Assembly (NCBI GenBank): GCA_018649885.1
Contig: JABIHA010000087.1
Coordinates: forward strand, 1 to 64,000
Origin: Bacteriovoracaceae bacterium
Lineage (GTDB): Bacteria; Bdellovibrionota; Bacteriovoracia; Bacteriovoracales; Bacteriovoracaceae
Reading direction: 5' to 3'
DNA length: 64,000 bases
Numbering within the stretch: position 1 is the stretch's first letter; every line of letters starts with the position of its first letter. Below are positions 1 through 64,000 of the stretch, in pieces. The translations under genes were made by a program, and so were the position numbers. Below the pieces are notes generated by a model. That model did no database searches, was not told the DNA's origin, and was given only the letters and a program-made list of their open reading frames with translations.

Positions 1-1
1 T

Positions 2-193
2 ACCGCCGAAGCACAAGCTTCTGCCACTGCCGAAGCTCAATCATCTGCTACTGCCCACGCACAAGCATCTGCCACTGCCCAGGCACAAGCATCTGCTACT
101 GCCGAAGCACAAGCATCTGCTACTGCCGAAGCACAAGCTTCTGCCACTGCTGAAGCACAAGCATCTGCTACTGCTGAAGCACAAGCATCTGCT
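2..193 (+). repeat. Eight tandem 24-bp coding repeats (consensus TAEAQASA), running off the window edge
   Basis: Units acy gcy gaa gca caa gcw tct gcy start at 2, 26, 50, 74, 98, 122, 146 and 170. Confidence 0.95.
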
Positions 194-3100
194 ACTGCAG
201 ACGCTGCTGCCACTGCAACCGCCGCTGCATCAGTCGCTCAAATAATTTTTAAACAAGGGGCCACTACTTATTCTTCGGCCCAAACATATAGTTTTGGAAA
301 CTTTGCTGCTGGTGATGAAACTGATGTCACCTTTATTATAGAACACTCAGCAGGTATCAATGATGCTGGTGAAATAACTGTTACAGGATTAGCTGCTCCT
401 TATACATTTAAAGGAGGCGCTTGGCCTGGGGTTGGCGGAACTTGCGGGGCGCAACCTTTTGTTCTCACTCCCGCAGCTAGTTGTACTTTTGTCATGAACT
501 TCACTAGCAACCCAGGAACTAACACTACTTATCCTGATACTATTGTTATCGATTTTGATGACCTAGGTGGAACTTCACAAAATCAAACTGAAAATAGAAA
601 TATTACAGGTATCTTCCAAAAAGGTTGGTTCGATGCCACTGACTCAAGTCTTTCTGCAAGATTTGCATCCGAGTCTGTTTGGACAGGAAAGCAGATGATA
701 GTTTGGGGAGGAAAAACAGGATCTGCCAGCTCTACAAGGCAAAATGATGGTGCCCTTTATGATCCAATCACTGATAGTTGGACTCCTATGACCTCAACAG
801 ATGCGCCGACAGCTCGTTCACAACACAGAGTTAGTTGGGGTGGTGGAAAAATGTTTGTCTTTGGAGGACTAGGAACTAACGGTACCTTCTCAGCAGCAGG
901 TCAAGGTGGACTCTATAATCCTATGACTGATGATTGGGACCTAGTGGACACAACTGATGGCGATGAGCCCTCTGGAAGAATGGGCCACAGTTTAATTTAT
1001 GATCACACCAATCAGCAATTCATTATTTTTGGTGGAACTACAAATACATCCGTCCTTGCAGCTTCCAATACCTATTTCTTAGATCCAGATGGTGATGCAA
1101 ATGGAGATTGGCTTAAAATAGGGACAGCAGGGGCCCCAACTCAGCGGTATTATCATGGATCCCTTTGGACAGGTAGTGCAATGCTCGTCTGGGGAGGATG
1201 TACAAATAGATACAGCAATACCAATGGCTGTGATGCAAATGCCGAAGTCAATGATGGAATGGTCTTTATGCCATCAGGTGTTGGTGCGGGATCGTGGAAT
1301 GGTCTTGATGATGGTGCTGACCCAAATAAACCAAATGCACGTTACTTTCCAAAAATGTCCTGGGCGCCAGAGCTTGGCTCGCAGGGTAAAATTATTCTTT
1401 GGGGTGGATCCACAGACTCAACAAACACAGCAACACTTTTAGAAGAAACTACTGGTGCTGTATACGATTTGGCCGCTGCAGCCGATGCGAAATGGAGTCC
1501 TATTAATCAAACTGGTTCACCAAATGCTGGTGGAAGAAATATCTCACTTAATTTTTGGGATGGTACATATTTCTACATCTGGGGAGGCCTGCAATCAGAA
1601 GCTGCAGGAGTAGCCGATTTATATCGCTACAACCCAGGAGGAAATACTTGGTCAACTGTCGGAGAAGACGTAGGCATTGCACACAAAAGAACAGACCAAT
1701 CAGCAGGTGCCTACACGGGAGCAGGAGACGGTAGAATCATATTATTTGGTGGACGTTCTACAAGTTCTGCCAACAATACCAAGGCCACCACAATTTACGC
1801 TATTGATGGAACTCCTCCACCAATGATCACACTACAATACCCTAATGACTCAGCAGTCTCGGTTAATACAGGTTCGGAAATTAAAACTGGGTTTAATAAA
1901 GTGATGAATGAAAGCACGCTCAATAATTTTAATATCACACTGAGAAATTCCTCAGGTCAGCCTCTAGCTGGTTATATTAGTTATGACGCTCCATCAAAAA
2001 TTATGACCTATAGGCCTGCATTCCCAATGGAGCCGAATACTACCTATACTTACGAAGTTTCCAATAATGTACTTACGGGAGCAGCTGAAAATGTTCAAGG
2101 GGCCCCAAATTCCTATACTTTCACAACAGGTGATGTGGTCTTACACGCCGTTGGTTATGCAATGAACAGCGCGACTCCAAAAATAAGGGGTCGATGTAGC
2201 CCCAATGCCATAAATGTTGTGGCCAAGCTCGATGGTGGTGCGCAGGCGATGACTGATAGCGATTGTTCCGATGGGACTTTTGAAATCAACCTTTCTGGAC
2301 TTTCTGTGGCCAATCATGAAGTTCAAATTACGGCCGACTCAAATTCAAGTGGCGACACAGCGGACTTAAAGATAGAAGTACAAAACTGCGCGATGGCCGC
2401 CATTACAACAGCAGGTTCTTTTCCTGGAGGAGACGGAACTTCAGGGGACCCCTATCAAATCACCACTGTTGAAGAACTCGACCACGTAAGAGATGACATG
2501 GTCGGGGAATACTATAGGTTGATGAATAATATTGATCTGTCATGTAAAGCCTTCAGCGCACTAGGGACTTCAGCATCAAAATTCCAGGCAAACTTCGATG
2601 GCAATGGCTTTACCATTAGAAGGTTAAGTATTGATTACCCTACCGTCGACAACCTAGGATTTATTGGCTACATGGGCAACACAAGTTCTCTCATCAATAC
2701 AGGTGTTGTCGATACCTATATTAGAGGTGACGATCAAACGGGTGTTCTGGTAGGGCAATTATACTCCACTACAGCAACAGTTATAGATTCTTACGGATCA
2801 GGCTTTGTCCAAACAGGGGCTTCTACTAATGTTAATACTGGAGGCCTAGTAGGAATATTCAGAAATGGAATGGGCTCCAAGATTTACTTTGGTGGAGCTG
2901 TTGAAGGAGCTGTTACAACTGGAGGAGTTGCTGCTTATCCCTACGGTGCTAATATTTCCAATGCCATCAACTTTGGATTAGTAGCTCCACTTAAAGGAAC
3001 ATTTGGTGGAGTTTTTGGAAAATCTTACAATGTAGGTCATTTAACCAAGCTTACCAATTACGGCGTTGTTCATGGGCCCAATACGACCTCTGACACTGTT

Positions 3101-6100
3101 GGAGGTATAATTGGTTATAGCTATGGTTATGGCATGATTAGTGAATGTAAAAACTATGGATCTGTTAGTGGTGAAACTTCTGTTGGTGGAATCATTGGAA
3201 AACTATCAACCATAACTTTAGTAGACTGTGTTAACAAAGGGAAAGTCTACGGAAATTATTATGTAGGTGGAGTCGCCGGTAAACTTTATGGCTCTTCAAC
3301 TCTCGTTCGATCTCAAAACCACGGTGAAGTAGATGGTACAAATGGCACCACAAAAGACTATGTTGGAGGCGTTGCCGGCAGGGCCTACAAAACTAAAATA
3401 TCAGACAGCTACTCTACTGGTAATGTCACAGGGGACGCCTATGTTGGGGGATTCATTGGAGGAGTGCCTTCCGATGGAATCGCCGTTGTTGATAGCTATT
3501 CCAGTGGAGCTGTCACAGGAAATACCTTTACAGATAAATTTATTGGGGGAATCACAGGAACCCAAGCTCATATTCAATCATCTTTTTTCCTAGACACCGC
3601 TTGCGGAAATCCATTTACTCCACCGGCCACAGGAGGATGCCCAGGTGCAAATGGCGGATTAGGTATCACTGATGCTGAAATGAAAACTGAGGCCAATTTT
3701 ACTGGAGCAGGCTGGAGTTTTAGCACCACTACAAATGCCCCTTGGGAAATGGAAGGTGGAGGTCAATACCCTAGCCACAGATTCCAAAATAAATGTCCTA
3801 AAGGCTGGGAGAAAATTGAAATGGCCCCATCATATGCTGGTGGAGATGGTAGTGGTGGCAACCCCTATCAAATAACAAATGAAAACCAGCTTGCGAAAAT
3901 GTGGGAGAATACGGGCTCTGCCTTTAAGCTCAACAATGGAATCACCATTTCAACTTGTAGAGTGTGGTCACACGTTGGGGATCTTGCAGGTGCTTTTACT
4001 GGACAATTTAATGGCTTTAATCAAACCATAAATGGGCTTGTAGAAAATTCTAGTGGTGACTACGCAGGACTATTTGGTTATGCCGATAATGCCTCTGTAT
4101 CTATAAAAGATCTCACCATAAATAATGCCTATATCACAGGGCAAAAACACGCAGGAGCAGTTTTAGGTTATAGCAATAATGGAGATTTTATTGATAATGT
4201 AACTGTTACTGGAAAAATTCTTGGTACAAATAATGTCGGCTCCATTGCCGGTTACTCAAGATATTTAAAGATGTCTAGTATCACTAGTAATGGAACTGTC
4301 ATGGGGGCAATAAGCGTTGGTGGGTTGATAGGTTATCAAACGGTTAGTACAAACATCAGTACCTCAAGTTCCGCCAGTAATGTCATCGCCTTTGGTTCTT
4401 CCGTTGGTGGTATATCTGGCGTCTTATACAGCAACTCAAATATTACAAATACATATGCCACTGGAAATGTTTTTGGAGGAGAAAGTGCTTCTAGTGTAGG
4501 CGGCCTCATAGGAACTAGCTATGGTACCCCAAATACTATTACCTTTTCCCATGCAACAGGAAGTGTAAAAGGTGGAAGTAATGTTGGAGGACTGGCCGGA
4601 GAATTTAAAACTGTCGGGGCCATTATTTCTGATAGCTACGCCACAGGTAATGTTGAAGGAAACCAAAAAGTAGGAGGCCTTGTGGGCTACCTCTACTCCG
4701 ATGCTGTAGCCAAAAGATGTTACGCCTCAGGTAATGTTTCTTCTCCAGCTGCCATTTACGCGACAAAAGACGACCTTGGTGGTCTTGTTGGAAGGCTTGA
4801 GTCAAGAGGGTCCATTATTGACTGTTATTCAAATGGAAGTGTTGATGGTGACTCATATATTGGAGGTCTGGTCGGTCAATTAGGCGCCACAGGTGGGGTG
4901 ATCATTAACAGCTATACTAGAAGTGCTGCCACAGGAAACAGCAATGTGGATAAATTCATCGGTGGTAACTTAGGTCTTAACTCACTCATAGTTAACAGCT
5001 TTTTTGAAGATACAGGTTGCGGCTCTCCATTTACACCTCCCGCTACTGGTGGCTGCGCCGGTGCCAACGGAGGTTTAGGTCTTGCGACTGCTGATCTTCA
5101 AACTCAATCAGATTTAAGTGGGGTGGGATGGAACTTCACCAACAATGCCACATGGGTAATGGGAGGATCTTCCTACCCTGAAGTTGTCACCATCAATACC
5201 TGTCCAACTGGAAGTAGCGCAGTTGCAGCTGATGCTACATTTGCAGGAGGAACTGGAACAAGTGGAGATCCCTACTTAATAGACTCCACGGCAAGACTGG
5301 TCAAAATGGGAGAAAACCTAACTAAGTACTATAAACTAACAGCAAATGTTGGCTTTAGCTCTTGTCAGCACTGGATACCAATCGGTGACGCCACCACAAA
5401 ATTCACCGGTGGATTTGATGGAAACTCAAAGATAATCAAAGGCCTTCGAACCATCACCAATGGAAGTAATTATAAAGGGCTCTTTGGCTACATTCAAAGT
5501 GGTGAGATTAAAAACTTAATAATGGAAGATAGTATTATTGAAGGGGGCGCCTTCATGGGTACTATTGTAGGGAGAGCCGATTCGGCCAGTAATATTTTTG
5601 ACAACATAACTGTCACCAGGACCACTATTAATGGTACTACATCACTAGGTGGTGTTGTAGGTTATGCACTTCAAGCGAAACTCAAAAATATTACCGTCGA
5701 TGACTATAATTTTATTAATGGAACTACTGATGTCGGCGGAGTAGCAGGATATTTAGGCACCAATGCTTGGATAGAGAATGGCTCAGCATCAGCTGATATT
5801 ATAGGAACTACAGATGTTGGTGGAGTTGTAGGTCAAACTGTCGGTGGAACAATCCATAATTTTTCTACTACAGGAAAAATAAGTTCTCTAGGAGATAATG
5901 GAGCTGCTCTAGGAGGCATTGTTGGTTATGCCAACAGTAGTACATTGGTGGCAAAATGTAGCTCATCTGCAACTGTAAGCGGAAATAACTATATTGGCGG
6001 CTTAGTTGGTGAGGCCAAAACCCAAACTAATATCATCTATAGCTACTCCACTGGAAATATCTATGGCGACACCAAGGCTGGAGGGCTCATTGGCTACCTC

Positions 6101-7588
6101 CATCAAGATGCTCGAGTAGTAAGATCTTTTAGTTCATCACCAGTTAGTGCTCTACCTGGCGGAGGCTCAGGTGGAGATATAATGGGAGGCATGGTCGGCC
6201 TCATCGAAAAACGAGGGGCCATCATTGACTCTTATTCTAACGGAGCTGTTTCCGGAGATGACGCCGTTGGTGGATTTGCCGGTACTATAGGAATAAATGG
6301 AGTATTACTAAATCGTGTCTACACTACTTCCGTGGCCACAGGTAATACGAATATTGATAAATTTACACCTTACAATAACTCGTCTGCGGAATCAGGCTCT
6401 GCAATCATAGATGCATTTTATGAAGATGCTGGTTGTGGCGGTGGTGCTGCCGGTTGTGCCGGACCTGTTGTGGGAACAGCTTTAACTCAGTTTTATCTGC
6501 AAGACCTTACCACGATGGAATCCTATAATTTTGGCTTTGTTGGCTCATCAGGCTCGGCCTGGAAATACCCAGCGGGAAGTACATATGCAAAAATCGATGT
6601 TCTCGATTCTTGTCCAGGCGGAATCACGAGAGTTGCTGAAGCAGCTACATTTGCTGGAGGTACAGGAATACTGGCAGATCCATACTTGATTGACACTCCA
6701 GAGAGACTTGCCAAAATGAGTGAAAACTTAAGTGCTTATTATAAACTAACAACTAATATGGCTGGTGCCCCTTGTAAATTCTTTACTCCTATTGGAGCTT
6801 ATGCACCACAATTTGTAGGCGAGCTTGATGGTAACTCATTTGGTATTAAAAACTTTCTCTTTTTAAGAGATTCAGCAGCCGACACCATCGATAGAGTGGG
6901 ACTCTTCGGGGGAATGGTTGGCGTCAATGCTGCAATAAAAGATATGACTATTAGCGATTCTATTGTAATGGGAAAAAATGATATTGGAACATTTGTAGGA
7001 GATGGATACATAGGCAATGCCTCTGTCCCAGGAACCTACACTAATCTCAAGTCACATAGCAACCAAGCTTATGGTGGAAACTATGTTGGTAGTGCATTTG
7101 GACTACACACTGGAACACTAGATAAAATAGAAACTAAAAATCCTATGGTCTTTGGAGAATATCAAGTTGGAGGGATCATAGGACAATTCCAAAAAGCGGC
7201 TTCGACTCTTTCAAATTCTTTTTCAAAAGGTGGCCTTGTTCTCGCCCAAGACAAAGCTGGTGGTCTCATTGGAAGAAACTACTACTCTGTTACTGTAGAC
7301 AAGTCTTACAATGTAACTAAAGTTATGATCTGGTCAGGAAGCTCAAATGCTGAAGGTATAATTGGATCCCAGATTTTAGGGGCACCAGTAGTCACTAAGT
7401 CAGTCTTCTTCGATCCCAACTGTGTCACTGCCTATAGCTCGGGAGGCTGTGCCTCTACCAATGGTGGCATAGGTCTCGACGATACCGATATGAAGGCAGC
7501 CGCCACTTATAATGCCACCGGCGAAAACTGGGACCTTGCAACAGTCTGGGATCACGTAGGTGGAACAGACTATCCATTCCTGAGATAG
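2..7588 (+). CDS. Giant secreted/surface protein, 5'-partial: Ala-rich repeat stalk, ASH/choice-of-anchor-D Ig-like domain, Kelch beta-propeller, Big_5-like Ig domain, four GLUG-repeat modules
   Basis: The frame is open from position 2, so the ATG at 494 is internal. Motifs: FKGGAWPGVGGTCG..SCTF; Kelch-type xWGG/FGG repeats with W; GxGxxxxPYxI module starts near 2425, 3838, 5246 and 6656; many VGGLVG (GLUG) motifs. Confidence 0.85.
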   Translation, partial: TAEAQASATAEAQSSATAHAQASATAQAQASATAEAQASATAEAQASATAEAQASATAEAQASATADAAATATAAASVAQIIFKQGATTYSSAQTYSFGNFAAGDETDVTFIIEHSAGINDAGEITVTGLAAPYTFKGGAWPGVGGTCGAQPFVLTPAASCTFVMNFTSNPGTNTTYPDTIVIDFDDLGGTSQNQTENRNITGIFQKGWFDATDSSLSARFASESVWTGKQMIVWGGKTGSASSTRQNDGALYDPITDSWTPMTSTDAPTARSQHRVSWGGGKMFVFGGLGTNGTFSAAGQGGLYNPMTDDWDLVDTTDGDEPSGRMGHSLIYDHTNQQFIIFGGTTNTSVLAASNTYFLDPDGDANGDWLKIGTAGAPTQRYYHGSLWTGSAMLVWGGCTNRYSNTNGCDANAEVNDGMVFMPSGVGAGSWNGLDDGADPNKPNARYFPKMSWAPELGSQGKIILWGGSTDSTNTATLLEETTGAVYDLAAAADAKWSPINQTGSPNAGGRNISLNFWDGTYFYIWGGLQSEAAGVADLYRYNPGGNTWSTVGEDVGIAHKRTDQSAGAYTGAGDGRIILFGGRSTSSANNTKATTIYAIDGTPPPMITLQYPNDSAVSVNTGSEIKTGFNKVMNESTLNNFNITLRNSSGQPLAGYISYDAPSKIMTYRPAFPMEPNTTYTYEVSNNVLTGAAENVQGAPNSYTFTTGDVVLHAVGYAMNSATPKIRGRCSPNAINVVAKLDGGAQAMTDSDCSDGTFEINLSGLSVANHEVQITADSNSSGDTADLKIEVQNCAMAAITTAGSFPGGDGTSGDPYQITTVEELDHVRDDMVGEYYRLMNNIDLSCKAFSALGTSASKFQANFDGNGFTIRRLSIDYPTVDNLGFIGYMGNTSSLINTGVVDTYIRGDDQTGVLVGQLYSTTATVIDSYGSGFVQTGASTNVNTGGLVGIFRNGMGSKIYFGGAVEGAVTTGGVAAYPYGANISNAINFGLVAPLKGTFGGVFGKSYNVGHLTKLTNYGVVHGPNTTSDTVGGIIGYSYGYGMISECKNYGSVSGETSVGGIIGKLSTITLVDCVNKGKVYGNYYVGGVAGKLYGSSTLVRSQNHGEVDGTNGTTKDYVGGVAGRAYKTKISDSYSTGNVTGDAYVGGFIGGVPSDGIAVVDSYSSGAVTGNTFTDKFIGGITGTQAHIQSSFFLDTACGNPFTPPATGGCPGANGGLGITDAEMKTEANFTGAGWSFSTTTNAPWEMEGGGQYPSHRFQNKCPKGWEKIEMAPSYAGGDGSGGNPYQITNENQLAKMWENTGSAFKLNNGITISTCRVWSHVGDLAGAFTGQFNGFNQTINGLVENSSGDYAGLFGYADNASVSIKDLTINNAYITGQKHAGAVLGYSNNGDFIDNVTVTGKILGTNNVGSIAGYSRYLKMSSITSNGTVMGAISVGGLIGYQTVSTNISTSSSASNVIAFGSSVGGISGVLYSNSNITNTYATGNVFGGESASSVGGLIGTSYGTPNTITFSHATGSVKGGSNVGGLAGEFKTVGAIISDSYATGNVEGNQKVGGLVGYLYSDAVAKRCYASGNVSSPAAIYATKDDLGGLVGRLESRGSIIDCYSNGSVDGDSYIGGLVGQLGATGGVIINSYTRSAATGNSNVDKFIGGNLGLNSLIVNSFFEDTGCGSPFTPPATGGCAGANGGLGLATADLQTQSDLSGVGWNFTNNATWVMGGSSYPEVVTINTCPTGSSAVAADATFAGGTGTSGDPYLIDSTARLVKMGENLTKYYKLTANVGFSSCQHWIPIGDATTKFTGGFDGNSKIIKGLRTITNGSNYKGLFGYIQSGEIKNLIMEDSIIEGGAFMGTIVGRADSASNIFDNITVTRTTINGTTSLGGVVGYALQAKLKNITVDDYNFINGTTDVGGVAGYLGTNAWIENGSASADIIGTTDVGGVVGQTVGGTIHNFSTTGKISSLGDNGAALGGIVGYANSSTLVAKCSSSATVSGNNYIGGLVGEAKTQTNIIYSYSTGNIYGDTKAGGLIGYLHQDARVVRSFSSSPVSALPGGGSGGDIMGGMVGLIEKRGAIIDSYSNGAVSGDDAVGGFAGTIGINGVLLNRVYTTSVATGNTNIDKFTPYNNSSAESGSAIIDAFYEDAGCGGGAAGCAGPVVGTALTQFYLQDLTTMESYNFGFVGSSGSAWKYPAGSTYAKIDVLDSCPGGITRVAEAATFAGGTGILADPYLIDTPERLAKMSENLSAYYKLTTNMAGAPCKFFTPIGAYAPQFVGELDGNSFGIKNFLFLRDSAADTIDRVGLFGGMVGVNAAIKDMTISDSIVMGKNDIGTFVGDGYIGNASVPGTYTNLKSHSNQAYGGNYVGSAFGLHTGTLDKIETKNPMVFGEYQVGGIIGQFQKAASTLSNSFSKGGLVLAQDKAGGLIGRNYYSVTVDKSYNVTKVMIWSGSSNAEGIIGSQILGAPVVTKSVFFDPNCVTAYSSGGCASTNGGIGLDDTDMKAAATYNATGENWDLATVWDHVGGTDYPFLR

Positions 7589-7679
7589 AAGACCTCATGC
7601 CTTGGTTTTATTTTCAGTAGTAGCAATTTTTCTTATGGAAAGCGAAATTAAGTTGGTCTGCTCTTGCTTTACTTTTCGA

Positions 7680-7790
7680 TGGAGTGGAGTTGCACGCCCT
7701 CGGAAATCTAGCGAGCCTTGATAGAAGCCCCCCACACCACCTTACTTGCTAAGGTCCACGAGACTTCCGAGGGCGTGCAAACCCACTCCA
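7680..7790. repeat. Long intergenic inverted repeat (30-bp arms, extendable to about 40 bp)
   Basis: 7680-7709 TGGAGTGGAGTTGCACGCCCTCGGAAATCT matches the reverse complement of 7761-7790 at 27/30 positions, with a perfect 16-bp core. Confidence 0.9.
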
Positions 7791-8357
7791 CCCACGAGTC
7801 AAACCTCTCAAGAAAACTCAATGAAAAACAAATAGCTACAGACTATCAAACCTCCTTTTCCATAAAAGAATTACTACCACCGAAAATAAACCTAAACCCA
7901 AGCGGTACATCAATGAAAGGTCACGCCTCTTAAAAATCTATGCCTTGTCTGGATGACCCTGATAGTAGCCCCACTATCTCACTTACTATGGAGGGACAAA
8001 ATAGGGCACAAGCCAACATAATCCCCTTCCTATAAAAGCATAATAGAGAAATTAATCTACTTCTTTTATCAACAAATATTCCATACTCTATAAATAATTC
8101 TTAGTTAGAATTTTCCATCTTCAGTGAAGAGCAGAAATCGACGATAATAGTAGGGCGAGAAACACTTAAGCTAGGGGACACTTATTAGTACAGCAAAGAA
8201 AGATCAAAAAAAAGATAGTAAGGGTATTGGGCTTGGGAAAGTGATTCAATTTTCCAAGAAACAAAGAGAAAAAGAGCTATTATCTTACCAGGTTTCTGAT
8301 AAGAAAGAGCCACTTACGAGAAAGTCTTTATCTACCAAAGAAAAAGTTCTCTCAAAA

Positions 8358-9041
8358 TTATAGAATTTTCTCGGCGATTAGACTAATCAGATACTGATGC
8401 TCGTCAGAGAGATCACCTCTTAAATTATCTAAAATAAACCTTGTCTCTTTTCTATATTTTTCCACAAATTTAGCATGTTTTAATTCAGGCCCTACAGGTG
8501 GTGTAATAGTAAAATCAGATACATTATCGAGCCTGTCTGCCAGTTTAATTAAAAGGGCCTGATCACTCATGGCATTCATTTTCTGAGTTAAATACCTGGC
8601 CTTCCCCAAGCTCCCAAATTGCTCTTTGTACATGGCCAAAACTGAAGGGTTTGAGCTCAACTCGGCAACAAACTGGGAAACCCTCTTTCCAAAGCTTTTA
8701 GTAATAAGGGCAAGCGTGGCAGGCGTGTCTTCCACCACATCATGAAGAAAGGCCACCATCACCAGCTGATGATCACCAGTCAGCTCCTTGATTGTTTGAG
8801 CGACTCTATTGGGGTGAGTAAAGTAGGGAGTTCCATCAAATTTTCGTTTCACTCCAGTCGCTCTATGAAACGTTCTGGCAAAGGCGCGGGCCTTTCCAAT
8901 TTCTTCAAGTGCTTGGGGATCGCCGTATTTAGCAAAGCTAGCAAGATCTGTGACACTTTCAGGACAGCTGGCACGAGAGCTTATGCCAAATAAACTGTGA
9001 GCTACAATGAGTAGAAGTAAGAAACTACGATTTATAAACAT
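8358..9041 (-). CDS. RelA/SpoT-type HD-domain hydrolase (Mesh1/small alarmone hydrolase-like) with an N-terminal signal-like peptide
   Basis: Motifs RKFDGTPYFTHP, LHDVVEDT and KLADRLDN. ATG at 9041 has a GGGGA RBS and is followed by the hydrophobic stretch SFLLLLIVAHSLFG. Confidence 0.85.
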   Translation of the reverse strand: MFINRSFLLLLIVAHSLFGISSRASCPESVTDLASFAKYGDPQALEEIGKARAFARTFHRATGVKRKFDGTPYFTHPNRVAQTIKELTGDHQLVMVAFLHDVVEDTPATLALITKSFGKRVSQFVAELSSNPSVLAMYKEQFGSLGKARYLTQKMNAMSDQALLIKLADRLDNVSDFTITPPVGPELKHAKFVEKYRKETRFILDNLRGDLSDEHQYLISLIAEKIL

Positions 9042-9117
9042 TAAAATCCCCAAAAGATTTGGGGAATTTGGCATAGCTTTAATTCCAATACAATCTAAAA
9101 ATTACACCGTGAAAAAA

Positions 9118-9915
9118 CTAAAAGCTATAGCCCAAATTGAATTGTAAGCTGGTCACAGAAAAACTGCCGCCATATTGGTAGTCTTCAACCACCACATAGG
9201 ATCTTCCACCGTGGCCCTCATCTTTGTGAACCGTCTCACTGAAGTTGGCCTTGCTATTTCCATACCCGATTTGAGCTCCTAAATGCAGAGATCCCATCTT
9301 GAGCGAAGGACCCACAAAGACCTCATAGCCTTTGGCCGTGATAAAGTAGCCATTCATACCAAAAGGTGTTTTGTCTTCAACTGTCCCTCGATAGGAAAAG
9401 AACGCCCCCCCAAAATCGAGATCTACGCTGTGTCCAAGTCTCAAGTGATAGCCAACTAAGGCCTTGAGCCCCGGGATACCACCATCTTTGTATTTTTCTT
9501 CGCTACCTTTAATATCGAGATCACCATAAAGAAATTGAGGTTCAATGAAGATTCCACTCTCGGTGTTAACCCGAACACCAAACACCCACGCCTTAAGGCC
9601 CTTGGGCTTAGTTAGAAAGGGATTTTTCACCCCATTATGAAAGCTATTTCGGTAATGCCCCAATGTAAGAGTGTAGGGTTTAAAACGCGATTTGGGATAG
9701 TAGGTTTTAATTTGGGGAGTCTGGGGCTCGGCCACAATCTCTTTTTTTTCCAAAGCTTCATCTTTGGGTTCATAGAAGTTAAAATTGTATGTGCGACCAC
9801 TATCTTCAGATTCTTCGACAGAAGATTCAGTAACTGTGATATTTTCTCCATTACTTTGTGCCAGAACAAAATTTGTATTCAAAAAAATCAAAAAAAACAA
9901 AATGATCTTTTTCAT
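9118..9915 (-). CDS. Outer-membrane beta-barrel-like protein, TYNFNFY paralog 4
   Basis: Signal peptide, GRTYNFNFY motif, amphipathic strands, C-terminal FNLGYSF beta-signal. Confidence 0.75.
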   Translation of the reverse strand: MKKIILFFLIFLNTNFVLAQSNGENITVTESSVEESEDSGRTYNFNFYEPKDEALEKKEIVAEPQTPQIKTYYPKSRFKPYTLTLGHYRNSFHNGVKNPFLTKPKGLKAWVFGVRVNTESGIFIEPQFLYGDLDIKGSEEKYKDGGIPGLKALVGYHLRLGHSVDLDFGGAFFSYRGTVEDKTPFGMNGYFITAKGYEVFVGPSLKMGSLHLGAQIGYGNSKANFSETVHKDEGHGGRSYVVVEDYQYGGSFSVTSLQFNLGYSF

Positions 9916-9925
9916 AAAAGTATCC

Positions 9926-10705
9926 CTATATTCTAAGACTCAAGTTAGCCAGTACATTCCAATTACTTACAATGGCCCTTTTCATATGGCTAAATATCTT
10001 ACTCGACTCTACTCCGTACCCAATTCCACCATCAATAAAAACATTTCGTAACTTCAAACCAGGACCAATAAATGAATCCCCTCCAAGTCCATTGACATTT
10101 CTATCATCTGTATATGAGTACTTATCATCCACTCTATCTAGGCTTCCATTGTAACCGTAAGCGCCTATGGCAAAAGAAAGTCCAAAGGAATCTGAAAACC
10201 TGTACAGACTTTTTAAATCAACTCTAAGACCCGGAACCTTTCCCTCAAACCCCCTAGCGCCAAGAGGGCCACTATTCATTAACAAGTTTCCAATCAAAAC
10301 CTTGGGTTCAATACTAAATCCATATTTATTAATAAAACGGGCTCCGACACTCAGCCCTTTATAAGATTGCAATTTGGCACTTCGACCAGGCTGATTCCAG
10401 CCCACTTCATAGGGAAAGCTTTCATTACCTTGGTTGTAACTTTTTGAAAAATATCCAGCGACAATAGCAAATTCACTTTCATTGGTTTTTTGATGCTCTG
10501 TTTTTTTTATTTCAGAAACACCCGCTTTTCCTGAGGGCCCGAACTCCTCATCACCATTGTAAAAATTAAAATTATAAGTACGCCCATTTTGTTTTTTATT
10601 TGAATTGGATGCTACCATTTTTTTAATCTCAAGTTCTTCAGCATTTTGAGCAGAGGCAAGAGCTGAAAAAACGAACATCACAATTATTAGTATATTTTTT
10701 ATCAT
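9926..10705 (-). CDS. Outer-membrane beta-barrel-like protein, TYNFNFY paralog 3
   Basis: Signal peptide ending ASA-Q, NGRTYNFNFYN motif. Shares GYFSKSYN, FSIEPK, FEGKVPG and LANLSLRI blocks with its neighbours. Confidence 0.75.
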   Translation of the reverse strand: MIKNILIIVMFVFSALASAQNAEELEIKKMVASNSNKKQNGRTYNFNFYNGDEEFGPSGKAGVSEIKKTEHQKTNESEFAIVAGYFSKSYNQGNESFPYEVGWNQPGRSAKLQSYKGLSVGARFINKYGFSIEPKVLIGNLLMNSGPLGARGFEGKVPGLRVDLKSLYRFSDSFGLSFAIGAYGYNGSLDRVDDKYSYTDDRNVNGLGGDSFIGPGLKLRNVFIDGGIGYGVESSKIFSHMKRAIVSNWNVLANLSLRI

Positions 10706-10714
10706 GATAGTCCT

Positions 10715-11575
10715 CTAAATTTTAAGACTTAGGTTGAGCAAAATATTCCAATTACTCATAATCACATCATCCTGATGGCCTGAAATACGGTTAGACTCAA
10801 TGCCATAGCCAATTCCACCATCAAGGGATAGATTGCCAATTTGCAGTGTTGGTCCAATATTTAGGTCTCCTCCAAATCCATTGATCCTAATTTTCTCGTC
10901 ATCACTTTGTGCATAAGGACTGTACGAGTAAATGGAATCTTTTGCTTTTAATTCGCCACCATAACCATAAGCACCAAACCCTAGAAAAAGTCCAAAGTGA
11001 TCAGAAAGCCAATACTTGTTTTTAAAATCGATCCTGAGTCCTGGCATCTTTCCTTCAAAATGGCGGCCACTGCCTCCCCCATTATTTACAGACATCCTTC
11101 CAATCATGAATTTTGGCTCAACGCTAAAATCATATTGACTGATAAAGGATAAACCGACAGAAAGCCCAGTATAGCTTTTGAGCTGGGCACTTCGATATTG
11201 ATCATCCCAAACCTCTTCATAAGGAAATTCCTCATCACCTTGGTTATAGCTTTTTGTAAAATAACCTCCAACAATTGCAACTCCACTTCTTTTGGACTTC
11301 TCAGGATCAGAATATTTTGTTTCTAAAACTTCAGCTTTTGGTGCTGTTACCACAGGCTCCTTCACCGGAGCTGCCTCGGGTACTTTTACAGTAGTCGAGC
11401 TTGGAGGCAATGCTGCCTCACCATCATTGTAAAAATTAAAGTTATAGGTGCGCCCATTTTCTTTAACAGTTTTCGTTGGATCTACTGGTTTTTCAGCAGG
11501 AGAGCCATCACCACTTTGAGCAAAAGAAAGGCTTGAGAAAGTGAGCATCATGATTAATGGTATATTTTTTTTCAT
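10715..11575 (-). CDS. Outer-membrane beta-barrel-like protein, TYNFNFY paralog 2
   Basis: Signal peptide ending SFA-Q, NGRTYNFNFYN motif, Pro/Ala/Glu/Lys linker, barrel homologous to neighbours. ATG at 11575 follows AGAGGG. Confidence 0.75.
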   Translation of the reverse strand: MKKNIPLIMMLTFSSLSFAQSGDGSPAEKPVDPTKTVKENGRTYNFNFYNDGEAALPPSSTTVKVPEAAPVKEPVVTAPKAEVLETKYSDPEKSKRSGVAIVGGYFTKSYNQGDEEFPYEEVWDDQYRSAQLKSYTGLSVGLSFISQYDFSVEPKFMIGRMSVNNGGGSGRHFEGKMPGLRIDFKNKYWLSDHFGLFLGFGAYGYGGELKAKDSIYSYSPYAQSDDEKIRINGFGGDLNIGPTLQIGNLSLDGGIGYGIESNRISGHQDDVIMSNWNILLNLSLKI

Positions 11576-11584
11576 GACCACCCT

Positions 11585-12436
11585 CTATATCCTGATACTC
11601 AAATTAGCTTGCAAATTTAAGTTACCGAGAGTGACATCATCGCCATAGCCAGAAAGTTTACTGGATTCTAGCCCGTATCCTACACCACCATCAAGGTAGA
11701 CTGAGCCTAACTGCCACACAGGACCGACACTAACATCCCCACCGAAGCCTCTAGCGTTAATAGAAGAGCTATCATCATCCTCTGAGTAATAGAAATAGGA
11801 CCTATTGGCCTCTTTTAATTTTCCAACATAGCCATAACCACCGAGGGCTAAGAAAATCCCAAAATGATCAGAGATCCAGTATTTATTTTTAAAATCAACT
11901 CTAAAGCCCGGGACTTTTCCTTCAAATTTTCGCTGACTACCACCTGCATTTTTGGCCGTCATTTTCCCAATCATAATCTTGGGCTCAATACTAAAATCAT
12001 AACTGCTGATAAAAGACATACCCAAAGAAAAACCACTATAGGAATCAAGTGTTGCAGACCTGCGTCCAGTCATAAATTCCATATCAGAGCTCCAGTAAGG
12101 ATCTTCTTCAGACTCTCTGGTGCTGTCATTGTAATTTTTTGAGAAGTAACCGCCCACAAAAGCGATTCCACTTCTTTTAAGTTTTTCAGGATCAGCTTTT
12201 TTTGCAACACTCACAGCTGGTGCAGGTGCGGGGGCGGGGGCAGGGGCAGGGGCAGGGGCCACAACTGGAACAGCAGGTGCCATAGAAGCAGCTGGCTGAA
12301 CTCCCTCGCCATCATTATAAAAGTTAAAATTGTAGGTAATTGAAAAGCCCGAAATGGGAAAGGCCAAAATACCAAAGAGAATTAGCATAGCTGAGCTCTT
12401 TAGTACTAACCTGTAAAAAGACTTATTGTTATCCAT
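11585..12436 (-). CDS. Outer-membrane beta-barrel-like protein, TYNFNFY paralog 1
   Basis: Start reassigned to ATG 12436 (AAGGAG RBS, downstream of the sigma54 promoter). ITYNFNFYN lies right after the signal region, followed by a (PA)n linker and the barrel. Confidence 0.75.
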   Translation of the reverse strand: MDNNKSFYRLVLKSSAMLILFGILAFPISGFSITYNFNFYNDGEGVQPAASMAPAVPVVAPAPAPAPAPAPAPAVSVAKKADPEKLKRSGIAFVGGYFSKNYNDSTRESEEDPYWSSDMEFMTGRRSATLDSYSGFSLGMSFISSYDFSIEPKIMIGKMTAKNAGGSQRKFEGKVPGFRVDFKNKYWISDHFGIFLALGGYGYVGKLKEANRSYFYYSEDDDSSSINARGFGGDVSVGPVWQLGSVYLDGGVGYGLESSKLSGYGDDVTLGNLNLQANLSIRI

Positions 12437-12473
12437 CGTTACACTCCTTTTAGCGTTATTGATGAATAATAAA

Positions 12474-12490
12474 AGCAAATCTCCTGCCAA
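12474..12490 (-). promoter_or_regulatory. sigma54 (RpoN) -24/-12 promoter for the barrel array
   Basis: Minus strand reads TTGGCAGGAGATTTGCT, with exact GG-N10-GC spacing, about 40 nt upstream of ATG 12436. Confidence 0.85.
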
Positions 12491-12507
12491 GAATGTCTCC
12501 CCTAAAT

Positions 12508-14244
12508 TCATGGTCTTTCCTCAAAGTCCATGACACTTTTGTCATGGTTTATGACTTTTTCTTCTTCATAATCAGAAATTAAGCGAAATAAACTTCTCCC
12601 AGTAATCCCGAGCATTTTTGCCGCTTTTGTCTTATTACCCTGACTTTTAATGAGAGCTCTCTCGATTTGTCTTTTTACAAAGACTTTTTTGGCAGTATTG
12701 AGGTTTAACGGATAGTTTTCTGAAGACTTTTCTCCGGACCCCGAACACAAACTAAAATCCTCTCTGGTAATCAACTTGGAATTAGAAAGTATCGCCGCTT
12801 TTTTAACGATGGCCGAAAGCTCTCTAACATTTCCAGTCCATACATTATTTTTCAGAAACTCTTCCGCTGAAGGAGAAAAACCTTCTGCTATAGTTGGGTG
12901 GGCAAGCTTAGTTTGATGGAGAAAGTAGCTGGCGAGGGCCATAGTATCTTCTTCACCTCGATCCTTTAGTGAAGGAAGGGTAAGAGTCGCCTCACTGATC
13001 CTATAATAGAGATCTTCTCTGAATTCACCCTGTTCAATTTTCTTTCTTAAATTTTTATGAGTAGCACAAATAAGTCTAACCTTGACCTTCGTTTCTCCAC
13101 CACCTACAGGCTGAACAATGCCATCTTGGAGCACTCTTAAAAGCTTGGCCTGAATATCTAGTGGAAGATCCCCTATTTCATCTAAAAATAAAATTCCACC
13201 ATGTGCTTGTTGGATTTTACCTATCTGGTCTCTATCAGCACCAGTAAATGAGCCTCTTTTATGTCCAAAGAGATAGCTCTCTGCCAGCTGAGCTGGAATC
13301 GCCGCACAGTTGACGCATGTGATTTTTCCTATACCTGAGACCTTAGAGATATACTCAGCAAGCATCTCTTTACCAGCTCCAGTCTCCCCTTCAATGAACA
13401 AAGATAAGTCTGTTTTAGCTAGTTTATCAGTAAGCCTTTGAAGCCTACCCATATTCTCGCAGCTTCCCCAAAAGAACTCTCCCTTGACGACCTTTTTTTG
13501 CTGCTCTTTCATTTTACTGAGAGATTCATACAAAAGGTGGGCACCTAGGCCTTGAGCTGCCAGGTGAAGAATTGTTTTAAGGGTGCCCTCTGGAAGCAGC
13601 TCCTTATTTTCATTTTCCGGAAGATATAAAACGACTTCATCGTCATCAGAAATCTTCGATCTTACGAGTAAAAAATTAAAGGTGGAAAGCCCTGCTTCAA
13701 AGAGCATGGTGTGAGTGTCAAAGCTCATTTTCACCACTGTAGTCTCAGCATTTTTGGGTCTATCCAAAAAGGAATTGAGCACAAACTCTGCTCTATTTTT
13801 TATTTTAAGATTTACACTACTGAGAATTTGAACAAGACCTGCACGTCTGAGAAGTAGTGCTCCGCGATCTCCTCCTACAATTTCGATGATAAAATTAAGA
13901 AGTTTATCGGGGTAGTTTTTTTTCTTTGGGTCTTGTGGCAGTTTTGAGAAATCAAAATCCACCATTTTATTCTCTTCCCCTATATAGACCACCTGAAATT
14001 GGTGAATCTTTAAAATGCTGTCCACTTTTAAATCTCGATTCCAAGGACCTTCAAGATTTTTCTCTTTTACTCCAAGGCAGAAAAATTGAACAGAGTCCTT
14101 CTCTTTGACAATGGTCATTCCTTCACCGGGAAAATCGGAGATTGTATAGTCAAAATTTCCGCTGCCACCTACTGTTGTGACTCTTTGTGCAGGAGTGAAT
14201 TTTAAAAGTATTTCATTTCCATGAAAAACTATTATCTGTCCCAT
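12508..14244 (-). CDS. sigma54-dependent enhancer-binding protein (degenerate FHA/GAF-like N-terminus, AAA+ domain, Fis-type HTH)
   Basis: Walker A GETGAGKE, GSFTGA loop, Walker B FLDEIGD, FREDLYYR, WTGNVREL, and C-terminal GNKTKAAKMLGI. Confidence 0.95.
   Translation of the reverse strand: MGQIIVFHGNEILLKFTPAQRVTTVGGSGNFDYTISDFPGEGMTIVKEKDSVQFFCLGVKEKNLEGPWNRDLKVDSILKIHQFQVVYIGEENKMVDFDFSKLPQDPKKKNYPDKLLNFIIEIVGGDRGALLLRRAGLVQILSSVNLKIKNRAEFVLNSFLDRPKNAETTVVKMSFDTHTMLFEAGLSTFNFLLVRSKISDDDEVVLYLPENENKELLPEGTLKTILHLAAQGLGAHLLYESLSKMKEQQKKVVKGEFFWGSCENMGRLQRLTDKLAKTDLSLFIEGETGAGKEMLAEYISKVSGIGKITCVNCAAIPAQLAESYLFGHKRGSFTGADRDQIGKIQQAHGGILFLDEIGDLPLDIQAKLLRVLQDGIVQPVGGGETKVKVRLICATHKNLRKKIEQGEFREDLYYRISEATLTLPSLKDRGEEDTMALASYFLHQTKLAHPTIAEGFSPSAEEFLKNNVWTGNVRELSAIVKKAAILSNSKLITREDFSLCSGSGEKSSENYPLNLNTAKKVFVKRQIERALIKSQGNKTKAAKMLGITGRSLFRLISDYEEEKVINHDKSVMDFEERP
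12528..12547. promoter_or_regulatory. Palindromic candidate enhancer (UAS) CCATGACA-N4-TGTCATGG
   Basis: Perfect 8-bp arms inside the 3' end of the activator gene. The same TGACA-N4-TGTCA core recurs at 15854-15867. Confidence 0.6.
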
Positions 14245-14247
14245 ATA

Positions 14248-15816
14248 TCACCTTCTCACGGCATTAATTGTTGTTAGTTTATTTTTTTCCACCTTTATCT
14301 CTCTTTCATAGCGAGGGAATCCTTCCCTGCTAAAAGATAAAAGGTGAAGACCAATTTTAATTTTTACTTTTCTACCAAAGAGTACATAGGGCTTGTAATC
14401 GAGGAATACTTTTGTCCCTTGATCAACATTTATTAAAAGATGTCCTACTAACTCCTGATCTGGTTTTTTAATGATAGGCTTGGTTTTTATTTTTGCGGGC
14501 GCTGCTGCCACCACTTTTACTAAGTCTTTAATCTTTTTCTTCCGAGGCGGCTTTGGCCTTTTAACAACTGGCGGTTTTTTCTCAGTCACGGAAGCTTCCA
14601 CTACTGGCTTACTCTTTATTGGTTCTATCTTTTTAGCGACTGCATTTTTTACAATTGGAGTAACTTTCTTCTTTTTGATGACCACGGCCCCAGTTTTTAA
14701 AGGCCTCGCCTGCGTTTGACTTTGATACTTGTAGCCAAATCCAACAGCTGCACTAATTAATAGTACCAGTGATAAAATGACAGCATTCCTTTTGGAAGCA
14801 CCACTTTTTAATCTCTTGGCAAGCTCTGGATTTATTAAAAGAAGGTGTTGCTTGAGTCTAATTTGAGACTCATCTCCTTTTCTTCTAAGCTCCGTATCAT
14901 ATAGTGAAACAATACTCTTTTCGAGTTTGCTTACAGGGACCTTTGAAAGAGAGGACAATTTCCCCTCGTAAAGATGCTTAATAATGTCTCTATGAGTACT
15001 ATCTGTGACTTTTTCAAATACATTTAAAATATCATGCCTAAATTTCCAGGCCTGATTGTATCTCTTTGATAGGTCTTTATTTAAGGATTTTTCGACAACT
15101 TTAACTAGCTCTGGATAGATCCGAGGGTTAAGTTTTTCCATCCTTCCCACATTGTTATTTAAAATAGAGTAAGCCAGGGCCTCATAATTATCACCACTAA
15201 AGGGAAAGCTCCCACACAGTAGACGGTATAAAAGTACACCAAGAGAGAAATAATCAGACTGAATCCCAATCTCACTCCCTTTAATTTGCTCAGGAGACAT
15301 GTAACGTGGGCTTCCAAGGAAAATTCCTGTTTGAGTTTTCTCTCCACTACCCATTTCTTTAGCTATGCCAAAATCAGAGATTTTAATCTCTCCAGTTGGC
15401 AGAATAAATATATTTTCAGGTTTTAAATCTCGGTGAACTACACCTAGTGAGTGAGGCTGCTCAAGGGCGCTAAGAACCTCGGCCCCTATGGCACAGGCGA
15501 CAGACATGGAAAGTGGGCCCTCTATATCTTCTATTAACTCTCTTAGAGTTTTGCCCACAACATATTCTTGAACTAGCACCGGTCTTCCATCTTCAGTACT
15601 CGTAATATCGATGCATTTAACAATTCTGTGGTCACTGAGTTTTTGTAGGATCTCGCCTTCTCTTTTAAAACGAGTAATCACAAAATCATCACTACAAAGG
15701 GCACCTCGAAGGATTTTTAGTGCTACTTGCTTTCCCGATTCATCCTCACCGAGATAGACATCAGAGCTTGCACCTCTACCCAGCAAATCTAAAATAAGAA
15801 AACCCTTAACTTTCAT
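14248..15816 (-). CDS. Hanks-type Ser/Thr protein kinase with a TM helix, Pro/Lys-rich linker and PEGA-like C-terminus
   Basis: Motifs LGRGASSDVY, VALK, HRDLKPEN, DFG and YMSPEQ. TM segment AVILSLVLLISAAVGFGY. Confidence 0.95.
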   Translation of the reverse strand: MKVKGFLILDLLGRGASSDVYLGEDESGKQVALKILRGALCSDDFVITRFKREGEILQKLSDHRIVKCIDITSTEDGRPVLVQEYVVGKTLRELIEDIEGPLSMSVACAIGAEVLSALEQPHSLGVVHRDLKPENIFILPTGEIKISDFGIAKEMGSGEKTQTGIFLGSPRYMSPEQIKGSEIGIQSDYFSLGVLLYRLLCGSFPFSGDNYEALAYSILNNNVGRMEKLNPRIYPELVKVVEKSLNKDLSKRYNQAWKFRHDILNVFEKVTDSTHRDIIKHLYEGKLSSLSKVPVSKLEKSIVSLYDTELRRKGDESQIRLKQHLLLINPELAKRLKSGASKRNAVILSLVLLISAAVGFGYKYQSQTQARPLKTGAVVIKKKKVTPIVKNAVAKKIEPIKSKPVVEASVTEKKPPVVKRPKPPRKKKIKDLVKVVAAAPAKIKTKPIIKKPDQELVGHLLINVDQGTKVFLDYKPYVLFGRKVKIKIGLHLLSFSREGFPRYEREIKVEKNKLTTINAVRR

Positions 15817-15853
15817 ATATCTCCTAAAAACCTAGACCACTTAATATCAACTA

Positions 15854-15867
15854 TGACATTTTTGTCA
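15854..15867. promoter_or_regulatory. Palindromic candidate enhancer/operator TGACA-TTTT-TGTCA
   Basis: Lies in the divergent intergenic region and has the same core as 12531-12544. Confidence 0.55.
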
Positions 15868-16056
15868 ATAGTATCAGAGAAAAATTAATATGAAGAAATT
15901 TTTCTTTTTATTTCAGCCAGTTCCGACTGTTCTGGAACATATAAGAAATACCACAGAGCAGTATTAGAGACAGGGTTTAGAGACAGGATTGACACGAACT
16001 GTGACATAAATAGCATAGCTACCCTACTAACCTCTCCATTTTCTAGATACCTGAAA

Positions 16057-16073
16057 CTGGCAAAGAACTTGCT
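16057..16073 (+). promoter_or_regulatory. sigma54 -24/-12 promoter for the divergent lipoprotein operon
   Basis: CTGGCAAAGAACTTGCT has exact GG-N10-GC spacing, about 50 nt upstream of ATG 16122 (AAGGAG RBS). Confidence 0.85.
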
Positions 16074-16121
16074 TTAGTACAGGTAAAAATAATTTGATTC
16101 TCAAATCAAGGAGAGAGAAAA

Positions 16122-16715
16122 ATGAAAATAACCAACTTAAAAAAATTATCAGTCCTTATGTGTTTATTAACTCTAGTTGCTTGTAAAATTGAAGGGGAAG
16201 CCGACTTTACTGCTTCGCCCTCATCTGGGCCTTCAATAAATGCATACCACTCTAATGTCGACCACCTGATGCTCTATGATTTTGCCGATGTCAGTGGTTA
16301 TGAAGTTGAGGACACATGTGACTCAGTGATGTTCAACCTAAGCTACAAACCACACGTAGTTGATGTGTATAAGAAAAGTGATTTCTCTTATATCGATGTC
16401 TACAAGTATGATGGCCTAAAAATAAGTTGTGATCGAGACACTAGGACAGTTCATTCATTAACCGTCACTCCTGGCATTAAAAGCTTGGTTGAAATGGATG
16501 AAAAGGCCTTTGTCATTGTAGAAAGAAGTATTACAGACGACCAAATCCTTGACCGCTTTCCCAATTACTATAGATTCGATGAAGATTACTTCAAAGATAC
16601 CAAAATCATTACCTACAAAGTTGATTTCAAATCATGGGTTCATATCAAAATTGATAAGGGTCTAGTCAAGTCTTACCAGGTCTCGAAATCTTCCATTCCT
16701 TTCTTGCTCTGGTAA
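16122..16715 (+). CDS. Hypothetical lipoprotein
   Basis: Lipobox LVA-C after a hydrophobic stretch; good RBS. Confidence 0.7.
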   Translation: MKITNLKKLSVLMCLLTLVACKIEGEADFTASPSSGPSINAYHSNVDHLMLYDFADVSGYEVEDTCDSVMFNLSYKPHVVDVYKKSDFSYIDVYKYDGLKISCDRDTRTVHSLTVTPGIKSLVEMDEKAFVIVERSITDDQILDRFPNYYRFDEDYFKDTKIITYKVDFKSWVHIKIDKGLVKSYQVSKSSIPFLLW

Positions 16716-16760
16716 CCCCTCCGGGCCGCGAGCCTCGGGCCGCAAGGCCATTTGCACCAC

Positions 16761-16791
16761 AGAGGAGATAGACTTTTCTATCTCCTCTTTT
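16761..16791 (+). terminator. 12-bp perfect hairpin with a short T tail (terminator or mRNA stabiliser)
   Basis: AGAGGAGATAGA-CTTT-TCTATCTCCTCT-TTT. Confidence 0.55.
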
Positions 16792-16804
16792 AAAAGGAAG
16801 AAAA

Positions 16805-17419
16805 ATGAAAATGTTATTATTTGTAACTTCGATTGTTTTTTACTCTCAATTTGCACACACGAATGAGCTACAAACTAGTCAAGTTGCAAACACTGAACCT
16901 TCTACTCCAATATCCAAAAGGGTTTGGGCAGTTAGTCTGGGCATTGAAAACCAGAATATTAAACTTGGATCTCTCGATGAAAAGTTTGCTCATCAAGGCT
17001 ACCAGATTGCTGTCCAACTCCCCTCTTTTAGCGACTATAGAATTACAGTCGGCCTAATTAAGGGGACAATGGTTAGAGGAAGAAAAAATAATTACCAAAG
17101 AAACTACAGCACTATTGGAGTGGGCACTGATTTCCTGCACGACTTCCCCCTCTCCCGCCAATTTTCTTTGGAGGCCGGAACAAACCTTACCGTTCTAAAA
17201 GGTAGCCATGGCCCTACAACGTCTAATCTTTGGGCCTACTCGGGCGGTATTATGGCAGGCCCAAGATTTGATACTGACGTATTCTTTGTCAGCCTACTAG
17301 GTAAGATCGGATACACAGTCACACACCTATCAAGTGAAAATTCTGATTTCATGGATTTTAAGCGCACCAATTTCGGACGCAATTTGGCCGCGAACTTAAA
17401 CCTTGGGATTAAATTTTAG
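16805..17419 (+). CDS. Small outer-membrane beta-barrel-like protein
   Basis: Signal peptide, alternating hydrophobic strands, C-terminal NLNLGIKF. Confidence 0.65.
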   Translation: MKMLLFVTSIVFYSQFAHTNELQTSQVANTEPSTPISKRVWAVSLGIENQNIKLGSLDEKFAHQGYQIAVQLPSFSDYRITVGLIKGTMVRGRKNNYQRNYSTIGVGTDFLHDFPLSRQFSLEAGTNLTVLKGSHGPTTSNLWAYSGGIMAGPRFDTDVFFVSLLGKIGYTVTHLSSENSDFMDFKRTNFGRNLAANLNLGIKF

Positions 17420-17504
17420 TTAACACTGTCTGTTGGCTGCAATGCTAGTTGAAGGCCTAGATGTTTTTGGAGAGAATATTACTAACTTATAAAAGGAGTT
17501 ATCG

Positions 17505-17837
17505 GTGAAACTAAAATCCACACGTCTTGGTCTTCTACTCATTTGTCTTTGTATATTTAATGCTCATGGACATTGGTCCGATAGCTACTCAGATCAAGTT
17601 ATCCAAGACCAGATCCATAGCGCTGAGGATGAAACTTTCACCATTAGAACCCAAATGTTTTCCGCATATTTTGGAAAGTCGGCCAGTACAAAGCTTGCCC
17701 AAATAATGAATAAGGTAAATGCCTATAAAAAATGTAAGACAAGCTCTAAAAAAAGTATTTTAGTTGGAGCGTATGCTGTGGACTTTGACGAAGATACCCA
17801 AATTGTTACCATCCAGGGAACGTATAAGTGTGAATAA
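17505..17837 (+). CDS. Small secreted hypothetical protein (Cys pair)
   Basis: GTG start with AAGGAG RBS; signal peptide ending AHG. Confidence 0.6.
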   Translation: MKLKSTRLGLLLICLCIFNAHGHWSDSYSDQVIQDQIHSAEDETFTIRTQMFSAYFGKSASTKLAQIMNKVNAYKKCKTSSKKSILVGAYAVDFDEDTQIVTIQGTYKCE

Positions 17838-17850
17838 CTGACAATTCAGC

Positions 17851-17955
17851 TATACTGATCCCAGTTTGAATTTCAAGTGGCGTACTCCTCATCGGAGTGT
17901 GTTACACGCCTTCTTCGTCATCCACTCACTTGAAATCCAAACTGGAATCAGTATA
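17851..17955. mobile_element. 105-bp MITE-like element with 29-bp terminal inverted repeats (TATAC...GTATA)
   Basis: Arms 17851-17879 and 17927-17955 are complementary at 27/29 positions. Partial copies at 18750 and 60874. Confidence 0.75.
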
Positions 17956-18003
17956 CACTGCACGCGAGTATACATTTTTAACATGTTGATCTAAAATTTT
18001 GTC

Positions 18004-18747
18004 ATGAGACAAATTCTTTATATATTGATGATTTTCAGCACGCTCCCAGCTCTTGCAGAAGACAAGCTTTTCCCCACTGCCACCAAAGTAGATATTTATG
18101 GCTGGAGCGAAAATGGCCAAAACTTCGCTTACAGTACTGAAGGGATTGAATCAGAGGCCACCTACTCAGCAGAAGGGGGCATTTTTGTAGTGAATGCTGT
18201 TTCAAAAAAACATGCTTTTAGGTTTGAGAGATTTATTGGAGAAGGCAGCAAAAAAGATATCGAAGTATTCAATAGAGATTTTTCAAAGAATAAGAAGAAA
18301 ATGAGAAAGCGTTATGCCCCCTTTATTAAAGGCCGCGTTGCCCTTCATAAAAAGATGGGCGCTCACTTAAACTATATCCAGTACGTCAAAACATTTGGGG
18401 TGAAAAAATTTAAGTTCAAAAACAATGGTTTTTCCTATTCTGTAAGAAGTAGCATCCAAACCAATATTCCCAAAAAAGAAAAGCCGTGCATCTATGCCAA
18501 TTGTAATTCCAACCGTGTTCGGGTCTATCTTCAAAAGGGCAATAAATCTCAGTCCATTTCCCTTAGCAGTGCTGATAATTTAATTTACACTGAAAAAGAA
18601 TACCGCACCCATTACTTCGATAACTCCATGATTTATGCCAGTATCTCACCGAATGGAAAGCATATTGCAGTGATCATCGAAATCATCTCCAATGGATTTG
18701 AAGGTGCAAAGACCTTTGACTATCAAGGCTTTATAGCAAATCTCTAG
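18004..18747 (+). CDS. Secreted hypothetical protein
   Basis: Signal peptide ending ALA-E; GWSENGQNFAY and ISPNGKHIAV turn motifs. Confidence 0.65.
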   Translation: MRQILYILMIFSTLPALAEDKLFPTATKVDIYGWSENGQNFAYSTEGIESEATYSAEGGIFVVNAVSKKHAFRFERFIGEGSKKDIEVFNRDFSKNKKKMRKRYAPFIKGRVALHKKMGAHLNYIQYVKTFGVKKFKFKNNGFSYSVRSSIQTNIPKKEKPCIYANCNSNRVRVYLQKGNKSQSISLSSADNLIYTEKEYRTHYFDNSMIYASISPNGKHIAVIIEIISNGFEGAKTFDYQGFIANL

Positions 18748-18749
18748 CT

Positions 18750-18774
18750 TATACTGATCCCAGTATAAATTTCA
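18750..18774. repeat. Degenerate left end of the TATACTGATCCCAGT element
   Basis: TATACTGATCCCAGTATAAATTTCA compared with TATACTGATCCCAGTTTGAATTTCA. Confidence 0.7.
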
Positions 18775-18860
18775 GATACTTACCACATTCTCTTTGACGT
18801 GCTTTCCCCCATAAGGTATTCCATGAACTCAAAATTAAGACAGTCAAAGGCAGAAACCCA

Positions 18861-19805
18861 GTGAGTGGAACCATTAATAGTTATTCTAGCTACATCTCAA
18901 AGCAGTACGGTGAGAGAATCCAAAAAATTTCTATTGATGGTGGATTTACCTGTCCTAATAGAGATGGCTCTAAAGGCGTAGGCGGATGCACTTACTGCAA
19001 TAATGATAGTTTTGTTCCCCCCAATGCCGAGGGTGGGCTATCGGTAACTGAGCAAATTGAAAAAGGTATTCGAATACACAAGCGTCGCTATAAAAAGGTT
19101 AAAAAATTCTTTGCCTATTTTCAGGCCTACTCAAATACTTATGCCCCTCTATCCCACTTAAAAGATCTTTACGAGCAGGCGTTATCACACCCTGATGTTA
19201 TCGGTCTTTGCATCGGAACCCGTCCAGATTGCATTGACAGCGAAAAGCTTGATTACCTAGAAGAGCTAGCAAAAAAATATGATATAACCATTGAATATGG
19301 ACTTGAATCTATCTATGACTCCACTTTAGAGAGAATCAATAGAGGACATGACTTTTCATGTTTTGACACCGCTATAAAAATGACTGAGGGAAGAGGCATT
19401 AAAATGTGTGTCCACATCATTGTGGGATTTCCTTGGGAAACTAAACAGCAGTGGATCCAAACGGCCCGACTTCTATCTACCTACCCCATCGATTTTTTAA
19501 AGATCCACCAACTCCATATTGTCAAAAACACGGTTATGGGATCTCAGTACATAAAAAAGAAATTCAACCTTCTTACACTTTCTCAGTACCAAGATGTGGT
19601 TGTAGAGTTTTTGGCACACCTAAACCCCAATATCATTGTCCAAAGAATCATAGGCTCTGCTCCAAGGGATATCTTACTATCTGAAGAATACGATATTGTG
19701 GAATCTGCTTTTAAAGAGAATGTGGAAAATGGATTACGACAAAGAGGGCTTTCACAGGGAGATCTTCTACAAGTTGATCACCTCTCAAATAATTCTTTTA
19801 TATAA
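18861..19805 (+). CDS. Radical SAM protein, TIGR01212/YhcC family
   Basis: Motifs GFTCPNRDG..GGCTYC, YFQAYSNTY, GTRPDC and KIHQLHIVKNT. Confidence 0.9.
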   Translation: MSGTINSYSSYISKQYGERIQKISIDGGFTCPNRDGSKGVGGCTYCNNDSFVPPNAEGGLSVTEQIEKGIRIHKRRYKKVKKFFAYFQAYSNTYAPLSHLKDLYEQALSHPDVIGLCIGTRPDCIDSEKLDYLEELAKKYDITIEYGLESIYDSTLERINRGHDFSCFDTAIKMTEGRGIKMCVHIIVGFPWETKQQWIQTARLLSTYPIDFLKIHQLHIVKNTVMGSQYIKKKFNLLTLSQYQDVVVEFLAHLNPNIIVQRIIGSAPRDILLSEEYDIVESAFKENVENGLRQRGLSQGDLLQVDHLSNNSFI

Positions 19806-20743
19806 ACTCCCAACATTTCTTTTCGGTATTTAGGTGGAAAAAAATCCTGTTTAAAAACGGGAGCTGCACTGGTCACATTTTTAATGGACTCTTCCATGCT
19901 TGAAGATAAGCTTTTGCCCCCTGCAAACACAAAGTTAAAGTACATGGGCATTGAAAAAATACCGCAAACTGCCACCTCAAACCCTTGCTCATTTTTAGCG
20001 AGGGCCACACCAAGGGAGGGAAAATCAAGAGTTTTTCTAACTGTTAATTTCTTGTAGTGAACACTTTTATGAAGTCTCGGAATGATAACTGAAATAAGCA
20101 CTTCGTCAGTTTCCAGATTGTTTTTCGCAATCCCATCCTCTTTAAAGAACTCCCGAGCTGAAATGGTGCGCTCACCTCTAATGGATTTCACCACAAGTTT
20201 TGCATCTAGAACAAGAAGCGCCGGAGTTAAATCGGAAACAGATCTGGCACGGCAGCTAATGGCATCATTTGCCTTGGCCCCTTTTACTAAAATACACTGG
20301 GAACCACCGTCTTTAAAACAGTTGTGGTGAAAATCTTTATTAAAAACACTTTGATTAAAAAATACACAGCGATTATCCACCAAAATATTGCCACCAAGTG
20401 TTGCTTGGTTTCGTATTTGGGGAGAGCCCACCATAGATGCCACTTTTCCTATAATAGGACACGCCTCTTTAAGAGCACTATCACTAGCAATTTGATCTAA
20501 GCTCAGAAAGCTACCGAGATGGATTTCGTCTTCTTTTATAGTGATACTACTGGTCTTTTTTAAAAATTTTAGCGAAACCATGTGACCCTGATTTTTTTTA
20601 CTATCTTTCATTCTGGGTACTACGTCACTTCCACCGGCAATAAACTGAAATTTCTCACCCTTTTTTTCCAAGTATTTAACAGTAGAAGTCATCTCTTCAA
20701 AATTTCCGGGCATAAATAGTTTAGTCTTAGAGTGATTCATCAT
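19778..20743 (-). CDS. hcrB: 4-hydroxybenzoyl-CoA reductase beta (FAD/Fe-S) subunit-like
   Basis: AGGSD and RNQATLGGN motifs; Cys-rich insert RCVFFNQS..C..C..C typical of HcrB; R..LDFP; cluster context. Confidence 0.8.
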   Translation of the reverse strand: MMNHSKTKLFMPGNFEEMTSTVKYLEKKGEKFQFIAGGSDVVPRMKDSKKNQGHMVSLKFLKKTSSITIKEDEIHLGSFLSLDQIASDSALKEACPIIGKVASMVGSPQIRNQATLGGNILVDNRCVFFNQSVFNKDFHHNCFKDGGSQCILVKGAKANDAISCRARSVSDLTPALLVLDAKLVVKSIRGERTISAREFFKEDGIAKNNLETDEVLISVIIPRLHKSVHYKKLTVRKTLDFPSLGVALAKNEQGFEVAVCGIFSMPMYFNFVFAGGKSLSSSMEESIKNVTSAAPVFKQDFFPPKYRKEMLGVYIKELFER

Positions 20744-23121
20744 TTTTTGCCTTCCTTTTCACGGAGAGCGGAAAGTATGACATCTGCACTCATAGGTAGT
20801 TGTCTAACCCTCACTCCAACAGCGTCGTAAACGGCATTGGCAATTGAAGGAATAAATGGCGCCAAGGCCCCTTCTCCAACTTCTTTGGCCCCAAATGGGC
20901 CCTCCACTTCGGCTTCACCGTCATAAATAAGCTCAATTTCTGGCATCTCAAATGCTGAAGGTATTTTATAATTTAAAAAAGAGGCATTTTGAACTGCGCC
21001 TTCCGTATGCTCAATCCTCTCCATTAAGGCCTGGCCTAGTCCCATGTGGATAGAGCCTTCAAGTTGCCCTTCCACGGCCAGGGGATTTAGCGCCACTCCA
21101 CAATCGTGAAAGCAAGTCACTTTTTCAACTTTAACGGCACCTGTACTCGGATTCACATCAACTTCGCTAATAAAAACACTCATACTATAGGCAGGGCTTA
21201 ATCCCGCACCGGCCCCTTTAAATGTGCCACCAAGTTTTGGAGAAGAGTAAACTCCTTGAACATTAAGAGCGCCTCCAAAATCAAGAGCGCGCCTAACCAC
21301 GTCGATATAATCAACAGACTCTCCTGCCTGTGCTTCTGAAATTTTCTGATCACTAAAAGTGAGACCATCATCAATTTTTGGATTGGCCCCAAGATAGGGT
21401 GAATCATATTTCGGAGGATTTTGACCTTGTTTAAAAAAGTCAATATCCACATTGGCGTCTTTTTCTTTTGGGGCCTTTAGCTCCAGCATCTCATAGGCGG
21501 CCTTTGCTAGAATTTTCCTAACTCTTATGGCCGCATTTCTAGCAGCGTTCCCGGCCATAAAGGTTACCCTTGAGCTATAACTGCCAAGGTCAATGGGACA
21601 AAGCCTAGTATCAGCTGATACCACTTTAATCATATCCATGGGAAGACCTAGAACTTCAGAGGCCATCATCGCCAGCATGGTATCACTACCTTGACCAATA
21701 TCAGATGCACCAGAGTAAAGTGTGACTCCACCATCAAAATCAATTGTTAATCTAACACTACTTTGCGGCATTTGATTCCAGTGAATGGGAAGGTTTGAGC
21801 CACTAATAAAAAAGCCACATCCAACGCCAATACCTTTTCCAAAAGGAAGCTTGCCATATTTTTCACTCCACTTTGATTTGGCCATGGCCTTTTTCAGTCC
21901 ACTATTAACCGAAACAGAAGTAATACGGAATTCATTAGGTGTTAAACTATAAGGTTTCAAAAAGTGGCCCAGTCTAAACTCGCAGGGATCTACACCAAGA
22001 TTTGTGCAAGCTTCATCTAGAAGAACTTCCATGGCAAATCTAGGGTTCACTCCCCCATGACCTCTCATGGCACCGCACATAGGTTTATTGGTATAAACCC
22101 GGTCACAATTAAAAGAAAAATTGGGAAGATTGTAGGGGCCTTGAAGTAACACTCCATTATAATAAGAGGTCACAACACCAAAACTTCCGTAGGCACCGCC
22201 ATCAATTAGGATATTTCCCTCTAAAGATTTTAAACCATCATCTTTACTTACACCCAATTTCATTTTTATTTTTGAAGGGTGTCTTCCATGATGAGAGAAA
22301 AAGACTTCCTCACGGCTAAAAGTAATTTTAGTATTTCGTCCAGTAAGAAGCGCTACTTTGGCAGCGACCATTTCATGTGGAAAAGGATCACTTTTGCCAC
22401 CAAAGCCACCACCTAGGTAGGGTTTAATGACCCTAACTTTATGCATAGGAACTTCTAATACCTCAGACACGGCCCGATGAACATAATGAGGAACCTGGGT
22501 TGCCGAATAAATTTTTAATTCTTTATCACCACTAATCTCTACCACCGTACAATGGGGTTCAGTAAAGGCGTGGGTCACACTGGGAAAGGTAAACTCAGAG
22601 CTAACAATTGTATCTGAATTTTCAAAACCATTTTCAAGATCACCAAAGCTCTGCTCTACATGTTTGTGAAGATTATTTTCTCTATTAGGAAGTTCTGGAT
22701 GAATTCGATCTTCAGATTTTCTAAGTGAATGTGAAGGGTTGAGGTGCGCCCGTTTTTCAATATATTTGATGTCTATTAAATCTAGCGCTCTCTTTGCAAG
22801 CCCTATTGTTTCTGCTGCCACGGCCACCACTGGCTCACCCACATAGCGAACTACGTCTCTAGCTAGTGCTGGCTCATCTTTACTAATGGGAAGAACACCA
22901 AAAGTATTTTTAAAGTCGGCTCCAGTAACAACACACTTTACTCCCTCAAGGGCAATCACTCGGTCAAGATTAATGGACACAATTTTAGCAAAAGCATGGG
23001 GGGATCTCAGCAATTTAATATATAAAGGATTTTTAACTTTTATATCATCAGTGTATTTAGCGGCTCCTGTCACTTTTTCCAAAGAGCCTTTCATAATTGT
23101 CCGTGATCCAATAGTGTTCAC
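20740..23121 (-). CDS. hcrA: 4-hydroxybenzoyl-CoA reductase alpha (molybdopterin) subunit-like
   Basis: Xanthine-oxidase-family motifs GGGFGGK, GAMRGHG, DIGQGS, GSYSSRVT and GAKEVGEG; context with dch, had and oah. Confidence 0.85.
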   Translation of the reverse strand: MNTIGSRTIMKGSLEKVTGAAKYTDDIKVKNPLYIKLLRSPHAFAKIVSINLDRVIALEGVKCVVTGADFKNTFGVLPISKDEPALARDVVRYVGEPVVAVAAETIGLAKRALDLIDIKYIEKRAHLNPSHSLRKSEDRIHPELPNRENNLHKHVEQSFGDLENGFENSDTIVSSEFTFPSVTHAFTEPHCTVVEISGDKELKIYSATQVPHYVHRAVSEVLEVPMHKVRVIKPYLGGGFGGKSDPFPHEMVAAKVALLTGRNTKITFSREEVFFSHHGRHPSKIKMKLGVSKDDGLKSLEGNILIDGGAYGSFGVVTSYYNGVLLQGPYNLPNFSFNCDRVYTNKPMCGAMRGHGGVNPRFAMEVLLDEACTNLGVDPCEFRLGHFLKPYSLTPNEFRITSVSVNSGLKKAMAKSKWSEKYGKLPFGKGIGVGCGFFISGSNLPIHWNQMPQSSVRLTIDFDGGVTLYSGASDIGQGSDTMLAMMASEVLGLPMDMIKVVSADTRLCPIDLGSYSSRVTFMAGNAARNAAIRVRKILAKAAYEMLELKAPKEKDANVDIDFFKQGQNPPKYDSPYLGANPKIDDGLTFSDQKISEAQAGESVDYIDVVRRALDFGGALNVQGVYSSPKLGGTFKGAGAGLSPAYSMSVFISEVDVNPSTGAVKVEKVTCFHDCGVALNPLAVEGQLEGSIHMGLGQALMERIEHTEGAVQNASFLNYKIPSAFEMPEIELIYDGEAEVEGPFGAKEVGEGALAPFIPSIANAVYDAVGVRVRQLPMSADVILSALREKEGKK

Positions 23122-23594
23122 TCCCTACCCTCCACGACTTTTTCAATGGCCTTTTCAATTTTAGTGTAACCAGTGCATCTACAAATTGTTCCCGAAACAC
23201 ATTTTTTGATTTGGTTTTTACTGGGTGCCTTATGGGTGTTAAGCAGGTGAGTGGCATTTAAAACCATTGAGGGGGTACAAAATCCACACTGAATCGCGCC
23301 GTTTTCCACCATTGATTCTTGAATAGGTGTCAGTTGACCATCAACAGAGATCCCCTCAATTGTGGTAATCTCAGCATCCTGAACAAACTTGGCAAGAACT
23401 AAGCAAGCAAGAATGGGTTTGCCATCGACTAAAACACTACAACAGCCACACTCTCCGCGGTCGCACCCAATTTTAGTTCCCGTTAAATCACACTCCTCCC
23501 TTATAAAATGAGAAAGAGTCATGAGAGAAGAAACTGCTCTACTATAGCTGACAGAATTTATATTCAATGTCACGACTTCAACTAGATCATTCAA
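23118..23594 (-). CDS. hcrC: 4-hydroxybenzoyl-CoA reductase gamma (2x[2Fe-2S]) subunit-like
   Basis: Motifs GTKIGCDRGECGCC, QCGFCTP and CRCTGY. TTG start at 23594 after AAGGA. Confidence 0.85.
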   Translation of the reverse strand: MNDLVEVVTLNINSVSYSRAVSSLMTLSHFIREECDLTGTKIGCDRGECGCCSVLVDGKPILACLVLAKFVQDAEITTIEGISVDGQLTPIQESMVENGAIQCGFCTPSMVLNATHLLNTHKAPSKNQIKKCVSGTICRCTGYTKIEKAIEKVVEGRE

Positions 23595-23604
23595 AACTTT
23601 GTCC

Positions 23605-24354
23605 TTAAAGCGCCAGTTGCCCGCAGCTTTTCCCACCATCTACATGAAGGATTTGCCCGGTAATATAACTAGACTTATCTGATGCCAAAAAACATACTGC
23701 TTCAGCAATATCTGCAGTCGTTCCCATTCTCTTTAATGGCCTTGAATTTATTAGCTTTTCTTTAATTTTATCTGGGACCGCTCGACTCATTTCAGTGTCC
23801 ACAAGACCTGGAGAAACTCCGTTGACATTAATGCTATATCTTGCCGCTTCCATAGCAAGAGTCCTAGTCATTCCAACAAGACCACCTTTACTTGCAGAAT
23901 AATTAGCTTGCCCAATATTTCCCAGCCATGAAGCCGAGATAATATTAACTATTTTTCCATAATTTTTTTCACTCATAGATGGGTAGACTGCTTGAGCAAA
24001 CAAGAAGGCGCCCTTGAGATTGACATCAATTACGTCATCCCAATCTTTTTCAGTAATATTGGTTAGAAATCCGTCTCTTGTGATGCCTGCATTATTGACT
24101 AAGATATCGATATGCCCAAACTTTGCCAGTACCTCTTTGATACTTGACTGGACAAATTCCTTATCAGTAACATCTCCACATAATCTTATTACATTTTCAT
24201 TAGAAGCTTCATCAAATTCAGCAAGAAGACTTTCATTGCAATCAATCAATGCCACTTTAGCACCACGACCCAAAAGAGTGCTTGCAACACACTTTCCAAT
24301 GCCTCTTGCGGCACCTGTAACCAGAGCTACTTTGTGTTCAAAATCACCATTCAT
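23605..24354 (-). CDS. FabG-like short-chain dehydrogenase (3-oxoacyl-CoA/ACP reductase)
   Basis: Motifs TGAARGIG, NNAGITRD, YSASK and ITGQILHVDGG. Start reassigned to 24354. Confidence 0.9.
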   Translation of the reverse strand: MNGDFEHKVALVTGAARGIGKCVASTLLGRGAKVALIDCNESLLAEFDEASNENVIRLCGDVTDKEFVQSSIKEVLAKFGHIDILVNNAGITRDGFLTNITEKDWDDVIDVNLKGAFLFAQAVYPSMSEKNYGKIVNIISASWLGNIGQANYSASKGGLVGMTRTLAMEAARYSINVNGVSPGLVDTEMSRAVPDKIKEKLINSRPLKRMGTTADIAEAVCFLASDKSSYITGQILHVDGGKSCGQLAL

Positions 24355-24356
24355 AT

Positions 24357-25640
24357 TCACACCCTTTCCACAAGCATCGCAATTCCCTGGCCACCACCAA
24401 TGCAAGCCGATGCTACTCCGTACCTTTTATCAAGTTGTTTAAGTGACCTAAGAAGTGTCAGTACAAGTCTCACCCCAGTCGCACCTAGCGGATGACCTAT
24501 AGCAATTGAGCCACCGTTAATATTGAGTTTTTCCTGATCGATTTCAAGAGCTTTTGCGCAACTAAGTACTTGAGCACCAAAAGCCTCATTGATCTCAAAT
24601 AAATCAATTTCAGAAATCCCCATACCAGACCCAGCTAAAAGCGCTTTAATGGCCGGAACTGGACCTTCACCCATTAAAGAGGGATCAACTCCCACACTAA
24701 CGGCAGCTTTTATTTTGCCCATGGCCTGAAGCTGGTTTTCCTCTAAAAATTCTTTGCTACAAATAATACTGGCACAAGCCCCATCCACTATACCACTAGC
24801 ACTGCCGGCTGTTGTGGGACCAGACTTACTAAATACAAAAGGCAATTTCCCAAGTGACTCCATTGTGCCCATTCTAGGATGCTCATCTTTTACAAAGCTT
24901 TCTTTTGCTCTCGTTTTAGTTTTGTATTTTCTCGTTTTTAAGTCAGGTAGGTGTTTGGCCCCATCAAAACTTCCCCTTGGGTCAACTCCAACTATTTCAT
25001 CATCAAAGAACCCAGACTCACAGGCCTTTTGGTATCTTTGTTGTGATCTCAGTGAAAACTCGTCGACTTCAACGCGTGACAGTCCATATTTCTTTGCTAG
25101 ATTATCAGCAGTCTCTCCCATAGGAGTGGCGGCCGTATCATTTAAGGCCTCCCAAAGCATATCGCTATACTCAGGCCTTCCTAGAGCAAATCCAGTGCGG
25201 GCCGTAAATGAAACAAGAGGCATACGACTCATGGTTTCTGTTCCCACACTAAGGATGCAATCCCCCTTGCCCATACCAATTTGTTCACAGGCCTGAGCTA
25301 TAATTTCAATTCCAGAGCCACATATTCTTTGGGATAAAAGAGCTGGTACTCCCAGCTTTGCTCCAGCATAAAGACCAATATGTCTTGGTAGAAAAAATGC
25401 ATCTTCTGAGCACTGAGCAATATTTGAGGCGATCACTTGATCAACTTTAGTGCCGTCAATTCCGCTTGCTTTGAGACATGCTTTGGAACTCAATATGGCA
25501 AGATCAGTTGGAGAAACAGTGCTTAAAGTACCATTCATTTTTCCAAATGCTGTTCTCTTCCCCGAAACAAAATAAATATTTTCAAATACTGAGCCACAGG
25601 CCCCATAAGAATCTTTAAAACCTTTTACACTTGCACTCAT
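24357..25640 (-). CDS. Thiolase (acetyl-CoA C-acyltransferase)
   Basis: Motifs RICGSG, EINEAF, GHPLGATG and CIGGGQG. Confidence 0.92.
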   Translation of the reverse strand: MSASVKGFKDSYGACGSVFENIYFVSGKRTAFGKMNGTLSTVSPTDLAILSSKACLKASGIDGTKVDQVIASNIAQCSEDAFFLPRHIGLYAGAKLGVPALLSQRICGSGIEIIAQACEQIGMGKGDCILSVGTETMSRMPLVSFTARTGFALGRPEYSDMLWEALNDTAATPMGETADNLAKKYGLSRVEVDEFSLRSQQRYQKACESGFFDDEIVGVDPRGSFDGAKHLPDLKTRKYKTKTRAKESFVKDEHPRMGTMESLGKLPFVFSKSGPTTAGSASGIVDGACASIICSKEFLEENQLQAMGKIKAAVSVGVDPSLMGEGPVPAIKALLAGSGMGISEIDLFEINEAFGAQVLSCAKALEIDQEKLNINGGSIAIGHPLGATGVRLVLTLLRSLKQLDKRYGVASACIGGGQGIAMLVERV

Positions 25641-25642
25641 AA

Positions 25643-27640
25643 TTACCTTCCTAAAAATTGAACTTTTTCTCTGTTAATGACACTTTCTAATCCCAAAAGA
25701 GCATCGCTGGTTGAGAAAATCCACTCAAGTGAGTCAATCTCACACTGCAGTCCCTCTTCTAGAGATACACCTTCTCCACGGCCCACAAGCTCCATCGCCT
25801 TTTCAAGTGCAAGCGGAGCTCTTCTTTCGAGATACTTTCGGTGATTTTGAAAAATTTCTTTTTCCCAAAGAGTCTCACATAGCTTTCCATCAAAACTTGA
25901 AAATTCCTCTTCAGGGAGATTTTCATTTTTTGGATGAGTGGACACTTCAAGACCATCAAGCTCTCTAAAGCTTCTGGGACGATCTATAATTTTATCAACA
26001 AGCCCTAAAGAATATGCGCGATTTGCATCGACCATCACTCCGGTTGCCACGAGATATTTTGTAATGCCGGCGCCAACAAGCCTGGTAGTTCTTTGGGTAC
26101 CGCCAAGACCTGGATAAATTCCAATTCCTGTTTCTGGAAAGCTAAGGTAAGCATTTTTGCACGCCACACGATAGTCACAACTAAGGGCGAGCTCTAATCC
26201 TCCCCCTAGGGTCAGACCATTGAGAAAAGCAATGGTTTTCTTTTTGGAGTTAGAAATTGTTGATAAAATTGCTTGTCCCTGAACTGTGAAGTCTTTTATC
26301 TTACCAATCTGCTGATTTTTTATACCATCAACAAAGAACTTTATATCCGCGCCAGCAACAAAGGCCTTCCCTCTTCCTGTCAAAACGATGGTTTCTATTT
26401 GAGGATTTTGTTCAAGCTCTTTGAATTTGAGGTCTAGACAGGCCATGACCTGCTCATTTAGTGCATTCATGCTATCGGGGCGATTAAATTCTAATATTCC
26501 AGTACTCGAAAAAATATGAGTATTGATGTGATCAATTTCTATTTCACCTTCTCTATTTTGATTCATTATTTCAGGAACCGGCAAATCATAGGCGGTGAAT
26601 AAACTCTCCACGATTTCAATTGCAGTCTTCACGCCTATTTGATTCATCATCTCAAAAGGACCAGCGGGCCAACGAAGTCCAAGTCTTGCCCCTAGATCTG
26701 TGGAGCTCACGTCACATACTCCCTCACTAACCATTTGAGCGGCAACTCCGAGGGAGGCTGCAATCAAGCGTGATCTAACAATTGACTTTTCATCACTGCA
26801 CTTGTCATCACCACAAATAGTCCACTGCTCACCACTAGTGACTTGTTCTGCTAGCTTTTTTGAGGGTCTATAGAATTCTCCAAAGCTATCAAATAGCGTT
26901 TGAGAAGCGTGAAGAGCGATGGGTACCCCTGTTGCATTCATCAGCGCAAATGGTCCCATCCCCACACCAAATGTTTCCATTGCCACACGGTCAATAAACT
27001 CGGTTGAGCCAATGCCTTCATCATAGAGTCTGGCAGCTTCATTGAGCCATGGAACAAAGAAGCGATTAACAGCGAACCCTTGAACATCTTTGGTTAGAAT
27101 AGGACATTTTTCGATAAAATTGTAAAAATCAACTACTTGAGTGACCACTTCTGGATCTGTACCAGAGGCCTTGATGACTTCAACTAATTTATTTTTTGCT
27201 GCATGAAAAAAGTAATGAACTCCAAGGCATCTGCCTTTGTATTTCATCCCTTCTGTTAATTTGGCGATTGAAAATGATGAAGTATTGGAGGCCAATATAC
27301 AACTCTCACTGACAATAGATTCAAGATCTAAAAATAGCTTAGATTTTATCTCAAGGTTTTCGAAAATTGCTTCCACAATAAATTCTCTGCCTTCAAGAAA
27401 TTTTAAATCTGTTGAGCTTTTTAAACCGCTCATCAGCTGCTCTTTTTTCTCAGCTTTCATGATTTTCCGAGAAACAGCTTCATCAAAGCTTGTATCTAAA
27501 TTAGAAAGTCCTCTTTTTAGACCTTCGGAGGAAATATCAACAAGAGATACATCCATTCCTTTCATCATAAAATGTTGAGCAATGGCGGCTCCCATAGTGC
27601 CGGCGCCTACAACTCCAATTTTTGTTAGAGAATTTTTCAT
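25643..27640 (-). CDS. 3-hydroxyacyl-CoA dehydrogenase / enoyl-CoA hydratase fusion
   Basis: N-terminal GAGTMG, VEAIFE and ASNTSS; C-terminal crotonase AFVAGADI, GGGLELAL and PETGIGIYPGLGGTQR. Confidence 0.92.
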   Translation of the reverse strand: MKNSLTKIGVVGAGTMGAAIAQHFMMKGMDVSLVDISSEGLKRGLSNLDTSFDEAVSRKIMKAEKKEQLMSGLKSSTDLKFLEGREFIVEAIFENLEIKSKLFLDLESIVSESCILASNTSSFSIAKLTEGMKYKGRCLGVHYFFHAAKNKLVEVIKASGTDPEVVTQVVDFYNFIEKCPILTKDVQGFAVNRFFVPWLNEAARLYDEGIGSTEFIDRVAMETFGVGMGPFALMNATGVPIALHASQTLFDSFGEFYRPSKKLAEQVTSGEQWTICGDDKCSDEKSIVRSRLIAASLGVAAQMVSEGVCDVSSTDLGARLGLRWPAGPFEMMNQIGVKTAIEIVESLFTAYDLPVPEIMNQNREGEIEIDHINTHIFSSTGILEFNRPDSMNALNEQVMACLDLKFKELEQNPQIETIVLTGRGKAFVAGADIKFFVDGIKNQQIGKIKDFTVQGQAILSTISNSKKKTIAFLNGLTLGGGLELALSCDYRVACKNAYLSFPETGIGIYPGLGGTQRTTRLVGAGITKYLVATGVMVDANRAYSLGLVDKIIDRPRSFRELDGLEVSTHPKNENLPEEEFSSFDGKLCETLWEKEIFQNHRKYLERRAPLALEKAMELVGRGEGVSLEEGLQCEIDSLEWIFSTSDALLGLESVINREKVQFLGR

Positions 27641-27649
27641 ATCCGTTCC

Positions 27650-29341
27650 TTAAATTGATATATAGTGGGCATCGCCCGGAAGTTTTTCTGGAGTACCATT
27701 AACCAAACAATCAATATACTCCCGGTAATTTTCTTCAATGATTCTTGGAACTAGCTTCATAGAAGGAGTTAGCTCTCTATTTTCAATGGAAAGCTCTCTT
27801 TCAATGACAACAGCATTTTTTATGCGCTCAAATTTTGCCACAAGCTCGTTATTAATTTTATCAAGACAACTTGAAAAACAGTTGGAATACTCCATCATGC
27901 CACATGGAGAGGCACATCCCCCCTCTTTCTTATCAAGTTTTGTATCTAACAATTCAAGGTTGGGGAAAACAAGGGCAAGTGGTGCTACCTGTCCACTTCC
28001 AAAAACATAAATATACTTAATATAGTGACAAACCTTTCTGACATTTTCCTCAATGGGGACAGGAAAGAGCTTTTCAGCATTAGCAAGTTTGAAGATGCGA
28101 TCTTTTCTCGATAATATTTTTACCCCATCTTCTGTAATTTCTCCCACATCACCTGTTTTAAACCAATTGTCTTCAGTAAAGGCCTTGGCATTTTCTTCCG
28201 GGCATCTAAAGTAGCCCTTCATCACATTGGGTCCTTTAACCAGAATTTCACCGTCATTTGCTAGTTTCACACTCACTTCAGGTAGAGGAAAACCTACAAC
28301 TCCTGGAGTTCTCTCAAGAGATCTCTCAGTTAAAGTGCAGCAAGGAGAAGTTTCAGTAAGCCCCCATCCTTCAATCACAGGTATTTTTTTCTCCGTGAAT
28401 ATCTTTGAGGTACTCAGTGGTAGAGGTGCAGCTGCTGTAAAAACAAATTGAAGCTCTTTATGAAAAAAGATATCTTTTGTTTTTTTATCACTCAAAACTC
28501 GCCCAATAATCTCTTGGTAAATCCTGGGAACACTAAAATAAATATGAGGTTTCACCATGTCGAAATTTTCTAGAAGCCTGTCTACATTCTTACCAAAAGA
28601 GTCATCAATACAAAGACACCCCCCTGAGTAAAGTGCGAGGAATCTCTCGAAGAGTCCACCAAAACTATGGTGCCATGGAAGATAGCACAAGTATCGAAGT
28701 GAGGGGCCAAGCTCCCATAGCAGCTCAAGAGATTTTTGCTGAGATAATATATTTGAGTGGCTTAACATCACTCCTTTGGGAAAGTTAGTGGTTCCCGAGG
28801 TATACATTATAAGAGCTGTATCTTCAGCGACTACACTATTAAAAATCGCCAGGACACTATTCAACTCAAATGGAGTTTCATCTTCCAGTACTTTTTCAAT
28901 TTGATCTAATAAAATACAGCGATCACTCAGTTTCTCTAAATTAAGTTGATCTTTTTTCGCCTGAGTATCAACTACAAGAAACGATAAATCAGAAAAATCA
29001 ATTAGTTTATTTGTAAGATCAGCAGGATAGGCACTAAATATAGGCACACTAACGAACCCACAGGCCATGACACTCATTTCGCAAACAAGTCTGTGATAGC
29101 TATTTGTAGTAATGAGGCCGACTCGGTCGCCCTTCTCTAGGCCTTTTTTAATGAGGTAGTCACTAAAGCGGAAAATATCCTCACAAAACTCTTTCCAGTT
29201 CTTGTACTCAAATGCACTGCCTACTCTATTCCCGAAAGCGGGCTTGTCGCCATAGTGTTTTAAATTATTTAAAAATATAGTCCCAATATTGGGATAATAG
29301 CTGTCTAAAACTTTATCAGATACCAGATTTGTTCCCATCAT
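27650..29341 (-). CDS. AMP-dependent acyl/aryl-CoA ligase
   Basis: Motifs YTSGTT, GWGLTE and TGDVG. LPWHHSFGG..GGCLCIDD resembles feruloyl-CoA synthetases. Start is uncertain (29389, 29341 or 29338). Confidence 0.88.
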   Translation of the reverse strand: MMGTNLVSDKVLDSYYPNIGTIFLNNLKHYGDKPAFGNRVGSAFEYKNWKEFCEDIFRFSDYLIKKGLEKGDRVGLITTNSYHRLVCEMSVMACGFVSVPIFSAYPADLTNKLIDFSDLSFLVVDTQAKKDQLNLEKLSDRCILLDQIEKVLEDETPFELNSVLAIFNSVVAEDTALIMYTSGTTNFPKGVMLSHSNILSQQKSLELLWELGPSLRYLCYLPWHHSFGGLFERFLALYSGGCLCIDDSFGKNVDRLLENFDMVKPHIYFSVPRIYQEIIGRVLSDKKTKDIFFHKELQFVFTAAAPLPLSTSKIFTEKKIPVIEGWGLTETSPCCTLTERSLERTPGVVGFPLPEVSVKLANDGEILVKGPNVMKGYFRCPEENAKAFTEDNWFKTGDVGEITEDGVKILSRKDRIFKLANAEKLFPVPIEENVRKVCHYIKYIYVFGSGQVAPLALVFPNLELLDTKLDKKEGGCASPCGMMEYSNCFSSCLDKINNELVAKFERIKNAVVIERELSIENRELTPSMKLVPRIIEENYREYIDCLVNGTPEKLPGDAHYISI

Positions 29342-29354
29342 TTCCCCCACAAGC

Positions 29355-30131
29355 TTAGCTATTGCTAAATTTTGGACTTCTTTTTTCAAGAAAGGACTCT
29401 ATGCCCTCATTGGCATCAGATAAACTCATCAACTCTTCGAGGTAGAGCTTTTCAAGTTTAGAAATTGAGCTGTGATACCTTTCACTTAAAACGAGCCTTG
29501 AAGCTTTTGTAGCAACTCTTAGGCTCGAAGCACTTTTAGGAAGAATTTCTTTAACAATAAATTCTTCTATGACTCCGTCAAGTTCTTCATCTGCGCTTAC
29601 CGAGTTCACAAACCCACTACATTTGAGCGCCTTGGCAGTCACGGTCTTACCCGTAAGGATTAATTCTTGTGCGATTGTATCAGTTAGAAGTGTGGACAAA
29701 AGAGCACAGGCCACTGGAGGAAATACCCCGAGCGTAATTTCTGGGACTCCAAATTTGGCACCTTTACTTGCAAAAATAAAATGAGAGGCCATGGCCACTT
29801 CAAATCCACCACCAAGACACTGTCCCCTAACCTTTGAAAGGATTGGAATAGGAAAATCAATCAGCCTTGCAATAGTTTTATGAAACTCGGGAAGCATTGC
29901 CCCTACTCTATCTTTTGTATGCTCTTCTACTGAAGCCCCAAAGCTAAAGTGCTTTCCAGATCCACAAAGGATAACGAGTTTTACATCTTTTTGACTTTCT
30001 ATTTCTTTCAGAGCACTTGTAAGTTGCCCCATCAAGTTTTGAGAAATAATATTGGCGGGTGCCGGGCCAAGCGTGATCTGTGCGACTTGCCCTTCATGAG
30101 TTGAGTTTACTTCTATATATTGGTCTGCCAT
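29355..30131 (-). CDS. dch: Cyclohexa-1,5-diene-1-carbonyl-CoA hydratase
   Basis: Motifs PANI, HFSFGASVEEH, GQCLGGG, PEITLGVFPP and LEKLYLEELM..DANEG. Confidence 0.88.
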   Translation of the reverse strand: MADQYIEVNSTHEGQVAQITLGPAPANIISQNLMGQLTSALKEIESQKDVKLVILCGSGKHFSFGASVEEHTKDRVGAMLPEFHKTIARLIDFPIPILSKVRGQCLGGGFEVAMASHFIFASKGAKFGVPEITLGVFPPVACALLSTLLTDTIAQELILTGKTVTAKALKCSGFVNSVSADEELDGVIEEFIVKEILPKSASSLRVATKASRLVLSERYHSSISKLEKLYLEELMSLSDANEGIESFLEKRSPKFSNS

Positions 30132-30141
30132 AAATAATCCT

Positions 30142-31221
30142 TTATTTTTTGGGCAAAATATCCTCTGTTAGCTGATCACTCCAAGGAGTTGCATTTGCCA
30201 GCTCACGTCTGAGTTTTAAGAAATCCACCTCTCGGTTTGCCTTGGTTCCCTCATTGAAAGCTCTAAATCCGGCGCGTGCCTCAGTCATCATATTAAGCGC
30301 TAGCCATGAACGGTTGGTTTCAGAATTTTGCTGCCAGTGCTCTAGTTTTTTCTTTCTGAGAGATTCCATAGTTTTTGAAAGGCAATCGGGCATAGTCATT
30401 GAAAATGAGTAGGCCAATTGATTAACTTCACGGTCAAGAAGCGAAAGATCTGTTTCACACTCAGCCGCAACCTTTTTCGCCGCCTCTTTTTCATCACCAG
30501 TTTTAAAACTACCAAAGCTATGATTTCCCCAACTATCTACTGGGTTTAGGCTGACAAATGGATTTGAAATAAATTCACCATTTTTATTTTTAAGAACGGG
30601 AACTACTTTATTAATAAGACCTACTGACTGTGCCATGTGGGCAGACCAGTGCTCACAAAGAGTGCAAGATTCCATTGCCAGTGTAAAGCCTGTGTATAGA
30701 TGCAAGAAATCCGTTGAACCTCCATCTGGAGCTGAGCCATGTTTAGGTCCTGCCTGACCAAACCTTGCAGTGTCAGAGCTGAGTGTAAAGTCACAGGCCA
30801 TTCCAATTTCTTGTCCACCACCAATTCTCATTCCATTGACTCTATTGATCACTGGTTTATCGCAAAGAAGTATAGAGGTAACCATATCGTTAAAAAGCCT
30901 CATGTACTGCTTGTACTCTTGTGGGTTACCAGCATAATACTCAGCATATTCCTTTGTATTGCCTCCGGTACAAAAAGCTTTATCACCTACGGCCGAAAAG
31001 ATTACTGCGACAGTAGATCTATCAACGGAGGCCTGCCGGAAGGCCAGAATGATTTCTTTAACAGCTTTAGTTGTATAAGAGTTGTACTGAGCAGGATTGT
31101 TGAGCATGATCCAAAAATTGTAGAGCCCTTCAACATTGTTGCCATTTTTGTCTAAGAGGCTTCTCTTTTCTACTATAATATCCGTATACTCATAATCAGA
31201 AATAAGATGGTGGTCCTTCAC
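30142..31221 (-). CDS. oah: 6-oxocyclohex-1-ene-1-carbonyl-CoA hydrolase (ring-opening)
   Basis: Motifs NPAQYNSYTT, CTGGNTKEYAEYYAGNPQEY, RIGGGQEIGMACD and WLALNMMTEA. Confidence 0.95.
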   Translation of the reverse strand: MKDHHLISDYEYTDIIVEKRSLLDKNGNNVEGLYNFWIMLNNPAQYNSYTTKAVKEIILAFRQASVDRSTVAVIFSAVGDKAFCTGGNTKEYAEYYAGNPQEYKQYMRLFNDMVTSILLCDKPVINRVNGMRIGGGQEIGMACDFTLSSDTARFGQAGPKHGSAPDGGSTDFLHLYTGFTLAMESCTLCEHWSAHMAQSVGLINKVVPVLKNKNGEFISNPFVSLNPVDSWGNHSFGSFKTGDEKEAAKKVAAECETDLSLLDREVNQLAYSFSMTMPDCLSKTMESLRKKKLEHWQQNSETNRSWLALNMMTEARAGFRAFNEGTKANREVDFLKLRRELANATPWSDQLTEDILPKK

Positions 31222-31238
31222 TACATAACTCCTAAATT

Positions 31239-32300
31239 TCAGGGAACAAATATCGCCCGTTTTTCTAATTTGTGCTCTAAGCTGAGAGCAATGACTTCAT
31301 TAATTTTATCAAGAGGAAAAATCTCAATATTTTCTTTTAATTTAATTTCACCAGACAAAACACCTTTTACGACATCGGGATAATACTTGGGACTACAACC
31401 CCAGTTCCCAAATAAATCACCGTCAAAGGCCATGAGGTTACTAAGCCTGAGCTCCAGCTTGTCCATGGTAAACCCAATGATTCCTACAACCCCTGCAAAT
31501 GATAACAAGGAAAATGCTGACATTTGTCCAGCACCTGTACCACTGGTTTCGAATACTTTCCAACCAAAGTTAGGAAGAGAATTTTCTTTTACGATTTCTC
31601 TTACCTTTTTCTTAAGATCTCTTGGAGCGAGCCCTTTAACATTAATAGCAAAGCTAGCACCAAACATTTTGGCAGACTCAAGTTTTTGATCACTGACATC
31701 ACATGCAATGACTGTGGCACCTATATTTTTTAGGTGTTGAACCATATAGATGCCAATTCCACCTGTTCCCAACACAATCGCTAAATCTCCCTTCTTTGCT
31801 TTGCTTCTTTTTAAAGACTGATAGGGAGTGGTGATGGCATCAGCTACCACTGACAATTCTTCTAATTTAAATTCGCCAAGTTCTTCAGCAACAACACACA
31901 GAAATCTTCCTGGAACTTTTATATGAGAAGCAAAGCCTCCATGAAAATCGTTGCCGGGCATTTTTTGGTTCTGACAAATATTGTCTCTGCCAGCAAGACA
32001 TAGCTCACAGTCTCCGCAAGGAAGCACAGCGGGAATAATCACTTTCTTATCAATTAAGTTTTCCATCTCACTACAGGCGGAGACAACTACACCACTAATT
32101 TCATGACCTAGTACCAGAGGTGTTTGCATTTTAGTGCCAACAGCACCCGTATAAAAACTGAGATCAGTATGACAAAGGCCACAGCCGTGAACCTTAACAA
32201 TAACTTCTCCACTTTCAGGGGGCGTAATCTCAAACTCTTTTCTACTCAGAGCTTGACCGACGTCAGTAAAAAAGTATCCGTAGGCGTTGAGCTTATTCAC
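31239..32300 (-). CDS. had: 6-hydroxycyclohex-1-ene-1-carbonyl-CoA dehydrogenase
   Basis: Zn-ADH motifs CGLCHTD and GHE; QKMPGND; RLSNLMAFD..GNWGC. Confidence 0.93.
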   Translation of the reverse strand: MNKLNAYGYFFTDVGQALSRKEFEITPPESGEVIVKVHGCGLCHTDLSFYTGAVGTKMQTPLVLGHEISGVVVSACSEMENLIDKKVIIPAVLPCGDCELCLAGRDNICQNQKMPGNDFHGGFASHIKVPGRFLCVVAEELGEFKLEELSVVADAITTPYQSLKRSKAKKGDLAIVLGTGGIGIYMVQHLKNIGATVIACDVSDQKLESAKMFGASFAINVKGLAPRDLKKKVREIVKENSLPNFGWKVFETSGTGAGQMSAFSLLSFAGVVGIIGFTMDKLELRLSNLMAFDGDLFGNWGCSPKYYPDVVKGVLSGEIKLKENIEIFPLDKINEVIALSLEHKLEKRAIFVP

Positions 32301-32481
32301 GTATTTCTCTCCTAAAATGCTTTGCTAGGAAACATAGCAAATTTTTTTCTTTAAAACCCTAATGCTCATTAGGTTATTGCCACAAAACAAGGCTTCAAAT
32401 TTCTAGCAAAATTTCGCAAACTTTTTCTGTATTGAGAGCAATTACTTTATCCAGAATTTACTTAAAACTAAGACATTAAAT

Positions 32482-32510
32482 TTGACGTAAGAGCGTATCG
32501 TTTTTAACCT
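32482..32510 (+). promoter_or_regulatory. Candidate sigma70 promoter
   Basis: TTGACG-N17-TAACCT, about 24 nt before ATG 32534. Confidence 0.5.
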
Positions 32511-32533
32511 GATGCTTTAAAACGGGAATTCTT

Positions 32534-33754
32534 ATGTCTATGAAAATCGAGTCTACGAAAATATTAAAAAAAATGACTACTGAGTACTTCCAGTCTTTTT
32601 TTCCAAAAGAGGGCAAGCGCCCTCTCACAGCATGGTGTTCCAGCATCGGCCCCTCAGAAATTTTAACTGCTATGGGTTTTCAGGTGTACTACCCAGAAAA
32701 TCATGGTGCTCTTCTGGGTGCAACGCGTACTAGTAATGATCATATCCCCAAGGCCCATTCCATTGGATACCATCCCGACATATGCTCCTATTTAAGTTCT
32801 GATATAGGTGCTTATTTAAATGGACAAACTCCGCTGACAAAAACTTATGGAATTCCAGAAATTCCAAAACCTGACCTCTTGGTTTACTCAACTAACCAGT
32901 GCCGCGAGGTCCAAGATTGGTTTGGCTTCTATGAAAAAGAGTTCGGGGCCAAAATGATCGGCATTAGCTCTCCTTGGAAGTTGGGAGTCATGGGGAGTGA
33001 AGAAGTCACCTACGTAAAAAACCAATTAAAGGAAATGATAAAAACTATTGAAGATCACTTTAAGCTAAAGCTTGACCCTCAAAAATTAAAAGAGGTTGTG
33101 GGTCTCTCAGCTGAGTCTTCAAAGTTATGGAAAACCTTTTTGAGAAAGGCCAAGTCAACGCCAGCCCCTTTTTCATTTTTTGATGGCTGCATTCAAATGG
33201 CGCCAGCAGTGGTACTGAGGGGAAGAGCTGATGCGGTGGAATACTACAAAACTCTTAATGGGGAAGTCGATCAGTACTTAGCTACAAATCCCCCCTCCAC
33301 AAAACCTGAGTTTAGACTCTACTGGGATGGCATGCCAATCTGGGGAAAGCTTCGCTTTTTTTCAGATTTGTTCAAAGAGAACAATACAACAGTCGTGGGC
33401 TCCACATATTGTGATTCTTGGATTTTTGACTGCCTAGATGGAGACAACCCCCTTGAGAGCATGGCCATGGCCTACACTCGAATTTTTATTAATCGAAGTG
33501 AAGAAATTAAAGAGGCCACACTAAAAAATATGTATGAAGAATATGATTGTGATGGAATGATTTTTCACGACTCGAAAACTTGTCCCTACAATTCCAATAA
33601 CCGTTTTTGTTTACCACAGAGATTAAGTGATAAATTTAATATCCCCAATTTGGTTATAGACGGAGATCTCAATGATCTTCGTTGTTTTTCTGAAGAACAA
33701 ACCGTAACTGCAGTTGAATCATTTTTAGAGCAGCTAAGGATTGATAAACTATGA
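32534..33754 (+). CDS. 2-hydroxyacyl-CoA dehydratase / class I benzoyl-CoA reductase B-type subunit
   Basis: Motifs YPENH, DICSY, TNQC and FHDSKTC (three Fe-S Cys), plus IDGD and the C-terminal ESFLE; HGD-D family. Confidence 0.88.
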   Translation: MSMKIESTKILKKMTTEYFQSFFPKEGKRPLTAWCSSIGPSEILTAMGFQVYYPENHGALLGATRTSNDHIPKAHSIGYHPDICSYLSSDIGAYLNGQTPLTKTYGIPEIPKPDLLVYSTNQCREVQDWFGFYEKEFGAKMIGISSPWKLGVMGSEEVTYVKNQLKEMIKTIEDHFKLKLDPQKLKEVVGLSAESSKLWKTFLRKAKSTPAPFSFFDGCIQMAPAVVLRGRADAVEYYKTLNGEVDQYLATNPPSTKPEFRLYWDGMPIWGKLRFFSDLFKENNTTVVGSTYCDSWIFDCLDGDNPLESMAMAYTRIFINRSEEIKEATLKNMYEEYDCDGMIFHDSKTCPYNSNNRFCLPQRLSDKFNIPNLVIDGDLNDLRCFSEEQTVTAVESFLEQLRIDKL

Positions 33755-34539
33755 GTGAGTACTTTTTTGGCATTGATATTGGATCATCCTACACTAAGGC
33801 CTGTATCTTAGATGCAAATAGAAAAGTATTAGCACAAAGGACAATTAAAACTGGCATTAGCTTCGAAAATGCCTGCGAAAAAGTAAAAGAGCTAGTTGTC
33901 AGTGACTTGAAAATATCTGGTGATCAATTAACAAAATCTGTATCTACAGGAGTGGGAAGGAAAAATGTTGCCTTTGCCCAGTTCAATAAGCCTGAATTAA
34001 ATTGCATCTCAAAGGCCTGTTACTTTTATTTCCCCCAGGCCTCAACCATTATTGATATTGGAGGCCAAGATAATAAACTTATTATTGTGGCCGCTGACGG
34101 AAAGCAAAAATCTTTTAAAATGAATCGGAAGTGTGCCTCTGGCACTGGAAGCTTTTTGGAAGAGATGTCATTAAAGCTCGATTTGGGACTAACCGAGATG
34201 AATGAAAGGGCCCGAAGTGTGAAAGATAGTGTCAAAGTTAGTAGCTTTTGCACAGTCTTTGCTGCTACTGAGATCATCCACCATATAAGAAATAATAGTG
34301 ATACCAACCAAATTATCCGCGGGGTTTTCGAATCAGTGATCAAAAGAGTTTTTGAAATGGGAGACCTGAGTGGCACTATTATCCTCTCCGGAGGCACCAT
34401 TGAGAAAAATCCCATGCTGATCCAAATATTTGGTGAAAAATTAAACTCTCCCCCACTCGTTCCACCAGCGCCACAAATGATTGGTGCCATTGGGGCTGCT
34501 CTTTACGGTGTGGATGAATTTGAAAAGGAGAATGCATAG
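33751..34539 (+). CDS. ATP-dependent activase (HgdC/FldI/BcrAD-BadFG family)
   Basis: Motifs GIDIGSSYTK, IDIGGQDNK, MNRKCASGTG, SSFCTVFA and GAIGAA. Confidence 0.92.
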   Translation: MSEYFFGIDIGSSYTKACILDANRKVLAQRTIKTGISFENACEKVKELVVSDLKISGDQLTKSVSTGVGRKNVAFAQFNKPELNCISKACYFYFPQASTIIDIGGQDNKLIIVAADGKQKSFKMNRKCASGTGSFLEEMSLKLDLGLTEMNERARSVKDSVKVSSFCTVFAATEIIHHIRNNSDTNQIIRGVFESVIKRVFEMGDLSGTIILSGGTIEKNPMLIQIFGEKLNSPPLVPPAPQMIGAIGAALYGVDEFEKENA

Positions 34540-35498
34540 TGAGCTCAAATGAAAGACCCATTGGTTTTATAGGTGCAGGAGTCGTAGGCTCAATTTTTGC
34601 AAGTGCCCTTAGTAAAAATACTGATAGAGATATTGTAGTGGTTGACAATGGTCCGAGATTTGAGCAAATCAAATCCGGTGGACTAAAAACAAAGGGAGTA
34701 CTTGAGTTAGATGGGGGCACCCCAAAGCTTTTTAACTCTTTGGATGCTTTTTCTGAATTTAATCTTCACTCTCTATTTATCTCCACAAAGAGCAGCTCCC
34801 TTAAGTTTCTTCTTCCCGCACTAAAGGATAAAGTCAAAAAAGACACAATCCTCATTAGCTTGCAAAATGGACTTGAAACAGAGGACACCATAAAGGAATA
34901 TTTTCCGGACAACCCCATTGGAAGAGTTGTCATTAATCTCGCCGGCAGAGTTGATGAACAAAGTGGTGAAATAGAAGTGGCATGGTTTAATCCCCCCAAC
35001 TATATAGGACTTTTGGATGATGCAAATGAGACGCGGCTTGGTAGTATTCTAGAAGATTTAAATTCTAATGGACTGACTACTAAATTTGTCTCAAGTTTTG
35101 AAATCAAAAAACAATCCTTTCACAAAAATATGTTAAATGCTTCACTTAATCCCATGTGTGGGCTTCTCTCCCTTACAATGAATGATGCCATGACCTTCGA
35201 CGCCTCTAGATCAATCGCCAGAGGACTACTAAAAGAAGGTCTTGCAGTGGGAAAAGAGCTAGGTTTTGATTACGGCGAAGGGATCTTAGAAAAGCTACTT
35301 GCCTATCTAGATGGCGGTGGGAATCACTACCCCTCTATGTGGAGTGATCTGCAAGCCGGGCGCATGAGTGAAATAGAATATATCAATGGAAAAATTGTTG
35401 AAAATGCTAAACGATTAGGAGTGGAAACTCCCTATAATGAACTTTTAACAATGATGGTTATGGCCTGTGAATCAAAAGCTGGCAGCCGAAAAGCTTAG
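34539..35498 (+). CDS. Ketopantoate reductase (PanE/ApbA)-family 2-oxoacid reductase
   Basis: Motifs GAGVVG, LQNG, K..LNASLNP, SMWSD and EIEYING. Confidence 0.85.
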   Translation: MSSNERPIGFIGAGVVGSIFASALSKNTDRDIVVVDNGPRFEQIKSGGLKTKGVLELDGGTPKLFNSLDAFSEFNLHSLFISTKSSSLKFLLPALKDKVKKDTILISLQNGLETEDTIKEYFPDNPIGRVVINLAGRVDEQSGEIEVAWFNPPNYIGLLDDANETRLGSILEDLNSNGLTTKFVSSFEIKKQSFHKNMLNASLNPMCGLLSLTMNDAMTFDASRSIARGLLKEGLAVGKELGFDYGEGILEKLLAYLDGGGNHYPSMWSDLQAGRMSEIEYINGKIVENAKRLGVETPYNELLTMMVMACESKAGSRKA

Positions 35499-35529
35499 CT
35501 TTTACGCACTTGAATACTAAGGATTAAAA

Positions 35530-36624
35530 ATGGGTAAGCTAGTCACAGTCTCTATTGAAAGCATTGTCCCCTACAACCCAGGGAAAACCACTGAAGAGCT
35601 CAAAAGTGAGCTAGGACTAGAAAAGATCATTCGGGCCTGTGCCAATGAAACCTTTCTGCCCCCCTCCGAAAAAGCTATTGAAGCTGTTGTGGCCAACTTA
35701 GATCAACTTCCCATTTACCCCGATGGTGGCGCAAGTAATTTGAGAAATAAAATTGCCCAAAAAATGAATGTAGATGCTGATGAAGTGGTTCTTGGAAATG
35801 GCTCAAATGAGCTCATTGAGTTGATTGTCAGAACTTTTGCAAGGCCTGCTGACGAGATCATTACATCTATCCCAAGCTTTGTAGTATACAAGCACATAGC
35901 CCTGGCCCATGGATTAAAAGTCCATGAGCTACCACTTAAAAATCAAAAATTTGATTTGGCCGCCATGAAAGCGAAAATCACACCTCAGAGTCGCTTTATC
36001 TTTATTGCCAATCCCAACAACCCTACTGGCACCTATATTACAAATCGAGAGCTTGAAGAATTTTTAACTGATCTCCCGGAAGATCTTATAGTTGTTTTAG
36101 ATGAGGCCTATATTGAATATGTGGATGCGGATGATTTTCCCAATTCACTCGACTACCGAAATCAGCATCAAAATCTGATCACACTCAGAACTTTTTCAAA
36201 AATTTATGGCCTTGCTGCCCTCAGGGTTGGTTATGCCATTGCACAAAAAAATATCATCAACTATCTTGGTAGAGTCAGGGCCGTTTTCAATGTGAACTCT
36301 CTGGCCCAAGTCGCCGCTGAGGCAGTGCTAGATGACAGGGAGTATATTCAAAATTCAAAAAACCTTTTACTCCAAAATAGAAAACAACTAAGCGAGGGAC
36401 TAAGCTCGCTTGGGCTCACGATCACTCCCAGTCAGGCCAATTTTGTGTTGGTGGATTTAATGGGAGCAGATACCTTAGAAACTCAAAAAGAACTTTTAAA
36501 AAGAGGTGTGTTTGTGGCACCAATGCCCACTTCTTGGCTTCCTCATCACCACCGGGTGAGTGTCTGCAGTTTTGAGGATAATATGGAAATTATTTCAGCC
36601 TATAAAGAAGTCTTAAAACTTTAG
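35530..36624 (+). CDS. hisC: HisC-family PLP aminotransferase (histidinol-phosphate or aromatic amino acid)
   Basis: Motifs YNPGK, GNGSNE, NPNNPTG, DEAY and RTFSKIYGLAALRVGY. Confidence 0.8.
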   Translation: MGKLVTVSIESIVPYNPGKTTEELKSELGLEKIIRACANETFLPPSEKAIEAVVANLDQLPIYPDGGASNLRNKIAQKMNVDADEVVLGNGSNELIELIVRTFARPADEIITSIPSFVVYKHIALAHGLKVHELPLKNQKFDLAAMKAKITPQSRFIFIANPNNPTGTYITNRELEEFLTDLPEDLIVVLDEAYIEYVDADDFPNSLDYRNQHQNLITLRTFSKIYGLAALRVGYAIAQKNIINYLGRVRAVFNVNSLAQVAAEAVLDDREYIQNSKNLLLQNRKQLSEGLSSLGLTITPSQANFVLVDLMGADTLETQKELLKRGVFVAPMPTSWLPHHHRVSVCSFEDNMEIISAYKEVLKL

Positions 36625-36765
36625 ATTCTTTCTTATATCTGGGTGTTGACAAAAAATCATGAAAGTTTTGTAGAATTAGTAGAATGGTTTTAATTGGCTT
36701 TGATATTAGCTCAGTGTTTTAAGAGTGGTATTGACAAGACCACACCCTACCGCCGCTGGAGGTAT

Positions 36766-36930
36766 TCGCGGTTCTGGAAATTTAGTGGTGCCACGAATAT
36801 TTGAAGAGCGCCTTCTATTAGGGTCGCCCATCTAAGGTGCAAACCTTCAGAAAAACATTATTTTATGGATGTTATTCTCTAACTAGATTTAATTTCTGTA
36901 GTAGCAAGTAATTCAAAAAGAGATATGTTT
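36766..36930 (+). repeat. HNH-associated repeat, copy A (diverged; direct orientation relative to B)
   Basis: CGGTTCTGGAAATTTAGTGGTG...GAGCGCCTT...CTAGATTTAATT..GTAG is collinear with copies B and C. Confidence 0.75.
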
Positions 36931-37076
36931 GTACACCAATACCAATTTTGTAGTTTCAACATCGCCATAGGCTGAGGGTTGGTAGCTCTGAAGATAACGA
37001 GAAATTTATTTAATTTCAAAGAACTATTTGAAATTTGGTTTATGCCTTATTTGATTTTTGAAAAAAAATAAAAGTT

Positions 37077-37315
37077 ATGTGGAACCAGTTGTGAAAAGCT
37101 GCTGCTCACGGTGCTGGAAAGTTTAGTGGTGTTTCGAGATTTTGGAAAGCATCTCTTATCAAGGCGGCATTTTTTTAAAAAAAGTAATTTTTTATTGATA
37201 TCTCGCTCCCAGCTGAATTTAATTATCGTGGTAGTTGCTTTTATGAAAAAGGGAAATCGGTTGTTTGGAATTTTTATAATTTTTTGTCTATTTGGTGAAA
37301 AGGTTTTGTGAATTT
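37077..37315 (+). repeat. HNH-associated repeat, copy B (left inverted repeat)
   Basis: 37217-37245 is the exact reverse complement of 38515-38543 (29 bp). 37103-37130 matches 38628-38655 at 26/28 positions. Confidence 0.9.
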
Positions 37316-37475
37316 TCATTCTATTGCGTTTTACATTCGTTCTTTCAGTGAATCCATAATCGCTAACAGCTCCTACCGGATTACCTTTCATGCTTTTTCT
37401 GACTGGACATTTTTTAATCTTTTTATTTAATAAATGTGATTGGAATGGTATGTTACTTCCACCTGGGAGGTCGCT

Positions 37476-38345
37476 TTGTCACTACGGAATTTATCAGATC
37501 AAGGACTTATTGCAGACACTAAAATGTGGAATGAAAAAGAAGAACACTGTACTCGCCAGTTCCTCCGCCACATTAATGAGGTGAATAGACGAAGGCTTTT
37601 TTGTGATGATAAGACGGGCTCACTCTTTAAATATATCCGCAAAAATTTCAATAAAAGTGATAGCGAAACAAGTCGAAGAGTTTTAGCAGCGAAAACACTA
37701 AGGCATGTGCCCTGTGCAGATAAAGCTCTGGCAAACAAACAAGTAACACTTACTAACCTGGCAGAAATCTCAAATTTAGTGGAAAATATTAAAAGTAAAA
37801 AAAAGAAAAATGAAATACTAGGCAGTATAAAAGGGAAGACTCAAATCCAGACAAGAGAGTTTGTGGACGAGTTGACTGGAAAGAAGCGCGCCACTAGATC
37901 TAAAACTCACTCTCACTCAGATGGAAGTATTCGCATTCATCTCACCTTGGTTGGGCAAACGGCAAAAGATTATGATTTTATTAAAGAACAGCTATCTAAC
38001 AATAGAATCTATAAACCAGAAGACATAATAGGACATGCCATTAACCCTAAAGCAGAGTCTATGAGAAAAAGGATTATGGGCATTGGATCAAGAAAATCTA
38101 AAGTAATCACAAATTCTAGAACCATCTCAGCTGCCATCAAAAATGCAGTGATGATAAGGTCGGGCAACAAATGTGAAAACTGTGACTCAAAGTACAACCT
38201 ACACTTTGATCATATCATCCCCCATAGCATGGGGGGAGCATCGGCGATCGGGAACGTGCGCCAGTTATGTTCAAATTGCAATGCAAGAGCCGCTATTGTT
38301 GCACTTTCGCAGACAAAGATGGATTTATTTATAAACCAGAGCTAG
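37476..38345 (+). CDS. HNH endonuclease with a long helical N-terminal region (DUF222-like architecture)
   Basis: C-terminal CENC..DHIIPHSMGG..N..LCSNCN; N-terminal LSD..L..HINEVNRRRL..SLFKY..SRRVLA. TTG start at 37476 after GGGAGG. Confidence 0.9.
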   Translation: MSLRNLSDQGLIADTKMWNEKEEHCTRQFLRHINEVNRRRLFCDDKTGSLFKYIRKNFNKSDSETSRRVLAAKTLRHVPCADKALANKQVTLTNLAEISNLVENIKSKKKKNEILGSIKGKTQIQTREFVDELTGKKRATRSKTHSHSDGSIRIHLTLVGQTAKDYDFIKEQLSNNRIYKPEDIIGHAINPKAESMRKRIMGIGSRKSKVITNSRTISAAIKNAVMIRSGNKCENCDSKYNLHFDHIIPHSMGGASAIGNVRQLCSNCNARAAIVALSQTKMDLFINQS

Positions 38346-38431
38346 AAAGTTCTCAAGTTCCCCTCAACCTTTTGTCTTGCCTACGAATCACTCCCAAGCT
38401 GCGCCAATAATTATCTCCACCAAAGAGACAA

Positions 38432-38682
38432 CTAATTACAAAAAAATTTCCAGCAAACTGATTAAAAAATAAAAAGATTCCAAATGACCACCAGACCCAC
38501 ATATTCACCTTTTCCATAAAAGCAACTACCACGATAATTAAATCCAGCTAGAGCGAGACATCAATACATTTCTCCACTGCTTAAATTTTTACGCCTTGAT
38601 AAAAGGCGCTCTCAAAACTTTCATAATACCACTAAATTTTCCAGCGCCGTGAGCAATTTCTCTTCATAACTGTCTCCACAAA
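38432..38682 (-). repeat. HNH-associated repeat, copy C (right inverted repeat)
   Basis: The reverse complement aligns to copy B over about 240 bp, with one short insertion near 38490-38503. Confidence 0.9.
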
Positions 38683-38794
38683 TCCCCCACCTATCACAAA
38701 TTTTCTCCAAGTAACCTTCAAAGATAGTCCCATCATGAAAATCTGATTTTATCAATTTTAAAGGGGTTAACTAAATATGAGATACAGAAAAAAT

Positions 38795-40003
38795 CTAGAG
38801 TGATTCAACAGAAAATGAAATTCCTTGACCTACCCCTATACACATAGTGGCCAGACCTTTTTTATATTTGGGGTTGCCCTTCATTTGATGGACCAAAGTG
38901 GTAATGATTCTCGCACCTGAGCAGCCAAGGGGATGACCGAGAGCGATCGCCCCTCCATTAAGATTTACAATAGCAGGATCTAGCTCAAGCTCTTTTATGC
39001 ATGAAAGTGCTTGGGCCGCAAAGGCCTCATTAAGTTCTATCAAATCAAAATCAGAAATCTTTTGCCCATGCCTTTCACAAAGCTTCCTTGTGGCCATGAC
39101 AGGACCTATTCCCATGGTATTCGGATGAACCCCGCAAACCCCAACACCTGTTACTTTTGCAAGTGGATTCAACTGGTGCTTTTTTAAAAAAGATTCCGAG
39201 ACAATTACAAGTGCGGCTGCACCATCATTAAGTGATGATGAATTTCCCGCCGTGACAGTTCCATCTTTTCTAAAAACAGCTTTAAGTGCGGCCAGTTTCT
39301 CTAGAGACGTTTCCTTTCTAGGACTTTCGTCTTTCGAAAAAGTGTATCCCGGTTTTTTCTTTTGCCCAGGAATATCAATTGGTAAAATCTCACTATCAAA
39401 ACGACCATTTTCCTGTGCACTCACGGCCTTTTGATGGGATTCAAAGGCAAAGAGATCTTGCTCTTCTCTACTGAGGCCGTATTTAGAAACTAACTCTTCA
39501 GCAGTTTCTCCCATATTAAATAGAGGAAACATCTTCTCCATAGCAGGGTTTGGAAATCTCCATCCAAGAGTGGTGTCATAAATCTTTTGAGTTCCCGAAT
39601 AATTTGATTCAGCTTTTGACATCACAAGAGGTGCCCTTGTCATGCTCTCCGCTCCACCTACAACAAAACAATCTCCCATGCCTGCAGCAATTTTAGATAC
39701 AGCGTAAATGGCTGCATCCATGGAGGAGCCACAGAGTCGATTAAGGGTAGTGCCGGGAACACTCATGGGAAACTGGGCCAGTAGAGAAGACATTCGCGCC
39801 AGATTTCGGTTATCTTCTCCGGCCTGGTTAGCACAGCCAACAATTACATCATCAATAAAATCGGGATTGATGCCAGAGTGATTTTTTACATCCACAAACA
39901 GCTTTGCCAGAAGGTCATCGACCCTGACAGAGCTAAGCGCCCCTTTAAATCTCCCAATGGGAGATCTCTTGGCATAAATAATATAAGCAGGTTCACCTTT
40001 CAT
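38795..40003 (-). CDS. Thiolase, PcaF/PaaJ-like (3-oxoadipyl-CoA thiolase family)
   Basis: Motifs [31 protein letters not shown] and MCIGVGQG. Confidence 0.92.
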
Positions 40004-40099
40004 AGACTAATTTTTCTCTCAGGCATAAGTTTCTCTTTGACGATTAAAAGGCCTATTAGGTCAAAATACTATGAGCTAGCTCAAGTCATCTTGAAAAAA

Positions 40100-40678
40100 C
40101 TAGCAATCGTGTTCTGGCAGGCAAAAGCCTTTCCTAACCCAGTAGCTATAAACATCAGCATTGTTGTAGGTGGTAAAGATTTTGTTATACCACATACGGG
40201 GCTTAGTTTTTGAATGATATTCTAGATCAAAAGCACCACATCGATGGGCGACTTCATGAATCATGATGGCACTTTGATATTTCTGTGTGTAAGTGTAGTA
40301 CACATCACAAAGTTTAATTTTTCCAAAAATCCAACTCACCCATGCTGAGGCCTTGCCGTCTTTGCAAAGCTTTCCTTTATTCTCACAATTAAATTTTACT
40401 TTAGGGAGAAGCCTATCAATACACTGAGCTCTTTCAAGGATTTGCCAAAGATGAAGATCATAGCCACTTGGTTTTTTTGGGTCACTCATTCTTTGCTTGA
40501 TTTGATTAATTAAATTTTTAATATCTGTGAAGGCAAGCTTTCTAATTGTCTCCACTCCCCTTTCTTCACAGCTAGGTCTCATGGCCCCACTGTCAAACTC
40601 TATAATTTGTCCTGAATAGTTAGGCGTGGTTGCAAAAACTGTACTCGATAGTAGTGAGATAAAAATCCATTTCATCAT
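40100..40678 (-). CDS. Secreted M35/aspzincin-like metallopeptidase
   Basis: Signal peptide; HEVAH..GAFD (HEXXH plus D); NADVY. Confidence 0.75.
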   Translation of the reverse strand: MMKWIFISLLSSTVFATTPNYSGQIIEFDSGAMRPSCEERGVETIRKLAFTDIKNLINQIKQRMSDPKKPSGYDLHLWQILERAQCIDRLLPKVKFNCENKGKLCKDGKASAWVSWIFGKIKLCDVYYTYTQKYQSAIMIHEVAHRCGAFDLEYHSKTKPRMWYNKIFTTYNNADVYSYWVRKGFCLPEHDC

Positions 40679-40958
40679 AACTCCCCCAAATTTAAATTTT
40701 TAATGTATCAAGTCTAATGAAAAAAATAGCTGGGGACAAGTTAAGTGGATGTTTCACAGGCACTCAAAAATGGATCACCACTTTTGAAAAAGTGCAGAGC
40801 AACGACAAACTTTTCTCATAAACTTTAAACCAACTATGGTGCAGCACCATTAGGCTTCGCCAATAAAAATGTAATTAGTGAGTCATTCACATACTACCAC
40901 TACCTTGCGGCAGCATGGGAAGCTTTACCTATAAAACTTGCTGTGATAAAAATGGCGC

Positions 40959-41306
40959 ATGAAAACTCTTCTTATATTGGCACTCTTTTGTATTATTCCT
41001 ACTGCTACTTTTGCTGGACCGGCTCATTTGGCCGATTTCCTAAAGAAGTATCCTAAATGGAAAAAAGCAAAAGTCTTAAAGAACTTAAAATCCTGCTTTA
41101 TTTGCCATATTCCTAAGCAAGACGAGCACAACCCCTACGGCCAAGCTTATTTTAATACTGGTTGGAGAGACGGTGAGTACTCTTTTGAAGACATTGAAGA
41201 CCTAGACTCTGATAAAGATGGATACACTAACATCCAGGAGCTCAAGGCCTTAACTCTACCAGGAGACGCTAAGAGTCACCCGGTGGAAAAAAAATTCGTC
41301 TACTAA
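40959..41306 (+). CDS. Small exported monoheme cytochrome c with a Ca-binding DxDxDG repeat
   Basis: Signal peptide; CFICH; NPYG; DSDKDGYTNIQEL..PGD. Confidence 0.7.
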   Translation: MKTLLILALFCIIPTATFAGPAHLADFLKKYPKWKKAKVLKNLKSCFICHIPKQDEHNPYGQAYFNTGWRDGEYSFEDIEDLDSDKDGYTNIQELKALTLPGDAKSHPVEKKFVY

Positions 41307-41495
41307 ATCTAAAGCTCTAAATCATTTTTTAATTATTTGGCCTACTTCCACGGCTACGCGTCTTCATTAAGATGCGTCAAACATCACCTTGCAGCAACAA
41401 AAACTTACTTACTTTAGCCGCGCTCCCTGTTGCCAACCCATGAATTTTGTCTGAAACTTATACGACAGATTAGCTCTACTAATGGATGGGACGTT

Positions 41496-42386
41496 TTGAA
41501 GAAACTCTTTATATCATTTGCCTTGTTGATATCCACACTTGCTGGCGCAAAAGAACCTTTAATCTTCGCTAGCTACAATATCCGAAATTTTGATTACGAC
41601 ATGAGGGAAGACATCCCCACTAATAAAAGTGAGCTGGCAAAAATTATCAAAGGCATAAATGCCGATTTGATCGCCGTTCAAGAAATCGTTCAAGGTGATA
41701 TATTTGAAGCGTTTGTTAAAAAAAGACTTCCTAACTTTAGTGTCAGCCTTTCTACCTGTGGTGGAGCTGGTCGCCAGAAACTGGGTTTTGTATACAGAAC
41801 CAGCAAATTAGAACTCTTAAAATTCATTGAAGACAATAGCGTTTCTGGTGGTGGTAAGTGCGGAAGAGGACTTAGACCAGCAGCTATTGGAAAATTTAAA
41901 ATAAAAAGTGACAGTACTGAATTCACGGCCTTTTCTCTCCACCTTAAGGCCGGTGGCAGACCACAAAATGCCGATGTCAGATTCAAGCAGTATGGCTTCA
42001 TTACACAAATTGTTGAATCCCTTAAAAGAGACGGCCAAAAAAATATCGTCATGATGGGAGACTTAAACACTACTCACTACTTATTAAAAGATAAGTATTA
42101 CGCCCGGTTTGTGGATTTTGTTTCTGACAATGGCCTAGTTGATATGGCCTCTCAAATAAAATGCTCGTCCTACTGGTGGGGTGGAAGAAATGATGGCAAG
42201 GAATACAAATCCCTACTCGATCACGTCATGATCAGCCAGGAATTCTACAATAGTTTCAAGTCTCACTCCATTAGCGTAAAGTCTCACTGTGAGAAGTCTG
42301 CATGTAAGACCTCACGAGCTGATGAGCTAGGCATCTCTTATCAAGAGGTAAGTGACCACTGCCCAGTCGTTGCCACACTTAAATAA
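41496..42386 (+). CDS. Secreted endonuclease/exonuclease/phosphatase (DNase I-like)
   Basis: Motifs SYNIRNF, AVQEI, HLKA, GDLN, LDH and SDHCPV. Signal peptide from the TTG at 41496. Confidence 0.9.
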   Translation: MKKLFISFALLISTLAGAKEPLIFASYNIRNFDYDMREDIPTNKSELAKIIKGINADLIAVQEIVQGDIFEAFVKKRLPNFSVSLSTCGGAGRQKLGFVYRTSKLELLKFIEDNSVSGGGKCGRGLRPAAIGKFKIKSDSTEFTAFSLHLKAGGRPQNADVRFKQYGFITQIVESLKRDGQKNIVMMGDLNTTHYLLKDKYYARFVDFVSDNGLVDMASQIKCSSYWWGGRNDGKEYKSLLDHVMISQEFYNSFKSHSISVKSHCEKSACKTSRADELGISYQEVSDHCPVVATLK

Positions 42387-42462
42387 CACTAACTACTGTC
42401 TTTCTCGTTGACTACACGAGGTACAAATTTTATTGTGCCTCAAAAAAACGGAGAAAATGCCC

Positions 42463-42822
42463 ATGAAATTTCTTGTGATGATAATCTCACTTCTATCTAC
42501 TACTTCTTCTTTTGGACAAGCAAAAGTCCAGCTCGAATCAATCATCACGGCTGAAAATAACTGGAGTCAAATAAGTACTAAAATACAAGATCTTCATTCA
42601 GTCCAAGTTAGACCCATAAAAAAAGATCTTCACTGTGTAGAAAAAAGACTAGTGGATTCACAGCTAATTGTAGGAAGTTGTATTATCAAAGTCCTAAGTA
42701 CCAACTCAATTATGATCTACAATGTGAATTTAAGTTGGAATGTTAACTACCAAAATCGTACAGAGCCATACTACAAAGTTGTCGCTGTAAACTTCTTGGG
42801 GTTTCATACAAATAGATGGTAA
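42463..42822 (+). CDS. Secreted hypothetical protein
   Basis: Signal peptide MKFLVMIISLLSTTSSFG; GGAG RBS. Confidence 0.55.
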   Translation: MKFLVMIISLLSTTSSFGQAKVQLESIITAENNWSQISTKIQDLHSVQVRPIKKDLHCVEKRLVDSQLIVGSCIIKVLSTNSIMIYNVNLSWNVNYQNRTEPYYKVVAVNFLGFHTNRW

Positions 42823-42826
42823 ATCT

Positions 42827-43927
42827 CTATTCCTCGAAAACCCAACTATCGTTATCAGTTGTTAGGTGGCCATTTTGATTTACACCATAAGGGCGTTTTG
42901 AAACTCCCATGCCTCCCCCCCAATCATGAATAATATCTATGCTTGTTACATGACTGCTAAATTCCTCAACGCAGCTCAAATACTTAGTATAAACACCTTC
43001 ACTTCCACAAAACTCATCATATTCATCATCATCAAGCTTAAGTACACTGCTCGCAACACTGTCACAGTCTGAGAAATCGATATCTATTTTCTTTAAAAGA
43101 TAGGCCATTGACTCCGCTTCAAATCCAACCCCCCCAAAATCTTGAAACATGGCCAGACTCTCTGGGCTCCAGCCCAAGGAAGGTGCACCACCAATTTTAT
43201 TAATAACTTGTCCACTTCGATGGGGTGATGTCACAAGCGCAGCATTTTCTCTCGCTTTGTCACAGGTGGGCTGCAGTCCTTTTTCAATCTCTTTTTTTAA
43301 TTTTGAATAATTGATTTGGGGTTTTGCTTCTTCATCCCCGCTTATAATTAATGAAATGGCCCAGGACCCTATAATGGTTGCCATTACTACTAATGCATAA
43401 ATAGCGAGAGGAATTGCGGCAATTGCTTGACTCATAAAAAGATCATCAAACATACCCACCTTTTTGGAAAAGTTTGCTTCCAAAAAGTTATGAAGCCTTG
43501 TTAAATCAAATTTTATATTCTTTGCTGTCGAAAATCTAAAAGATTTGCCGTTAATAAAGATTTGTTTTTTTTCAACTAAGCTATGTTCAATTTTAAAATT
43601 CTTAAACCTAGAAACAATGCGCCCTTTTTCAAAACTCAATTTAGGCAATCGTTTTACTCGCGATACCATACTTTTAATAGAACTCAGTGTTTTCTCATCA
43701 ACTCCATGACCTTTGTAATAATTGTAAATATCTTGGGTATAGGCATTGGGGTTGTCTCTTTTCTTATTATAGTCTTCCAATACCAATTTGATTTTTTGAC
43801 CAATTTGTTTGGCAACTAGCTGACTGACACTTTCAGTGTAATTGATATTGGACTCACCTATGGGAATTTTTGCCTGAGCACTTACCATAGTGAAAATCAG
43901 AACGTAACACAAAATTGCCTTGAACAT
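42827..43927 (-). CDS. Secreted hypothetical protein with an internal hydrophobic helix
   Basis: Signal peptide ending AQA-K; internal SQAIAAIPLAIYALVVMATIIGSWAISLII segment. Confidence 0.7.
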   Translation of the reverse strand: MFKAILCYVLIFTMVSAQAKIPIGESNINYTESVSQLVAKQIGQKIKLVLEDYNKKRDNPNAYTQDIYNYYKGHGVDEKTLSSIKSMVSRVKRLPKLSFEKGRIVSRFKNFKIEHSLVEKKQIFINGKSFRFSTAKNIKFDLTRLHNFLEANFSKKVGMFDDLFMSQAIAAIPLAIYALVVMATIIGSWAISLIISGDEEAKPQINYSKLKKEIEKGLQPTCDKARENAALVTSPHRSGQVINKIGGAPSLGWSPESLAMFQDFGGVGFEAESMAYLLKKIDIDFSDCDSVASSVLKLDDDEYDEFCGSEGVYTKYLSCVEEFSSHVTSIDIIHDWGGGMGVSKRPYGVNQNGHLTTDNDSWVFEE

Positions 43928-43942
43928 ATTTTCTCTCGCTTC

Positions 43943-44884
43943 TTAGGGACTAAATCTAGCATCAGTGACATCTATTTTATTTAAACCTTTGTAAATCTCA
44001 TCATTCCATTCATCTATATGCACTAAGGCCTGGTCAAGGATGGTCAGCATTTGCTCTGCCGTAAAACCGATGTCTCTTTTCCCCCCAGAGCCTGGGCAGT
44101 TATAGCTAATATCTTCATCAATTCCATCATTACTGACACTATTTCCTGAAGACATAATATTGGTGGAGCTTGTTGTTGAGGATTTGGCAGCAGCAGTACA
44201 CAAATGACCTAGACCAAAGGCATGGCCCAGTTCATGCACTTCCGCGGCTTGGTTACTTCCACCTCCGGCCCCACTCTCCACACGTTTGTAATCGAGTAGT
44301 ATATAACCGCGATATTCATTACCGCTATTTCTGGTTCCTCTACCTGTTGTGGCCGAGTCCCCGCTGGAGTCATCCCAGGCATCATAGATGTAAACATTAA
44401 TTGCATCTGGGTCATTGTAGTTATCATTCTCACAATCAGCGATTATGTCGGCCCAGTCAGAGGTGCTGAGGTACTCATCTTTATCACCTTGTTGTACCAA
44501 GGCCTTACAGTCTGACCCCATTCTCCTGAGACTCCTAGGTGAAGGACGACTTTGATAATTTTTTAGATTAAAATGAAAGATCTTCTGGCCATCAACTCCT
44601 CTAAAGTCGTCGGTGAATTTGTCTACAACGTCTTTGTAAATCTCCACAGAAGAATCATCAGTTCCTGCATTTCTAGTGAGAACAACTATATTGATGTCGT
44701 ATTTAAGACATACATCTCCACACCCGTTTACAAGAAACTCATCTAAAAAGGTTTGATTAGTTCTTGAATATTTTTGATCGTCAGTGGGAGTCACTGTTAC
44801 GTAAGGGGCAATTGATAGAGCAAAACTTGAACTAGGTCCTGCCATAAAAACCAGTGTAAATAAAAATAGATTGGCCATTTTCAT
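43943..44884 (-). CDS. Secreted metzincin metalloprotease (pappalysin/M43-like)
   Basis: HELGHAFGLGH zinc motif, NIM Met-turn, FTAEQ, signal peptide. Confidence 0.8.
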   Translation of the reverse strand: MKMANLFLFTLVFMAGPSSSFALSIAPYVTVTPTDDQKYSRTNQTFLDEFLVNGCGDVCLKYDINIVVLTRNAGTDDSSVEIYKDVVDKFTDDFRGVDGQKIFHFNLKNYQSRPSPRSLRRMGSDCKALVQQGDKDEYLSTSDWADIIADCENDNYNDPDAINVYIYDAWDDSSGDSATTGRGTRNSGNEYRGYILLDYKRVESGAGGGSNQAAEVHELGHAFGLGHLCTAAAKSSTTSSTNIMSSGNSVSNDGIDEDISYNCPGSGGKRDIGFTAEQMLTILDQALVHIDEWNDEIYKGLNKIDVTDARFSP

Positions 44885-45137
44885 AGTGCTCTCTCTTTAT
44901 AATATGGATTGTTCAACTAGGTATTCGACAAAAATGCACAAGATATTTAGCTAAAACATCTGTGCTGGTTAGATAAAAAATAAAAATTGTTTGTATATTG
45001 GAAGAATTGCCTCAGGGTGCGTTAGGTGATGCACTTCAAACTCCCCTCCTTAACCTTTGCCGCAATGCTTTTTGGTACCGTTTCTCTGACACTGAGGTTA
45101 TATTTCTTCCTCATAAAAGTTTATCAAGGAGCCTTAG

Positions 45138-46025
45138 ATGCCTGAAGCGGACCACACTCAAAAAGAGAAGCAATTCTACACTGATATACAACCCAAAAAT
45201 GAGGGATTTTTCCTTAAAGGATCCAACTCTTATGACTGGGGAATGAAAAATCGTCTCTCCAATATATTCGATCCCAAGTCTGGAAAAACTGTCATGCTTG
45301 CCTTTGATCATGGATATTTTCAAGGTCCCACTACAGGTCTTGAAAGAATTGATGTCACCATTCTTCCACTGATTGAATATGCTGACACACTAATGCTAAC
45401 GAGGGGAATTCTTAGAACGACTATTCCTGCAACTTACAATAAAGGGATTGTCCTTAGAGCAAGTGGCGGGCCTAGTATTTTAAAAGAATTATCCAATGAG
45501 CAGCTTGCCATTGATATTGATGAGGCCATCAGGCTCAACGCTTCTGCCATGGCCGTTCAGGTTTTTGTTGGCGGTGAGTTTGAAAGTAAATCCATCCACA
45601 ACATGACTAGATTAATTGATATGGGCAACAAGGCCAGTATCCCCACTCTAGGGGTCACGGCAGTTGGAAAAGAGCTTGTTAGAGATGCCAAGTATATGAG
45701 ACTCGCTACAAGAATGCTTGCTGAGCTTGGATGTACCTATGTAAAAACCTACTTTGTGGAAAAAGATTTTGATACTGTTGTTGCCGCTTGTCCTGTACCT
45801 ATTGTTATTGCTGGTGGAAAAAAACTGCCTGAGCTCGATGCACTTGATATGGCCTATCGGGCGATTCAAGCGGGGGCCCTTGGCGTTGATATGGGAAGAA
45901 ATATCTTTCAATCAGAAGACCCAGTAGCAATGATTCAAGCAGTGAGAAAAGTGGTTCATGAAAATGAAAATCCTAGGGCCGCCCATGATTACTACCTGAC
46001 ACTAAAAAATGAAAACAACCGCTAG
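45138..46025 (+). CDS. lsrF: LsrF-family thiolase / class I aldolase
   Basis: Motifs [32 protein letters not shown] and [10 protein letters not shown]. Confidence 0.92.
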
Positions 46026-46038
46026 TATAGGAAAAAAC

Positions 46039-46437
46039 ATGAGCGCAAATTTTCAGCTTTTACATATCGGAATCAGTGTAAGCGATCTAGAAAGATCGCT
46101 TGACTGGTATCAAAAATACCTTGGGCTCGAAGTCGTCAAAAAATTTGAAAAAAAAGAATTAGAAATTACTGGTGCCCTACTCAGTAATGGTAATTTTTCA
46201 CTGGAAGTTCTTAGGCCCGACTCTCTAGAAAGTGGCCACGGCAAAAAAAATGGCCAACTAGTTGAGGCCCTTCGAGGCAGTGGAAGTAATCATTTTGCTG
46301 TAGAAGTTGAAGACCTCAAAAGCTTTTATCAATGCCTTTTAAATGACCGACAGAAGCTTGTTTCAGAGATTATTGGGGACAAGATGTTCTTCGTTAAAGA
46401 CCCCGATGGCAGCCTCATTGAAGTCAAAGGCCAGTAA
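46039..46437 (+). CDS. VOC/glyoxalase-family protein
   Basis: Motifs HIGISVSDLERS, NHFAVEV and DPDGSLIE. Start is 46009 or 46039. Confidence 0.85.
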   Translation: MSANFQLLHIGISVSDLERSLDWYQKYLGLEVVKKFEKKELEITGALLSNGNFSLEVLRPDSLESGHGKKNGQLVEALRGSGSNHFAVEVEDLKSFYQCLLNDRQKLVSEIIGDKMFFVKDPDGSLIEVKGQ

Positions 46438-46469
46438 AACCATAAAAAAAGAATATTTGTGAGCTGCAA

Positions 46470-46485
46470 TGTGATTTAGCTCACG
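46470..46485. promoter_or_regulatory. CRP/FNR-family-like binding site
   Basis: TGTGA-TTTAGC-TCACG matches TGTGA-N6-TCACA at 9/10 positions; upstream of the cytochrome operon. Confidence 0.5.
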
Positions 46486-46557
46486 GATAGGATGTAAAAA
46501 TTTTAGTATATATAACAAATATAATGCAAGGAATTATTTCTCTCTAAAGGTGCTAGC

Positions 46558-47475
46558 ATGAGGTTTTTGATCACTCTCATTTTCCTATCTTTGTTATATT
46601 CATGTGGCCCCAGTGGACATATGAAAGTTGAAGCTCTCACCGGTGAAAATTTCTCCAGCTCTCCTGGTCTCAGTCCATTTTCCATTGCCGATTTTGATAA
46701 TACTATATTTCCTATATTTAAAGAAAAGTGTAGTCAGTGCCACACAGGTGCCGGGCTTCCCAATTGGCTTGACTATGACACTGTCATAACTTCACTAAAA
46801 AAAATTGAAGACAGACTTTTTGTAAAACAAGATATGCCAATGATTGGGAAGTTAAGCGAAAAGGAAAAGTCCACAATTAAAGATTGGATTGCAGCAGGTG
46901 CACCTAAAGACGCAAGCGGAGAAGCCAAAAAGCCTGAACTAAAAATTCCTAAAAAAGTCTATAAGTCACACGGTGAAAAACTGGCCGTGACAAATTGTTT
47001 TAATTGCCATGGAAAAGCGGGTCTTGATGCCTTCTATCCCCTGCTAAACGGACAAACCAGTGACTATCTAAAACTTCAACTGCAAGCCTTTAAAGATGGC
47101 GTGCGAGTCGACAATTTAGCGGGCCTTATGAATGGAGTGGCAAAGGCCCTTACAGATAAAGAGATCGACCAAGTTGTGAGCTATCTCACAAGTGCTGATC
47201 CCTGTCAGTGGGGAAAAGCAACGGACCCCATCAAGGGCGACATCGCCAGTGGAAAGGCCAAAAGCTCAATGTGTATGGGTTGCCACTCAGATGGCAATGG
47301 AATGGGAGCACCAAAAATAGAAGGCCAAAAGGCCCTATATATTTTTGAAAGCTTAAGCAATTTTAAAAGTGGCAAAAGAGATAGTGCCTTCATGAAAGGC
47401 GTCGCAGGCCCTCTTACAGATGCAGAAATAAAAAACCTGGCCAGCTACTTTTCTAGTCAAAGCAAGTGCAAATAA
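46558..47475 (+). CDS. Triheme c-type cytochrome lipoprotein (N-terminal monoheme domain plus c4-like diheme)
   Basis: Lipobox LYS-C; heme motifs CSQCH, CFNCH and CMGCH; c4-like P.L.GQ...Y...QL..FK.G.R repeats. Confidence 0.88.
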   Translation: MRFLITLIFLSLLYSCGPSGHMKVEALTGENFSSSPGLSPFSIADFDNTIFPIFKEKCSQCHTGAGLPNWLDYDTVITSLKKIEDRLFVKQDMPMIGKLSEKEKSTIKDWIAAGAPKDASGEAKKPELKIPKKVYKSHGEKLAVTNCFNCHGKAGLDAFYPLLNGQTSDYLKLQLQAFKDGVRVDNLAGLMNGVAKALTDKEIDQVVSYLTSADPCQWGKATDPIKGDIASGKAKSSMCMGCHSDGNGMGAPKIEGQKALYIFESLSNFKSGKRDSAFMKGVAGPLTDAEIKNLASYFSSQSKCK

Positions 47476-47493
47476 AGCTATGAGGATATTAAG

Positions 47494-48690
47494 GTGAAGT
47501 TACTATTTTTCATAGCATTACTAATGCCCACTATCGCCCATGCCAGACCTGAGTACGCCGTTCGTGAAAAACTGACTTGCATTAATTGTCATGTAAACCC
47601 CATGGGCGGAGGACACCGCAAGATATTTGGGAAGGTATTTGGTTCAAGGGGAAAGGGCCTTGCTCTTAGCACTTCAAGTGATCTCTACTATGGTGACATG
47701 AGATCAATATTTGTCAGACGTGAGGGAGATAATAGCGAGGGCGTAAATGGTCTATCTATTATGACTGCAGCTGGCTCACTCAATATTCCAGTCATTGAAG
47801 CGGGAGAGCACAATAAACTTAATACTAATGTGGTTGTCTCTCACGATTTTGGAAAACTCTCATCAGGTACAAAAAATACCTATCTCCTTTTTTCAGATCC
47901 AGAGCTTGAAGGGTTTTTCACCACGGCCATGTTTGGAAAATTCCCACCGCCCTTTGGTCTTTTCACTGATGAGCACCGGACCTATACAAAACTTCAAACC
48001 ATGACTACTTGGAACAGAGATTTTTCCATGGGTGGAGTGATCTCAGGTGATCCCTTTGAAGTAACCCATTACGACTTGGCCGTTACAAATGGATTTAGAA
48101 ATACCACCTTCAACACCGATGATGAAACCTACGCCGTAATTGGAAACCTTAGGTGGAACCCAAACTCTCTTCCTTTTTTACTGGGGGCCAGCTGGATTTC
48201 TGAATACACCAGAATGAAATCACAGGGAAGATCCCCCTATGGGTGGAGTCTCTATAGTGCCATTGATCTCCACTCCATCACAGATAAAGTGGTGCCACTT
48301 TCTATTTTAGGCGAAATCGTTGACGCCAGATTTTATAATACTGATCGAAATTCTAATATCTCCGCCAAGTTTATCGATGTCACTGCTAACCAAGCTTATC
48401 GTGATGCCGTCAACAATCAATTTTCAAGGGGGTATTACCTTCAGCTAAAATACGAAATCCTTCCTACTTTGCAATTAAATTATAAGTACGATTTACTGCT
48501 ACTGAGCAGAAGCTATAAAGATGATGGCTACTTTAGACACGGCATCGGGGCCAGGTATCAATTTGGATCAAACCTCTCACTGACTGCTAGAGTTGAAAGG
48601 GCCCGCGCCAAAAGACCTGGACTTAATCAAACGGGAACTCTTTGGGCCGATACTGACGGATTTTTTGCCTTTCTTAGGTTCTGGCTCTAG
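47494..48690 (+). CDS. Monoheme cytochrome-porin fusion (Cyc2-like architecture)
   Basis: Signal peptide ending AHA-; RPEYA..CINCHVNP.GGG..FG at the mature N-terminus; beta-strand-rich C-terminus ending AFLRFWL. Confidence 0.75.
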   Translation: MKLLFFIALLMPTIAHARPEYAVREKLTCINCHVNPMGGGHRKIFGKVFGSRGKGLALSTSSDLYYGDMRSIFVRREGDNSEGVNGLSIMTAAGSLNIPVIEAGEHNKLNTNVVVSHDFGKLSSGTKNTYLLFSDPELEGFFTTAMFGKFPPPFGLFTDEHRTYTKLQTMTTWNRDFSMGGVISGDPFEVTHYDLAVTNGFRNTTFNTDDETYAVIGNLRWNPNSLPFLLGASWISEYTRMKSQGRSPYGWSLYSAIDLHSITDKVVPLSILGEIVDARFYNTDRNSNISAKFIDVTANQAYRDAVNNQFSRGYYLQLKYEILPTLQLNYKYDLLLLSRSYKDDGYFRHGIGARYQFGSNLSLTARVERARAKRPGLNQTGTLWADTDGFFAFLRFWL

Positions 48691-48697
48691 CTCACTT

Positions 48698-49057
48698 CTA
48701 GGACTTAAACTGTGCCACTTCAATCCAGTTGCCATCAAAGTCTTTGATCACTTGATAACGATGAACAGGAGTCTCATTAATATCACCGTACATTTCTACA
48801 TTTTTTGCAGTAAGCTCAGCTTTTGATTTTTCAATATCATCTACTTTTAAAATGATCGCCGTCTTACACTGTTCAAAGGCAACAACAGCTGGCTTGTATC
48901 CTTGATGGATAGTGAAGAAACAGCCCTCATTTTCCATAATTAACATGCCAAGCTCACTTGAGAGATCTGCCTTAACCTTTAGGCCTAAGGTATCGATGTA
49001 AAATGCCCTGGCCTTATCTAGGGTTGTTACATGAATCATTACTTGGCCGATTGTCAT
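48698..49057 (-). CDS. VOC/glyoxalase-family protein
   Basis: Motifs A..FYIDTLGL and DFDGNWIEV. Confidence 0.85.
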   Translation of the reverse strand: MTIGQVMIHVTTLDKARAFYIDTLGLKVKADLSSELGMLIMENEGCFFTIHQGYKPAVVAFEQCKTAIILKVDDIEKSKAELTAKNVEMYGDINETPVHRYQVIKDFDGNWIEVAQFKS

Positions 49058-49365
49058 TTACGTTTCCTTTGTATTATTTATTTGAGAATTTGATAGCATT
49101 TTAGTTACTGAATATGTCTAAACTTGAAAAAATAACATTATTTTCACAACCCAATAATTTCGAACAGCGAAAAAAAAGTGACACGACAAAACTCAAGTAG
49201 TTGGAGGAAAAACCCGTTTCAAGCGCTGCGCGTCAATAGCATTAATGGCCCGAGCAATGACTCCAAATAGAAAAATATATTTTTATTACAACCAATAATT
49301 TATGATGCCACATACTTTCTACACAATTATTAATGGCATACTTAGAATCAAATTGGACTTAGAAA

Positions 49366-50163
49366 ATGGATTTATTCAAGCTTACAAGACCTTCCTCCAA
49401 AAAAGTGCCCATTCTAATTTCGGCGCCACACTCTGGAGTGGATTTCCCTGATGAAGTTAAAGACAAATTTCAAGATAAATTCACCAAACATCCTGAAGAT
49501 ACTGATTGGTATATTCATCAACTCTACGATTTTGCAGCTGAGCTTGGGATAACTTTGATCAAAGCAAATTATAGTCGCTATGTTATTGATTTAAACAGAC
49601 AAGTCGATTCAAGTTCACTTTACTCTGATGGAAGAAAAGAAACGACTCTACTTCCCGCCGTGACATTTGCAGGAGAGGCCATTTATAAAAATGAAAAACC
49701 AGATCAATCAGAAGTAAAAAGAAGGCTTGAGAAATATTACCATCCTTACTATCAAAAGATTGAAACTGAGCTAGCTTCCCTTGTAGATGAATTTGGAAGT
49801 GCTCTTTTTTTCGATGCCCATTCCATAAAGCGCATGGTGAAGTCCATTCAAGACAAGCCATTTCCTGATTTAATTCTTGGTAATCTTGACGGAGTAACTG
49901 CAAATCCAAATTTAATTTCCACTGCACTCGAGGCCTTGAAAAATAGTGAATATGAAGTTTCTCACAATCACCCTTTTAAAGGGGGGATGCTTACAAGGTA
50001 TTTTGGCAACCCTCAAAACGGTGTACATGCTCTACAGCTAGAGATGGTTCAAGAGATCTATATGGACGAAGATAGTTGTGAGTACTCACTAGAAAAAGCA
50101 AGTTGTGTTCGCAAGACGTTAAGGGCAATGTTTAAGAAATTAATTTTAGAGCTTGAAAAATAA
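49366..50163 (+). CDS. hutG: N-formylglutamate amidohydrolase
   Basis: Motifs SAPHSG, DTDW, SRYVIDLNR, DAHSI, PFKGG and HALQLE. Confidence 0.92.
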   Translation: MDLFKLTRPSSKKVPILISAPHSGVDFPDEVKDKFQDKFTKHPEDTDWYIHQLYDFAAELGITLIKANYSRYVIDLNRQVDSSSLYSDGRKETTLLPAVTFAGEAIYKNEKPDQSEVKRRLEKYYHPYYQKIETELASLVDEFGSALFFDAHSIKRMVKSIQDKPFPDLILGNLDGVTANPNLISTALEALKNSEYEVSHNHPFKGGMLTRYFGNPQNGVHALQLEMVQEIYMDEDSCEYSLEKASCVRKTLRAMFKKLILELEK

Positions 50164-51480
50164 ATGAGGAAAAGTATGAAAGTTTGGAAAGTTGATCATT
50201 TACTTTTAAACAAAGAGTGGCTATCCCCTGCATATATTGAGGTAGACGATGAAGGCATAGTCCAAAAATTGTCATCAACCCCAATTCCAGAAGCTGTGGA
50301 TCTAGAAGGTTATCTGATCCCAGGATTCCAAAACTCACACTCTCATGCTTTTCAATACGCCTTTGCAGGCCTGACCGAAAACCTTAGAGACCATTCAAAA
50401 GATAATTTCTGGAGTTGGCGAGAAGAGATGTACAAATTGGCCCTTTCCATGAGTCCTGACAAAATGAAGGAGGTGGCCACAAAGCTTTACAAAGAATGTA
50501 CTCGAGTGGGTTACACTTCAATTGCTGAGTTTCACTATCTCCATCACGATACCAATGGAAAACCATACAATGACCCAGCTCTTATGAGTTTATGCTTAAT
50601 GGAAGCCGCGAAAGAGGCCAATATCGAATTAACTCTCATTCCCATCTTCTATCAAAAAGGTGGTTTTGGAAAAGACCCTCTAGAAAATCAAAGACGATTT
50701 ATTTCAAAAACTATTGACGACTATTTCCGCTTGGTTGAACAGGTTGAAAAACATGCCAAAAATTACGAAAATGTTAATCACGGTATAGGGATTCATTCAT
50801 TAAGAGCTGTATCCGGTGAAGATATTATAGCTACATTTAAACAAGCTCCTAGCGAGCTTCCAAAGCATATCCATATTGCCGAGCAAGTCGGTGAAGTTGA
50901 GGACTGCAAAGACTTCTATGGAAAACGTCCCGTGCAATGGTTATTTGAAAATAACGAAGTTGATTCCACTTTGCATCTTGTTCATGCAACTCATGTCAAT
51001 GAAGCAGAGTGCAATTCAATTGTGGAATCTTGTGCAAATGTGGTCCTCTGCCCTTCAACTGAGGCCAATTTAGGTGATGGCATATTTCCCCTTACTGACT
51101 ACACTAAAATTCGTGGTGAGTGGTCCATAGGAACTGATAGCCATATAGGCTTAACTCCGATGGAAGAATTGCGCTGGCTTGAATATACTCAGCGCCTGCA
51201 GTCTCGCAGCCGTAACCCCTTATGTGAAAATTCGGGTGATGACAGTGGATCAATCTTATTTCATCAATCCATAAAAGCTGGCCTTAAAGCAATGGGTAAG
51301 AAAGATGGGGATTACTTTGAAATCGGGAAACCATTTAATGGAGTTCTTATAGATAAAAACTCTGCCGTCATTTCGGGTAAACCTCTTAACAAAATATTGA
51401 GCACATTAGTTTTTGCTGGAGACCGTTCAGTACTTAAAGCCACCTTTTGCCGAGGCCTATTGAATGAGGATAAAAGGTGA
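50164..51480 (+). CDS. hutF: Formimidoylglutamate deiminase
   Basis: Motifs NSHSHAFQ, FWSWRE.MY, EFHYLHH, CPSTEANLGDG and GTDSH. Confidence 0.95.
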   Translation: MRKSMKVWKVDHLLLNKEWLSPAYIEVDDEGIVQKLSSTPIPEAVDLEGYLIPGFQNSHSHAFQYAFAGLTENLRDHSKDNFWSWREEMYKLALSMSPDKMKEVATKLYKECTRVGYTSIAEFHYLHHDTNGKPYNDPALMSLCLMEAAKEANIELTLIPIFYQKGGFGKDPLENQRRFISKTIDDYFRLVEQVEKHAKNYENVNHGIGIHSLRAVSGEDIIATFKQAPSELPKHIHIAEQVGEVEDCKDFYGKRPVQWLFENNEVDSTLHLVHATHVNEAECNSIVESCANVVLCPSTEANLGDGIFPLTDYTKIRGEWSIGTDSHIGLTPMEELRWLEYTQRLQSRSRNPLCENSGDDSGSILFHQSIKAGLKAMGKKDGDYFEIGKPFNGVLIDKNSAVISGKPLNKILSTLVFAGDRSVLKATFCRGLLNEDKR

Positions 51481-52217
51481 ATAATTTTTTGCTTCTGATC
51501 TTGATCGTTTCTGGATCATATTGGTTTTTTCGTGAGGACTCCTTAAAGGTAAAAGGAGTTGAGGGCGAAAGTGAGTTTTCTTATATCCTTCATGTCACTC
51601 AGGGAGATAAAAAAAAGAGCAAACTCGCTATGATTGTGGCCCTTCACGGTAATGGTGATACACCAAGTGCATTTTACGATACATTTATGAAAGGTTTTCC
51701 CAGGCCTGCACGCATAATCCTCATTAAAGGACCCATAAAATACAATGGTGGTCGAATCGGTGGAAGTGCTTGGCCCATAAGAAAATCCAGTGAGACAAAG
51801 AAAACGGGAGAAGAAATACATCAAATCATTGAAACATTGAGGTATAGGTATCCAACAATTTCTGATCCTATAGTATTAGGTTTTTCTGGAGGAGCGGTAA
51901 TGAGCTATTACTTAGCGGCCAATTATCCCAGCTCATATTCGTATATTTCCCCCCTATCTGGATTATTAGACTTAAATCTTTTTTCTAACGAAGAACTTGA
52001 ACCGGATACCTCCACCAAAGTGATCGCCTTTCATGGAAAGTCCGATAGCGTATTACATTTTCAAAATGCAAAACAGACGGCAGATAAGTTAGGTGAATTA
52101 GGCCTATACGTGGAATTTAATGATTTTGAGGGTGGTCATACTGGTGCTTTTACAGTGGCCAAGGAAGAGATTTTCCAAAAGTTGGAAGAGGCGGTGGATG
52201 ATCTTGTTTCCAGGTAA
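51477..52217 (+). CDS. Phospholipase/carboxylesterase-family alpha/beta hydrolase
   Basis: Motifs LHGNG, GFSGG, HGKSD and GGH; N-terminal anchor. Confidence 0.8.
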   Translation: MNNFLLLILIVSGSYWFFREDSLKVKGVEGESEFSYILHVTQGDKKKSKLAMIVALHGNGDTPSAFYDTFMKGFPRPARIILIKGPIKYNGGRIGGSAWPIRKSSETKKTGEEIHQIIETLRYRYPTISDPIVLGFSGGAVMSYYLAANYPSSYSYISPLSGLLDLNLFSNEELEPDTSTKVIAFHGKSDSVLHFQNAKQTADKLGELGLYVEFNDFEGGHTGAFTVAKEEIFQKLEEAVDDLVSR

Positions 52218-52441
52218 ATCGTATTCATTATTTTTTTCCAAATCAAGAATATATTATATGTCAAAAAAATAGACACCTCCAAATATTTAATTTTCCAAGG
52301 CATTATGAAAACTCGCAATGCTTTCCAACATTTCTCCATTTTTTAAAATCACAAACATCTTACAATAAATAAAAACTCTATGGTGCTCACAATTTATCGT
52401 AATGAGAATTCATAGAAAACAACTTAAACAAGGAAACTATT

Positions 52442-52702
52442 ATGAAATTTTTAACTTTTGCGATCCTTTTAGGATTATCAACAAGTGCATTTGCAATCGA
52501 AAAAAGTGGTGTTTGCACTGTTCATATGGCAGATGAAGGCATCGTTTTGGCCTCTAAAACTGCTGAACAATACGAAGTAACAGAAGAGAGGACTTTAATG
52601 AGCCTATTAAATGAATATTGTCTCGACGAAAAAGGCAAGCTAGAGCCGGTTCTATATCATTATACAGGTACCGATTATTATTTTATGGACACTCAGAGAT
52701 AG
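52442..52702 (+). CDS. Small secreted hypothetical protein
   Basis: AAGGA RBS; signal peptide ending AFA-I. Confidence 0.65.
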   Translation: MKFLTFAILLGLSTSAFAIEKSGVCTVHMADEGIVLASKTAEQYEVTEERTLMSLLNEYCLDEKGKLEPVLYHYTGTDYYFMDTQR

Positions 52703-52749
52703 GCAACTAACTCATATTTTTTATGTGAAAAGAAACGGTGAGAAAAAAG

Positions 52750-53595
52750 ATGAAGAATTTTCTAATATTTCTATTTTTTCTCACCAACTCATTTAGCGTA
52801 CTAGCCATTCGAAATGGAGTAGTTGTCTCAGGTCATTCATTTCCTACAGTTGGTTACTTAGTTCTTTCTTCGGGAGGATCTTGTTCAGCGACTCTAATTG
52901 CACCAAATTTGATTATAACTGCTGATCACTGTACTGATCACCTGGTGGGAAATAAACAATCTACAGAAATGAAATTTCTTCTGCCCTCAAGTCGCGAAAT
53001 TTTTCAAATCATTTTAACTTACAAATACCCTAGTCCCACTATGTTTAATGACGTTGCACTAATGATTTTAGACCACGATAGCATGGTAAGACCGTCTCCA
53101 TTAAATACGCAGAGACACCCTACAGATTCTTATAAGAATCCTCCTAGGCTGAAAATATTAGGGTATGGGATGACGGGCAATGAGCAAATGGGCCTAGATG
53201 ACCTTTTAGCTAGTAGGAATAGAAGGATAAAGAACGTCATTGAAAATGGAAATTGGGAAGAGATGATCCCCTTAAAATTAGGAGAGGTCCAATTCCAAAA
53301 ATACAATAAAGTTTTTGATATGAACCAGCTAGATGATATTGAACTTCTCATGTATGTCAGTCCTGTTAACGATAGTATATTTTGTTATGGAGACAGTGGA
53401 GGACCTGTTTTTATTGAAAAAGAAGGCCGTCTGATGTTGGATGGAGTTATTTCCCAAATTGTCCAAAATGATCTTTCAAGATCCTCATTGAGCAGTGCCT
53501 GCAATGTCGCTCACCTGGGAGTGGTTTCACCGATAATCAAGCACCGGGATTGGGTGAGTTTCACTTTTTCTCGTTTTCTCGTACGCGGGGATTAG
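52750..53595 (+). CDS. Secreted trypsin-like (S1) serine protease
   Basis: Motifs IRNG, CSATLI, TADHC, NDVAL and CYGDSGGP. Start is 52738 or 52750. Confidence 0.85.
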   Translation: MKNFLIFLFFLTNSFSVLAIRNGVVVSGHSFPTVGYLVLSSGGSCSATLIAPNLIITADHCTDHLVGNKQSTEMKFLLPSSREIFQIILTYKYPSPTMFNDVALMILDHDSMVRPSPLNTQRHPTDSYKNPPRLKILGYGMTGNEQMGLDDLLASRNRRIKNVIENGNWEEMIPLKLGEVQFQKYNKVFDMNQLDDIELLMYVSPVNDSIFCYGDSGGPVFIEKEGRLMLDGVISQIVQNDLSRSSLSSACNVAHLGVVSPIIKHRDWVSFTFSRFLVRGD

Positions 53596-54070
53596 GTATT
53601 TGTATTATGGACTGTAACGACCTAATCTATGTTCTGAAGAAACTTAAATAAAGGGAGTAACAAATGGCCAAGGGGCAAGATAAGGGCGGCAAGGATAAGG
53701 CTAAAAATAAGGATAAGAAAAAGATTGGTATTAAAGAAAAGAAAAAAATAAAAGCAGAAAAGAAAAAAGCTAAAAAATAGTATAGGCTGGCACTGCGTCG
53801 CTTTTTCGATCAAATGTATAAAAATTCATGCTTTAATTCGTTCTGTATTATTCAGTAAACTTGTTGCAATTCGTTTTTTTATGGATAGCTGTCTTATAGA
53901 GTAAGGTGGTTTGAGCTTTGCGTAGATGGTTGCTGAAGCTGGCTCACTTTTTTCACTTTTACCGTATTCTGTGCGGCTAGCTAGGCTCGTGTGTGTCCTT
54001 CTAGCCGAGTTGGGTAACGGCCACGACCTCGGTTCTATAAGATGTAGTGTCTTAGTGCTTGACTTCAAAT

Positions 54071-54095
54071 TGAAACATGCCACCGGCATGTTTCA
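54071..54095. repeat. REP-like perfect hairpin
   Basis: TGAAACATGCC-ACC-GGCATGTTTCA. Confidence 0.75.
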
Positions 54096-54108
54096 TCGAG
54101 GCTGCAGT

Positions 54109-54160
54109 GGCACCAAATAAAAAAGCCAGACCGTAGGTCTGGCTTTTTTTATTTGGTGCC
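54109..54160 (-). terminator. Bidirectional intrinsic terminator after tRNA-Leu
   Basis: AAAAAAGCCAGACC-GTA-GGTCTGGCTTTTTT. The stem extends to GGCACCAAAT/ATTTGGTGCC, which includes the tRNA 3' end. Confidence 0.85.
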
Positions 54161-54238
54161 CAGAACTGGACTTGAACCAGCACGGATCGCTCCACACGCC
54201 CCTCAAGCGTGCGTGTCTACCAATTCCACCACCTGGGC
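54154..54238 (-). tRNA. tRNA-Leu (GAG)
   Basis: Reverse complement GCCCAGGTGGTGGAATTGGTAGACACGCACGCTTGAGGGGCGTG...GGTTCAAGTCC..CTGGGCACCA: long variable arm and encoded CCA. Confidence 0.97.
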
Positions 54239-54380
54239 ATTGATAAAAATAATTACAAAGATCAAAATACTATCCAAACTGGGTTGAGGGTGCCAGCTTG
54301 GGCATTCAATAATTTGAGACGAAATAGTGCCTGATCATGATTTGATTGGCCAGAAAAAATACATTAAATGCTCGCTGTGA

Positions 54381-54767
54381 TTAATCTATTGCTAGATAGT
54401 TTTCGATATCATTTTGATAGTAATTAAGCCGTGAAACAGCTTCATTTAGAAGTGATAGCTTATCTTTGAGAGATGACTTTAAACCGGCCAAATCTTTTGT
54501 CTCTGTAGAGCTACAATTGATTTCATCAATTTTTGACACCAAGTCATCGCTCATCTTGCTTTTGTTAGTTGAAACTTGGGAACCGTCAATGTCGTATTCA
54601 GATAAGAGCTCAGATAGAGGGTCATCACTAAAGGATAATCCCTTGTCTATAAGGTCTCTATAGTCTTTCACATCTGTTTCAAAAAGTCCTTCAACACCTT
54701 CAACTAAGGTACCGTTATCAACGATTTGAAACCTTGCTCTCGACTTATCTGTCGTCGTATTATCCAA
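54381..54767 (-). CDS. Hypothetical acidic protein
   Basis: 128-codon ORF with a TTG start and AAGGAG RBS. Confidence 0.65.
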   Translation of the reverse strand: MDNTTTDKSRARFQIVDNGTLVEGVEGLFETDVKDYRDLIDKGLSFSDDPLSELLSEYDIDGSQVSTNKSKMSDDLVSKIDEINCSSTETKDLAGLKSSLKDKLSLLNEAVSRLNYYQNDIENYLAID

Positions 54768-55072
54768 AAAACACGCTCCTTATGCACTTTCTAACAACGT
54801 CTAGTTTTAACTCTATCAAAGAGCAATAGAGCTTGTAATAAAAATTACTCGCCCCACAACTAGAATTGGTGCACATCCATATTTAACCACTCTGCGGAGT
54901 TAAATGAAATAAAAGTGTAAGTTTTGATAAAAATTACAAATAGTGCCTGCTGCCTTTGCGTATAATAATTTTACTAGCACCTAACATACTGTAATTACAT
55001 GCCGGAAATTATGGATTATCTTCAAATATGTTCAAATTTTATGCATAATAAGGTGTACCCAAGGAGGAGCTA

Positions 55073-55285
55073 ATGGAAAAGAAGAGAGTCAACTGCCTGA
55101 AATGTAAGCACTACTATGTCACTTACGAAAATGCCTTCCCCCGTGGATGTAAGCAATATGGAATTAAAACCTCACAAATGCCATCGGTGGTTGTTCAAAC
55201 TACTACGCCACAAGGGTGTATCGCATTCGAAGAGAAAGCTTCAAAAGATAAGGGACTAGACTTGAATCGGGACGATCTTTGGTAG
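55073..55285 (+). CDS. Small Cys-rich protein (CxxC..C..C)
   Basis: AAGGAGG RBS; NCLKCKHYYVT..P.GC..YG.K....PS..V....C motif. Confidence 0.75.
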   Translation: MEKKRVNCLKCKHYYVTYENAFPRGCKQYGIKTSQMPSVVVQTTTPQGCIAFEEKASKDKGLDLNRDDLW

Positions 55286-56398
55286 GGAGCTCCTCCCCGA
55301 TTGATAAAAATTCTCACCGGGAGAATCTATAATAGCTCCTCCCAAACATTCGTTATCCTTATAAAAAACAACACTTTGCCTTGAAACGATCGCCCTAACA
55401 GGTGCTTCAAAATTAACCTCAATTTTGCTATCATTTAAAGGCTTGACTACACAGGGGATATCACTCCCCCTATATCTCACCTTCGCCATGCACCTCAAGG
55501 GAAGCTCAGGTGCAGGCCCTACCCAACTAACATCCATTCCGGTTAAGGACTGAGAAAATAAGGCTGGATGGTCCCCTCCTCTTTCAACATAGACAGTATT
55601 AGTGTCCACATCCTTGCCCACCACAAACCAAGGTAGTCCAGGCCCTCCAAGACCAAGCCCCTTTCTTTGTCCAATGGTATAGAAGCTCGCCCCAGAGTGC
55701 TCTCCCACAGAAGTTTCATCCAGCGTTTTAAAAGGGCCACGCTTAAAGCTTATGTACTGTGAGAGAAAGTTTTTAAAATTCCTCTCACCGATAAAGCATA
55801 TTCCTGTGCTGTCTTTTTTCTTTGAAGTGGAAAGGCCTAATTCGAGGGCAATCTTTCTAACTTCAGGTTTTTCGAGATCACCTATGGGAAAAACTACTTT
55901 TTCTAAAACCTGCTGTTTCATAGTGTAGAGAAAGTAACTTTGATCTTTATTAGCGTCCAGACCCTTTGCAAGAGTCGATCTGCCATTTATTTTTAAATGT
56001 TGGCAATAGTGACCTGTGGCCAAGTAATCTGCCCCTAGATCCATGGCCATCTTAAAAAATACATTAAATTTAATTTCACGATTACAAAGAACATCTGGGT
56101 TAGGGGTGTGGCCAAGTTTAAACTCCTCCACAAATGAATCAAAAACATTCTCTTTATACTCTTTAACAAAGTCGACACTGTAATAGGGCACATCTAACTT
56201 TTCACAGACGCTCACTACATCACGGTAGTCTGCTTCAGAAGTACAGACCCCATCCTCACCAATTTCTTCCCAATTTCTCATAAAAAGGCCGATCACCTTG
56301 TGACCTCTTTGTTTCAGTAGTGCCAGCGCTACCGAGGAGTCCACTCCTCCGCTCATTCCGACGACTATTGTTGATGGTTTTTTAGGTGAAAAATTCAT
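55256..56398 (-). CDS. mnmA: tRNA 2-thiouridylase MnmA
   Basis: Motifs SGGVDS, TPNPDVLCN, ATGHY, KDQSYFL and DSTGICF. Confidence 0.97.
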   Translation of the reverse strand: MNFSPKKPSTIVVGMSGGVDSSVALALLKQRGHKVIGLFMRNWEEIGEDGVCTSEADYRDVVSVCEKLDVPYYSVDFVKEYKENVFDSFVEEFKLGHTPNPDVLCNREIKFNVFFKMAMDLGADYLATGHYCQHLKINGRSTLAKGLDANKDQSYFLYTMKQQVLEKVVFPIGDLEKPEVRKIALELGLSTSKKKDSTGICFIGERNFKNFLSQYISFKRGPFKTLDETSVGEHSGASFYTIGQRKGLGLGGPGLPWFVVGKDVDTNTVYVERGGDHPALFSQSLTGMDVSWVGPAPELPLRCMAKVRYRGSDIPCVVKPLNDSKIEVNFEAPVRAIVSRQSVVFYKDNECLGGAIIDSPGENFYQSGRSSLPKIVPIQV

Positions 56399-56446
56399 GA
56401 CACCTTTTACCCTGCAATGTATTAATTGTAAAATGATCGTAGTGCT

Positions 56447-57628
56447 TTAGAGGTCGTTTAAAATCCCAGCGACAGCACCGGTAATATAGACAAATGATTC
56501 CCTAAGGGTCCTGAAGTTAAGGGTTTCTGCAAAATCATTGGAGGTGTGATGACGCTTAGTATTAGGGTCGTCCGCCCAGTTTTGTGTAAAAACAACCGAA
56601 GGCAAATGCTCTTCCCAAAAAGCTACTGAGTCTGTAATCCCAAAACCAGATTTCTTGTAGCTAAAGTCTATGGATCGTCCCATTTTTTTCCCGTAATCCT
56701 GCAATTTAATAGCTAGCTTGTTTTCTGCCTCAAAAGATTTTGCACTTGGCCTTTGACCATGAAGTTCCATGTTGAGAAGCTTTTTTTTCTGATCCCTCAT
56801 TTTTGAGTCATAACCGAGCATAATAAGATGAATACTTCCCAAGAATTTTTTGCCTTTTCCTGCTTTCAATTCTTTTGAAAGATTAGAGACAAAGTGGCGA
56901 GATCCGAGAAATCCCAATTCTTGAAAATCAAAGAAGACCACTTTCAAAGTTTTCTTGGGTCTATTTTTTGAGAAAAACTCTATCATTTTTAAAGCAAGAC
57001 TTACTCCTGAGCCATTATCATCTGCTCCCTGACCTTTTTCATTTAAAAGAGGGACCCTCAGGTTTTTATCCACAACTATATTATCGAAATTTGTTCCAAT
57101 CACAAAAATTTCCTCAGGGGTTTCGCTTCCTTTAATTTCCCAAATCAGATTGTGGGCCTTAAACTTTTTGTACCTATCTAAAAATTTGACCATATTAAAA
57201 CTAAAACTCTTCCACCTTTCATATTCCACTGTTCCGGCCATTTTTTGATTGGACTTTTTATAAGCCGCCCAATCACTGCGATACATCTTCTTTGCTAAAC
57301 TAATCTGTGGCACAAATTCTTGCACACTTAATACACCTTCATTTTCAGGGTCAAATGAACTAATTTTTTCCTTAAGGTAATCAATGGCCATTTTGTGACC
57401 CTTAGTTCCAACAGTTCTATTGGGAGAACAGCAATTCACGAACTCCCTCAAAGTTGATTCAATTTTTTTTGAGCTAGAACGCCTTATCATGCTCTTTAAC
57501 TGACTTATTGATTTAATGGGTTTTGACTGTAAAGTCCACGGCAAACAAATGGTGATAATTGAAACAACAAGGTATTTAAAATTTAAACTCTTTGGGGGGT
57601 GTTCTAACAACTTTTCCTTCAGTATCAT
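56447..57628 (-). CDS. M28-family peptidase-like protein
   Basis: Motifs GADDNGSGV, FFDFQELGFLGS and HHTSND. Several metal ligands look substituted (TNFD for HxD). Start is uncertain. Confidence 0.75.
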   Translation of the reverse strand: MILKEKLLEHPPKSLNFKYLVVSIITICLPWTLQSKPIKSISQLKSMIRRSSSKKIESTLREFVNCCSPNRTVGTKGHKMAIDYLKEKISSFDPENEGVLSVQEFVPQISLAKKMYRSDWAAYKKSNQKMAGTVEYERWKSFSFNMVKFLDRYKKFKAHNLIWEIKGSETPEEIFVIGTNFDNIVVDKNLRVPLLNEKGQGADDNGSGVSLALKMIEFFSKNRPKKTLKVVFFDFQELGFLGSRHFVSNLSKELKAGKGKKFLGSIHLIMLGYDSKMRDQKKKLLNMELHGQRPSAKSFEAENKLAIKLQDYGKKMGRSIDFSYKKSGFGITDSVAFWEEHLPSVVFTQNWADDPNTKRHHTSNDFAETLNFRTLRESFVYITGAVAGILNDL

Positions 57629-58859
57629 ACTCAGGCTCATCATATTTCTCGACTCTATTGATGGGGGAAAAATCCCCATTATCATACACAACCCCACTTC
57701 CAATTAAGTGTGAGGCGCCTCCACTCTTATTGTAAAAAACAATCACTTTTCCGATAGTAATAGAATAAATAGGCTTTTTAAATACAAGATAGGCACAGTT
57801 GTTATTCTTAAAATAAAGCGTGCACATTTCTCTTTCTTCTTGATCGGCCATGTGATGGATAAATACTTCAATAGGCTTTGTTTTATCAATCTCTTTGACA
57901 AAGAAAACATTTACAATTGAACAACAATCAAAGAAAAACTCGTCAGGTGGCCCAATTACAATTTTTCGGTCCATGGAATTTATTTCAACTACAACATTTT
58001 CTTTATCAACCATTCCAAAAAAGTTTTCAGTGGAAAGATTCTCTTGACCGATTTCGTACTCAATGACTCCCTGGTGATCACCAATAACTGCTCCGCCACC
58101 CTCTGTATGAATAGTTCCCGACTCTCTAAGATCTGGTGGACTTTGAGATTTAAAGAATTCTAATTCCTTACCTTCCAAAAAAATACTCTCTGTCTCTCCA
58201 GAATAAATTTCAATTTTTTGTCCAAAACTTTTGAGAAGTTTTTCTACCTCTGTTTTTCTTAAATCCCCTAGAGGGAATAGCAGCTTTTTGAAAAGGCTTG
58301 CATCTGTTTGGCATAGAAAATAGGACTGGTCACTCTTAATATCATTGGCAGTTAAAAGGGCAAATTCATTTTTCACTAAATTTCGATGGATCTTCGCGTA
58401 GTGGCCAGTGGCAATCAGATCTGTTTCCAATTTTTCAGATTTTTCGGCCAATATTTTCATAATGAGCTTATTTTCAGCGTACCTAAGTGGATAGCTCTCA
58501 CCCGCCAGCCTAGCTGCCACCATTGGCTCAATAATACAGTCAAAATACTCACGGCTTGCCTGTATTCCGTAAAAAGGAATCCCTATTTTTTGACAAAATG
58601 TTTGCAGGTTTTCAAGGTTTTGATAGCTTCTGGGTTTAAAAAATGATGGAGTAAAAAAACTCTCAAACTTATCATCTAAAAAAACGATGGAAACACCTAT
58701 GCACTTATAGCCTTGCTTGTTGAGTAAGTAGGCCACAACAGTAGAGTCCATCCCCCCAGTCAAAGACAAGAGAACCTTTGTCTCATTAGGCTGTTTTCCA
58801 GTCACACTTGGTTTCTGACTTTTTTTGTTGGTTTTATTTTTTGGTTCACTACCCATCAT
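57576..58859 (-). CDS. MnmA-like paralog lacking the catalytic cysteines
   Basis: TGGMDS, ATGHYAK, DQSYFL and LFPLG are kept; NPDxxCN is replaced by YPLRYAEN and DSxGICF by ETESIFL. Confidence 0.8.
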   Translation of the reverse strand: MMGSEPKNKTNKKSQKPSVTGKQPNETKVLLSLTGGMDSTVVAYLLNKQGYKCIGVSIVFLDDKFESFFTPSFFKPRSYQNLENLQTFCQKIGIPFYGIQASREYFDCIIEPMVAARLAGESYPLRYAENKLIMKILAEKSEKLETDLIATGHYAKIHRNLVKNEFALLTANDIKSDQSYFLCQTDASLFKKLLFPLGDLRKTEVEKLLKSFGQKIEIYSGETESIFLEGKELEFFKSQSPPDLRESGTIHTEGGGAVIGDHQGVIEYEIGQENLSTENFFGMVDKENVVVEINSMDRKIVIGPPDEFFFDCCSIVNVFFVKEIDKTKPIEVFIHHMADQEEREMCTLYFKNNNCAYLVFKKPIYSITIGKVIVFYNKSGGASHLIGSGVVYDNGDFSPINRVEKYDEPEYDTEGKVVRTPPKEFKF

Positions 58860-58980
58860 AGTATTATAGTTGAGGCAGCTACTTCTGGGGTAGCACAAAT
58901 TAACAAACGAAATATTTACCTGTATGAAGGTTTTCGCAGAATAACTTTATCCAATTTATTTTGAGATCGATAAGATAACT

Positions 58981-59628
58981 ATGTTGAAAAGTACCCTATC
59001 ACCAGACCAAAAGGTTACCTATTTTTTTGATAAGAAAAAATGGGCGTGGAATAACCAAGTGAATGGTCTCAAATTATTTTTGAATTTTCTGAGGTATCTA
59101 GGCACCCCTAAGCCCATTAGTTTTTCCTATATCTCTCCAAAAAATGATCTTATTAGAGATATCACTATCAAAGAAAATATACTCTTAGAGTCCATTGAAG
59201 CGGATTTTATGAGCACAAAAGAAAATCGCTTTGACCAACTTATAGCTGAGTCAAATAATATATACCTAGAGCAAATATTGGCCAAAATTCCTGCCCTTGA
59301 TAGCCTGCCTCAAGCACTCGACCAAAAAGCTCAACATATGGTCTCACTAATCAAGGGTTTGCTTAAGCCATCTGAGTTCATCTTTTATGAGGAACCTTCG
59401 TGGGAATTATCACCTGAAGAGGAAGTTCTTATCAAAAAAATCTTTCAATTTGAAAATAGAAGCCTACTTGTGGCCAGTAGTAATGAGGTTTTATGGAAAA
59501 AATCTCTAGATAAATCAGTCATAAAATCGAGACAAAATGGCTATTCTCTCATTGAAAATGAACTCGATAGAGCAGGTGATGAGAGCGTTTTAAACTTTCA
59601 CTACTTCGGTGCGAAGAAAGCAGCCTAA
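58981..59628 (+). CDS. Degenerate ABC-ATPase-like protein
   Basis: ITIKENI and LLKPSEFIFYEEP (Walker B/D-loop-like) are present; no Walker A is seen. Confidence 0.5.
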   Translation: MLKSTLSPDQKVTYFFDKKKWAWNNQVNGLKLFLNFLRYLGTPKPISFSYISPKNDLIRDITIKENILLESIEADFMSTKENRFDQLIAESNNIYLEQILAKIPALDSLPQALDQKAQHMVSLIKGLLKPSEFIFYEEPSWELSPEEEVLIKKIFQFENRSLLVASSNEVLWKKSLDKSVIKSRQNGYSLIENELDRAGDESVLNFHYFGAKKAA

Positions 59629-59714
59629 ATCCTCAAATCATATTTCTTCACAAGCCTATATATTTCCGATATTCTTGATAAAATTACTTTTGCTAACCCT
59701 TAGAGATAACAACA

Positions 59715-60869
59715 ATGAAGTTTAACTTTATCGATCTATTTGCAGGCGCCGGAGGTCTTTCCTGCGGTATGGAACTAGCTGGACACAAATGCCTTTTAGG
59801 CGTTGATGTAGATAAGCATGCCATGAAGACCTTTGAACAAAATCATAAATACTCTAAAGCCTACTGCGGCGATATAAAAAAATTAAAGGGAAAGACCCTT
59901 AAAGAATACCTGGGAAATAAAACTGTCCATGTAGTCGTTGGTGGGCCTCCTTGTCAGGGATTTTCTACAGTAGGAGTGGGAAACCCAAAAGATTTGAGAA
60001 ATTCACTTTTCTTAGAATATTGTAGAATCGTCAAAGAGACCAAGCCATACTTTATTATCATGGAAAACGTTACAGGCCTTCTTGCTAAAAAAAATGAAAC
60101 CACCCTTAACAATATTTTTAAAAAATTCGAATCCATGGGCTATCACATGGATGTTAAAGTAATGGCCTCTCAAAACTACGGAGTTCCTGAAAAAAGAAGA
60201 AGAACAATCATTATTGGAAGTCGGTTGTCTTCAAAAATCAAATTTCCAGTTGAGACCCACGACACCTATAAAAATAATGAATATATACCCCCGGCCTTGG
60301 TTGGAGAGGTGTTAGAAGACCTAGAGTGCTCAAGTGGGGACATCTACAATCACGATCTGAGTGCAGCTGGTGTCAGATCAAAACTTGATCTAAAGAGAAT
60401 CAAAAGAATTCCTGAAGGCCAAGGAATTCGTTATCAAAAAGATGAAAAATCATTTCTCCCCCCCTCTCTAAGATTGGATGTGGTTTGGGAAGAGCTTCCA
60501 GAGAAAAGATTTAGACAAACCAAATACTGCAGGCTTGATCGATTTAAGCCCTCTCCTACTATATTAACAAGCCGCTACACTTATTATCATCCTACTGAGC
60601 ATAGATATCTCACACAAAGGGAAGCTGCTAAACTTCAAAGCTTTCCCAATGATTTTGTTTTTCATGGCCCAGTTGCCGCTCAGTGGAAACAAATTGGTAA
60701 TGCGGTCCCTCCTATCATGGCAAAGGCCCTGGGTAAGGCACTGATCAGCATGTATAAAAGTGCCAAAAGCTCTAAAAACTCAAATGTAAAAATCACTAAG
60801 AGTGCCAAGAGCAAAATCAGCCAGGTAAGGTCTAAAGCATTTGTCTACAGAGGCAAAGAGGCCCAGTAA
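59715..60869 (+). CDS. DNA (cytosine-5)-methyltransferase
   Basis: Motifs DLFAGAGG, GGPPCQGFS, ENV, R.R, REAAKLQSFP and QIGNAVPP. Confidence 0.95.
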   Translation: MKFNFIDLFAGAGGLSCGMELAGHKCLLGVDVDKHAMKTFEQNHKYSKAYCGDIKKLKGKTLKEYLGNKTVHVVVGGPPCQGFSTVGVGNPKDLRNSLFLEYCRIVKETKPYFIIMENVTGLLAKKNETTLNNIFKKFESMGYHMDVKVMASQNYGVPEKRRRTIIIGSRLSSKIKFPVETHDTYKNNEYIPPALVGEVLEDLECSSGDIYNHDLSAAGVRSKLDLKRIKRIPEGQGIRYQKDEKSFLPPSLRLDVVWEELPEKRFRQTKYCRLDRFKPSPTILTSRYTYYHPTEHRYLTQREAAKLQSFPNDFVFHGPVAAQWKQIGNAVPPIMAKALGKALISMYKSAKSSKNSNVKITKSAKSKISQVRSKAFVYRGKEAQ

Positions 60870-60873
60870 GAAA

Positions 60874-60907
60874 TATACTGATCCCAGTTTGAATTTCAAG
60901 TGGCGTA
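60874..60907. repeat. Truncated copy (left arm) of the MITE-like element
   Basis: 34 bp identical to 17851-17884. Confidence 0.85.
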
Positions 60908-60920
60908 TACCTATCCCATT

Positions 60921-61922
60921 TTAAAATCTGACAGAGCAATTTACCTTCATCGCCATTTGGGTGAATTTATTCATAGGCTTGACCCTGATTTGCAGCCGCA
61001 TCTCACCCAAGAGGATCTCAAAAGAGGAAAGTTTGGGTTTTAAGGGCGCCAGGGATACAGATGCAAGAGCATTTTGAAAATCCAAATAATTCATATTCTT
61101 AATAGAGCTCAGAAGGTACCTTCCACTTTTGTCTTCACTGTGAAAGAGACAAACTTGTTCAACATTTTCTAAACTAAAGCCACACAGTGGGCCTAGGGCC
61201 TTCTTAAAACAGACAGGGTCATTTTGGTATATGGCCAAAAAAGCATTGTAAACCTCTTTGATAACTCGGTGATAATGCTCTTTAATTAATTTTTTTAACG
61301 GCGCCGGTAAATTGCCCGGCAATGTAGGAAGTGACAGCTCGTCCCACGCAGAATCGAATTCACCATTCCAGCCCTCGAGGCCGTAGTACTGGTAGAACTC
61401 AGCACCCAATTGAAAAAAGGAGCTTGAAAGTGTGTCAGCAATTTGTGCCTGAAGCTTTAAGGCCAACTCAGTGGCGAAGTAATTTTCAATAAAGCTCTTT
61501 ATGCCACCACTTTTAGTGTTCACGAAGGAATTTTTCTTACAAAGCTTAATGCTTAAAAGTCGCTCCCCACTTTCACCGCAACCAATCCTTATATCACCTT
61601 CACCAAAAGAGCTGTGGCCTTTGCCACCTGCAACCTTTCCAATTAGATGGATGCTTTTAACAACACTACGATCATGAGAACAAATTCGGCTTGTTACTTC
61701 ACGCGCCAAAAGTGGGATCCGCTTCAATAGCTCTGGATCCTTTGAGCGAAGTAAGCGCTCATAGGCCTTCAACTGCTTTCTGAATTCAGGACCAAGCTCT
61801 TCTAGATACTGACTTTCAAGGCCATAGTGCCTGGCCAAATAAGAGCCCACAGAAAACTCAAAAAGATTTCCTTTAAACTCGTTTAAGTAAGCCTGTTTTA
61901 CGGCACTATTTTGCTGCTCCAT
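60921..61922 (-). CDS. Hypothetical protein, possible PD-(D/E)xK restriction endonuclease
   Basis: KGNLFE...GDIRI...LSIK pattern; convergent with the C5 methyltransferase. Confidence 0.5.
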   Translation of the reverse strand: MEQQNSAVKQAYLNEFKGNLFEFSVGSYLARHYGLESQYLEELGPEFRKQLKAYERLLRSKDPELLKRIPLLAREVTSRICSHDRSVVKSIHLIGKVAGGKGHSSFGEGDIRIGCGESGERLLSIKLCKKNSFVNTKSGGIKSFIENYFATELALKLQAQIADTLSSSFFQLGAEFYQYYGLEGWNGEFDSAWDELSLPTLPGNLPAPLKKLIKEHYHRVIKEVYNAFLAIYQNDPVCFKKALGPLCGFSLENVEQVCLFHSEDKSGRYLLSSIKNMNYLDFQNALASVSLAPLKPKLSSFEILLGEMRLQIRVKPMNKFTQMAMKVNCSVRF

Positions 61923-62107
61923 AGGCCTAGACTATAATGGGATTTCTCCATTTGCAATTGAGCTGCCCTGGGTACATTCCCCAACCTGCGTACGGTGCGT
62001 CCACATGTGGAAAAGAGCTTTTTTCCTTGTAAAAATTGCTGATAAAAGCTATATCTATAAAAACGCAGCTTGGAGAATTTCTCCATTTTGATAAGGACGC
62101 TTAATAA

Positions 62108-63022
62108 GTGTACCCAACAGTCCTAGAAAATATTCAGGACTTAGGAATGGGCCAAATCCAGCAGCTCCTAAGTCTCTCTAAAAAACTCAAAACTAGCGAA
62201 ACACAGCCCCCTTCTTTTTCCCCAAACCCTTTTACTGCCGCTTTAATTTTTAATGAGAACTCTACTAGAACCAAATACTCTTTTGCCAAATCAATTATAA
62301 ATCTAGATTACCGCTATGTGGATATCAACCCAGAGTCATCGAGCATGAAAAAAGGTGAAGATCTGGAAGAGACACTTTTGACCTTGAAGGCCCAAGGCTA
62401 TGGCCTTTTAATCATGAGAACTCCCAATAGTGGAGAATTTTCAAAGTTTAAAAAGCACTCCCCTCTCCCTATCATTAATGCAGGAGATGGATCTAATCAG
62501 CACCCAACACAAGCCTTGCTGGATCTTTTTACCATGATAGAGCTAGGTGAGGATCCAAAAGGTAAGACAGTCACTTTTATAGGTGACTGTGCCCACTCTA
62601 GAGTGGTCAATTCCCTGGCGCCACTTCTCATCAGCTGGGGAGCAAAAGTCAATTTTTGTGGACCAGATGAATTTATGCCAGACAGTAGTAAGCACAGTGA
62701 AGTCAAAAGATTAGGCCAGCTAGAATCTGCTGTGGACGGGTCAGATATTTTATATTTACTCAGAATCCAAAGTGAAAGACATCAAAGTAGAAGCTCAGAT
62801 TCATTTATCACTGACTACGCTACAAATTTTCAAGTGAACCAAGTAAGTTTAAAGGGCAAGCGAATACCCATCTATCACCCAGGTCCGGCAAATATTGGAG
62901 TGGAAATAGATCACCAAACCCTAAAAGGAGAGCTCTATAGAGGCTACCACCAAGTGGAAAATTCTATTTTTATGAGAATGGCCCTAGTCAAATCCTATTT
63001 CGAACTAGGAAGAGGGCAATAA
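62108..63022 (+). CDS. pyrB: Aspartate carbamoyltransferase catalytic subunit
   Basis: Motifs ENSTRT, SS.KKGE, INAGDG, HPTQALLD, HSRV, RIQ.ER and HPGP. Confidence 0.95.
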   Translation: MYPTVLENIQDLGMGQIQQLLSLSKKLKTSETQPPSFSPNPFTAALIFNENSTRTKYSFAKSIINLDYRYVDINPESSSMKKGEDLEETLLTLKAQGYGLLIMRTPNSGEFSKFKKHSPLPIINAGDGSNQHPTQALLDLFTMIELGEDPKGKTVTFIGDCAHSRVVNSLAPLLISWGAKVNFCGPDEFMPDSSKHSEVKRLGQLESAVDGSDILYLLRIQSERHQSRSSDSFITDYATNFQVNQVSLKGKRIPIYHPGPANIGVEIDHQTLKGELYRGYHQVENSIFMRMALVKSYFELGRGQ

Positions 63023-63052
63023 AGCGATGAAAACAAAAATCAGAAAATATTT

Positions 63053-63082
63053 AAAAAGGCCTGTCACTCAGGCCTTTTTTTT
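63053..63082 (+). terminator. Intrinsic terminator between pyrB and carA
   Basis: AAAAAGGCCTG-TCACT-CAGGCC followed by T8. Confidence 0.75.
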
Positions 63083-63097
63083 AAGAGGTAAAACAAT

Positions 63098-64000
63098 ATG
63101 GAAATTAGAAAACGAAGAGCAAAAGATTGCTTTATCCACTTTAAAAGTGGAGCTATGTTTAAGGCATCTGCATTAACACATAGTAAAATTGAAGATCCCA
63201 TAGGTAGTATCCTTTGGGGGGAGTCGGCCTTCACCACATCTATGTCGGGATACCAAGAAACCCTTACCGATCCATCTTACCTTGGACAACATATTATTTT
63301 TGCCTACCCTCACATTGGAAACTACGCCCCCTGTGATCAAGCAATGCAAGCAAGTAGAAGTTTTGCTACCTGTGCAGTGGCCAGAAATTTTTCTCCCAAT
63401 GATTTTCTAGATTCTCTTGATATCCCTCTGATAACAGACCTTGATACCAGATCGTTAATTAAATATTTAACTCATGAAAAAAAAGGGGTGCTCAGTGCAA
63501 TCAGCTATGACTCCAAGACCCCTAGTGCTGCCCAGTTTGATACAGCAACACTGAGGTGCAATGGTCTCTTAGAAGTCTCTATTGATAAACCTATTGTCCA
63601 CAAAAAAGGAGCAAACCCCATTGTGGTCATGGACTACGGGATAAAAAAATCAATTCTTTTTGAACTGCTGGGGCTAGGCATTCCTCTAGTCCAACTTCCC
63701 TATAATGCCAGCTATGAAGATATTATGAGCTTTGATCCGAGGATGGTATTTCTATCCAATGGTCCAGGGGATCCTGCACATTACCAAGATCAAGTTGCCG
63801 TTGTCTCTCAGGTTCTTAAAACAAAAATACCAATTAGAGCGATTTGTCTTGGACACCAGCTAACAGGCTTGGCCCTTGGGGCCACAAGCTACCAATTGCC
63901 TTTTGGACACAGGGGAACCAACCATCCAGTTAAGAATCACACCTCTGGCGAAATACTCATTACTAGTCAAAACCACGGGCACGCACTTGACCCTGAAAGC
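63098..64000 (+). CDS. carA: Carbamoyl-phosphate synthase small subunit (3'-partial; not in the ORF track)
   Basis: Own translation gives GESAFTTSMSGYQETLTDPSY, YPHIGNY, LSNGPGDP, ICLGHQ, FGHRG.NHPV and TSQNHG. Confidence 0.93.
   Translation, partial: MEIRKRRAKDCFIHFKSGAMFKASALTHSKIEDPIGSILWGESAFTTSMSGYQETLTDPSYLGQHIIFAYPHIGNYAPCDQAMQASRSFATCAVARNFSPNDFLDSLDIPLITDLDTRSLIKYLTHEKKGVLSAISYDSKTPSAAQFDTATLRCNGLLEVSIDKPIVHKKGANPIVVMDYGIKKSILFELLGLGIPLVQLPYNASYEDIMSFDPRMVFLSNGPGDPAHYQDQVAVVSQVLKTKIPIRAICLGHQLTGLALGATSYQLPFGHRGTNHPVKNHTSGEILITSQNHGHALDPES

Follow-up and report, generated by a model that had tools for sequence, protein, structure and literature searches.

Gene content of the locus

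The window, i.e., the whole stretch of 64,000 nucleotides analysed here, covers positions 1 to 64,000 (forward strand) of contig JABIHA010000087.1 from a Bacteriovoracaceae bacterium (GCA_018649885.1). All genes that a first-pass annotation had named in its two arms are intact open reading frames, and their profile matches agree with the families claimed. The following features are relevant:

32534..33754, plus: HGD-D iron-sulfur radical enzyme P0001, 406 aa (PF06050, 213 bits; HadB alpha, 206 bits)
33751..34539, plus: ATP-dependent activase, BcrAD_BadFG / CoA_E_activ, 262 aa (TIGR00241, 197 bits; cut-off 125)
34539..35498, plus: PanE/ApbA-family NAD(P)H 2-oxoacid reductase, 319 aa (TIGR00745, 153 bits; cut-off 141)
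35530..36624, plus: HisC-family class II aminotransferase, 364 aa (TIGR01141, 318 bits; cut-off 277)
31239..32300, minus: Had, 6-hydroxycyclohex-1-ene-1-carbonyl-CoA dehydrogenase (TIGR03201, 440 bits; cut-off 339)
30142..31221, minus: Oah/BamA, 6-oxocyclohex-1-ene-1-carbonyl-CoA hydrolase (TIGR03200, 525 bits; cut-off 464)
29355..30131, minus: Dch-like crotonase, dienoyl-CoA hydratase-like (best match TIGR03189, 217 bits, below the cut-off of 292)
27650..29389, minus: AMP-forming acyl-CoA ligase P0005 with an AMP-binding_C_3 tail (Pfam)
25643..27640, minus: 3-hydroxyacyl-CoA dehydrogenase and enoyl-CoA hydratase fusion, HCDH/ECH (PF02737, PF00725, and PF00378)
24357..25640, minus: thiolase (TIGR01930, 374 bits)
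23605..24405, minus: FabG-like short-chain dehydrogenase, SDR (profile matches)
19778..23639, minus: HcrC/HcrA/HcrB-like molybdenum enzyme, a relative of 4-hydroxybenzoyl-CoA reductase (alpha subunit, TIGR03194)

In the plus arm, the HGD-D and activase genes overlap by 4 bases and the activase and PanE-like genes by 1 base, while 31 bases separate the PanE-like from the HisC-like gene. The Hcr-like genes (19778-23639) lie beyond the coordinates covered by the first-pass annotation; their alpha subunit reaches 782 bits with TIGR03194 (below the cut-off of 995; next family, 476 bits), and the beta subunit contains the FAD-domain insertion with four cysteines. A BcrCBAD-like four-subunit reductase set is encoded separately, on contig C40, where it is adjoined by IorAB. 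The gene arrangement is not due to chance, because the same gene families recur around HGD-D homologues in many phyla.

The HGD-D protein P0001

P0001, a member of a very large uncharacterised protein family, most closely resembles the alpha (catalytic) subunit of a 2-hydroxyacyl-CoA dehydratase. Among the NCBIfam models, HadB alpha scores best (206 bits), ahead of BcrB (129 bits) and BzdO (53 bits). The best match by sequence, profile, and fold is likewise HadB alpha, from the (R)-2-hydroxyisocaproyl-CoA dehydratase system HadBC/HadI of Clostridioides difficile (PDB ID: 3o3m, 3o3n, and 3o3o). Chain 3o3m_A is matched with 167 bits by sequence and 232 bits with the family profile, compared with 154 bits for MbdO, 114 bits for BzdO, 39 bits for DCCP, and 25 bits for HadC beta. 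Foldseek gives TM scores of 0.88/0.90 for HadB alpha, 0.85 for both MbdO and BzdO, and 0.71 for DCCP.

Six cysteines, split evenly between the two halves of the protein, are conserved in alignment A1 (Cys35, Cys84, Cys123, Cys293, and Cys350 are invariant, Cys384 nearly so). Cys84, Cys123, and Cys350 align with the HadB cysteines and are therefore candidate cluster ligands, whereas Cys35, Cys293, and Cys384 are additional to the HadB set and point to a cluster chemistry different from that of HadB.

To our knowledge, the known dehydratases are heterodimers, and the second subunit is present in the studied relatives. The source genome contains three HGD-D genes, i.e., P0001 and the Bcr pair, and no gene for a HadC-like beta subunit; P0001 is therefore not a canonical heterodimer of the FldBC/HadBC type. 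P0001 is probably a homodimer, as judged from structure modelling: the homodimer model scores 0.72 against 0.42 for the best control, at least 92% of contacts agree among the three runs, and the partner pLDDT is no lower than 91. In calibration, the mark used was reached by 20 of 30 solved one-chain pairs and by 1 of 23 solved single chains. The modelled interface is formed by the flanks of Cys84, Cys123, and Cys350, and the pass may stem from resemblance to the solved HadBC heterodimer.

The cysteine pattern also bears on a different explanation, which seems unlikely: P0001 could be an ATP-driven reductase with two clusters per subunit. Its substrate would be a substituted CoA ester, either aromatic or alicyclic, and the reaction could be, e.g., the reductive removal of a hydroxyl group or a further reduction of the ring; the PanE-like enzyme would handle a keto intermediate. 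The six conserved cysteines, three per half, would suit such an enzyme. Cys293 aligns with a cysteine of the double-cubane protein DCCP (PDB ID: 6eno and 7yyl), and the spacing Cys123-X169-Cys293 fits the DCCP element C-X166-170-C, according to an excerpt of PMC7317905. As in P0001, DCCP and DCCP-R combine one HGD-D-type subunit with one activase, and the same excerpt describes DCCP as a homodimer, as modelled here for P0001. The fold of P0001 is close to that of MbdO and BzdO as well, and class I benzoyl-CoA reductases (BcrCBAD, BzdNOPQ, and MbdONQP) belong to the same superfamily and share the ATP-driven electron injection. However, the dehydratase alpha subunit outranks the catalytic subunits of these reductases by sequence, profile, and fold, and the class I enzymes are composed of two different HGD-D subunits plus two ATPase subunits. 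The match to DCCP is weak; the NCBIfam double_cubane model reaches only 47 bits on P0001 (cut-off 350), the remaining cysteine spacings do not match, and the 7-Cys motif is not kept.

Conserved gene neighbourhoods

The synteny set comprises 80 loci with HGD-D relatives, 38 of which have at least 7 kb on both sides. An activase homologue is found at 69 of the 80 loci (37 of the 38 with long flanks) and a PanE homologue at 22; at nine loci, PanE and activase form a single open reading frame. The P0005 orthologue directly adjoins the HGD-D gene at 18/80 loci, Had or Oah occur at 20 (13 of the 38 with long flanks), and HCDH/ECH homologues and Hcr-like genes at 12 each; ECH/HCDH and thiolase genes recur at the HGD-D loci. 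The link to benzoyl-CoA genes takes several distinct forms of gene arrangement. In the FCB group, the operon order is BcrC-BcrB-BcrA-BcrD-ligase-HGDD-PanE-activase-thiolase-Had-Oah-Dch-HCDH/ECH, with the thiolase directly after the activase. In Desulfomonilaceae, the HGD-D gene sits amid housekeeping-looking genes.

The HGD-D/activase/PanE-like set is thus supported, by synteny as well as by co-occurrence across genomes, as a conserved unit tied to CoA activation, beta-oxidation, and the benzoyl-CoA pathway. Its partner enzymes are swapped across the 80 loci for unrelated ones of the same function. The 2-hydroxyacid/2-oxoacid oxidoreductases beside the HGD-D gene belong to three unrelated families (PanE, Ldh_2, and GlcD-like FAD/CCG), and the CoA-activating enzymes are of four kinds: C3-type AMP ligase, standard AMP ligase, ADP-forming synthetase, and family III CoA-transferase (400 bits; only in L010, the closest relative). 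The strong tie of the family to benzoyl-CoA and Hcr-like genes, including co-location with benzoyl-CoA reductase genes in many operons, would also agree with P0001 being a reductase. Nevertheless, a hydroxyacid route would lead one to expect just such 2-hydroxyacid dehydrogenase and CoA-activating neighbours from several unrelated families, and an ordinary four-subunit benzoyl-CoA reductase already accompanies the HGD-D gene in 5/5 FCB-type genomes and in the source genome.

Ligase and beta-oxidation genes

The motif LPWHHSFGG is indeed present in P0005, but the likeness to feruloyl-CoA synthetase that had been read from it is weak: the best solved relatives of P0005 are malonyl-CoA and oxalate-CoA ligases (malonyl-CoA synthetase, 124 bits; feruloyl-CoA synthetase, 97 bits). 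The benzoate-CoA ligase model gives only 54 bits on P0005 (cut-off 375), and no protein of the genome reaches that cut-off (best, 193 bits). P0005 is proposed to be a 2-hydroxyacid-CoA ligase, although a benzoate-CoA ligase from a different lineage is also conceivable.

The HCDH/ECH fusion and the thiolase expected for one round of beta-oxidation are present. Together with the SDR, they fit the lower benzoyl-CoA pathway (3-hydroxypimelyl-CoA to glutaryl-CoA) equally well and, as that pathway needs them, do not constitute specific evidence for beta-oxidation of cinnamoyl-CoA. Neither an acyl-CoA dehydrogenase nor ETF is encoded near the P0001 operon; the product is therefore probably oxidised rather than reduced.

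PanE-like and HisC-like genes

The PanE-like gene is the sole PanE-family gene of a genome that also carries panB; a role in pantothenate synthesis is therefore possible. Among 40 relatives, only two have a full-length PanE-family gene. The genome carries two HisC-family genes, the one in the plus arm and another on contig C54 that scores higher with TIGR01141 (337 bits). The plus-arm gene is probably not a housekeeping hisC, because neither hisD nor hisB (IGPD) was found in this genome, while the control searches were positive in 14/14 genomes. The second-best PDB match of its product is a putative phenylalanine aminotransferase (PDB ID: 4r2n, 177 bits). HisC linkage was found at 1/80 related loci; the gene adjoins PanE in the window and in L043.

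These observations make it very improbable that the plus and aromatic arms have nothing to do with each other, with HisC and PanE as housekeeping genes that lie by chance beside an orphan radical enzyme, and the minus arm serving only to degrade benzoate/4-hydroxybenzoate by means of a dedicated ligase and lower-pathway beta-oxidation genes. Both proteins do pass their NCBIfam cut-offs, and the single PanE-family copy and the rare HisC linkage are in line with this possibility. Against it stand the linkage of PanE to HGD-D, its fusions to the activase, the ligase adjoining the HGD-D gene, the mutual overlap of the HGD-D, activase, and PanE reading frames, the scarcity of full-length PanE among relatives, the higher-scoring second HisC, and the failure to find hisD and IGPD in the genome. 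The first-pass annotation had regarded sole housekeeping copies with unconserved linkage as the case against its aryl-lactate-to-benzoyl-CoA funnel. This case does not apply to the PanE linkage, which is conserved, or to the HisC-like gene, since it is a second copy and searches for hisD and hisB found neither. Of the funnel itself, the link of the HGD-D/activase/PanE unit to ligase, beta-oxidation, and benzoyl-CoA genes stands, but the general linkage of HisC does not.

Co-occurrence with Oah

In Bacteroidota, the HGD-D family is present in 5 and Oah in 7 of 301 genomes, and all five family carriers have Oah, two of these being seeded by loci of the present analysis. In Thermodesulfobacteriota, Oah occurs in 33/38 family carriers versus 22/163 non-carriers, an odds ratio of 42 among genomes that are related and not independent. 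The family is found without Oah in the remaining 5/38 carriers and in two of five genomes checked (one Verrucomicrobiota and one Planctomycetota). The co-occurrence may partly mirror the lifestyle of versatile anaerobes.

Oah-less carriers are consistent with a dehydratase route for a non-aromatic 2-hydroxyacid, an explanation that is about as improbable as the reductase. Its lead candidate is the conversion of 2-oxoglutarate via (R)-2-hydroxyglutarate and 2-hydroxyglutaryl-CoA to glutaconyl-CoA, in either direction; it could travel with benzoyl-CoA genes because of the common trunk from glutaconyl-CoA via crotonyl-CoA to acetyl-CoA, and crotonyl-CoA would also suit ECH/HCDH and thiolase. At 11 loci, the HGD-D gene has a GlcD-like FAD/CCG dehydrogenase gene as a neighbour (216 bits with the D-2-hydroxyglutarate dehydrogenase YdiJ and 402 bits with GlcD, both below cut-offs), and L058 encodes a malonyl-CoA decarboxylase. 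On the other hand, no glutaconyl-CoA decarboxylase (carboxyltransferase) is found among the annotated gene families around the 80 loci, the sole acyl-CoA dehydrogenase family (f45) occurs at 3 loci, and a stand-alone glutamate route would need no Oah, whereas all Bacteroidota carriers are Oah-positive. Moreover, Hcr-like, tryptophanase/tyrosine phenol-lyase (L011 and L075), and HisC-like neighbours suggest aromatic substrates.

Proposed pathway and relation to known systems

The favoured reading, with a probability of roughly 0.45, is an unstudied conserved module leading from aromatic amino acids via aryl-lactates and (hydroxy)cinnamoyl-CoA to (4-hydroxy)benzoyl-CoA and ring opening. The window would represent a horizontally acquired island for anaerobic aromatic-acid breakdown, in which the plus-arm operon and the minus-arm ligase form a 2-hydroxyacid entry module. 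In the direction proposed, the HisC-type aminotransferase would convert Phe or Tyr to arylpyruvate, the PanE-type reductase would yield (R)-aryl-lactate, and the AMP-ligase aryl-lactyl-CoA. The ATP-activated, partner-less HadB-type enzyme might then, by ketyl-radical chemistry, dehydrate aryl-lactyl-CoA to (hydroxy)cinnamoyl-CoA, from which the HCDH/ECH fusion and thiolase would release acetyl-CoA and (4-hydroxy)benzoyl-CoA. The 4-hydroxyl group would be taken off by the Hcr-like enzyme, the ring dearomatised by the BcrCBAD-like reductase, and ring opening carried out by Dch, Had, and Oah. The hints towards aromatic amino acids are the HisC-like gene beside PanE, tryptophanase/tyrosine phenol-lyase, IorAB at BcrCBAD, and the lack of a benzoate-CoA ligase at cut-off in the genome; the sequence gives no sign of an aromatic pocket.

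Besides the alpha subunit, the module shares with HadBC/HadI a dedicated ASKHA activase gene next door, as well as a 2-hydroxyacid-forming reductase and a CoA-activating enzyme in the cluster. It differs in the missing beta gene and modelled homodimer, the three further conserved cysteines, the AMP ligase in place of a family III CoA-transferase, and the absence of a nearby acyl-CoA dehydrogenase/ETF. LdhA of the had operon is of the D-2-hydroxyacid dehydrogenase type, whereas the reductase in the window is PanE-type.

The anaerobic phenylalanine route of denitrifiers proceeds via phenylacetyl-CoA and phenylglyoxylate to benzoyl-CoA. The start (transamination to phenylpyruvate) and the end (benzoyl-CoA) are shared with the proposed path, which would instead run through aryl-lactyl-CoA and cinnamoyl-CoA and yield acetyl-CoA. 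The proposed chemistry resembles, by description, that of FldABC with FldI and FldH from Clostridium sporogenes, where an ATP-activated iron-sulfur radical enzyme converts aryl-lactyl-CoA to cinnamoyl-CoA; phenyllactate dehydratase FldABC with FldI belongs to the reductive Stickland branch (Dickert et al. 2002, as cited in an excerpt of PMC13416013). Fld is, however, heterotrimeric, including a CoA-transferase subunit, and the arylpropionate formed by reduction of its product is excreted, whereas the neighbours in the window suggest beta-oxidation to benzoyl-CoA and ring cleavage. In the literature searched, a route through aryl-lactyl-CoA and cinnamoyl-CoA appears only as a hypothesis, put forward for a benzene degrader (excerpt of PMC13416013). 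If true, the proposed route would bypass the alpha-oxidation of phenylacetyl-CoA.

Gene organization of the locus

In this locus, two divergent operons flank 233 bases of intergenic sequence (32301-32533). The plus arm comprises four genes, in which the HGD-D and activase genes overlap by 4 bases, the activase and PanE-like genes overlap by 1 base, and the HisC-like gene starts 31 bases past the PanE-like gene. The minus arm is a string of ten genes, including those for the benzoyl-CoA ring-opening enzymes Had and Oah, for a Dch-like crotonase, and for a 4-hydroxybenzoyl-CoA reductase (Hcr)-like enzyme.

Genes of the two operons
32534-33754, plus: HGD-D family protein P0001 (PF06050, 213 bits)
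33751-34539, plus: BcrAD/BadFG-type activase (TIGR00241, 197 bits, cut-off 125)
34539-35498, plus: PanE/ApbA-family reductase (153 bits, cut-off 141, subfamily-level model)
35530-36624, plus: HisC-family aminotransferase (318 bits, cut-off 277)
minus arm: Had and Oah (both exceed equivalog cut-offs)
minus arm: Dch-like crotonase (score under cut-off)
minus arm: AMP-forming ligase with AMP-binding_C_3 tail
minus arm: 3-hydroxyacyl-CoA dehydrogenase/enoyl-CoA hydratase (HCDH/ECH) fusion
minus arm: thiolase and SDR
19778-23639, minus: HcrC/A/B-like subunits

The gene content claimed by the first-pass annotation was confirmed, with respect to both the families and the LPWHHSFGG motif of the ligase, while the Hcr-like genes that it invoked (19778-23639) lie outside the interval it had delimited. 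A promoter and terminator scan of 32200-37500 gave nothing exceeding shuffled expectation.

Several other genes of the window deserve mention. The gene for a radical SAM protein carrying a Radical_SAM_C domain (18861-19805) is convergent to the HcrB-like gene, and the 3' ends of the two genes overlap at 19778-19805. Between the HisC-like gene and a PcaF-like thiolase gene (38795-40003; 519 bits, under cut-off) lies an HNH endonuclease gene (37440-38345) that weakly resembles IscB (35 bits) and may be a mobile insertion at the island edge. A very long open frame (2-7588, at least 2528 aa) continues beyond the window's 5' end. Four ORFs without a Pfam match occupy 9118-12511, and a tandem pair encoding a 578-aa sigma-54 activator and a 522-aa Ser/Thr protein kinase lies upstream of them at 12508-15816.

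Position of P0001 in the superfamily

P0001 most resembles HadB, which is the catalytic alpha subunit in (R)-2-hydroxyisocaproyl-CoA dehydratase. It scores 206 bits on the NCBIfam model of HadB, 129 on BcrB, 53 on BzdO, and 47 on the double-cubane cluster protein (DCCP), and against solved structures it scores 167 bits for 3o3m_A, 91 for MbdO, and 48 for BzdO. A profile of 20 members of the P0001 family gives 232, 154, and 114 bits for these three structures, respectively, 39 bits for DCCP, and 25 bits for the HadC beta subunit. The AlphaFold2 model of P0001 (pLDDT 89.5) superposes best on HadB alpha (TM 0.88/0.90), followed by MbdO and BzdO (0.85/0.79), DCCP (0.71), and beta-type subunits (0.66-0.73). 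The placement relative to FldB/HadB/HgdA is based on model and PDB scores, together with a family tree that has BcrB-like outgroups.

P0001 has the HGD-D fold and the three cysteines, presumably for a [4Fe-4S] cluster, that characterize 2-hydroxyacyl-CoA dehydratase alpha subunits: Cys84, Cys123, and Cys350 align with HadB cysteines and are invariant in 20/20 family members. A dedicated ASKHA-type ATP-dependent activator is encoded by the TIGR00241 activase gene, which overlaps the P0001 gene. A homologous beta gene beside the alpha gene is missing from the 92%-complete genome, and for this reason P0001 was not classified as a member of the HadBC/FldBC-type dehydratases. The genome contains only three HGD-D genes, the other two being an adjacent BcrC/BcrB-like pair on another contig (C40), and, Bcr pairs excepted, no beta gene adjoins the HGD-D gene in any of 80 related loci. 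P0001 is a partner-less relative of the HadBC/FldBC-type dehydratases, which reversibly remove water from (R)-2-hydroxyacyl-CoAs in a syn fashion.

Class I benzoyl-CoA reductases (BCRs) combine two different HGD-D subunits with two ATPase subunits, whereas only a single gene of each kind is present in the window. A minimal BCR, in which a lone HGD-D protein and its activase would dearomatize the ring, was rejected as the main reading, since the HadB scores of P0001 exceed those for BcrB and BzdO and since a separate BcrC/BcrB-like pair with two ATPases is encoded here and in 5/5 FCB-type genomes checked. On C40, the pair is followed by two BcrA/D-type ATPase genes and preceded by IorAB; at C40:755-8403, IorB/IorA are divergent from the BcrC-BcrB-BcrA-BcrD-like four-gene set. 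The alpha subunit of indolepyruvate:ferredoxin oxidoreductase (IorA) exceeds its cut-off, and IorAB could constitute either an arylpyruvate-oxidizing branch or a ferredoxin supplier for the ring reductase.

The P0001 family holds three more invariant or nearly invariant cysteines, Cys35, Cys293, and Cys384, which are absent from HadB. Cys293 aligns with a cysteine of the double-cubane protein. According to PMC7317905, the DCCP motif contains seven cysteines (CX19CX18-19CX29CX166-170CX32-34CX32C); the cysteine spacings of P0001 are X48, X38, X169, X56, and X33, and the Cys123-X169-Cys293 spacing fits one element of that motif. Membership of P0001 in DCCP was rejected because the remaining elements are not kept and its NF040772 score stays at 47 bits against a cut-off of 350. 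When the family profile was aligned with that of BcrC-like subunits, only the C-terminal half was covered and no shared extra cysteine was revealed. The extra cysteines and the activator bring to mind an ATP-driven reductase with two clusters per subunit, which nevertheless seems an improbable reading for a protein nearest to HadB. As proposed here, the P0001 module would work most like HadBC/HadI and FldABC/FldI.

Two copies of P0001 modeled as a homodimer scored 0.72 (best control, 0.42); in calibration, the mark was attained by 20/30 proteins solved as one-chain pairs and by 1/23 solved as single chains. The runs agreed in at least 92% of contacts with a partner pLDDT of at least 91, and the modeled interface is formed by the flanks of Cys84, Cys123, and Cys350. 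The model supports pairing of P0001 without proving it, as the high score may stem from likeness to the solved HadBC heterodimer.

Distribution and gene neighborhoods

No P0001 homolog was found in 40 relatives from its own family and phylum, while thousands occur elsewhere at approximately 50-64% identity (at least 6565 proteins with E ≤ 1e-20 among 8000 candidates scored). One scan of genome contigs confirmed at least 591 family loci; the matches listed come from Bacteroidota, Thermodesulfobacteriota, Planctomycetota, Verrucomicrobiota, Myxococcota, archaea, and others. Neighborhoods were studied in the best 80 of these loci by tblastn with window proteins, ORF clustering, and Pfam/NCBIfam searches, and were also counted in the 38 of them flanked by 7 kb or more on each side.

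Neighbors of the HGD-D gene (best 80 loci; 38 long-flank loci)
Activase: 69/80; 37/38
PanE homolog: 22/80; 14/38
C3-type ligase: 18/80; 11/38
Had or Oah: 20/80; 13/38
Hcr-like subunits: 12/80; 9/38
HisC-like gene: 1/80; 1/38

The FCB-group loci show the order BcrC-BcrB-BcrA-BcrD-ligase-HGDD-PanE-activase-thiolase-Had-Oah-Dch-HCDH/ECH, often with SDR, Hcr, XdhC, and MobA added. In nine of them (L045 at 11230-13104, L027, L035, L037, L049, L064, L075, L077, and L089), PanE and the activase form one fused ORF of about 610-635 aa. The fusion joins a hydride-transfer reductase to a one-electron ATPase. A second architecture consists of Ldh_2-HGDD-activase-ADP-forming acyl-CoA synthetase-SSF transporter, in some cases accompanied by Had, Oah, and Hcr in the vicinity, and the Desulfobacterota loci have a GlcD-like FAD/FeS/CCG dehydrogenase-HGDD-activase-AMP ligase-thiolase order. 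The closest of the best 80 loci (L010, a Bdellovibrionales bin, 60% identity) reads thiolase-unknown-family III CoA-transferase-HGDD-activase-PanE. Within the window genome, tblastn at 1e-10 found no ortholog of the ADP-forming synthetase, Ldh_2, SSF transporter, tyrosine phenol-lyase, or BbsAB-like thiolase, and only a 26%-identical match to the family III CoA-transferase.

Additional genes were observed near some modules. A tryptophanase/tyrosine phenol-lyase gene (684 bits on NF009709) stands beside the module in a Myxococcales bin (L011:4059-5495, minus strand) and in a Flavobacteriales bin (L075:883-2307). Pairs of an SCP-x-type thiolase and a DUF35 protein (ChsH2 zinc-ribbon/OB) lie near Hcr-like genes at L046:17981-19586 and L087:19826-21152; they resemble BbsAB, a benzoylsuccinyl-CoA thiolase, and score 169 bits (under cut-off) with the BbsB model.

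A tree of the 80 loci and the window (81 members), inferred by a quick method and rooted with four BcrB-like outgroup sequences, contains three clades: the window with L010, L011, and L012; 20 FCB-group members, almost all of them with linkage to PanE and benzoyl-CoA genes; and the 57 others. The joining of the window with L010 is insecure because both are long branches.

Association with the benzoyl-CoA pathway

Both synteny and genome-wide co-occurrence tie the family to the benzoyl-CoA pathway. Among 301 sampled Bacteroidota genomes, five carry the family and seven carry Oah; all five family carriers have Oah, although two of them were sampled because they had been seeded by the loci of this study. 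Among 201 sampled Thermodesulfobacteriota genomes, 38 (19%) carry the family, 55 carry Oah, and 33 carry both; Oah occurs in 22/163 genomes without the family, giving an odds ratio of 42, with the qualifications that the genomes are related and that lifestyle may confound the association. Conversely, the family is present in 33/55 Oah-positive Thermodesulfobacteriota and in 5/7 Oah-positive Bacteroidota. Such dependence on a ring-cleavage pathway is what a feeder yielding benzoyl-CoA would show.

The tie is not absolute: one Verrucomicrobiota, one Planctomycetota, and 5/38 Thermodesulfobacteriota carriers lack Oah, and in Desulfomonilaceae the HGD-D/activase pair is located among housekeeping-looking genes. 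A 2-hydroxyglutarate/glutaconyl-CoA role of the module appears rather improbable.

Accessory enzymes

A second HisC-like gene on contig C54 scores 337 bits (318 for the window copy). Neither copy looks like a gene of the histidine pathway, since no his operon surrounds the C54 copy and since hisD (histidinol dehydrogenase) and IGPD (hisB), whose models match 14/14 control genomes, were not found in the genome, an absence that is not proven as the genome is 92% complete. A tandem pair of N-formylglutamate amidohydrolase and amidohydrolase genes (49366-51480) could belong to histidine utilization in this genome without detected hisD and hisB.

The genome has no PanE-family gene other than the PanE-like one, and panB is present; therefore, a role in pantothenate synthesis is possible. 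A full-length PanE-family gene occurs in only 2/40 relatives. The best solved matches of the protein (3wfi/3wfj/5x20, 90 bits) are listed as 2-dehydropantoate 2-reductase and are presumably D-mandelate dehydrogenase. The concern that the HisC-like and PanE-like genes might be sole housekeeping copies with unconserved linkage applies by halves: the HisC-like gene is not the sole copy, but its linkage is not kept across related loci, whereas the PanE-like gene is the sole copy, but its linkage to the HGD-D gene is conserved.

The ligase scores 54 bits on the benzoate-CoA ligase model (BclA/BadA type, TIGR02262, cut-off 375), and no benzoate-CoA ligase in the genome reaches this cut-off. The first-pass annotation had regarded the ligase as feruloyl-CoA-synthetase-like because of LPWHHSFGG, a motif assumed to mark these enzymes. 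The motif is present, but the likeness is weak since malonyl-CoA synthetase (124 bits) and oxalate-CoA ligase (100 bits) outscore feruloyl-CoA synthetase (8wev, 97 bits) among the nearest solved relatives.

The HcrA-like alpha subunit scores 782 bits (cut-off 995), Hcr being its best family, and the HcrB-like beta and HcrC-like gamma subunits score 157 (cut-off 404) and 149 bits (cut-off 258), respectively. The beta subunit has four cysteines within an insertion of the FAD domain, which we take to be a mark of 4-hydroxybenzoyl-CoA reductase; the beta subunit of the Thauera enzyme HcrCAB contains an extra Cys-rich loop. The HCDH/ECH, thiolase, and SDR are equally needed by the lower pathway from 3-hydroxypimelyl-CoA to glutaryl-CoA.

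Proposed function and implications

Beside the family core lie 2-hydroxyacid/2-oxoacid oxidoreductases from three families and CoA-activating enzymes of four kinds, unrelated to one another in each case, as well as hydratase/dehydrogenase/thiolase sets. Such swapping of unrelated partners is the pattern expected for a route from a 2-oxoacid via a 2-hydroxyacid, 2-hydroxyacyl-CoA, and enoyl-CoA to beta-oxidation; a ligase that did no more than activate benzoate would not be expected to show it. The gene content hints that the substrate could be an aromatic amino-acid derivative: a HisC-like gene is found here and in L043, tryptophanase/tyrosine phenol-lyase in L011 and L075, IorAB beside the BCR genes on C40, and an Hcr-like enzyme in the locus, and a benzoate-CoA ligase at cut-off is lacking.

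Oxidative aryl-lactate entry into benzoyl-CoA via a one-subunit variant of the 2-hydroxyacyl-CoA dehydratases is the most likely function, with a probability of about 0.45 for the whole route. Greater confidence can be placed in the more general reading of the module as 2-hydroxyacyl-CoA dehydratase-type and functionally tied to the benzoyl-CoA pathway. The first-pass annotation had envisaged a funnel from Tyr/Phe through aryl-lactate and cinnamoyl-CoA to (hydroxy)benzoyl-CoA; the link of the module to the benzoyl-CoA pathway upholds it in part, but neither the HisC linkage nor the feruloyl likeness of the ligase lends it much. A more far-reaching proposal, unlikely at present, is a third architecture of the ketyl-radical superfamily: a homodimer in which each subunit would carry a catalytic [4Fe-4S] cluster and a second cluster on Cys35/Cys293/Cys384 replacing the beta subunit. 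A 2-oxoacid reductase and a CoA-activating enzyme would complete it to an oxidative aryl-lactate route, widespread and as yet undescribed, that would serve strict and facultative anaerobes as a main Phe/Tyr feed into benzoyl-CoA and bypass phenylacetyl-CoA alpha-oxidation.

In the searched literature, a phenyllactyl-CoA/cinnamoyl-CoA route from phenylpyruvate to benzoyl-CoA appears solely in PMC13416013, where it is hypothesized for a sulfate reducer that degrades benzene. The types given in the accessible part of the review PMC7317905 are only heterodimeric dehydratases, BCRs, and homodimeric DCCPs. The searched literature contained no description of a one-subunit dehydratase of the P0001 kind and no match for a 2-hydroxyacyl-CoA dehydratase with ketopantoate reductase, or with BCR in Bacteroidetes.

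If the proposed function is true, a very common gene set of anaerobes (at least 591 loci; 19% of the sampled Thermodesulfobacteriota) would gain a function, and bamA/oah-positive metagenome bins, in which the module genes are now labeled generically as BcrC/BadD/HgdB, would be better annotated. To the 2-hydroxyacyl-CoA dehydratase/BCR superfamily it would add a one-subunit form that has six conserved cysteines and would bear on the transfer of the activating electron to the active site, and Stickland-type radical dehydration would be linked to ring cleavage in an additional route for degrading aromatic amino acids anaerobically.

Follow-up and report, generated by a model that had tools for sequence, protein, structure and literature searches.

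Anatomy of the nuclease cassette

The window, a stretch of 64,000 nucleotides from a Bacteriovoracaceae draft genome (contig JABIHA010000087.1, positions 1 to 64,000), carries an HNH nuclease gene between two convergent metabolic genes that encode a class I/II aminotransferase (35530-36624, +) and a thiolase (38795-40003, −). As the original prediction had described, the flanks of the HNH gene are long inverted repeats. Alignment of the locus against itself with blastn pairs 37078-37307 with 38680-38441 over 242 columns (71.5%, E 1.7e-28), an inverted-repeat search returns arms at 37078-37166 / 38592-38680 (89 nt, 78% complementary) and at 37211-37257 / 38503-38549 (47 nt, 91% complementary), and a perfect 29-bp block (37217-37245 / 38515-38543) can be read directly from the sequence. 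The convergent setting was confirmed too, as were the likely TTG start at 37476, preceded by a GGGAGG ribosome-binding site, and the lack of a transposase or integrase: the HNH gene, which is the sole long reading frame of the unit that was scanned, matches HNH-type Pfam families only. That scan covered the HNH frame and four neighbouring ones, and between the arms only the HNH frame had a domain match.

The locus is one intact copy of a nuclease cassette of about 1.6 kb that is repeated many times in the genome. Each side is formed by an outer module of about 190–200 nt (the arm) that points inward and carries terminal hairpins; a variable spacer, a promoter-like site and a ribosome-binding site complete the layout, with the following features in and beside the window copy:

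36685..36757, − strand: relic of an older cassette (blastn match of the spacer from contig C25 at 36757-36685, 74% over 73 nt, E 2e-5)
36755..36906, + strand: third, partial arm copy, copy A (nhmmer 36761-36906, 62 bits, profile positions 21-154)
37075..37273, + strand: left arm (terminal module), inward (nhmmer 37081-37273, 146 bits; model R1 37075-37166, 77.8 bits)
37079-37109, + strand: left-arm hairpin P1 (read from the sequence, pair counts)
37110-37115 with 37148-37153, + strand: left-arm stem P2 (read from the sequence, pair counts)
37158-37162 with 37195-37199, + strand: left-arm stem P3 (read from the sequence, pair counts)
37360..37390, + strand: partly conserved, partly palindromic block upstream of the promoter-like site (alignment of 15 upstream regions)
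37426..37454, + strand: promoter-like site, TTTAAT (37426-37431), a 17-nt spacer and TGGTATGTT (37446-37454)
37465..37470, + strand: ribosome-binding site GGGAGG (invariant or nearly so in 15 of 15 copies)
37476..38345, + strand: HNH nuclease gene, 289 aa (Pfam HNH, AlphaFold2 model, fold matches, dN/dS)
38346..38473, no strand: spacer from the stop codon to the right arm
38474..38683, − strand: right arm (terminal module), inverted, inward (nhmmer 38676-38474, 170 bits)

The left arm contains a conserved GTGGTAG / CTTTTATG block, and the R1 module of the right arm (38592-38683, 93.3 bits) is the best R1 match of the genome. Alignment with the copy on contig C71 spans the whole unit, 37072-38684, from one end to the other and places terminal inverted repeats at the unit ends, and public contigs break at 37074 and 38684, i.e., at the ends of the cassette. 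The columns of the promoter-like site are nearly invariant across the 15 aligned copies, and this consensus reading makes it a candidate promoter; it is absent from the list of a generic promoter and terminator scan, which returned 9 sites against 6.9 ± 2.5 expected. The block at 37360-37390 could be an operator. Among cassettes of the first arm type the spacer behind the stop codon shows little conservation, and most blastn matches to the gene stop at about 38348, with the arms matching separately and a few matches extending into the spacer.

Two further pieces lie outside the left arm. Copy A, which has the same direct orientation as the left arm and is supported by sequence alignment A1, carries an optional G+C-rich mini-hairpin insertion, matches model R1 at 36755-36825 (20.9 bits) and forms the inverted pairs I3 and I4 with the right arm. 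The relic next to it resembles the inner arm extension and spacer of the second arm type. Both the third arm copy and the multicopy nature of the unit were absent from the original prediction.

Copies, decay and age of the cassette

A profile search recovered 59 arm copies at E ≤ 1e-3, a pattern far beyond chance, and tblastn recovered 16 full-length or nearly full-length gene copies with 80–88% protein identity, together with contig-end fragments; the 289-codon frame is open in 12 of the 16. These counts refer to a single draft genome of one population (92% complete, 3.9% contamination, 151 contigs). Forty-one of the 59 arms lie at most 900 bp from such a gene or gene fragment and all 41 point inward, the remainder comprising 5 arms at contig ends and 13 solo arms, which are mostly weak or partial. 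A repeat scattered without a link to HNH genes, which the original prediction had named as an argument against itself, is therefore not what the genome contains, and the reading as a selfish element is left standing because the repeat is so tightly linked to HNH genes.

All seven complete cassettes are intergenic, with different neighbours each time. Within a cassette, the closest match of either arm is usually its partner (0.95, 0.85, 0.83, 0.78 and 0.76, the last being the window pair, for which an arm of another cassette is marginally closer at 0.77); the median arm-arm similarity over all pairs is 0.58. Arms range from about 190 to 350 nt across copies, contain internal hairpins and occur in tandem stacks of two to three, with partial arms stacked outside full ones, and the gene tree and the arm types are only partly congruent. 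Decay products comprise an internal-deletion derivative on C25, scrambled arms on C29 and the relics beside the window copy. The clear gene-less arm pair on C25 retains the last codons of the gene and is therefore a deletion product, not a virgin site. Three Y1-transposase-like reading frames are also present in the genome.

The gene copies are old and under purifying selection, with a median dN/dS of 0.088, a median dS of 1.13 and a minimum dS of 0.64 among 11 open copies. Selection has acted on the module as well; the arms are still alignable between copies and the spacers are not. Given the minimum dS and the lack of recent copies, there is no sign of current movement, and selection in place fits the many old intact copies as well as selfish spread does.

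Neither an empty site nor a joint was found when four public metagenome runs were aligned to the locus, and no target-site duplication was seen by eye at the flanks of the window copy or at some 40 arm ends. Contig pieces from these four runs, which belong to different studies, carry the window copy at the same site. Among 16 metagenome contig loci, 15 are 100% identical to the genome over all or part of their length, and the remaining contig (L109), a flank-only match, carries a further gene copy that continues contig C35; all are therefore taken to represent the same population, with no second strain. One loose end was observed at 37023 in run X1, with no continuation into the sequence to the right of the cassette. 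The proposal of a selfish element fits the multicopy state, the unrelated intergenic sites, the sharp ends, the decayed copies, the deletion derivative and the solo arms; for its putative mobilisation by its own HNH protein, an empty site, a target duplication and recent copies were looked for and not seen.

Close relatives were absent from the other genomes searched. The HNH relatives in other genera had no long inverted flanks (loci of five relatives) and no R1 match, and the two weak R1 matches in 150 other genomes of the phylum had no HNH neighbour. A scan of a genome collection returned one unrelated HNH-domain match, and plasmid and phage collections gave HNH-domain-only matches. On viral contigs, an R1 search of 80 of the 113 matches to a two-block arm pattern gave a best E of 0.076, so these two-block matches are taken as chance.

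Model R1 also matches, at E 2e-6 to 2.4e-4, near five distant HNH paralogues of the same genome (on C72, C76, C16, C102 and C132) that have about 25% identity to the window-type protein. In four of the five the module lies about 355 nt upstream on the strand of the gene; the distance differs on C132 because that gene is an internally deleted fragment. In the four with the upstream module, its stem has a third sequence version and its flanking blocks are those of the arms. The repeated unit of the paralogues begins at the module. In subfamilies B (7 copies) and C (3 copies) there is one module only and the unit ends at the stop codon, so the family can do without a second, symmetric end; no long inverted flanks were found around 11 distant paralogues examined. 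Leader identity in subfamily B (0.76–0.82) is similar to that of third codon positions (0.79–0.83), and no constraint can be read from this leader alone. The sharing of the module by HNH paralogues with so little protein identity argues for a specific and old partnership.

Predicted protein fold and pairing within the arms

The HNH match of the protein (Pfam, 39.8–39.9 bits, cut-off 21.4) covers residues 233-270; C236, H246 and C265 are shared by all 87 aligned family sequences, and C233, N260 and N269 by nearly all. An AlphaFold2 model of the 289-aa protein (pLDDT 92.6) predicts a long dimerising helix with a KorB/ParB-like helix-turn-helix domain (residues ~18-136), a ribbon-helix-helix (residues ~143-204) and an HNH domain (residues 212-283) that contains the catalytic His and two CxxC pairs. 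The corresponding fold matches are KorB (Z 6.8), ParB (Z 6.6) and Noc (Foldseek probability 0.97), ribbon-helix-helix antitoxins (Z ~5, rmsd ~2 Å) and the HNH nuclease McrA (Z 7.0), Z scores that the search tool's own note regards as middling. Modelled as a homodimer, the protein scored 0.80 (median of three runs) against 0.00 for the best control, on a scale calibrated such that 20 of 30 known homodimers reach the mark, as does 1 of 23 single chains; at least 40% of contacts recur between the runs, with a partner pLDDT of 70–78. The protein thus models confidently as a homodimer and is predicted to bind double-stranded DNA.

Within the arms, compensatory changes preserve stem P2, the only well-supported stem. 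Its halves are 98% and 90% paired in a plain MAFFT alignment, one of its pairs is split between G-C (18) and C-G (16), and 35 cells are changed on both sides against 15.5 ± 2.9 in shuffles, none of 500 shuffles reaching 35; pairing is 82% as observed and 34–44% in slid controls. The count of Watson-Crick pairs is 450 against 393 ± 8. P1 and P4 pair at about 61–67%, the inner P2 stem does no better than shuffles, and P3 is almost invariant; besides AUCAA/UUGAU it occurs as AUCGA/UCGAU in a single copy, and subfamily B has AUCAC/GUGAU. Along the arm, variable stems are interspersed with conserved blocks, and a hairpin insertion is optional.

With 125 G-U pairs where 133.5 are expected, there is no enrichment that would point to a transcribed strand, and G-U versus A-C counts gave no signal for strand assignment. 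Whole-arm folding energy is not below that of shuffled sequences (mean z +0.18 forward and −0.53 reverse, not significant on either strand), the RNAalifold consensus fold of the raw arm alignment contains 4 pairs only, and there is no Rfam match at E ≤ 1. None of 20 listed runs was an RNA run with the locus, which speaks neither for nor against expression. Some candidates were discarded in the course of this work: an outward-facing pair of sites from the promoter and terminator scan inside the arms, because the region has length-variable insertions in other copies; a conserved small reading frame that begins at an ATG inside the CTTTTATGGAA block, since other copies lack the ATG or reach a stop within 6–14 codons; and an integron attC site, a group I or II intron or a ribozyme, the unit being intergenic, without recombinase or reverse transcriptase and without an Rfam match.

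Interpretation and relation to known systems

The explanation we favour, with a probability of roughly 45%, is that of a selfish cassette, akin to the DUF222 / 13E12-repeat HNH family, whose terminal module is a cis-acting DNA site recognised by the cassette's own dimeric nuclease. Recognition would proceed via the conserved sequence blocks, probably with the P1 and P2 hairpins extruded or single-stranded, and the nuclease would nick there, a cut from which recombination or repair would start to copy the cassette. With two inverted modules, a symmetric dimer would have two equivalent sites and could cut both ends and both strands.

The arms may instead be structured-RNA genes or leaders, either an omega- or HEARO-like partner RNA read inward from both flanks, with the flanking sequence becoming the guide, or a cis-regulatory RNA for which the downstream inverted copy supplies an antisense or pairing partner. 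The compensatory changes in P2, the three versions of P3 and the alternation of conserved blocks with variable stems and an optional hairpin would suit such an RNA, and in the distant paralogues the module has the layout of IscB with its omega RNA, being upstream, in sense and at the edge of the unit (PMC11610941 and PMC13565253); IscB HNH domains are, moreover, the best sequence match of the window HNH domain. We nonetheless consider this unlikely. The Rfam search, the folding z-scores and the G-U counts speak against it, with a conserved promoter-like site about 25 nt before the start codon the mRNA would not include the arm, the protein model has two modules of the kind that bind double-stranded DNA and an HNH domain but neither a RuvC nor a PLMP part, and tandem stacks of two to three arms would be odd for guide scaffolds. 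The idea of paired or convergent guide or silencing RNAs in the original prediction accordingly gains no direct support from the Rfam search, folding energies, G-U counts or the predicted double-stranded-DNA binder. A related reading, which we hold to be highly improbable, makes the arms scaffolds of a new nucleic-acid-guided HNH system unrelated to IscB. Each inward module would be transcribed, or exposed single-stranded, with its adjoining flank, a symmetric HNH dimer would take two guides, one per flank and on opposite strands, and two nicks would give a double-strand break at a cassette-free copy of that site, whose repair would restore the cassette; subfamilies B and C, with their one upstream module, would then preserve the ancestral one-guide form.

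If the arms were an independent dispersed repeat, a landing pad of MITE or REP type, the HNH gene could be a free-standing homing endonuclease gene spreading among pads: arm pairs lacking the gene would be cut by the nuclease and then repaired from a filled copy through the homologous arms, and this would bring the gene in. The unseen target duplications, arms of 190–350 nt that are long enough as homology, the 13 solo arms, the gene-less pairs on C25 and C29, the partial arms stacked outside full ones and the only partial agreement of the gene tree with the arm types, which exchange between copies would produce, all fit, and the three Y1-transposase-like frames could move hairpin repeats in trans. 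We regard this as quite unlikely, given that solo arms make up only 13 of 59 and are mostly weak or partial, that the C25 pair is a deletion product, that one module alone, with nothing homologous downstream, is present in subfamilies B and C, and that the module accompanies HNH paralogues of about 25% identity. The copies could also be no longer mobile and kept by the host or by addiction, as stress-induced nucleases, recombination hot spots or self-regulated nucleases with operator arms. Twelve open copies with dS of at least 0.64 and dN/dS of about 0.09 point to long selection in each lineage, and the window copy sits at the same site in four public runs of different studies. The protein is predicted to contain a ribbon-helix-helix and a helix-turn-helix, both of them modules typical of autoregulators. 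The DUF222 / 13E12 genes of Mycobacterium tuberculosis are reported to be damage-induced and to serve as inversion breakpoints (PMC13157036). The turnover visible in broken and deleted copies, relics and solo arms nonetheless makes this reading very unlikely in our view, as do arms that lie far from the promoter-like site and downstream of the gene, unusual for operators, and the absence of close relatives from the other genomes searched.

Proteins that combine a DUF222-like N-terminus with HNH are very common, the mycobacterial 13E12 repeats included, and no explanation of their function or multiplication was found in the literature searched. This genome is an unusually legible case, in which there are about 20 diverged copies, the arms follow a strict orientation rule, the terminal module persists down to about 25% protein identity and the protein model, a confident one, shows a dimer interface as well as a pair of DNA-binding modules; it offers a new handle on the behaviour of a widespread, unexplained nuclease family. 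If the module is a DNA end, it defines a transposase-free type of mobile cassette; if it is an RNA or single-strand guide, this would represent a new kind of guided nuclease.

Among known systems, insertion sequences and MITEs with terminal inverted repeats share with the cassette the inverted ends, the multicopy and intergenic occurrence, deletion derivatives, solo ends and assembly breaks at the ends. They differ in that the cassette has no transposase or integrase domain and no target duplication was seen, that its arms of 190–350 nt have internal hairpins and are sometimes tandem, and that its copies are old and diverged, not near-identical. As in a free-standing HNH homing endonuclease gene, a lone intergenic HNH gene with its own expression signals is under selection without a transposase; unlike such a gene, it lies outside any intron, intein or phage genome and has a dedicated flanking repeat family, and no empty target allele was found. 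OMEGA systems (IscB / IshB, HEARO) resemble it in the compact nuclease gene with many diverged copies, in a conserved structured module at the upstream edge of the unit and in sense (subfamilies B and C, and the left arm here), and in the sequence of the HNH domain. In contrast to IscB, IsrB and IshB, the protein has no RuvC or PLMP part, and its N-terminal two-thirds model as double-stranded-DNA-binding domains; the NCBIfam guided_IscB match (35.2 bits, cut-off 175) covers profile positions 180-235 only, i.e., the HNH part, and the PDB matches to IscB cover residues 228-283 only. There is also no HEARO or other Rfam match, and a second, inverted copy of the module lies downstream.

The DUF222 / 13E12-repeat HNH family (Pfam PF02720 + PF01844), to which mycobacterial REP13E12 belongs, appears from sequence comparison to be connected to the window protein through relatives only. 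The protein itself has no DUF222 Pfam match even at E ≤ 10, and six-frame translation of its own genome gave none at E ≤ 0.01. Two relative genomes hold six (G024) and seven (G008) matches to the HNH protein. One relative in G008 (L024), which matches the window protein at E 3.9e-22, scores 27.9 bits for DUF222 (cut-off 24.4), a second relative (L025) stays below that cut-off with 20.3 bits, and 5 of the 87 aligned family members match DUF222 at E ≤ 0.001. A profile search found the full-length architecture in 4,761 cluster representatives at E ≤ 1e-30; at E ≤ 1e-10 the search returned 26,938 cluster representatives. No account of long structured inverted arms or of a conserved terminal hairpin module in this family was found in the literature searched, which includes PMC10589994 and PMC13157036 but not the original description of REP13E12 by Gordon et al. 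(1999). The window protein and this family share a length of about 300 aa, a helical N-terminal region, a C-terminal HNH with CxxC pairs and a repeated unit present in many diverged copies per genome.

Anatomy of the HNH cassette

The original prediction, an HNH gene enclosed by imperfect inverted repeats of about 240 bp between two convergent metabolic genes, was borne out by sequence reading and a repeat search, which found two pairs of inverted blocks around the ORF (37476-38345, 289 aa). The reported perfect 29-mer is contained in the inner pair, and the length of ~240 nt is obtained when blastn of the locus against itself merges both blocks at 71.5%. The two convergent genes encode a class I/II aminotransferase and a thiolase.

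37078-37166 / 38592-38680: outer inverted block, 89 nt, 78%
37211-37257 / 38503-38549: inner inverted block, 47 nt, 91%

We refer to the flanking inverted copies (37075-37273, + strand; 38474-38683, - strand) as arms and to the whole unit as a cassette. A third arm, absent from the original prediction and here called copy A, lies at 36755-36906 in the orientation of the left arm, and next to it, at 36685-36757, inner sequence of another cassette survives as a relic. In a Pfam scan of the HNH gene and four neighbouring ORFs, this gene is the sole ORF of the unit with a domain match (HNH only), and the conservation of both TTG 37476 and the preceding GGGAGG in 15 of 15 aligned copies makes this codon the best candidate for its start; a promoter-like site (TTTAAT, 17 nt, TGGTATGTT) is kept ~25 nt before the start codon across the 15 copies aligned. 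The ends of the unit are sharp, as a full copy on contig C71 aligns with the window over 37072-38684 and public contigs break at 37074 and 38684; no target duplication was seen at the cassette ends. Elsewhere in the window, a 192-aa ORF (40100-40678, - strand) has a near-threshold match to M35 lysine-specific metallopeptidases (28.8 bits, cut-off 30).

Copy number, age and decay

The window lies within contig C3 of a 5.45 Mb draft genome (G000; 151 contigs, completeness 92%, contamination 3.9%, 38% G+C), in which tblastn found 16 full-length or nearly full-length gene copies at 80-88% protein identity, one badly decayed copy, contig-end fragments and ~10 HNH paralogues at 24-28% identity. The 289-codon frame is open in 12 copies, while those on C102 and C47 contain a stop and those on C92 and C9 a frameshift. 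An iterated nhmmer profile detected 59 arms at E <= 1e-3 in the same genome, and the proposed link between repeat and HNH gene holds for 41 of them, which lie <900 bp from a gene or fragment of the subfamily and without exception (41/41) point inward. Five of the remaining arms are too close to contig ends to judge, and 13 are solo, mostly weak or partial. Stacks of two or three arms are common, the outer ones being truncated after ~110 positions, and all seven two-armed cassettes are intergenic, with unrelated neighbours in various orientations. The cassette is a real, non-chance, multicopy element. The decay products on C25 and C29 lack the gene, C25 having retained the two arms, the spacer and the seven final codons; the third entry below is a pair of solo arms in the window:

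G000:C25:38110-38995: gene-less internal-deletion derivative
G000:C29:21006-21350: scrambled arm pieces (a full arm joined to the first part of a second one and to an inverted fragment)
Window 7707-8037 (-): two tandem solo arms, HNH gene absent nearby

The solo arms in the window were matched by R1, a covariance model built from the outer 92 arm positions (60.4 bits at 7714-7813; weakly at 7955-8037), and by nhmmer (7836-7988 and 7707-7777), and sit between a 2364-aa ORF (494-7588, +) and one that converges on it (8358-9074, -).

Pairwise dS among the 11 open equal-length copies is 0.64-1.98 (median 1.13) at a median dN/dS of 0.088 (0.091 in a 13-copy set), which makes these old copies whose protein selection has maintained through most of their history; there was no recent burst of cassette copies. 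Arms can be aligned between cassettes (median pair identity 0.58, gaps counted), and the arm-gene spacers can be aligned only over the 60-100 nt nearest the start codon. The arms of one cassette are usually mutual closest relatives, with identities of 0.95, 0.85, 0.83 and 0.78; the pair in the window reaches 0.76, another cassette's arm being marginally closer (0.77), and two weaker pairs stand at 0.68 and 0.47. The gene tree has a star-like shape and is congruent with the arm types only in part.

Arm structure and an older module

Alignments of 31-37 arms contain the conserved blocks CACG, CTATCAAGGC, TTATTGAT, GTGGTAG and CTTTTATGGAA, separated by variable stretches. The clearest structural signal among the arm stems (P1-P3) is P2, directly after CACG. 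One arm type has GGCGCT...AGCGCC here; others have GCCCCT...AGGGGC or GCCC...GGGC, and the window and C71 have GGTGCT...AGCACC or AGCATC. In a plain MAFFT alignment of 37 rows, the two halves of P2 are 98% and 90% paired, one pair is G-C in 18 rows and C-G in 16, 82% of all cells are paired compared with 34-44% for slid partners, and 35 cells are changed on both sides against 15.5 +/- 2.9 in shuffles, with 0 of 500 reaching 35. The model-fitted alignment, which leans toward structure, gives 95% pairing for P2, 61% for P1, 61% for the inner P2 stem and 69.7% for the whole structure (65.2% in shuffles), the inner P2 stem pairing no better than shuffles. P3 (ATCAA/TTGAT) is almost invariant, with ATCGA/TCGAT in one copy and ATCAC/GTGAT in the paralogue subfamily B described below. 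RNAalifold on the raw alignment returned P2 only, whole-arm folding energy is ordinary for its composition (mean z +0.18 forward, -0.53 reverse), and no Rfam family was found at E <= 1 at the window locus or four other cassette loci.

In some arms P2 is directly followed by an optional insertion, G+C-rich and 14-18 nt long, and in a second arm type both sides of the inverted repeat extend inward by another ~165 nt; this extension is G+C-richer, holds a AAAACTACCC...GGGTAGTTTT hairpin and has no Rfam match. A CTGGTGG / TTGGTGG motif recurs, inward-oriented, at the inner end of many arms, which we take to resemble the E. coli Chi octamer at most positions, on a strand that is G+T-rich anyway.

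Copy A ~36811-36830, and arms on C17, C39, C60 and C114: GGG...CCC mini-hairpin insertion
G000:C47:14758-15005 and 16007-16171: second-type arms, with a relic at window 36685-36757
Window 38480-38490 (-): example of the inner-end motif

R1 matches 54 places in its own genome, the weak ones including sites adjoining the distant HNH paralogues, which fall into subfamilies:

C72, C76, C16, C102 (85750-87046), C123, C45, C132: subfamily B, ~25% identical to the window protein, 85-88% internally
C109 (3147-3854), C137 (15135-15812), C8 (45243-45962): third subfamily, ~620 nt shared upstream

With filters off over 58 kb, R1 matched five paralogues (C132, C72, C76, C16 and the second gene on C102) with E between 2e-6 and 2.4e-4. 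In C72, C76, C16 and C102 the match is on the gene's strand and ~351-357 nt upstream of the start; the distance differs in C132 because its gene is an internally deleted fragment. Weaker matches lie ~500 nt upstream in C137 and C8, and one weak match on C110 is downstream and inward-pointing. The paralogue matches place a third stem sequence, GGGCCG...CGGCCC, between CACG and CTTTTATCACGGC blocks, as in the arms. Compared among themselves, the subfamily B units begin at the R1-like module, continue through a ~430-nt leader and the gene, and end at the stop codon with no downstream arm. Since conservation of the leader does not exceed that of third codon positions, the argument for constraint on the module rests on its sharing between ~25%-identical subfamilies. 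The third subfamily has an internal upstream duplication and weak R1 matches only. The basic unit of the lineage is thus "module - leader - gene"; the inverted downstream copy is peculiar to the window's expanded subfamily, and the module predates the inverted arrangement.

Relatives at E <= 1e-5 occur in 7 of 41 related genomes, the window's own counted, and are also multicopy in two of them, with 6 matches at 29-34% identity in G024 and 7 in G008. In the relatives' loci, G024 included, neither long inverted flanks nor an R1 match was found. The G024 copies have common sequence over 250-340 nt upstream and ~30 nt downstream; four of five fetched copies from this related genus (L084-L088) share the A+T-rich upstream stretch, which holds a promoter-like site besides a small, covarying G+C hairpin. 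R1 was also run on 150 further genomes from the phylum and gave two weak matches, neither with an HNH neighbour. A word-indexed protein search returned 18 proteins, all at least 80% identical, and an exhaustive profile search found the full-length architecture to be very widespread (4,761 representatives at E <= 1e-30; 26,938 at E <= 1e-10). Fifteen of 16 metagenome loci are 100% identical to the same genome over whole or part length, and the 16th is a further gene copy that continues one of its contigs; all knowledge of the arms therefore comes from one population. Viral contigs gave matches to an arm pattern that we take as chance, and plasmid and phage collections HNH-domain matches only.

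The nuclease and readings of the cassette

One relative, from G008, clears the DUF222 threshold, and DUF222 is matched by 5 of the 87 family members in the alignment, so that the family touches DUF222 / 13E12, for which the window protein itself does not qualify. Its zinc-binding cysteines and catalytic histidine are invariant. The AlphaFold2 model (pLDDT 92.6, pTM 0.80; 87-row alignment) resembles the following folds, at Z values that are middling by the comparison tool's own calibration:

Residues 18-136: KorB, ParB, Spo0J, Noc and SopB DNA-binding domains (Z 6.8, 6.6, 5.6; Foldseek probability 0.97 for Noc)
Residues 143-204: ribbon-helix-helix antitoxins and NikR (Z ~5, rmsd 1.7-2.5 A over ~50 residues)
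Residues 212-283: McrA, a phage HNH and IscB HNH domains (Z 7.0, 6.9, 6.8)

These likenesses are a consistent hint that the protein may be a DNA-binding nuclease. Two-copy modelling supports a predicted homodimer through the long N-terminal helix (interface residues 3-44, 57-64 and 88-94), scoring 0.80 against 0.00 for the best control; in the tool's calibration, its mark is reached by 20 of the 30 known homodimers and by 1 of 23 single chains; runs agree in >=40% of contacts, with partner pLDDT of 70-78.

We tentatively favour, at a probability of about 0.45, a selfish cassette of a DUF222-like HNH lineage whose own dimeric nuclease recognises the terminal module as its DNA site. With two modules in inverted orientation, the dimer would have two equivalent ends; cleavage and movement of the cassette are conjectural. 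Such a cassette accounts for the sharp ends, the orientation rule, the co-evolving arms, the decay products, the old module-gene partnership and a protein built to bind DNA; the many old intact copies and the single-module subfamilies do not fit it well. That the copies are no longer mobile and are kept for a host or addictive function is the least probable of its three rivals.

An RNA role of the module, as an omega-like partner or a regulatory leader or antisense, appears unlikely. Watson-Crick pairs in the arms are in excess (450 against 393 +/- 8 in a separate count against shuffles), and G-U (125 vs 133.5) and A-C (40 vs 42) pairs give no strand signal, so that pairing is indicated in a form that tells neither the strand nor RNA from DNA; the promoter-like site, if used, would leave the arm outside the mRNA. 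More doubtful again is the reading that the gene homes from one arm to another, the arms being independent "landing pads"; solo arms do occur. Three ORFs of 188-217 aa score just over the cut-off (31-35 bits) for the Y1 (IS200-type / REP-associated) transposase family and could move hairpin repeats in trans:

G000:C65:4340-4663, C118:4571-4909, C93:3660-3947: Y1-like ORFs

Among the openly accessible papers that our literature searches brought up, none attributes structured arms in inverted orientation, or a terminal hairpin module that is conserved, to this family. Any mechanism proposed for the cassette can be tested directly. Among known systems, IshB is described as an HNH-only OMEGA protein of ~180 aa (PMC11610941), HEARO is grouped with IscB (PMC13565253), REP13E12 / HNH / DUF222 is listed among repetitive elements (PMC10589994), and DUF222 is equated with the 13E12 repeat family, whose genes in M. 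tuberculosis are reported to be damage-induced and to act as inversion breakpoints (PMC13157036). We rate the cassette as a novel form of a known but unexplained kind.
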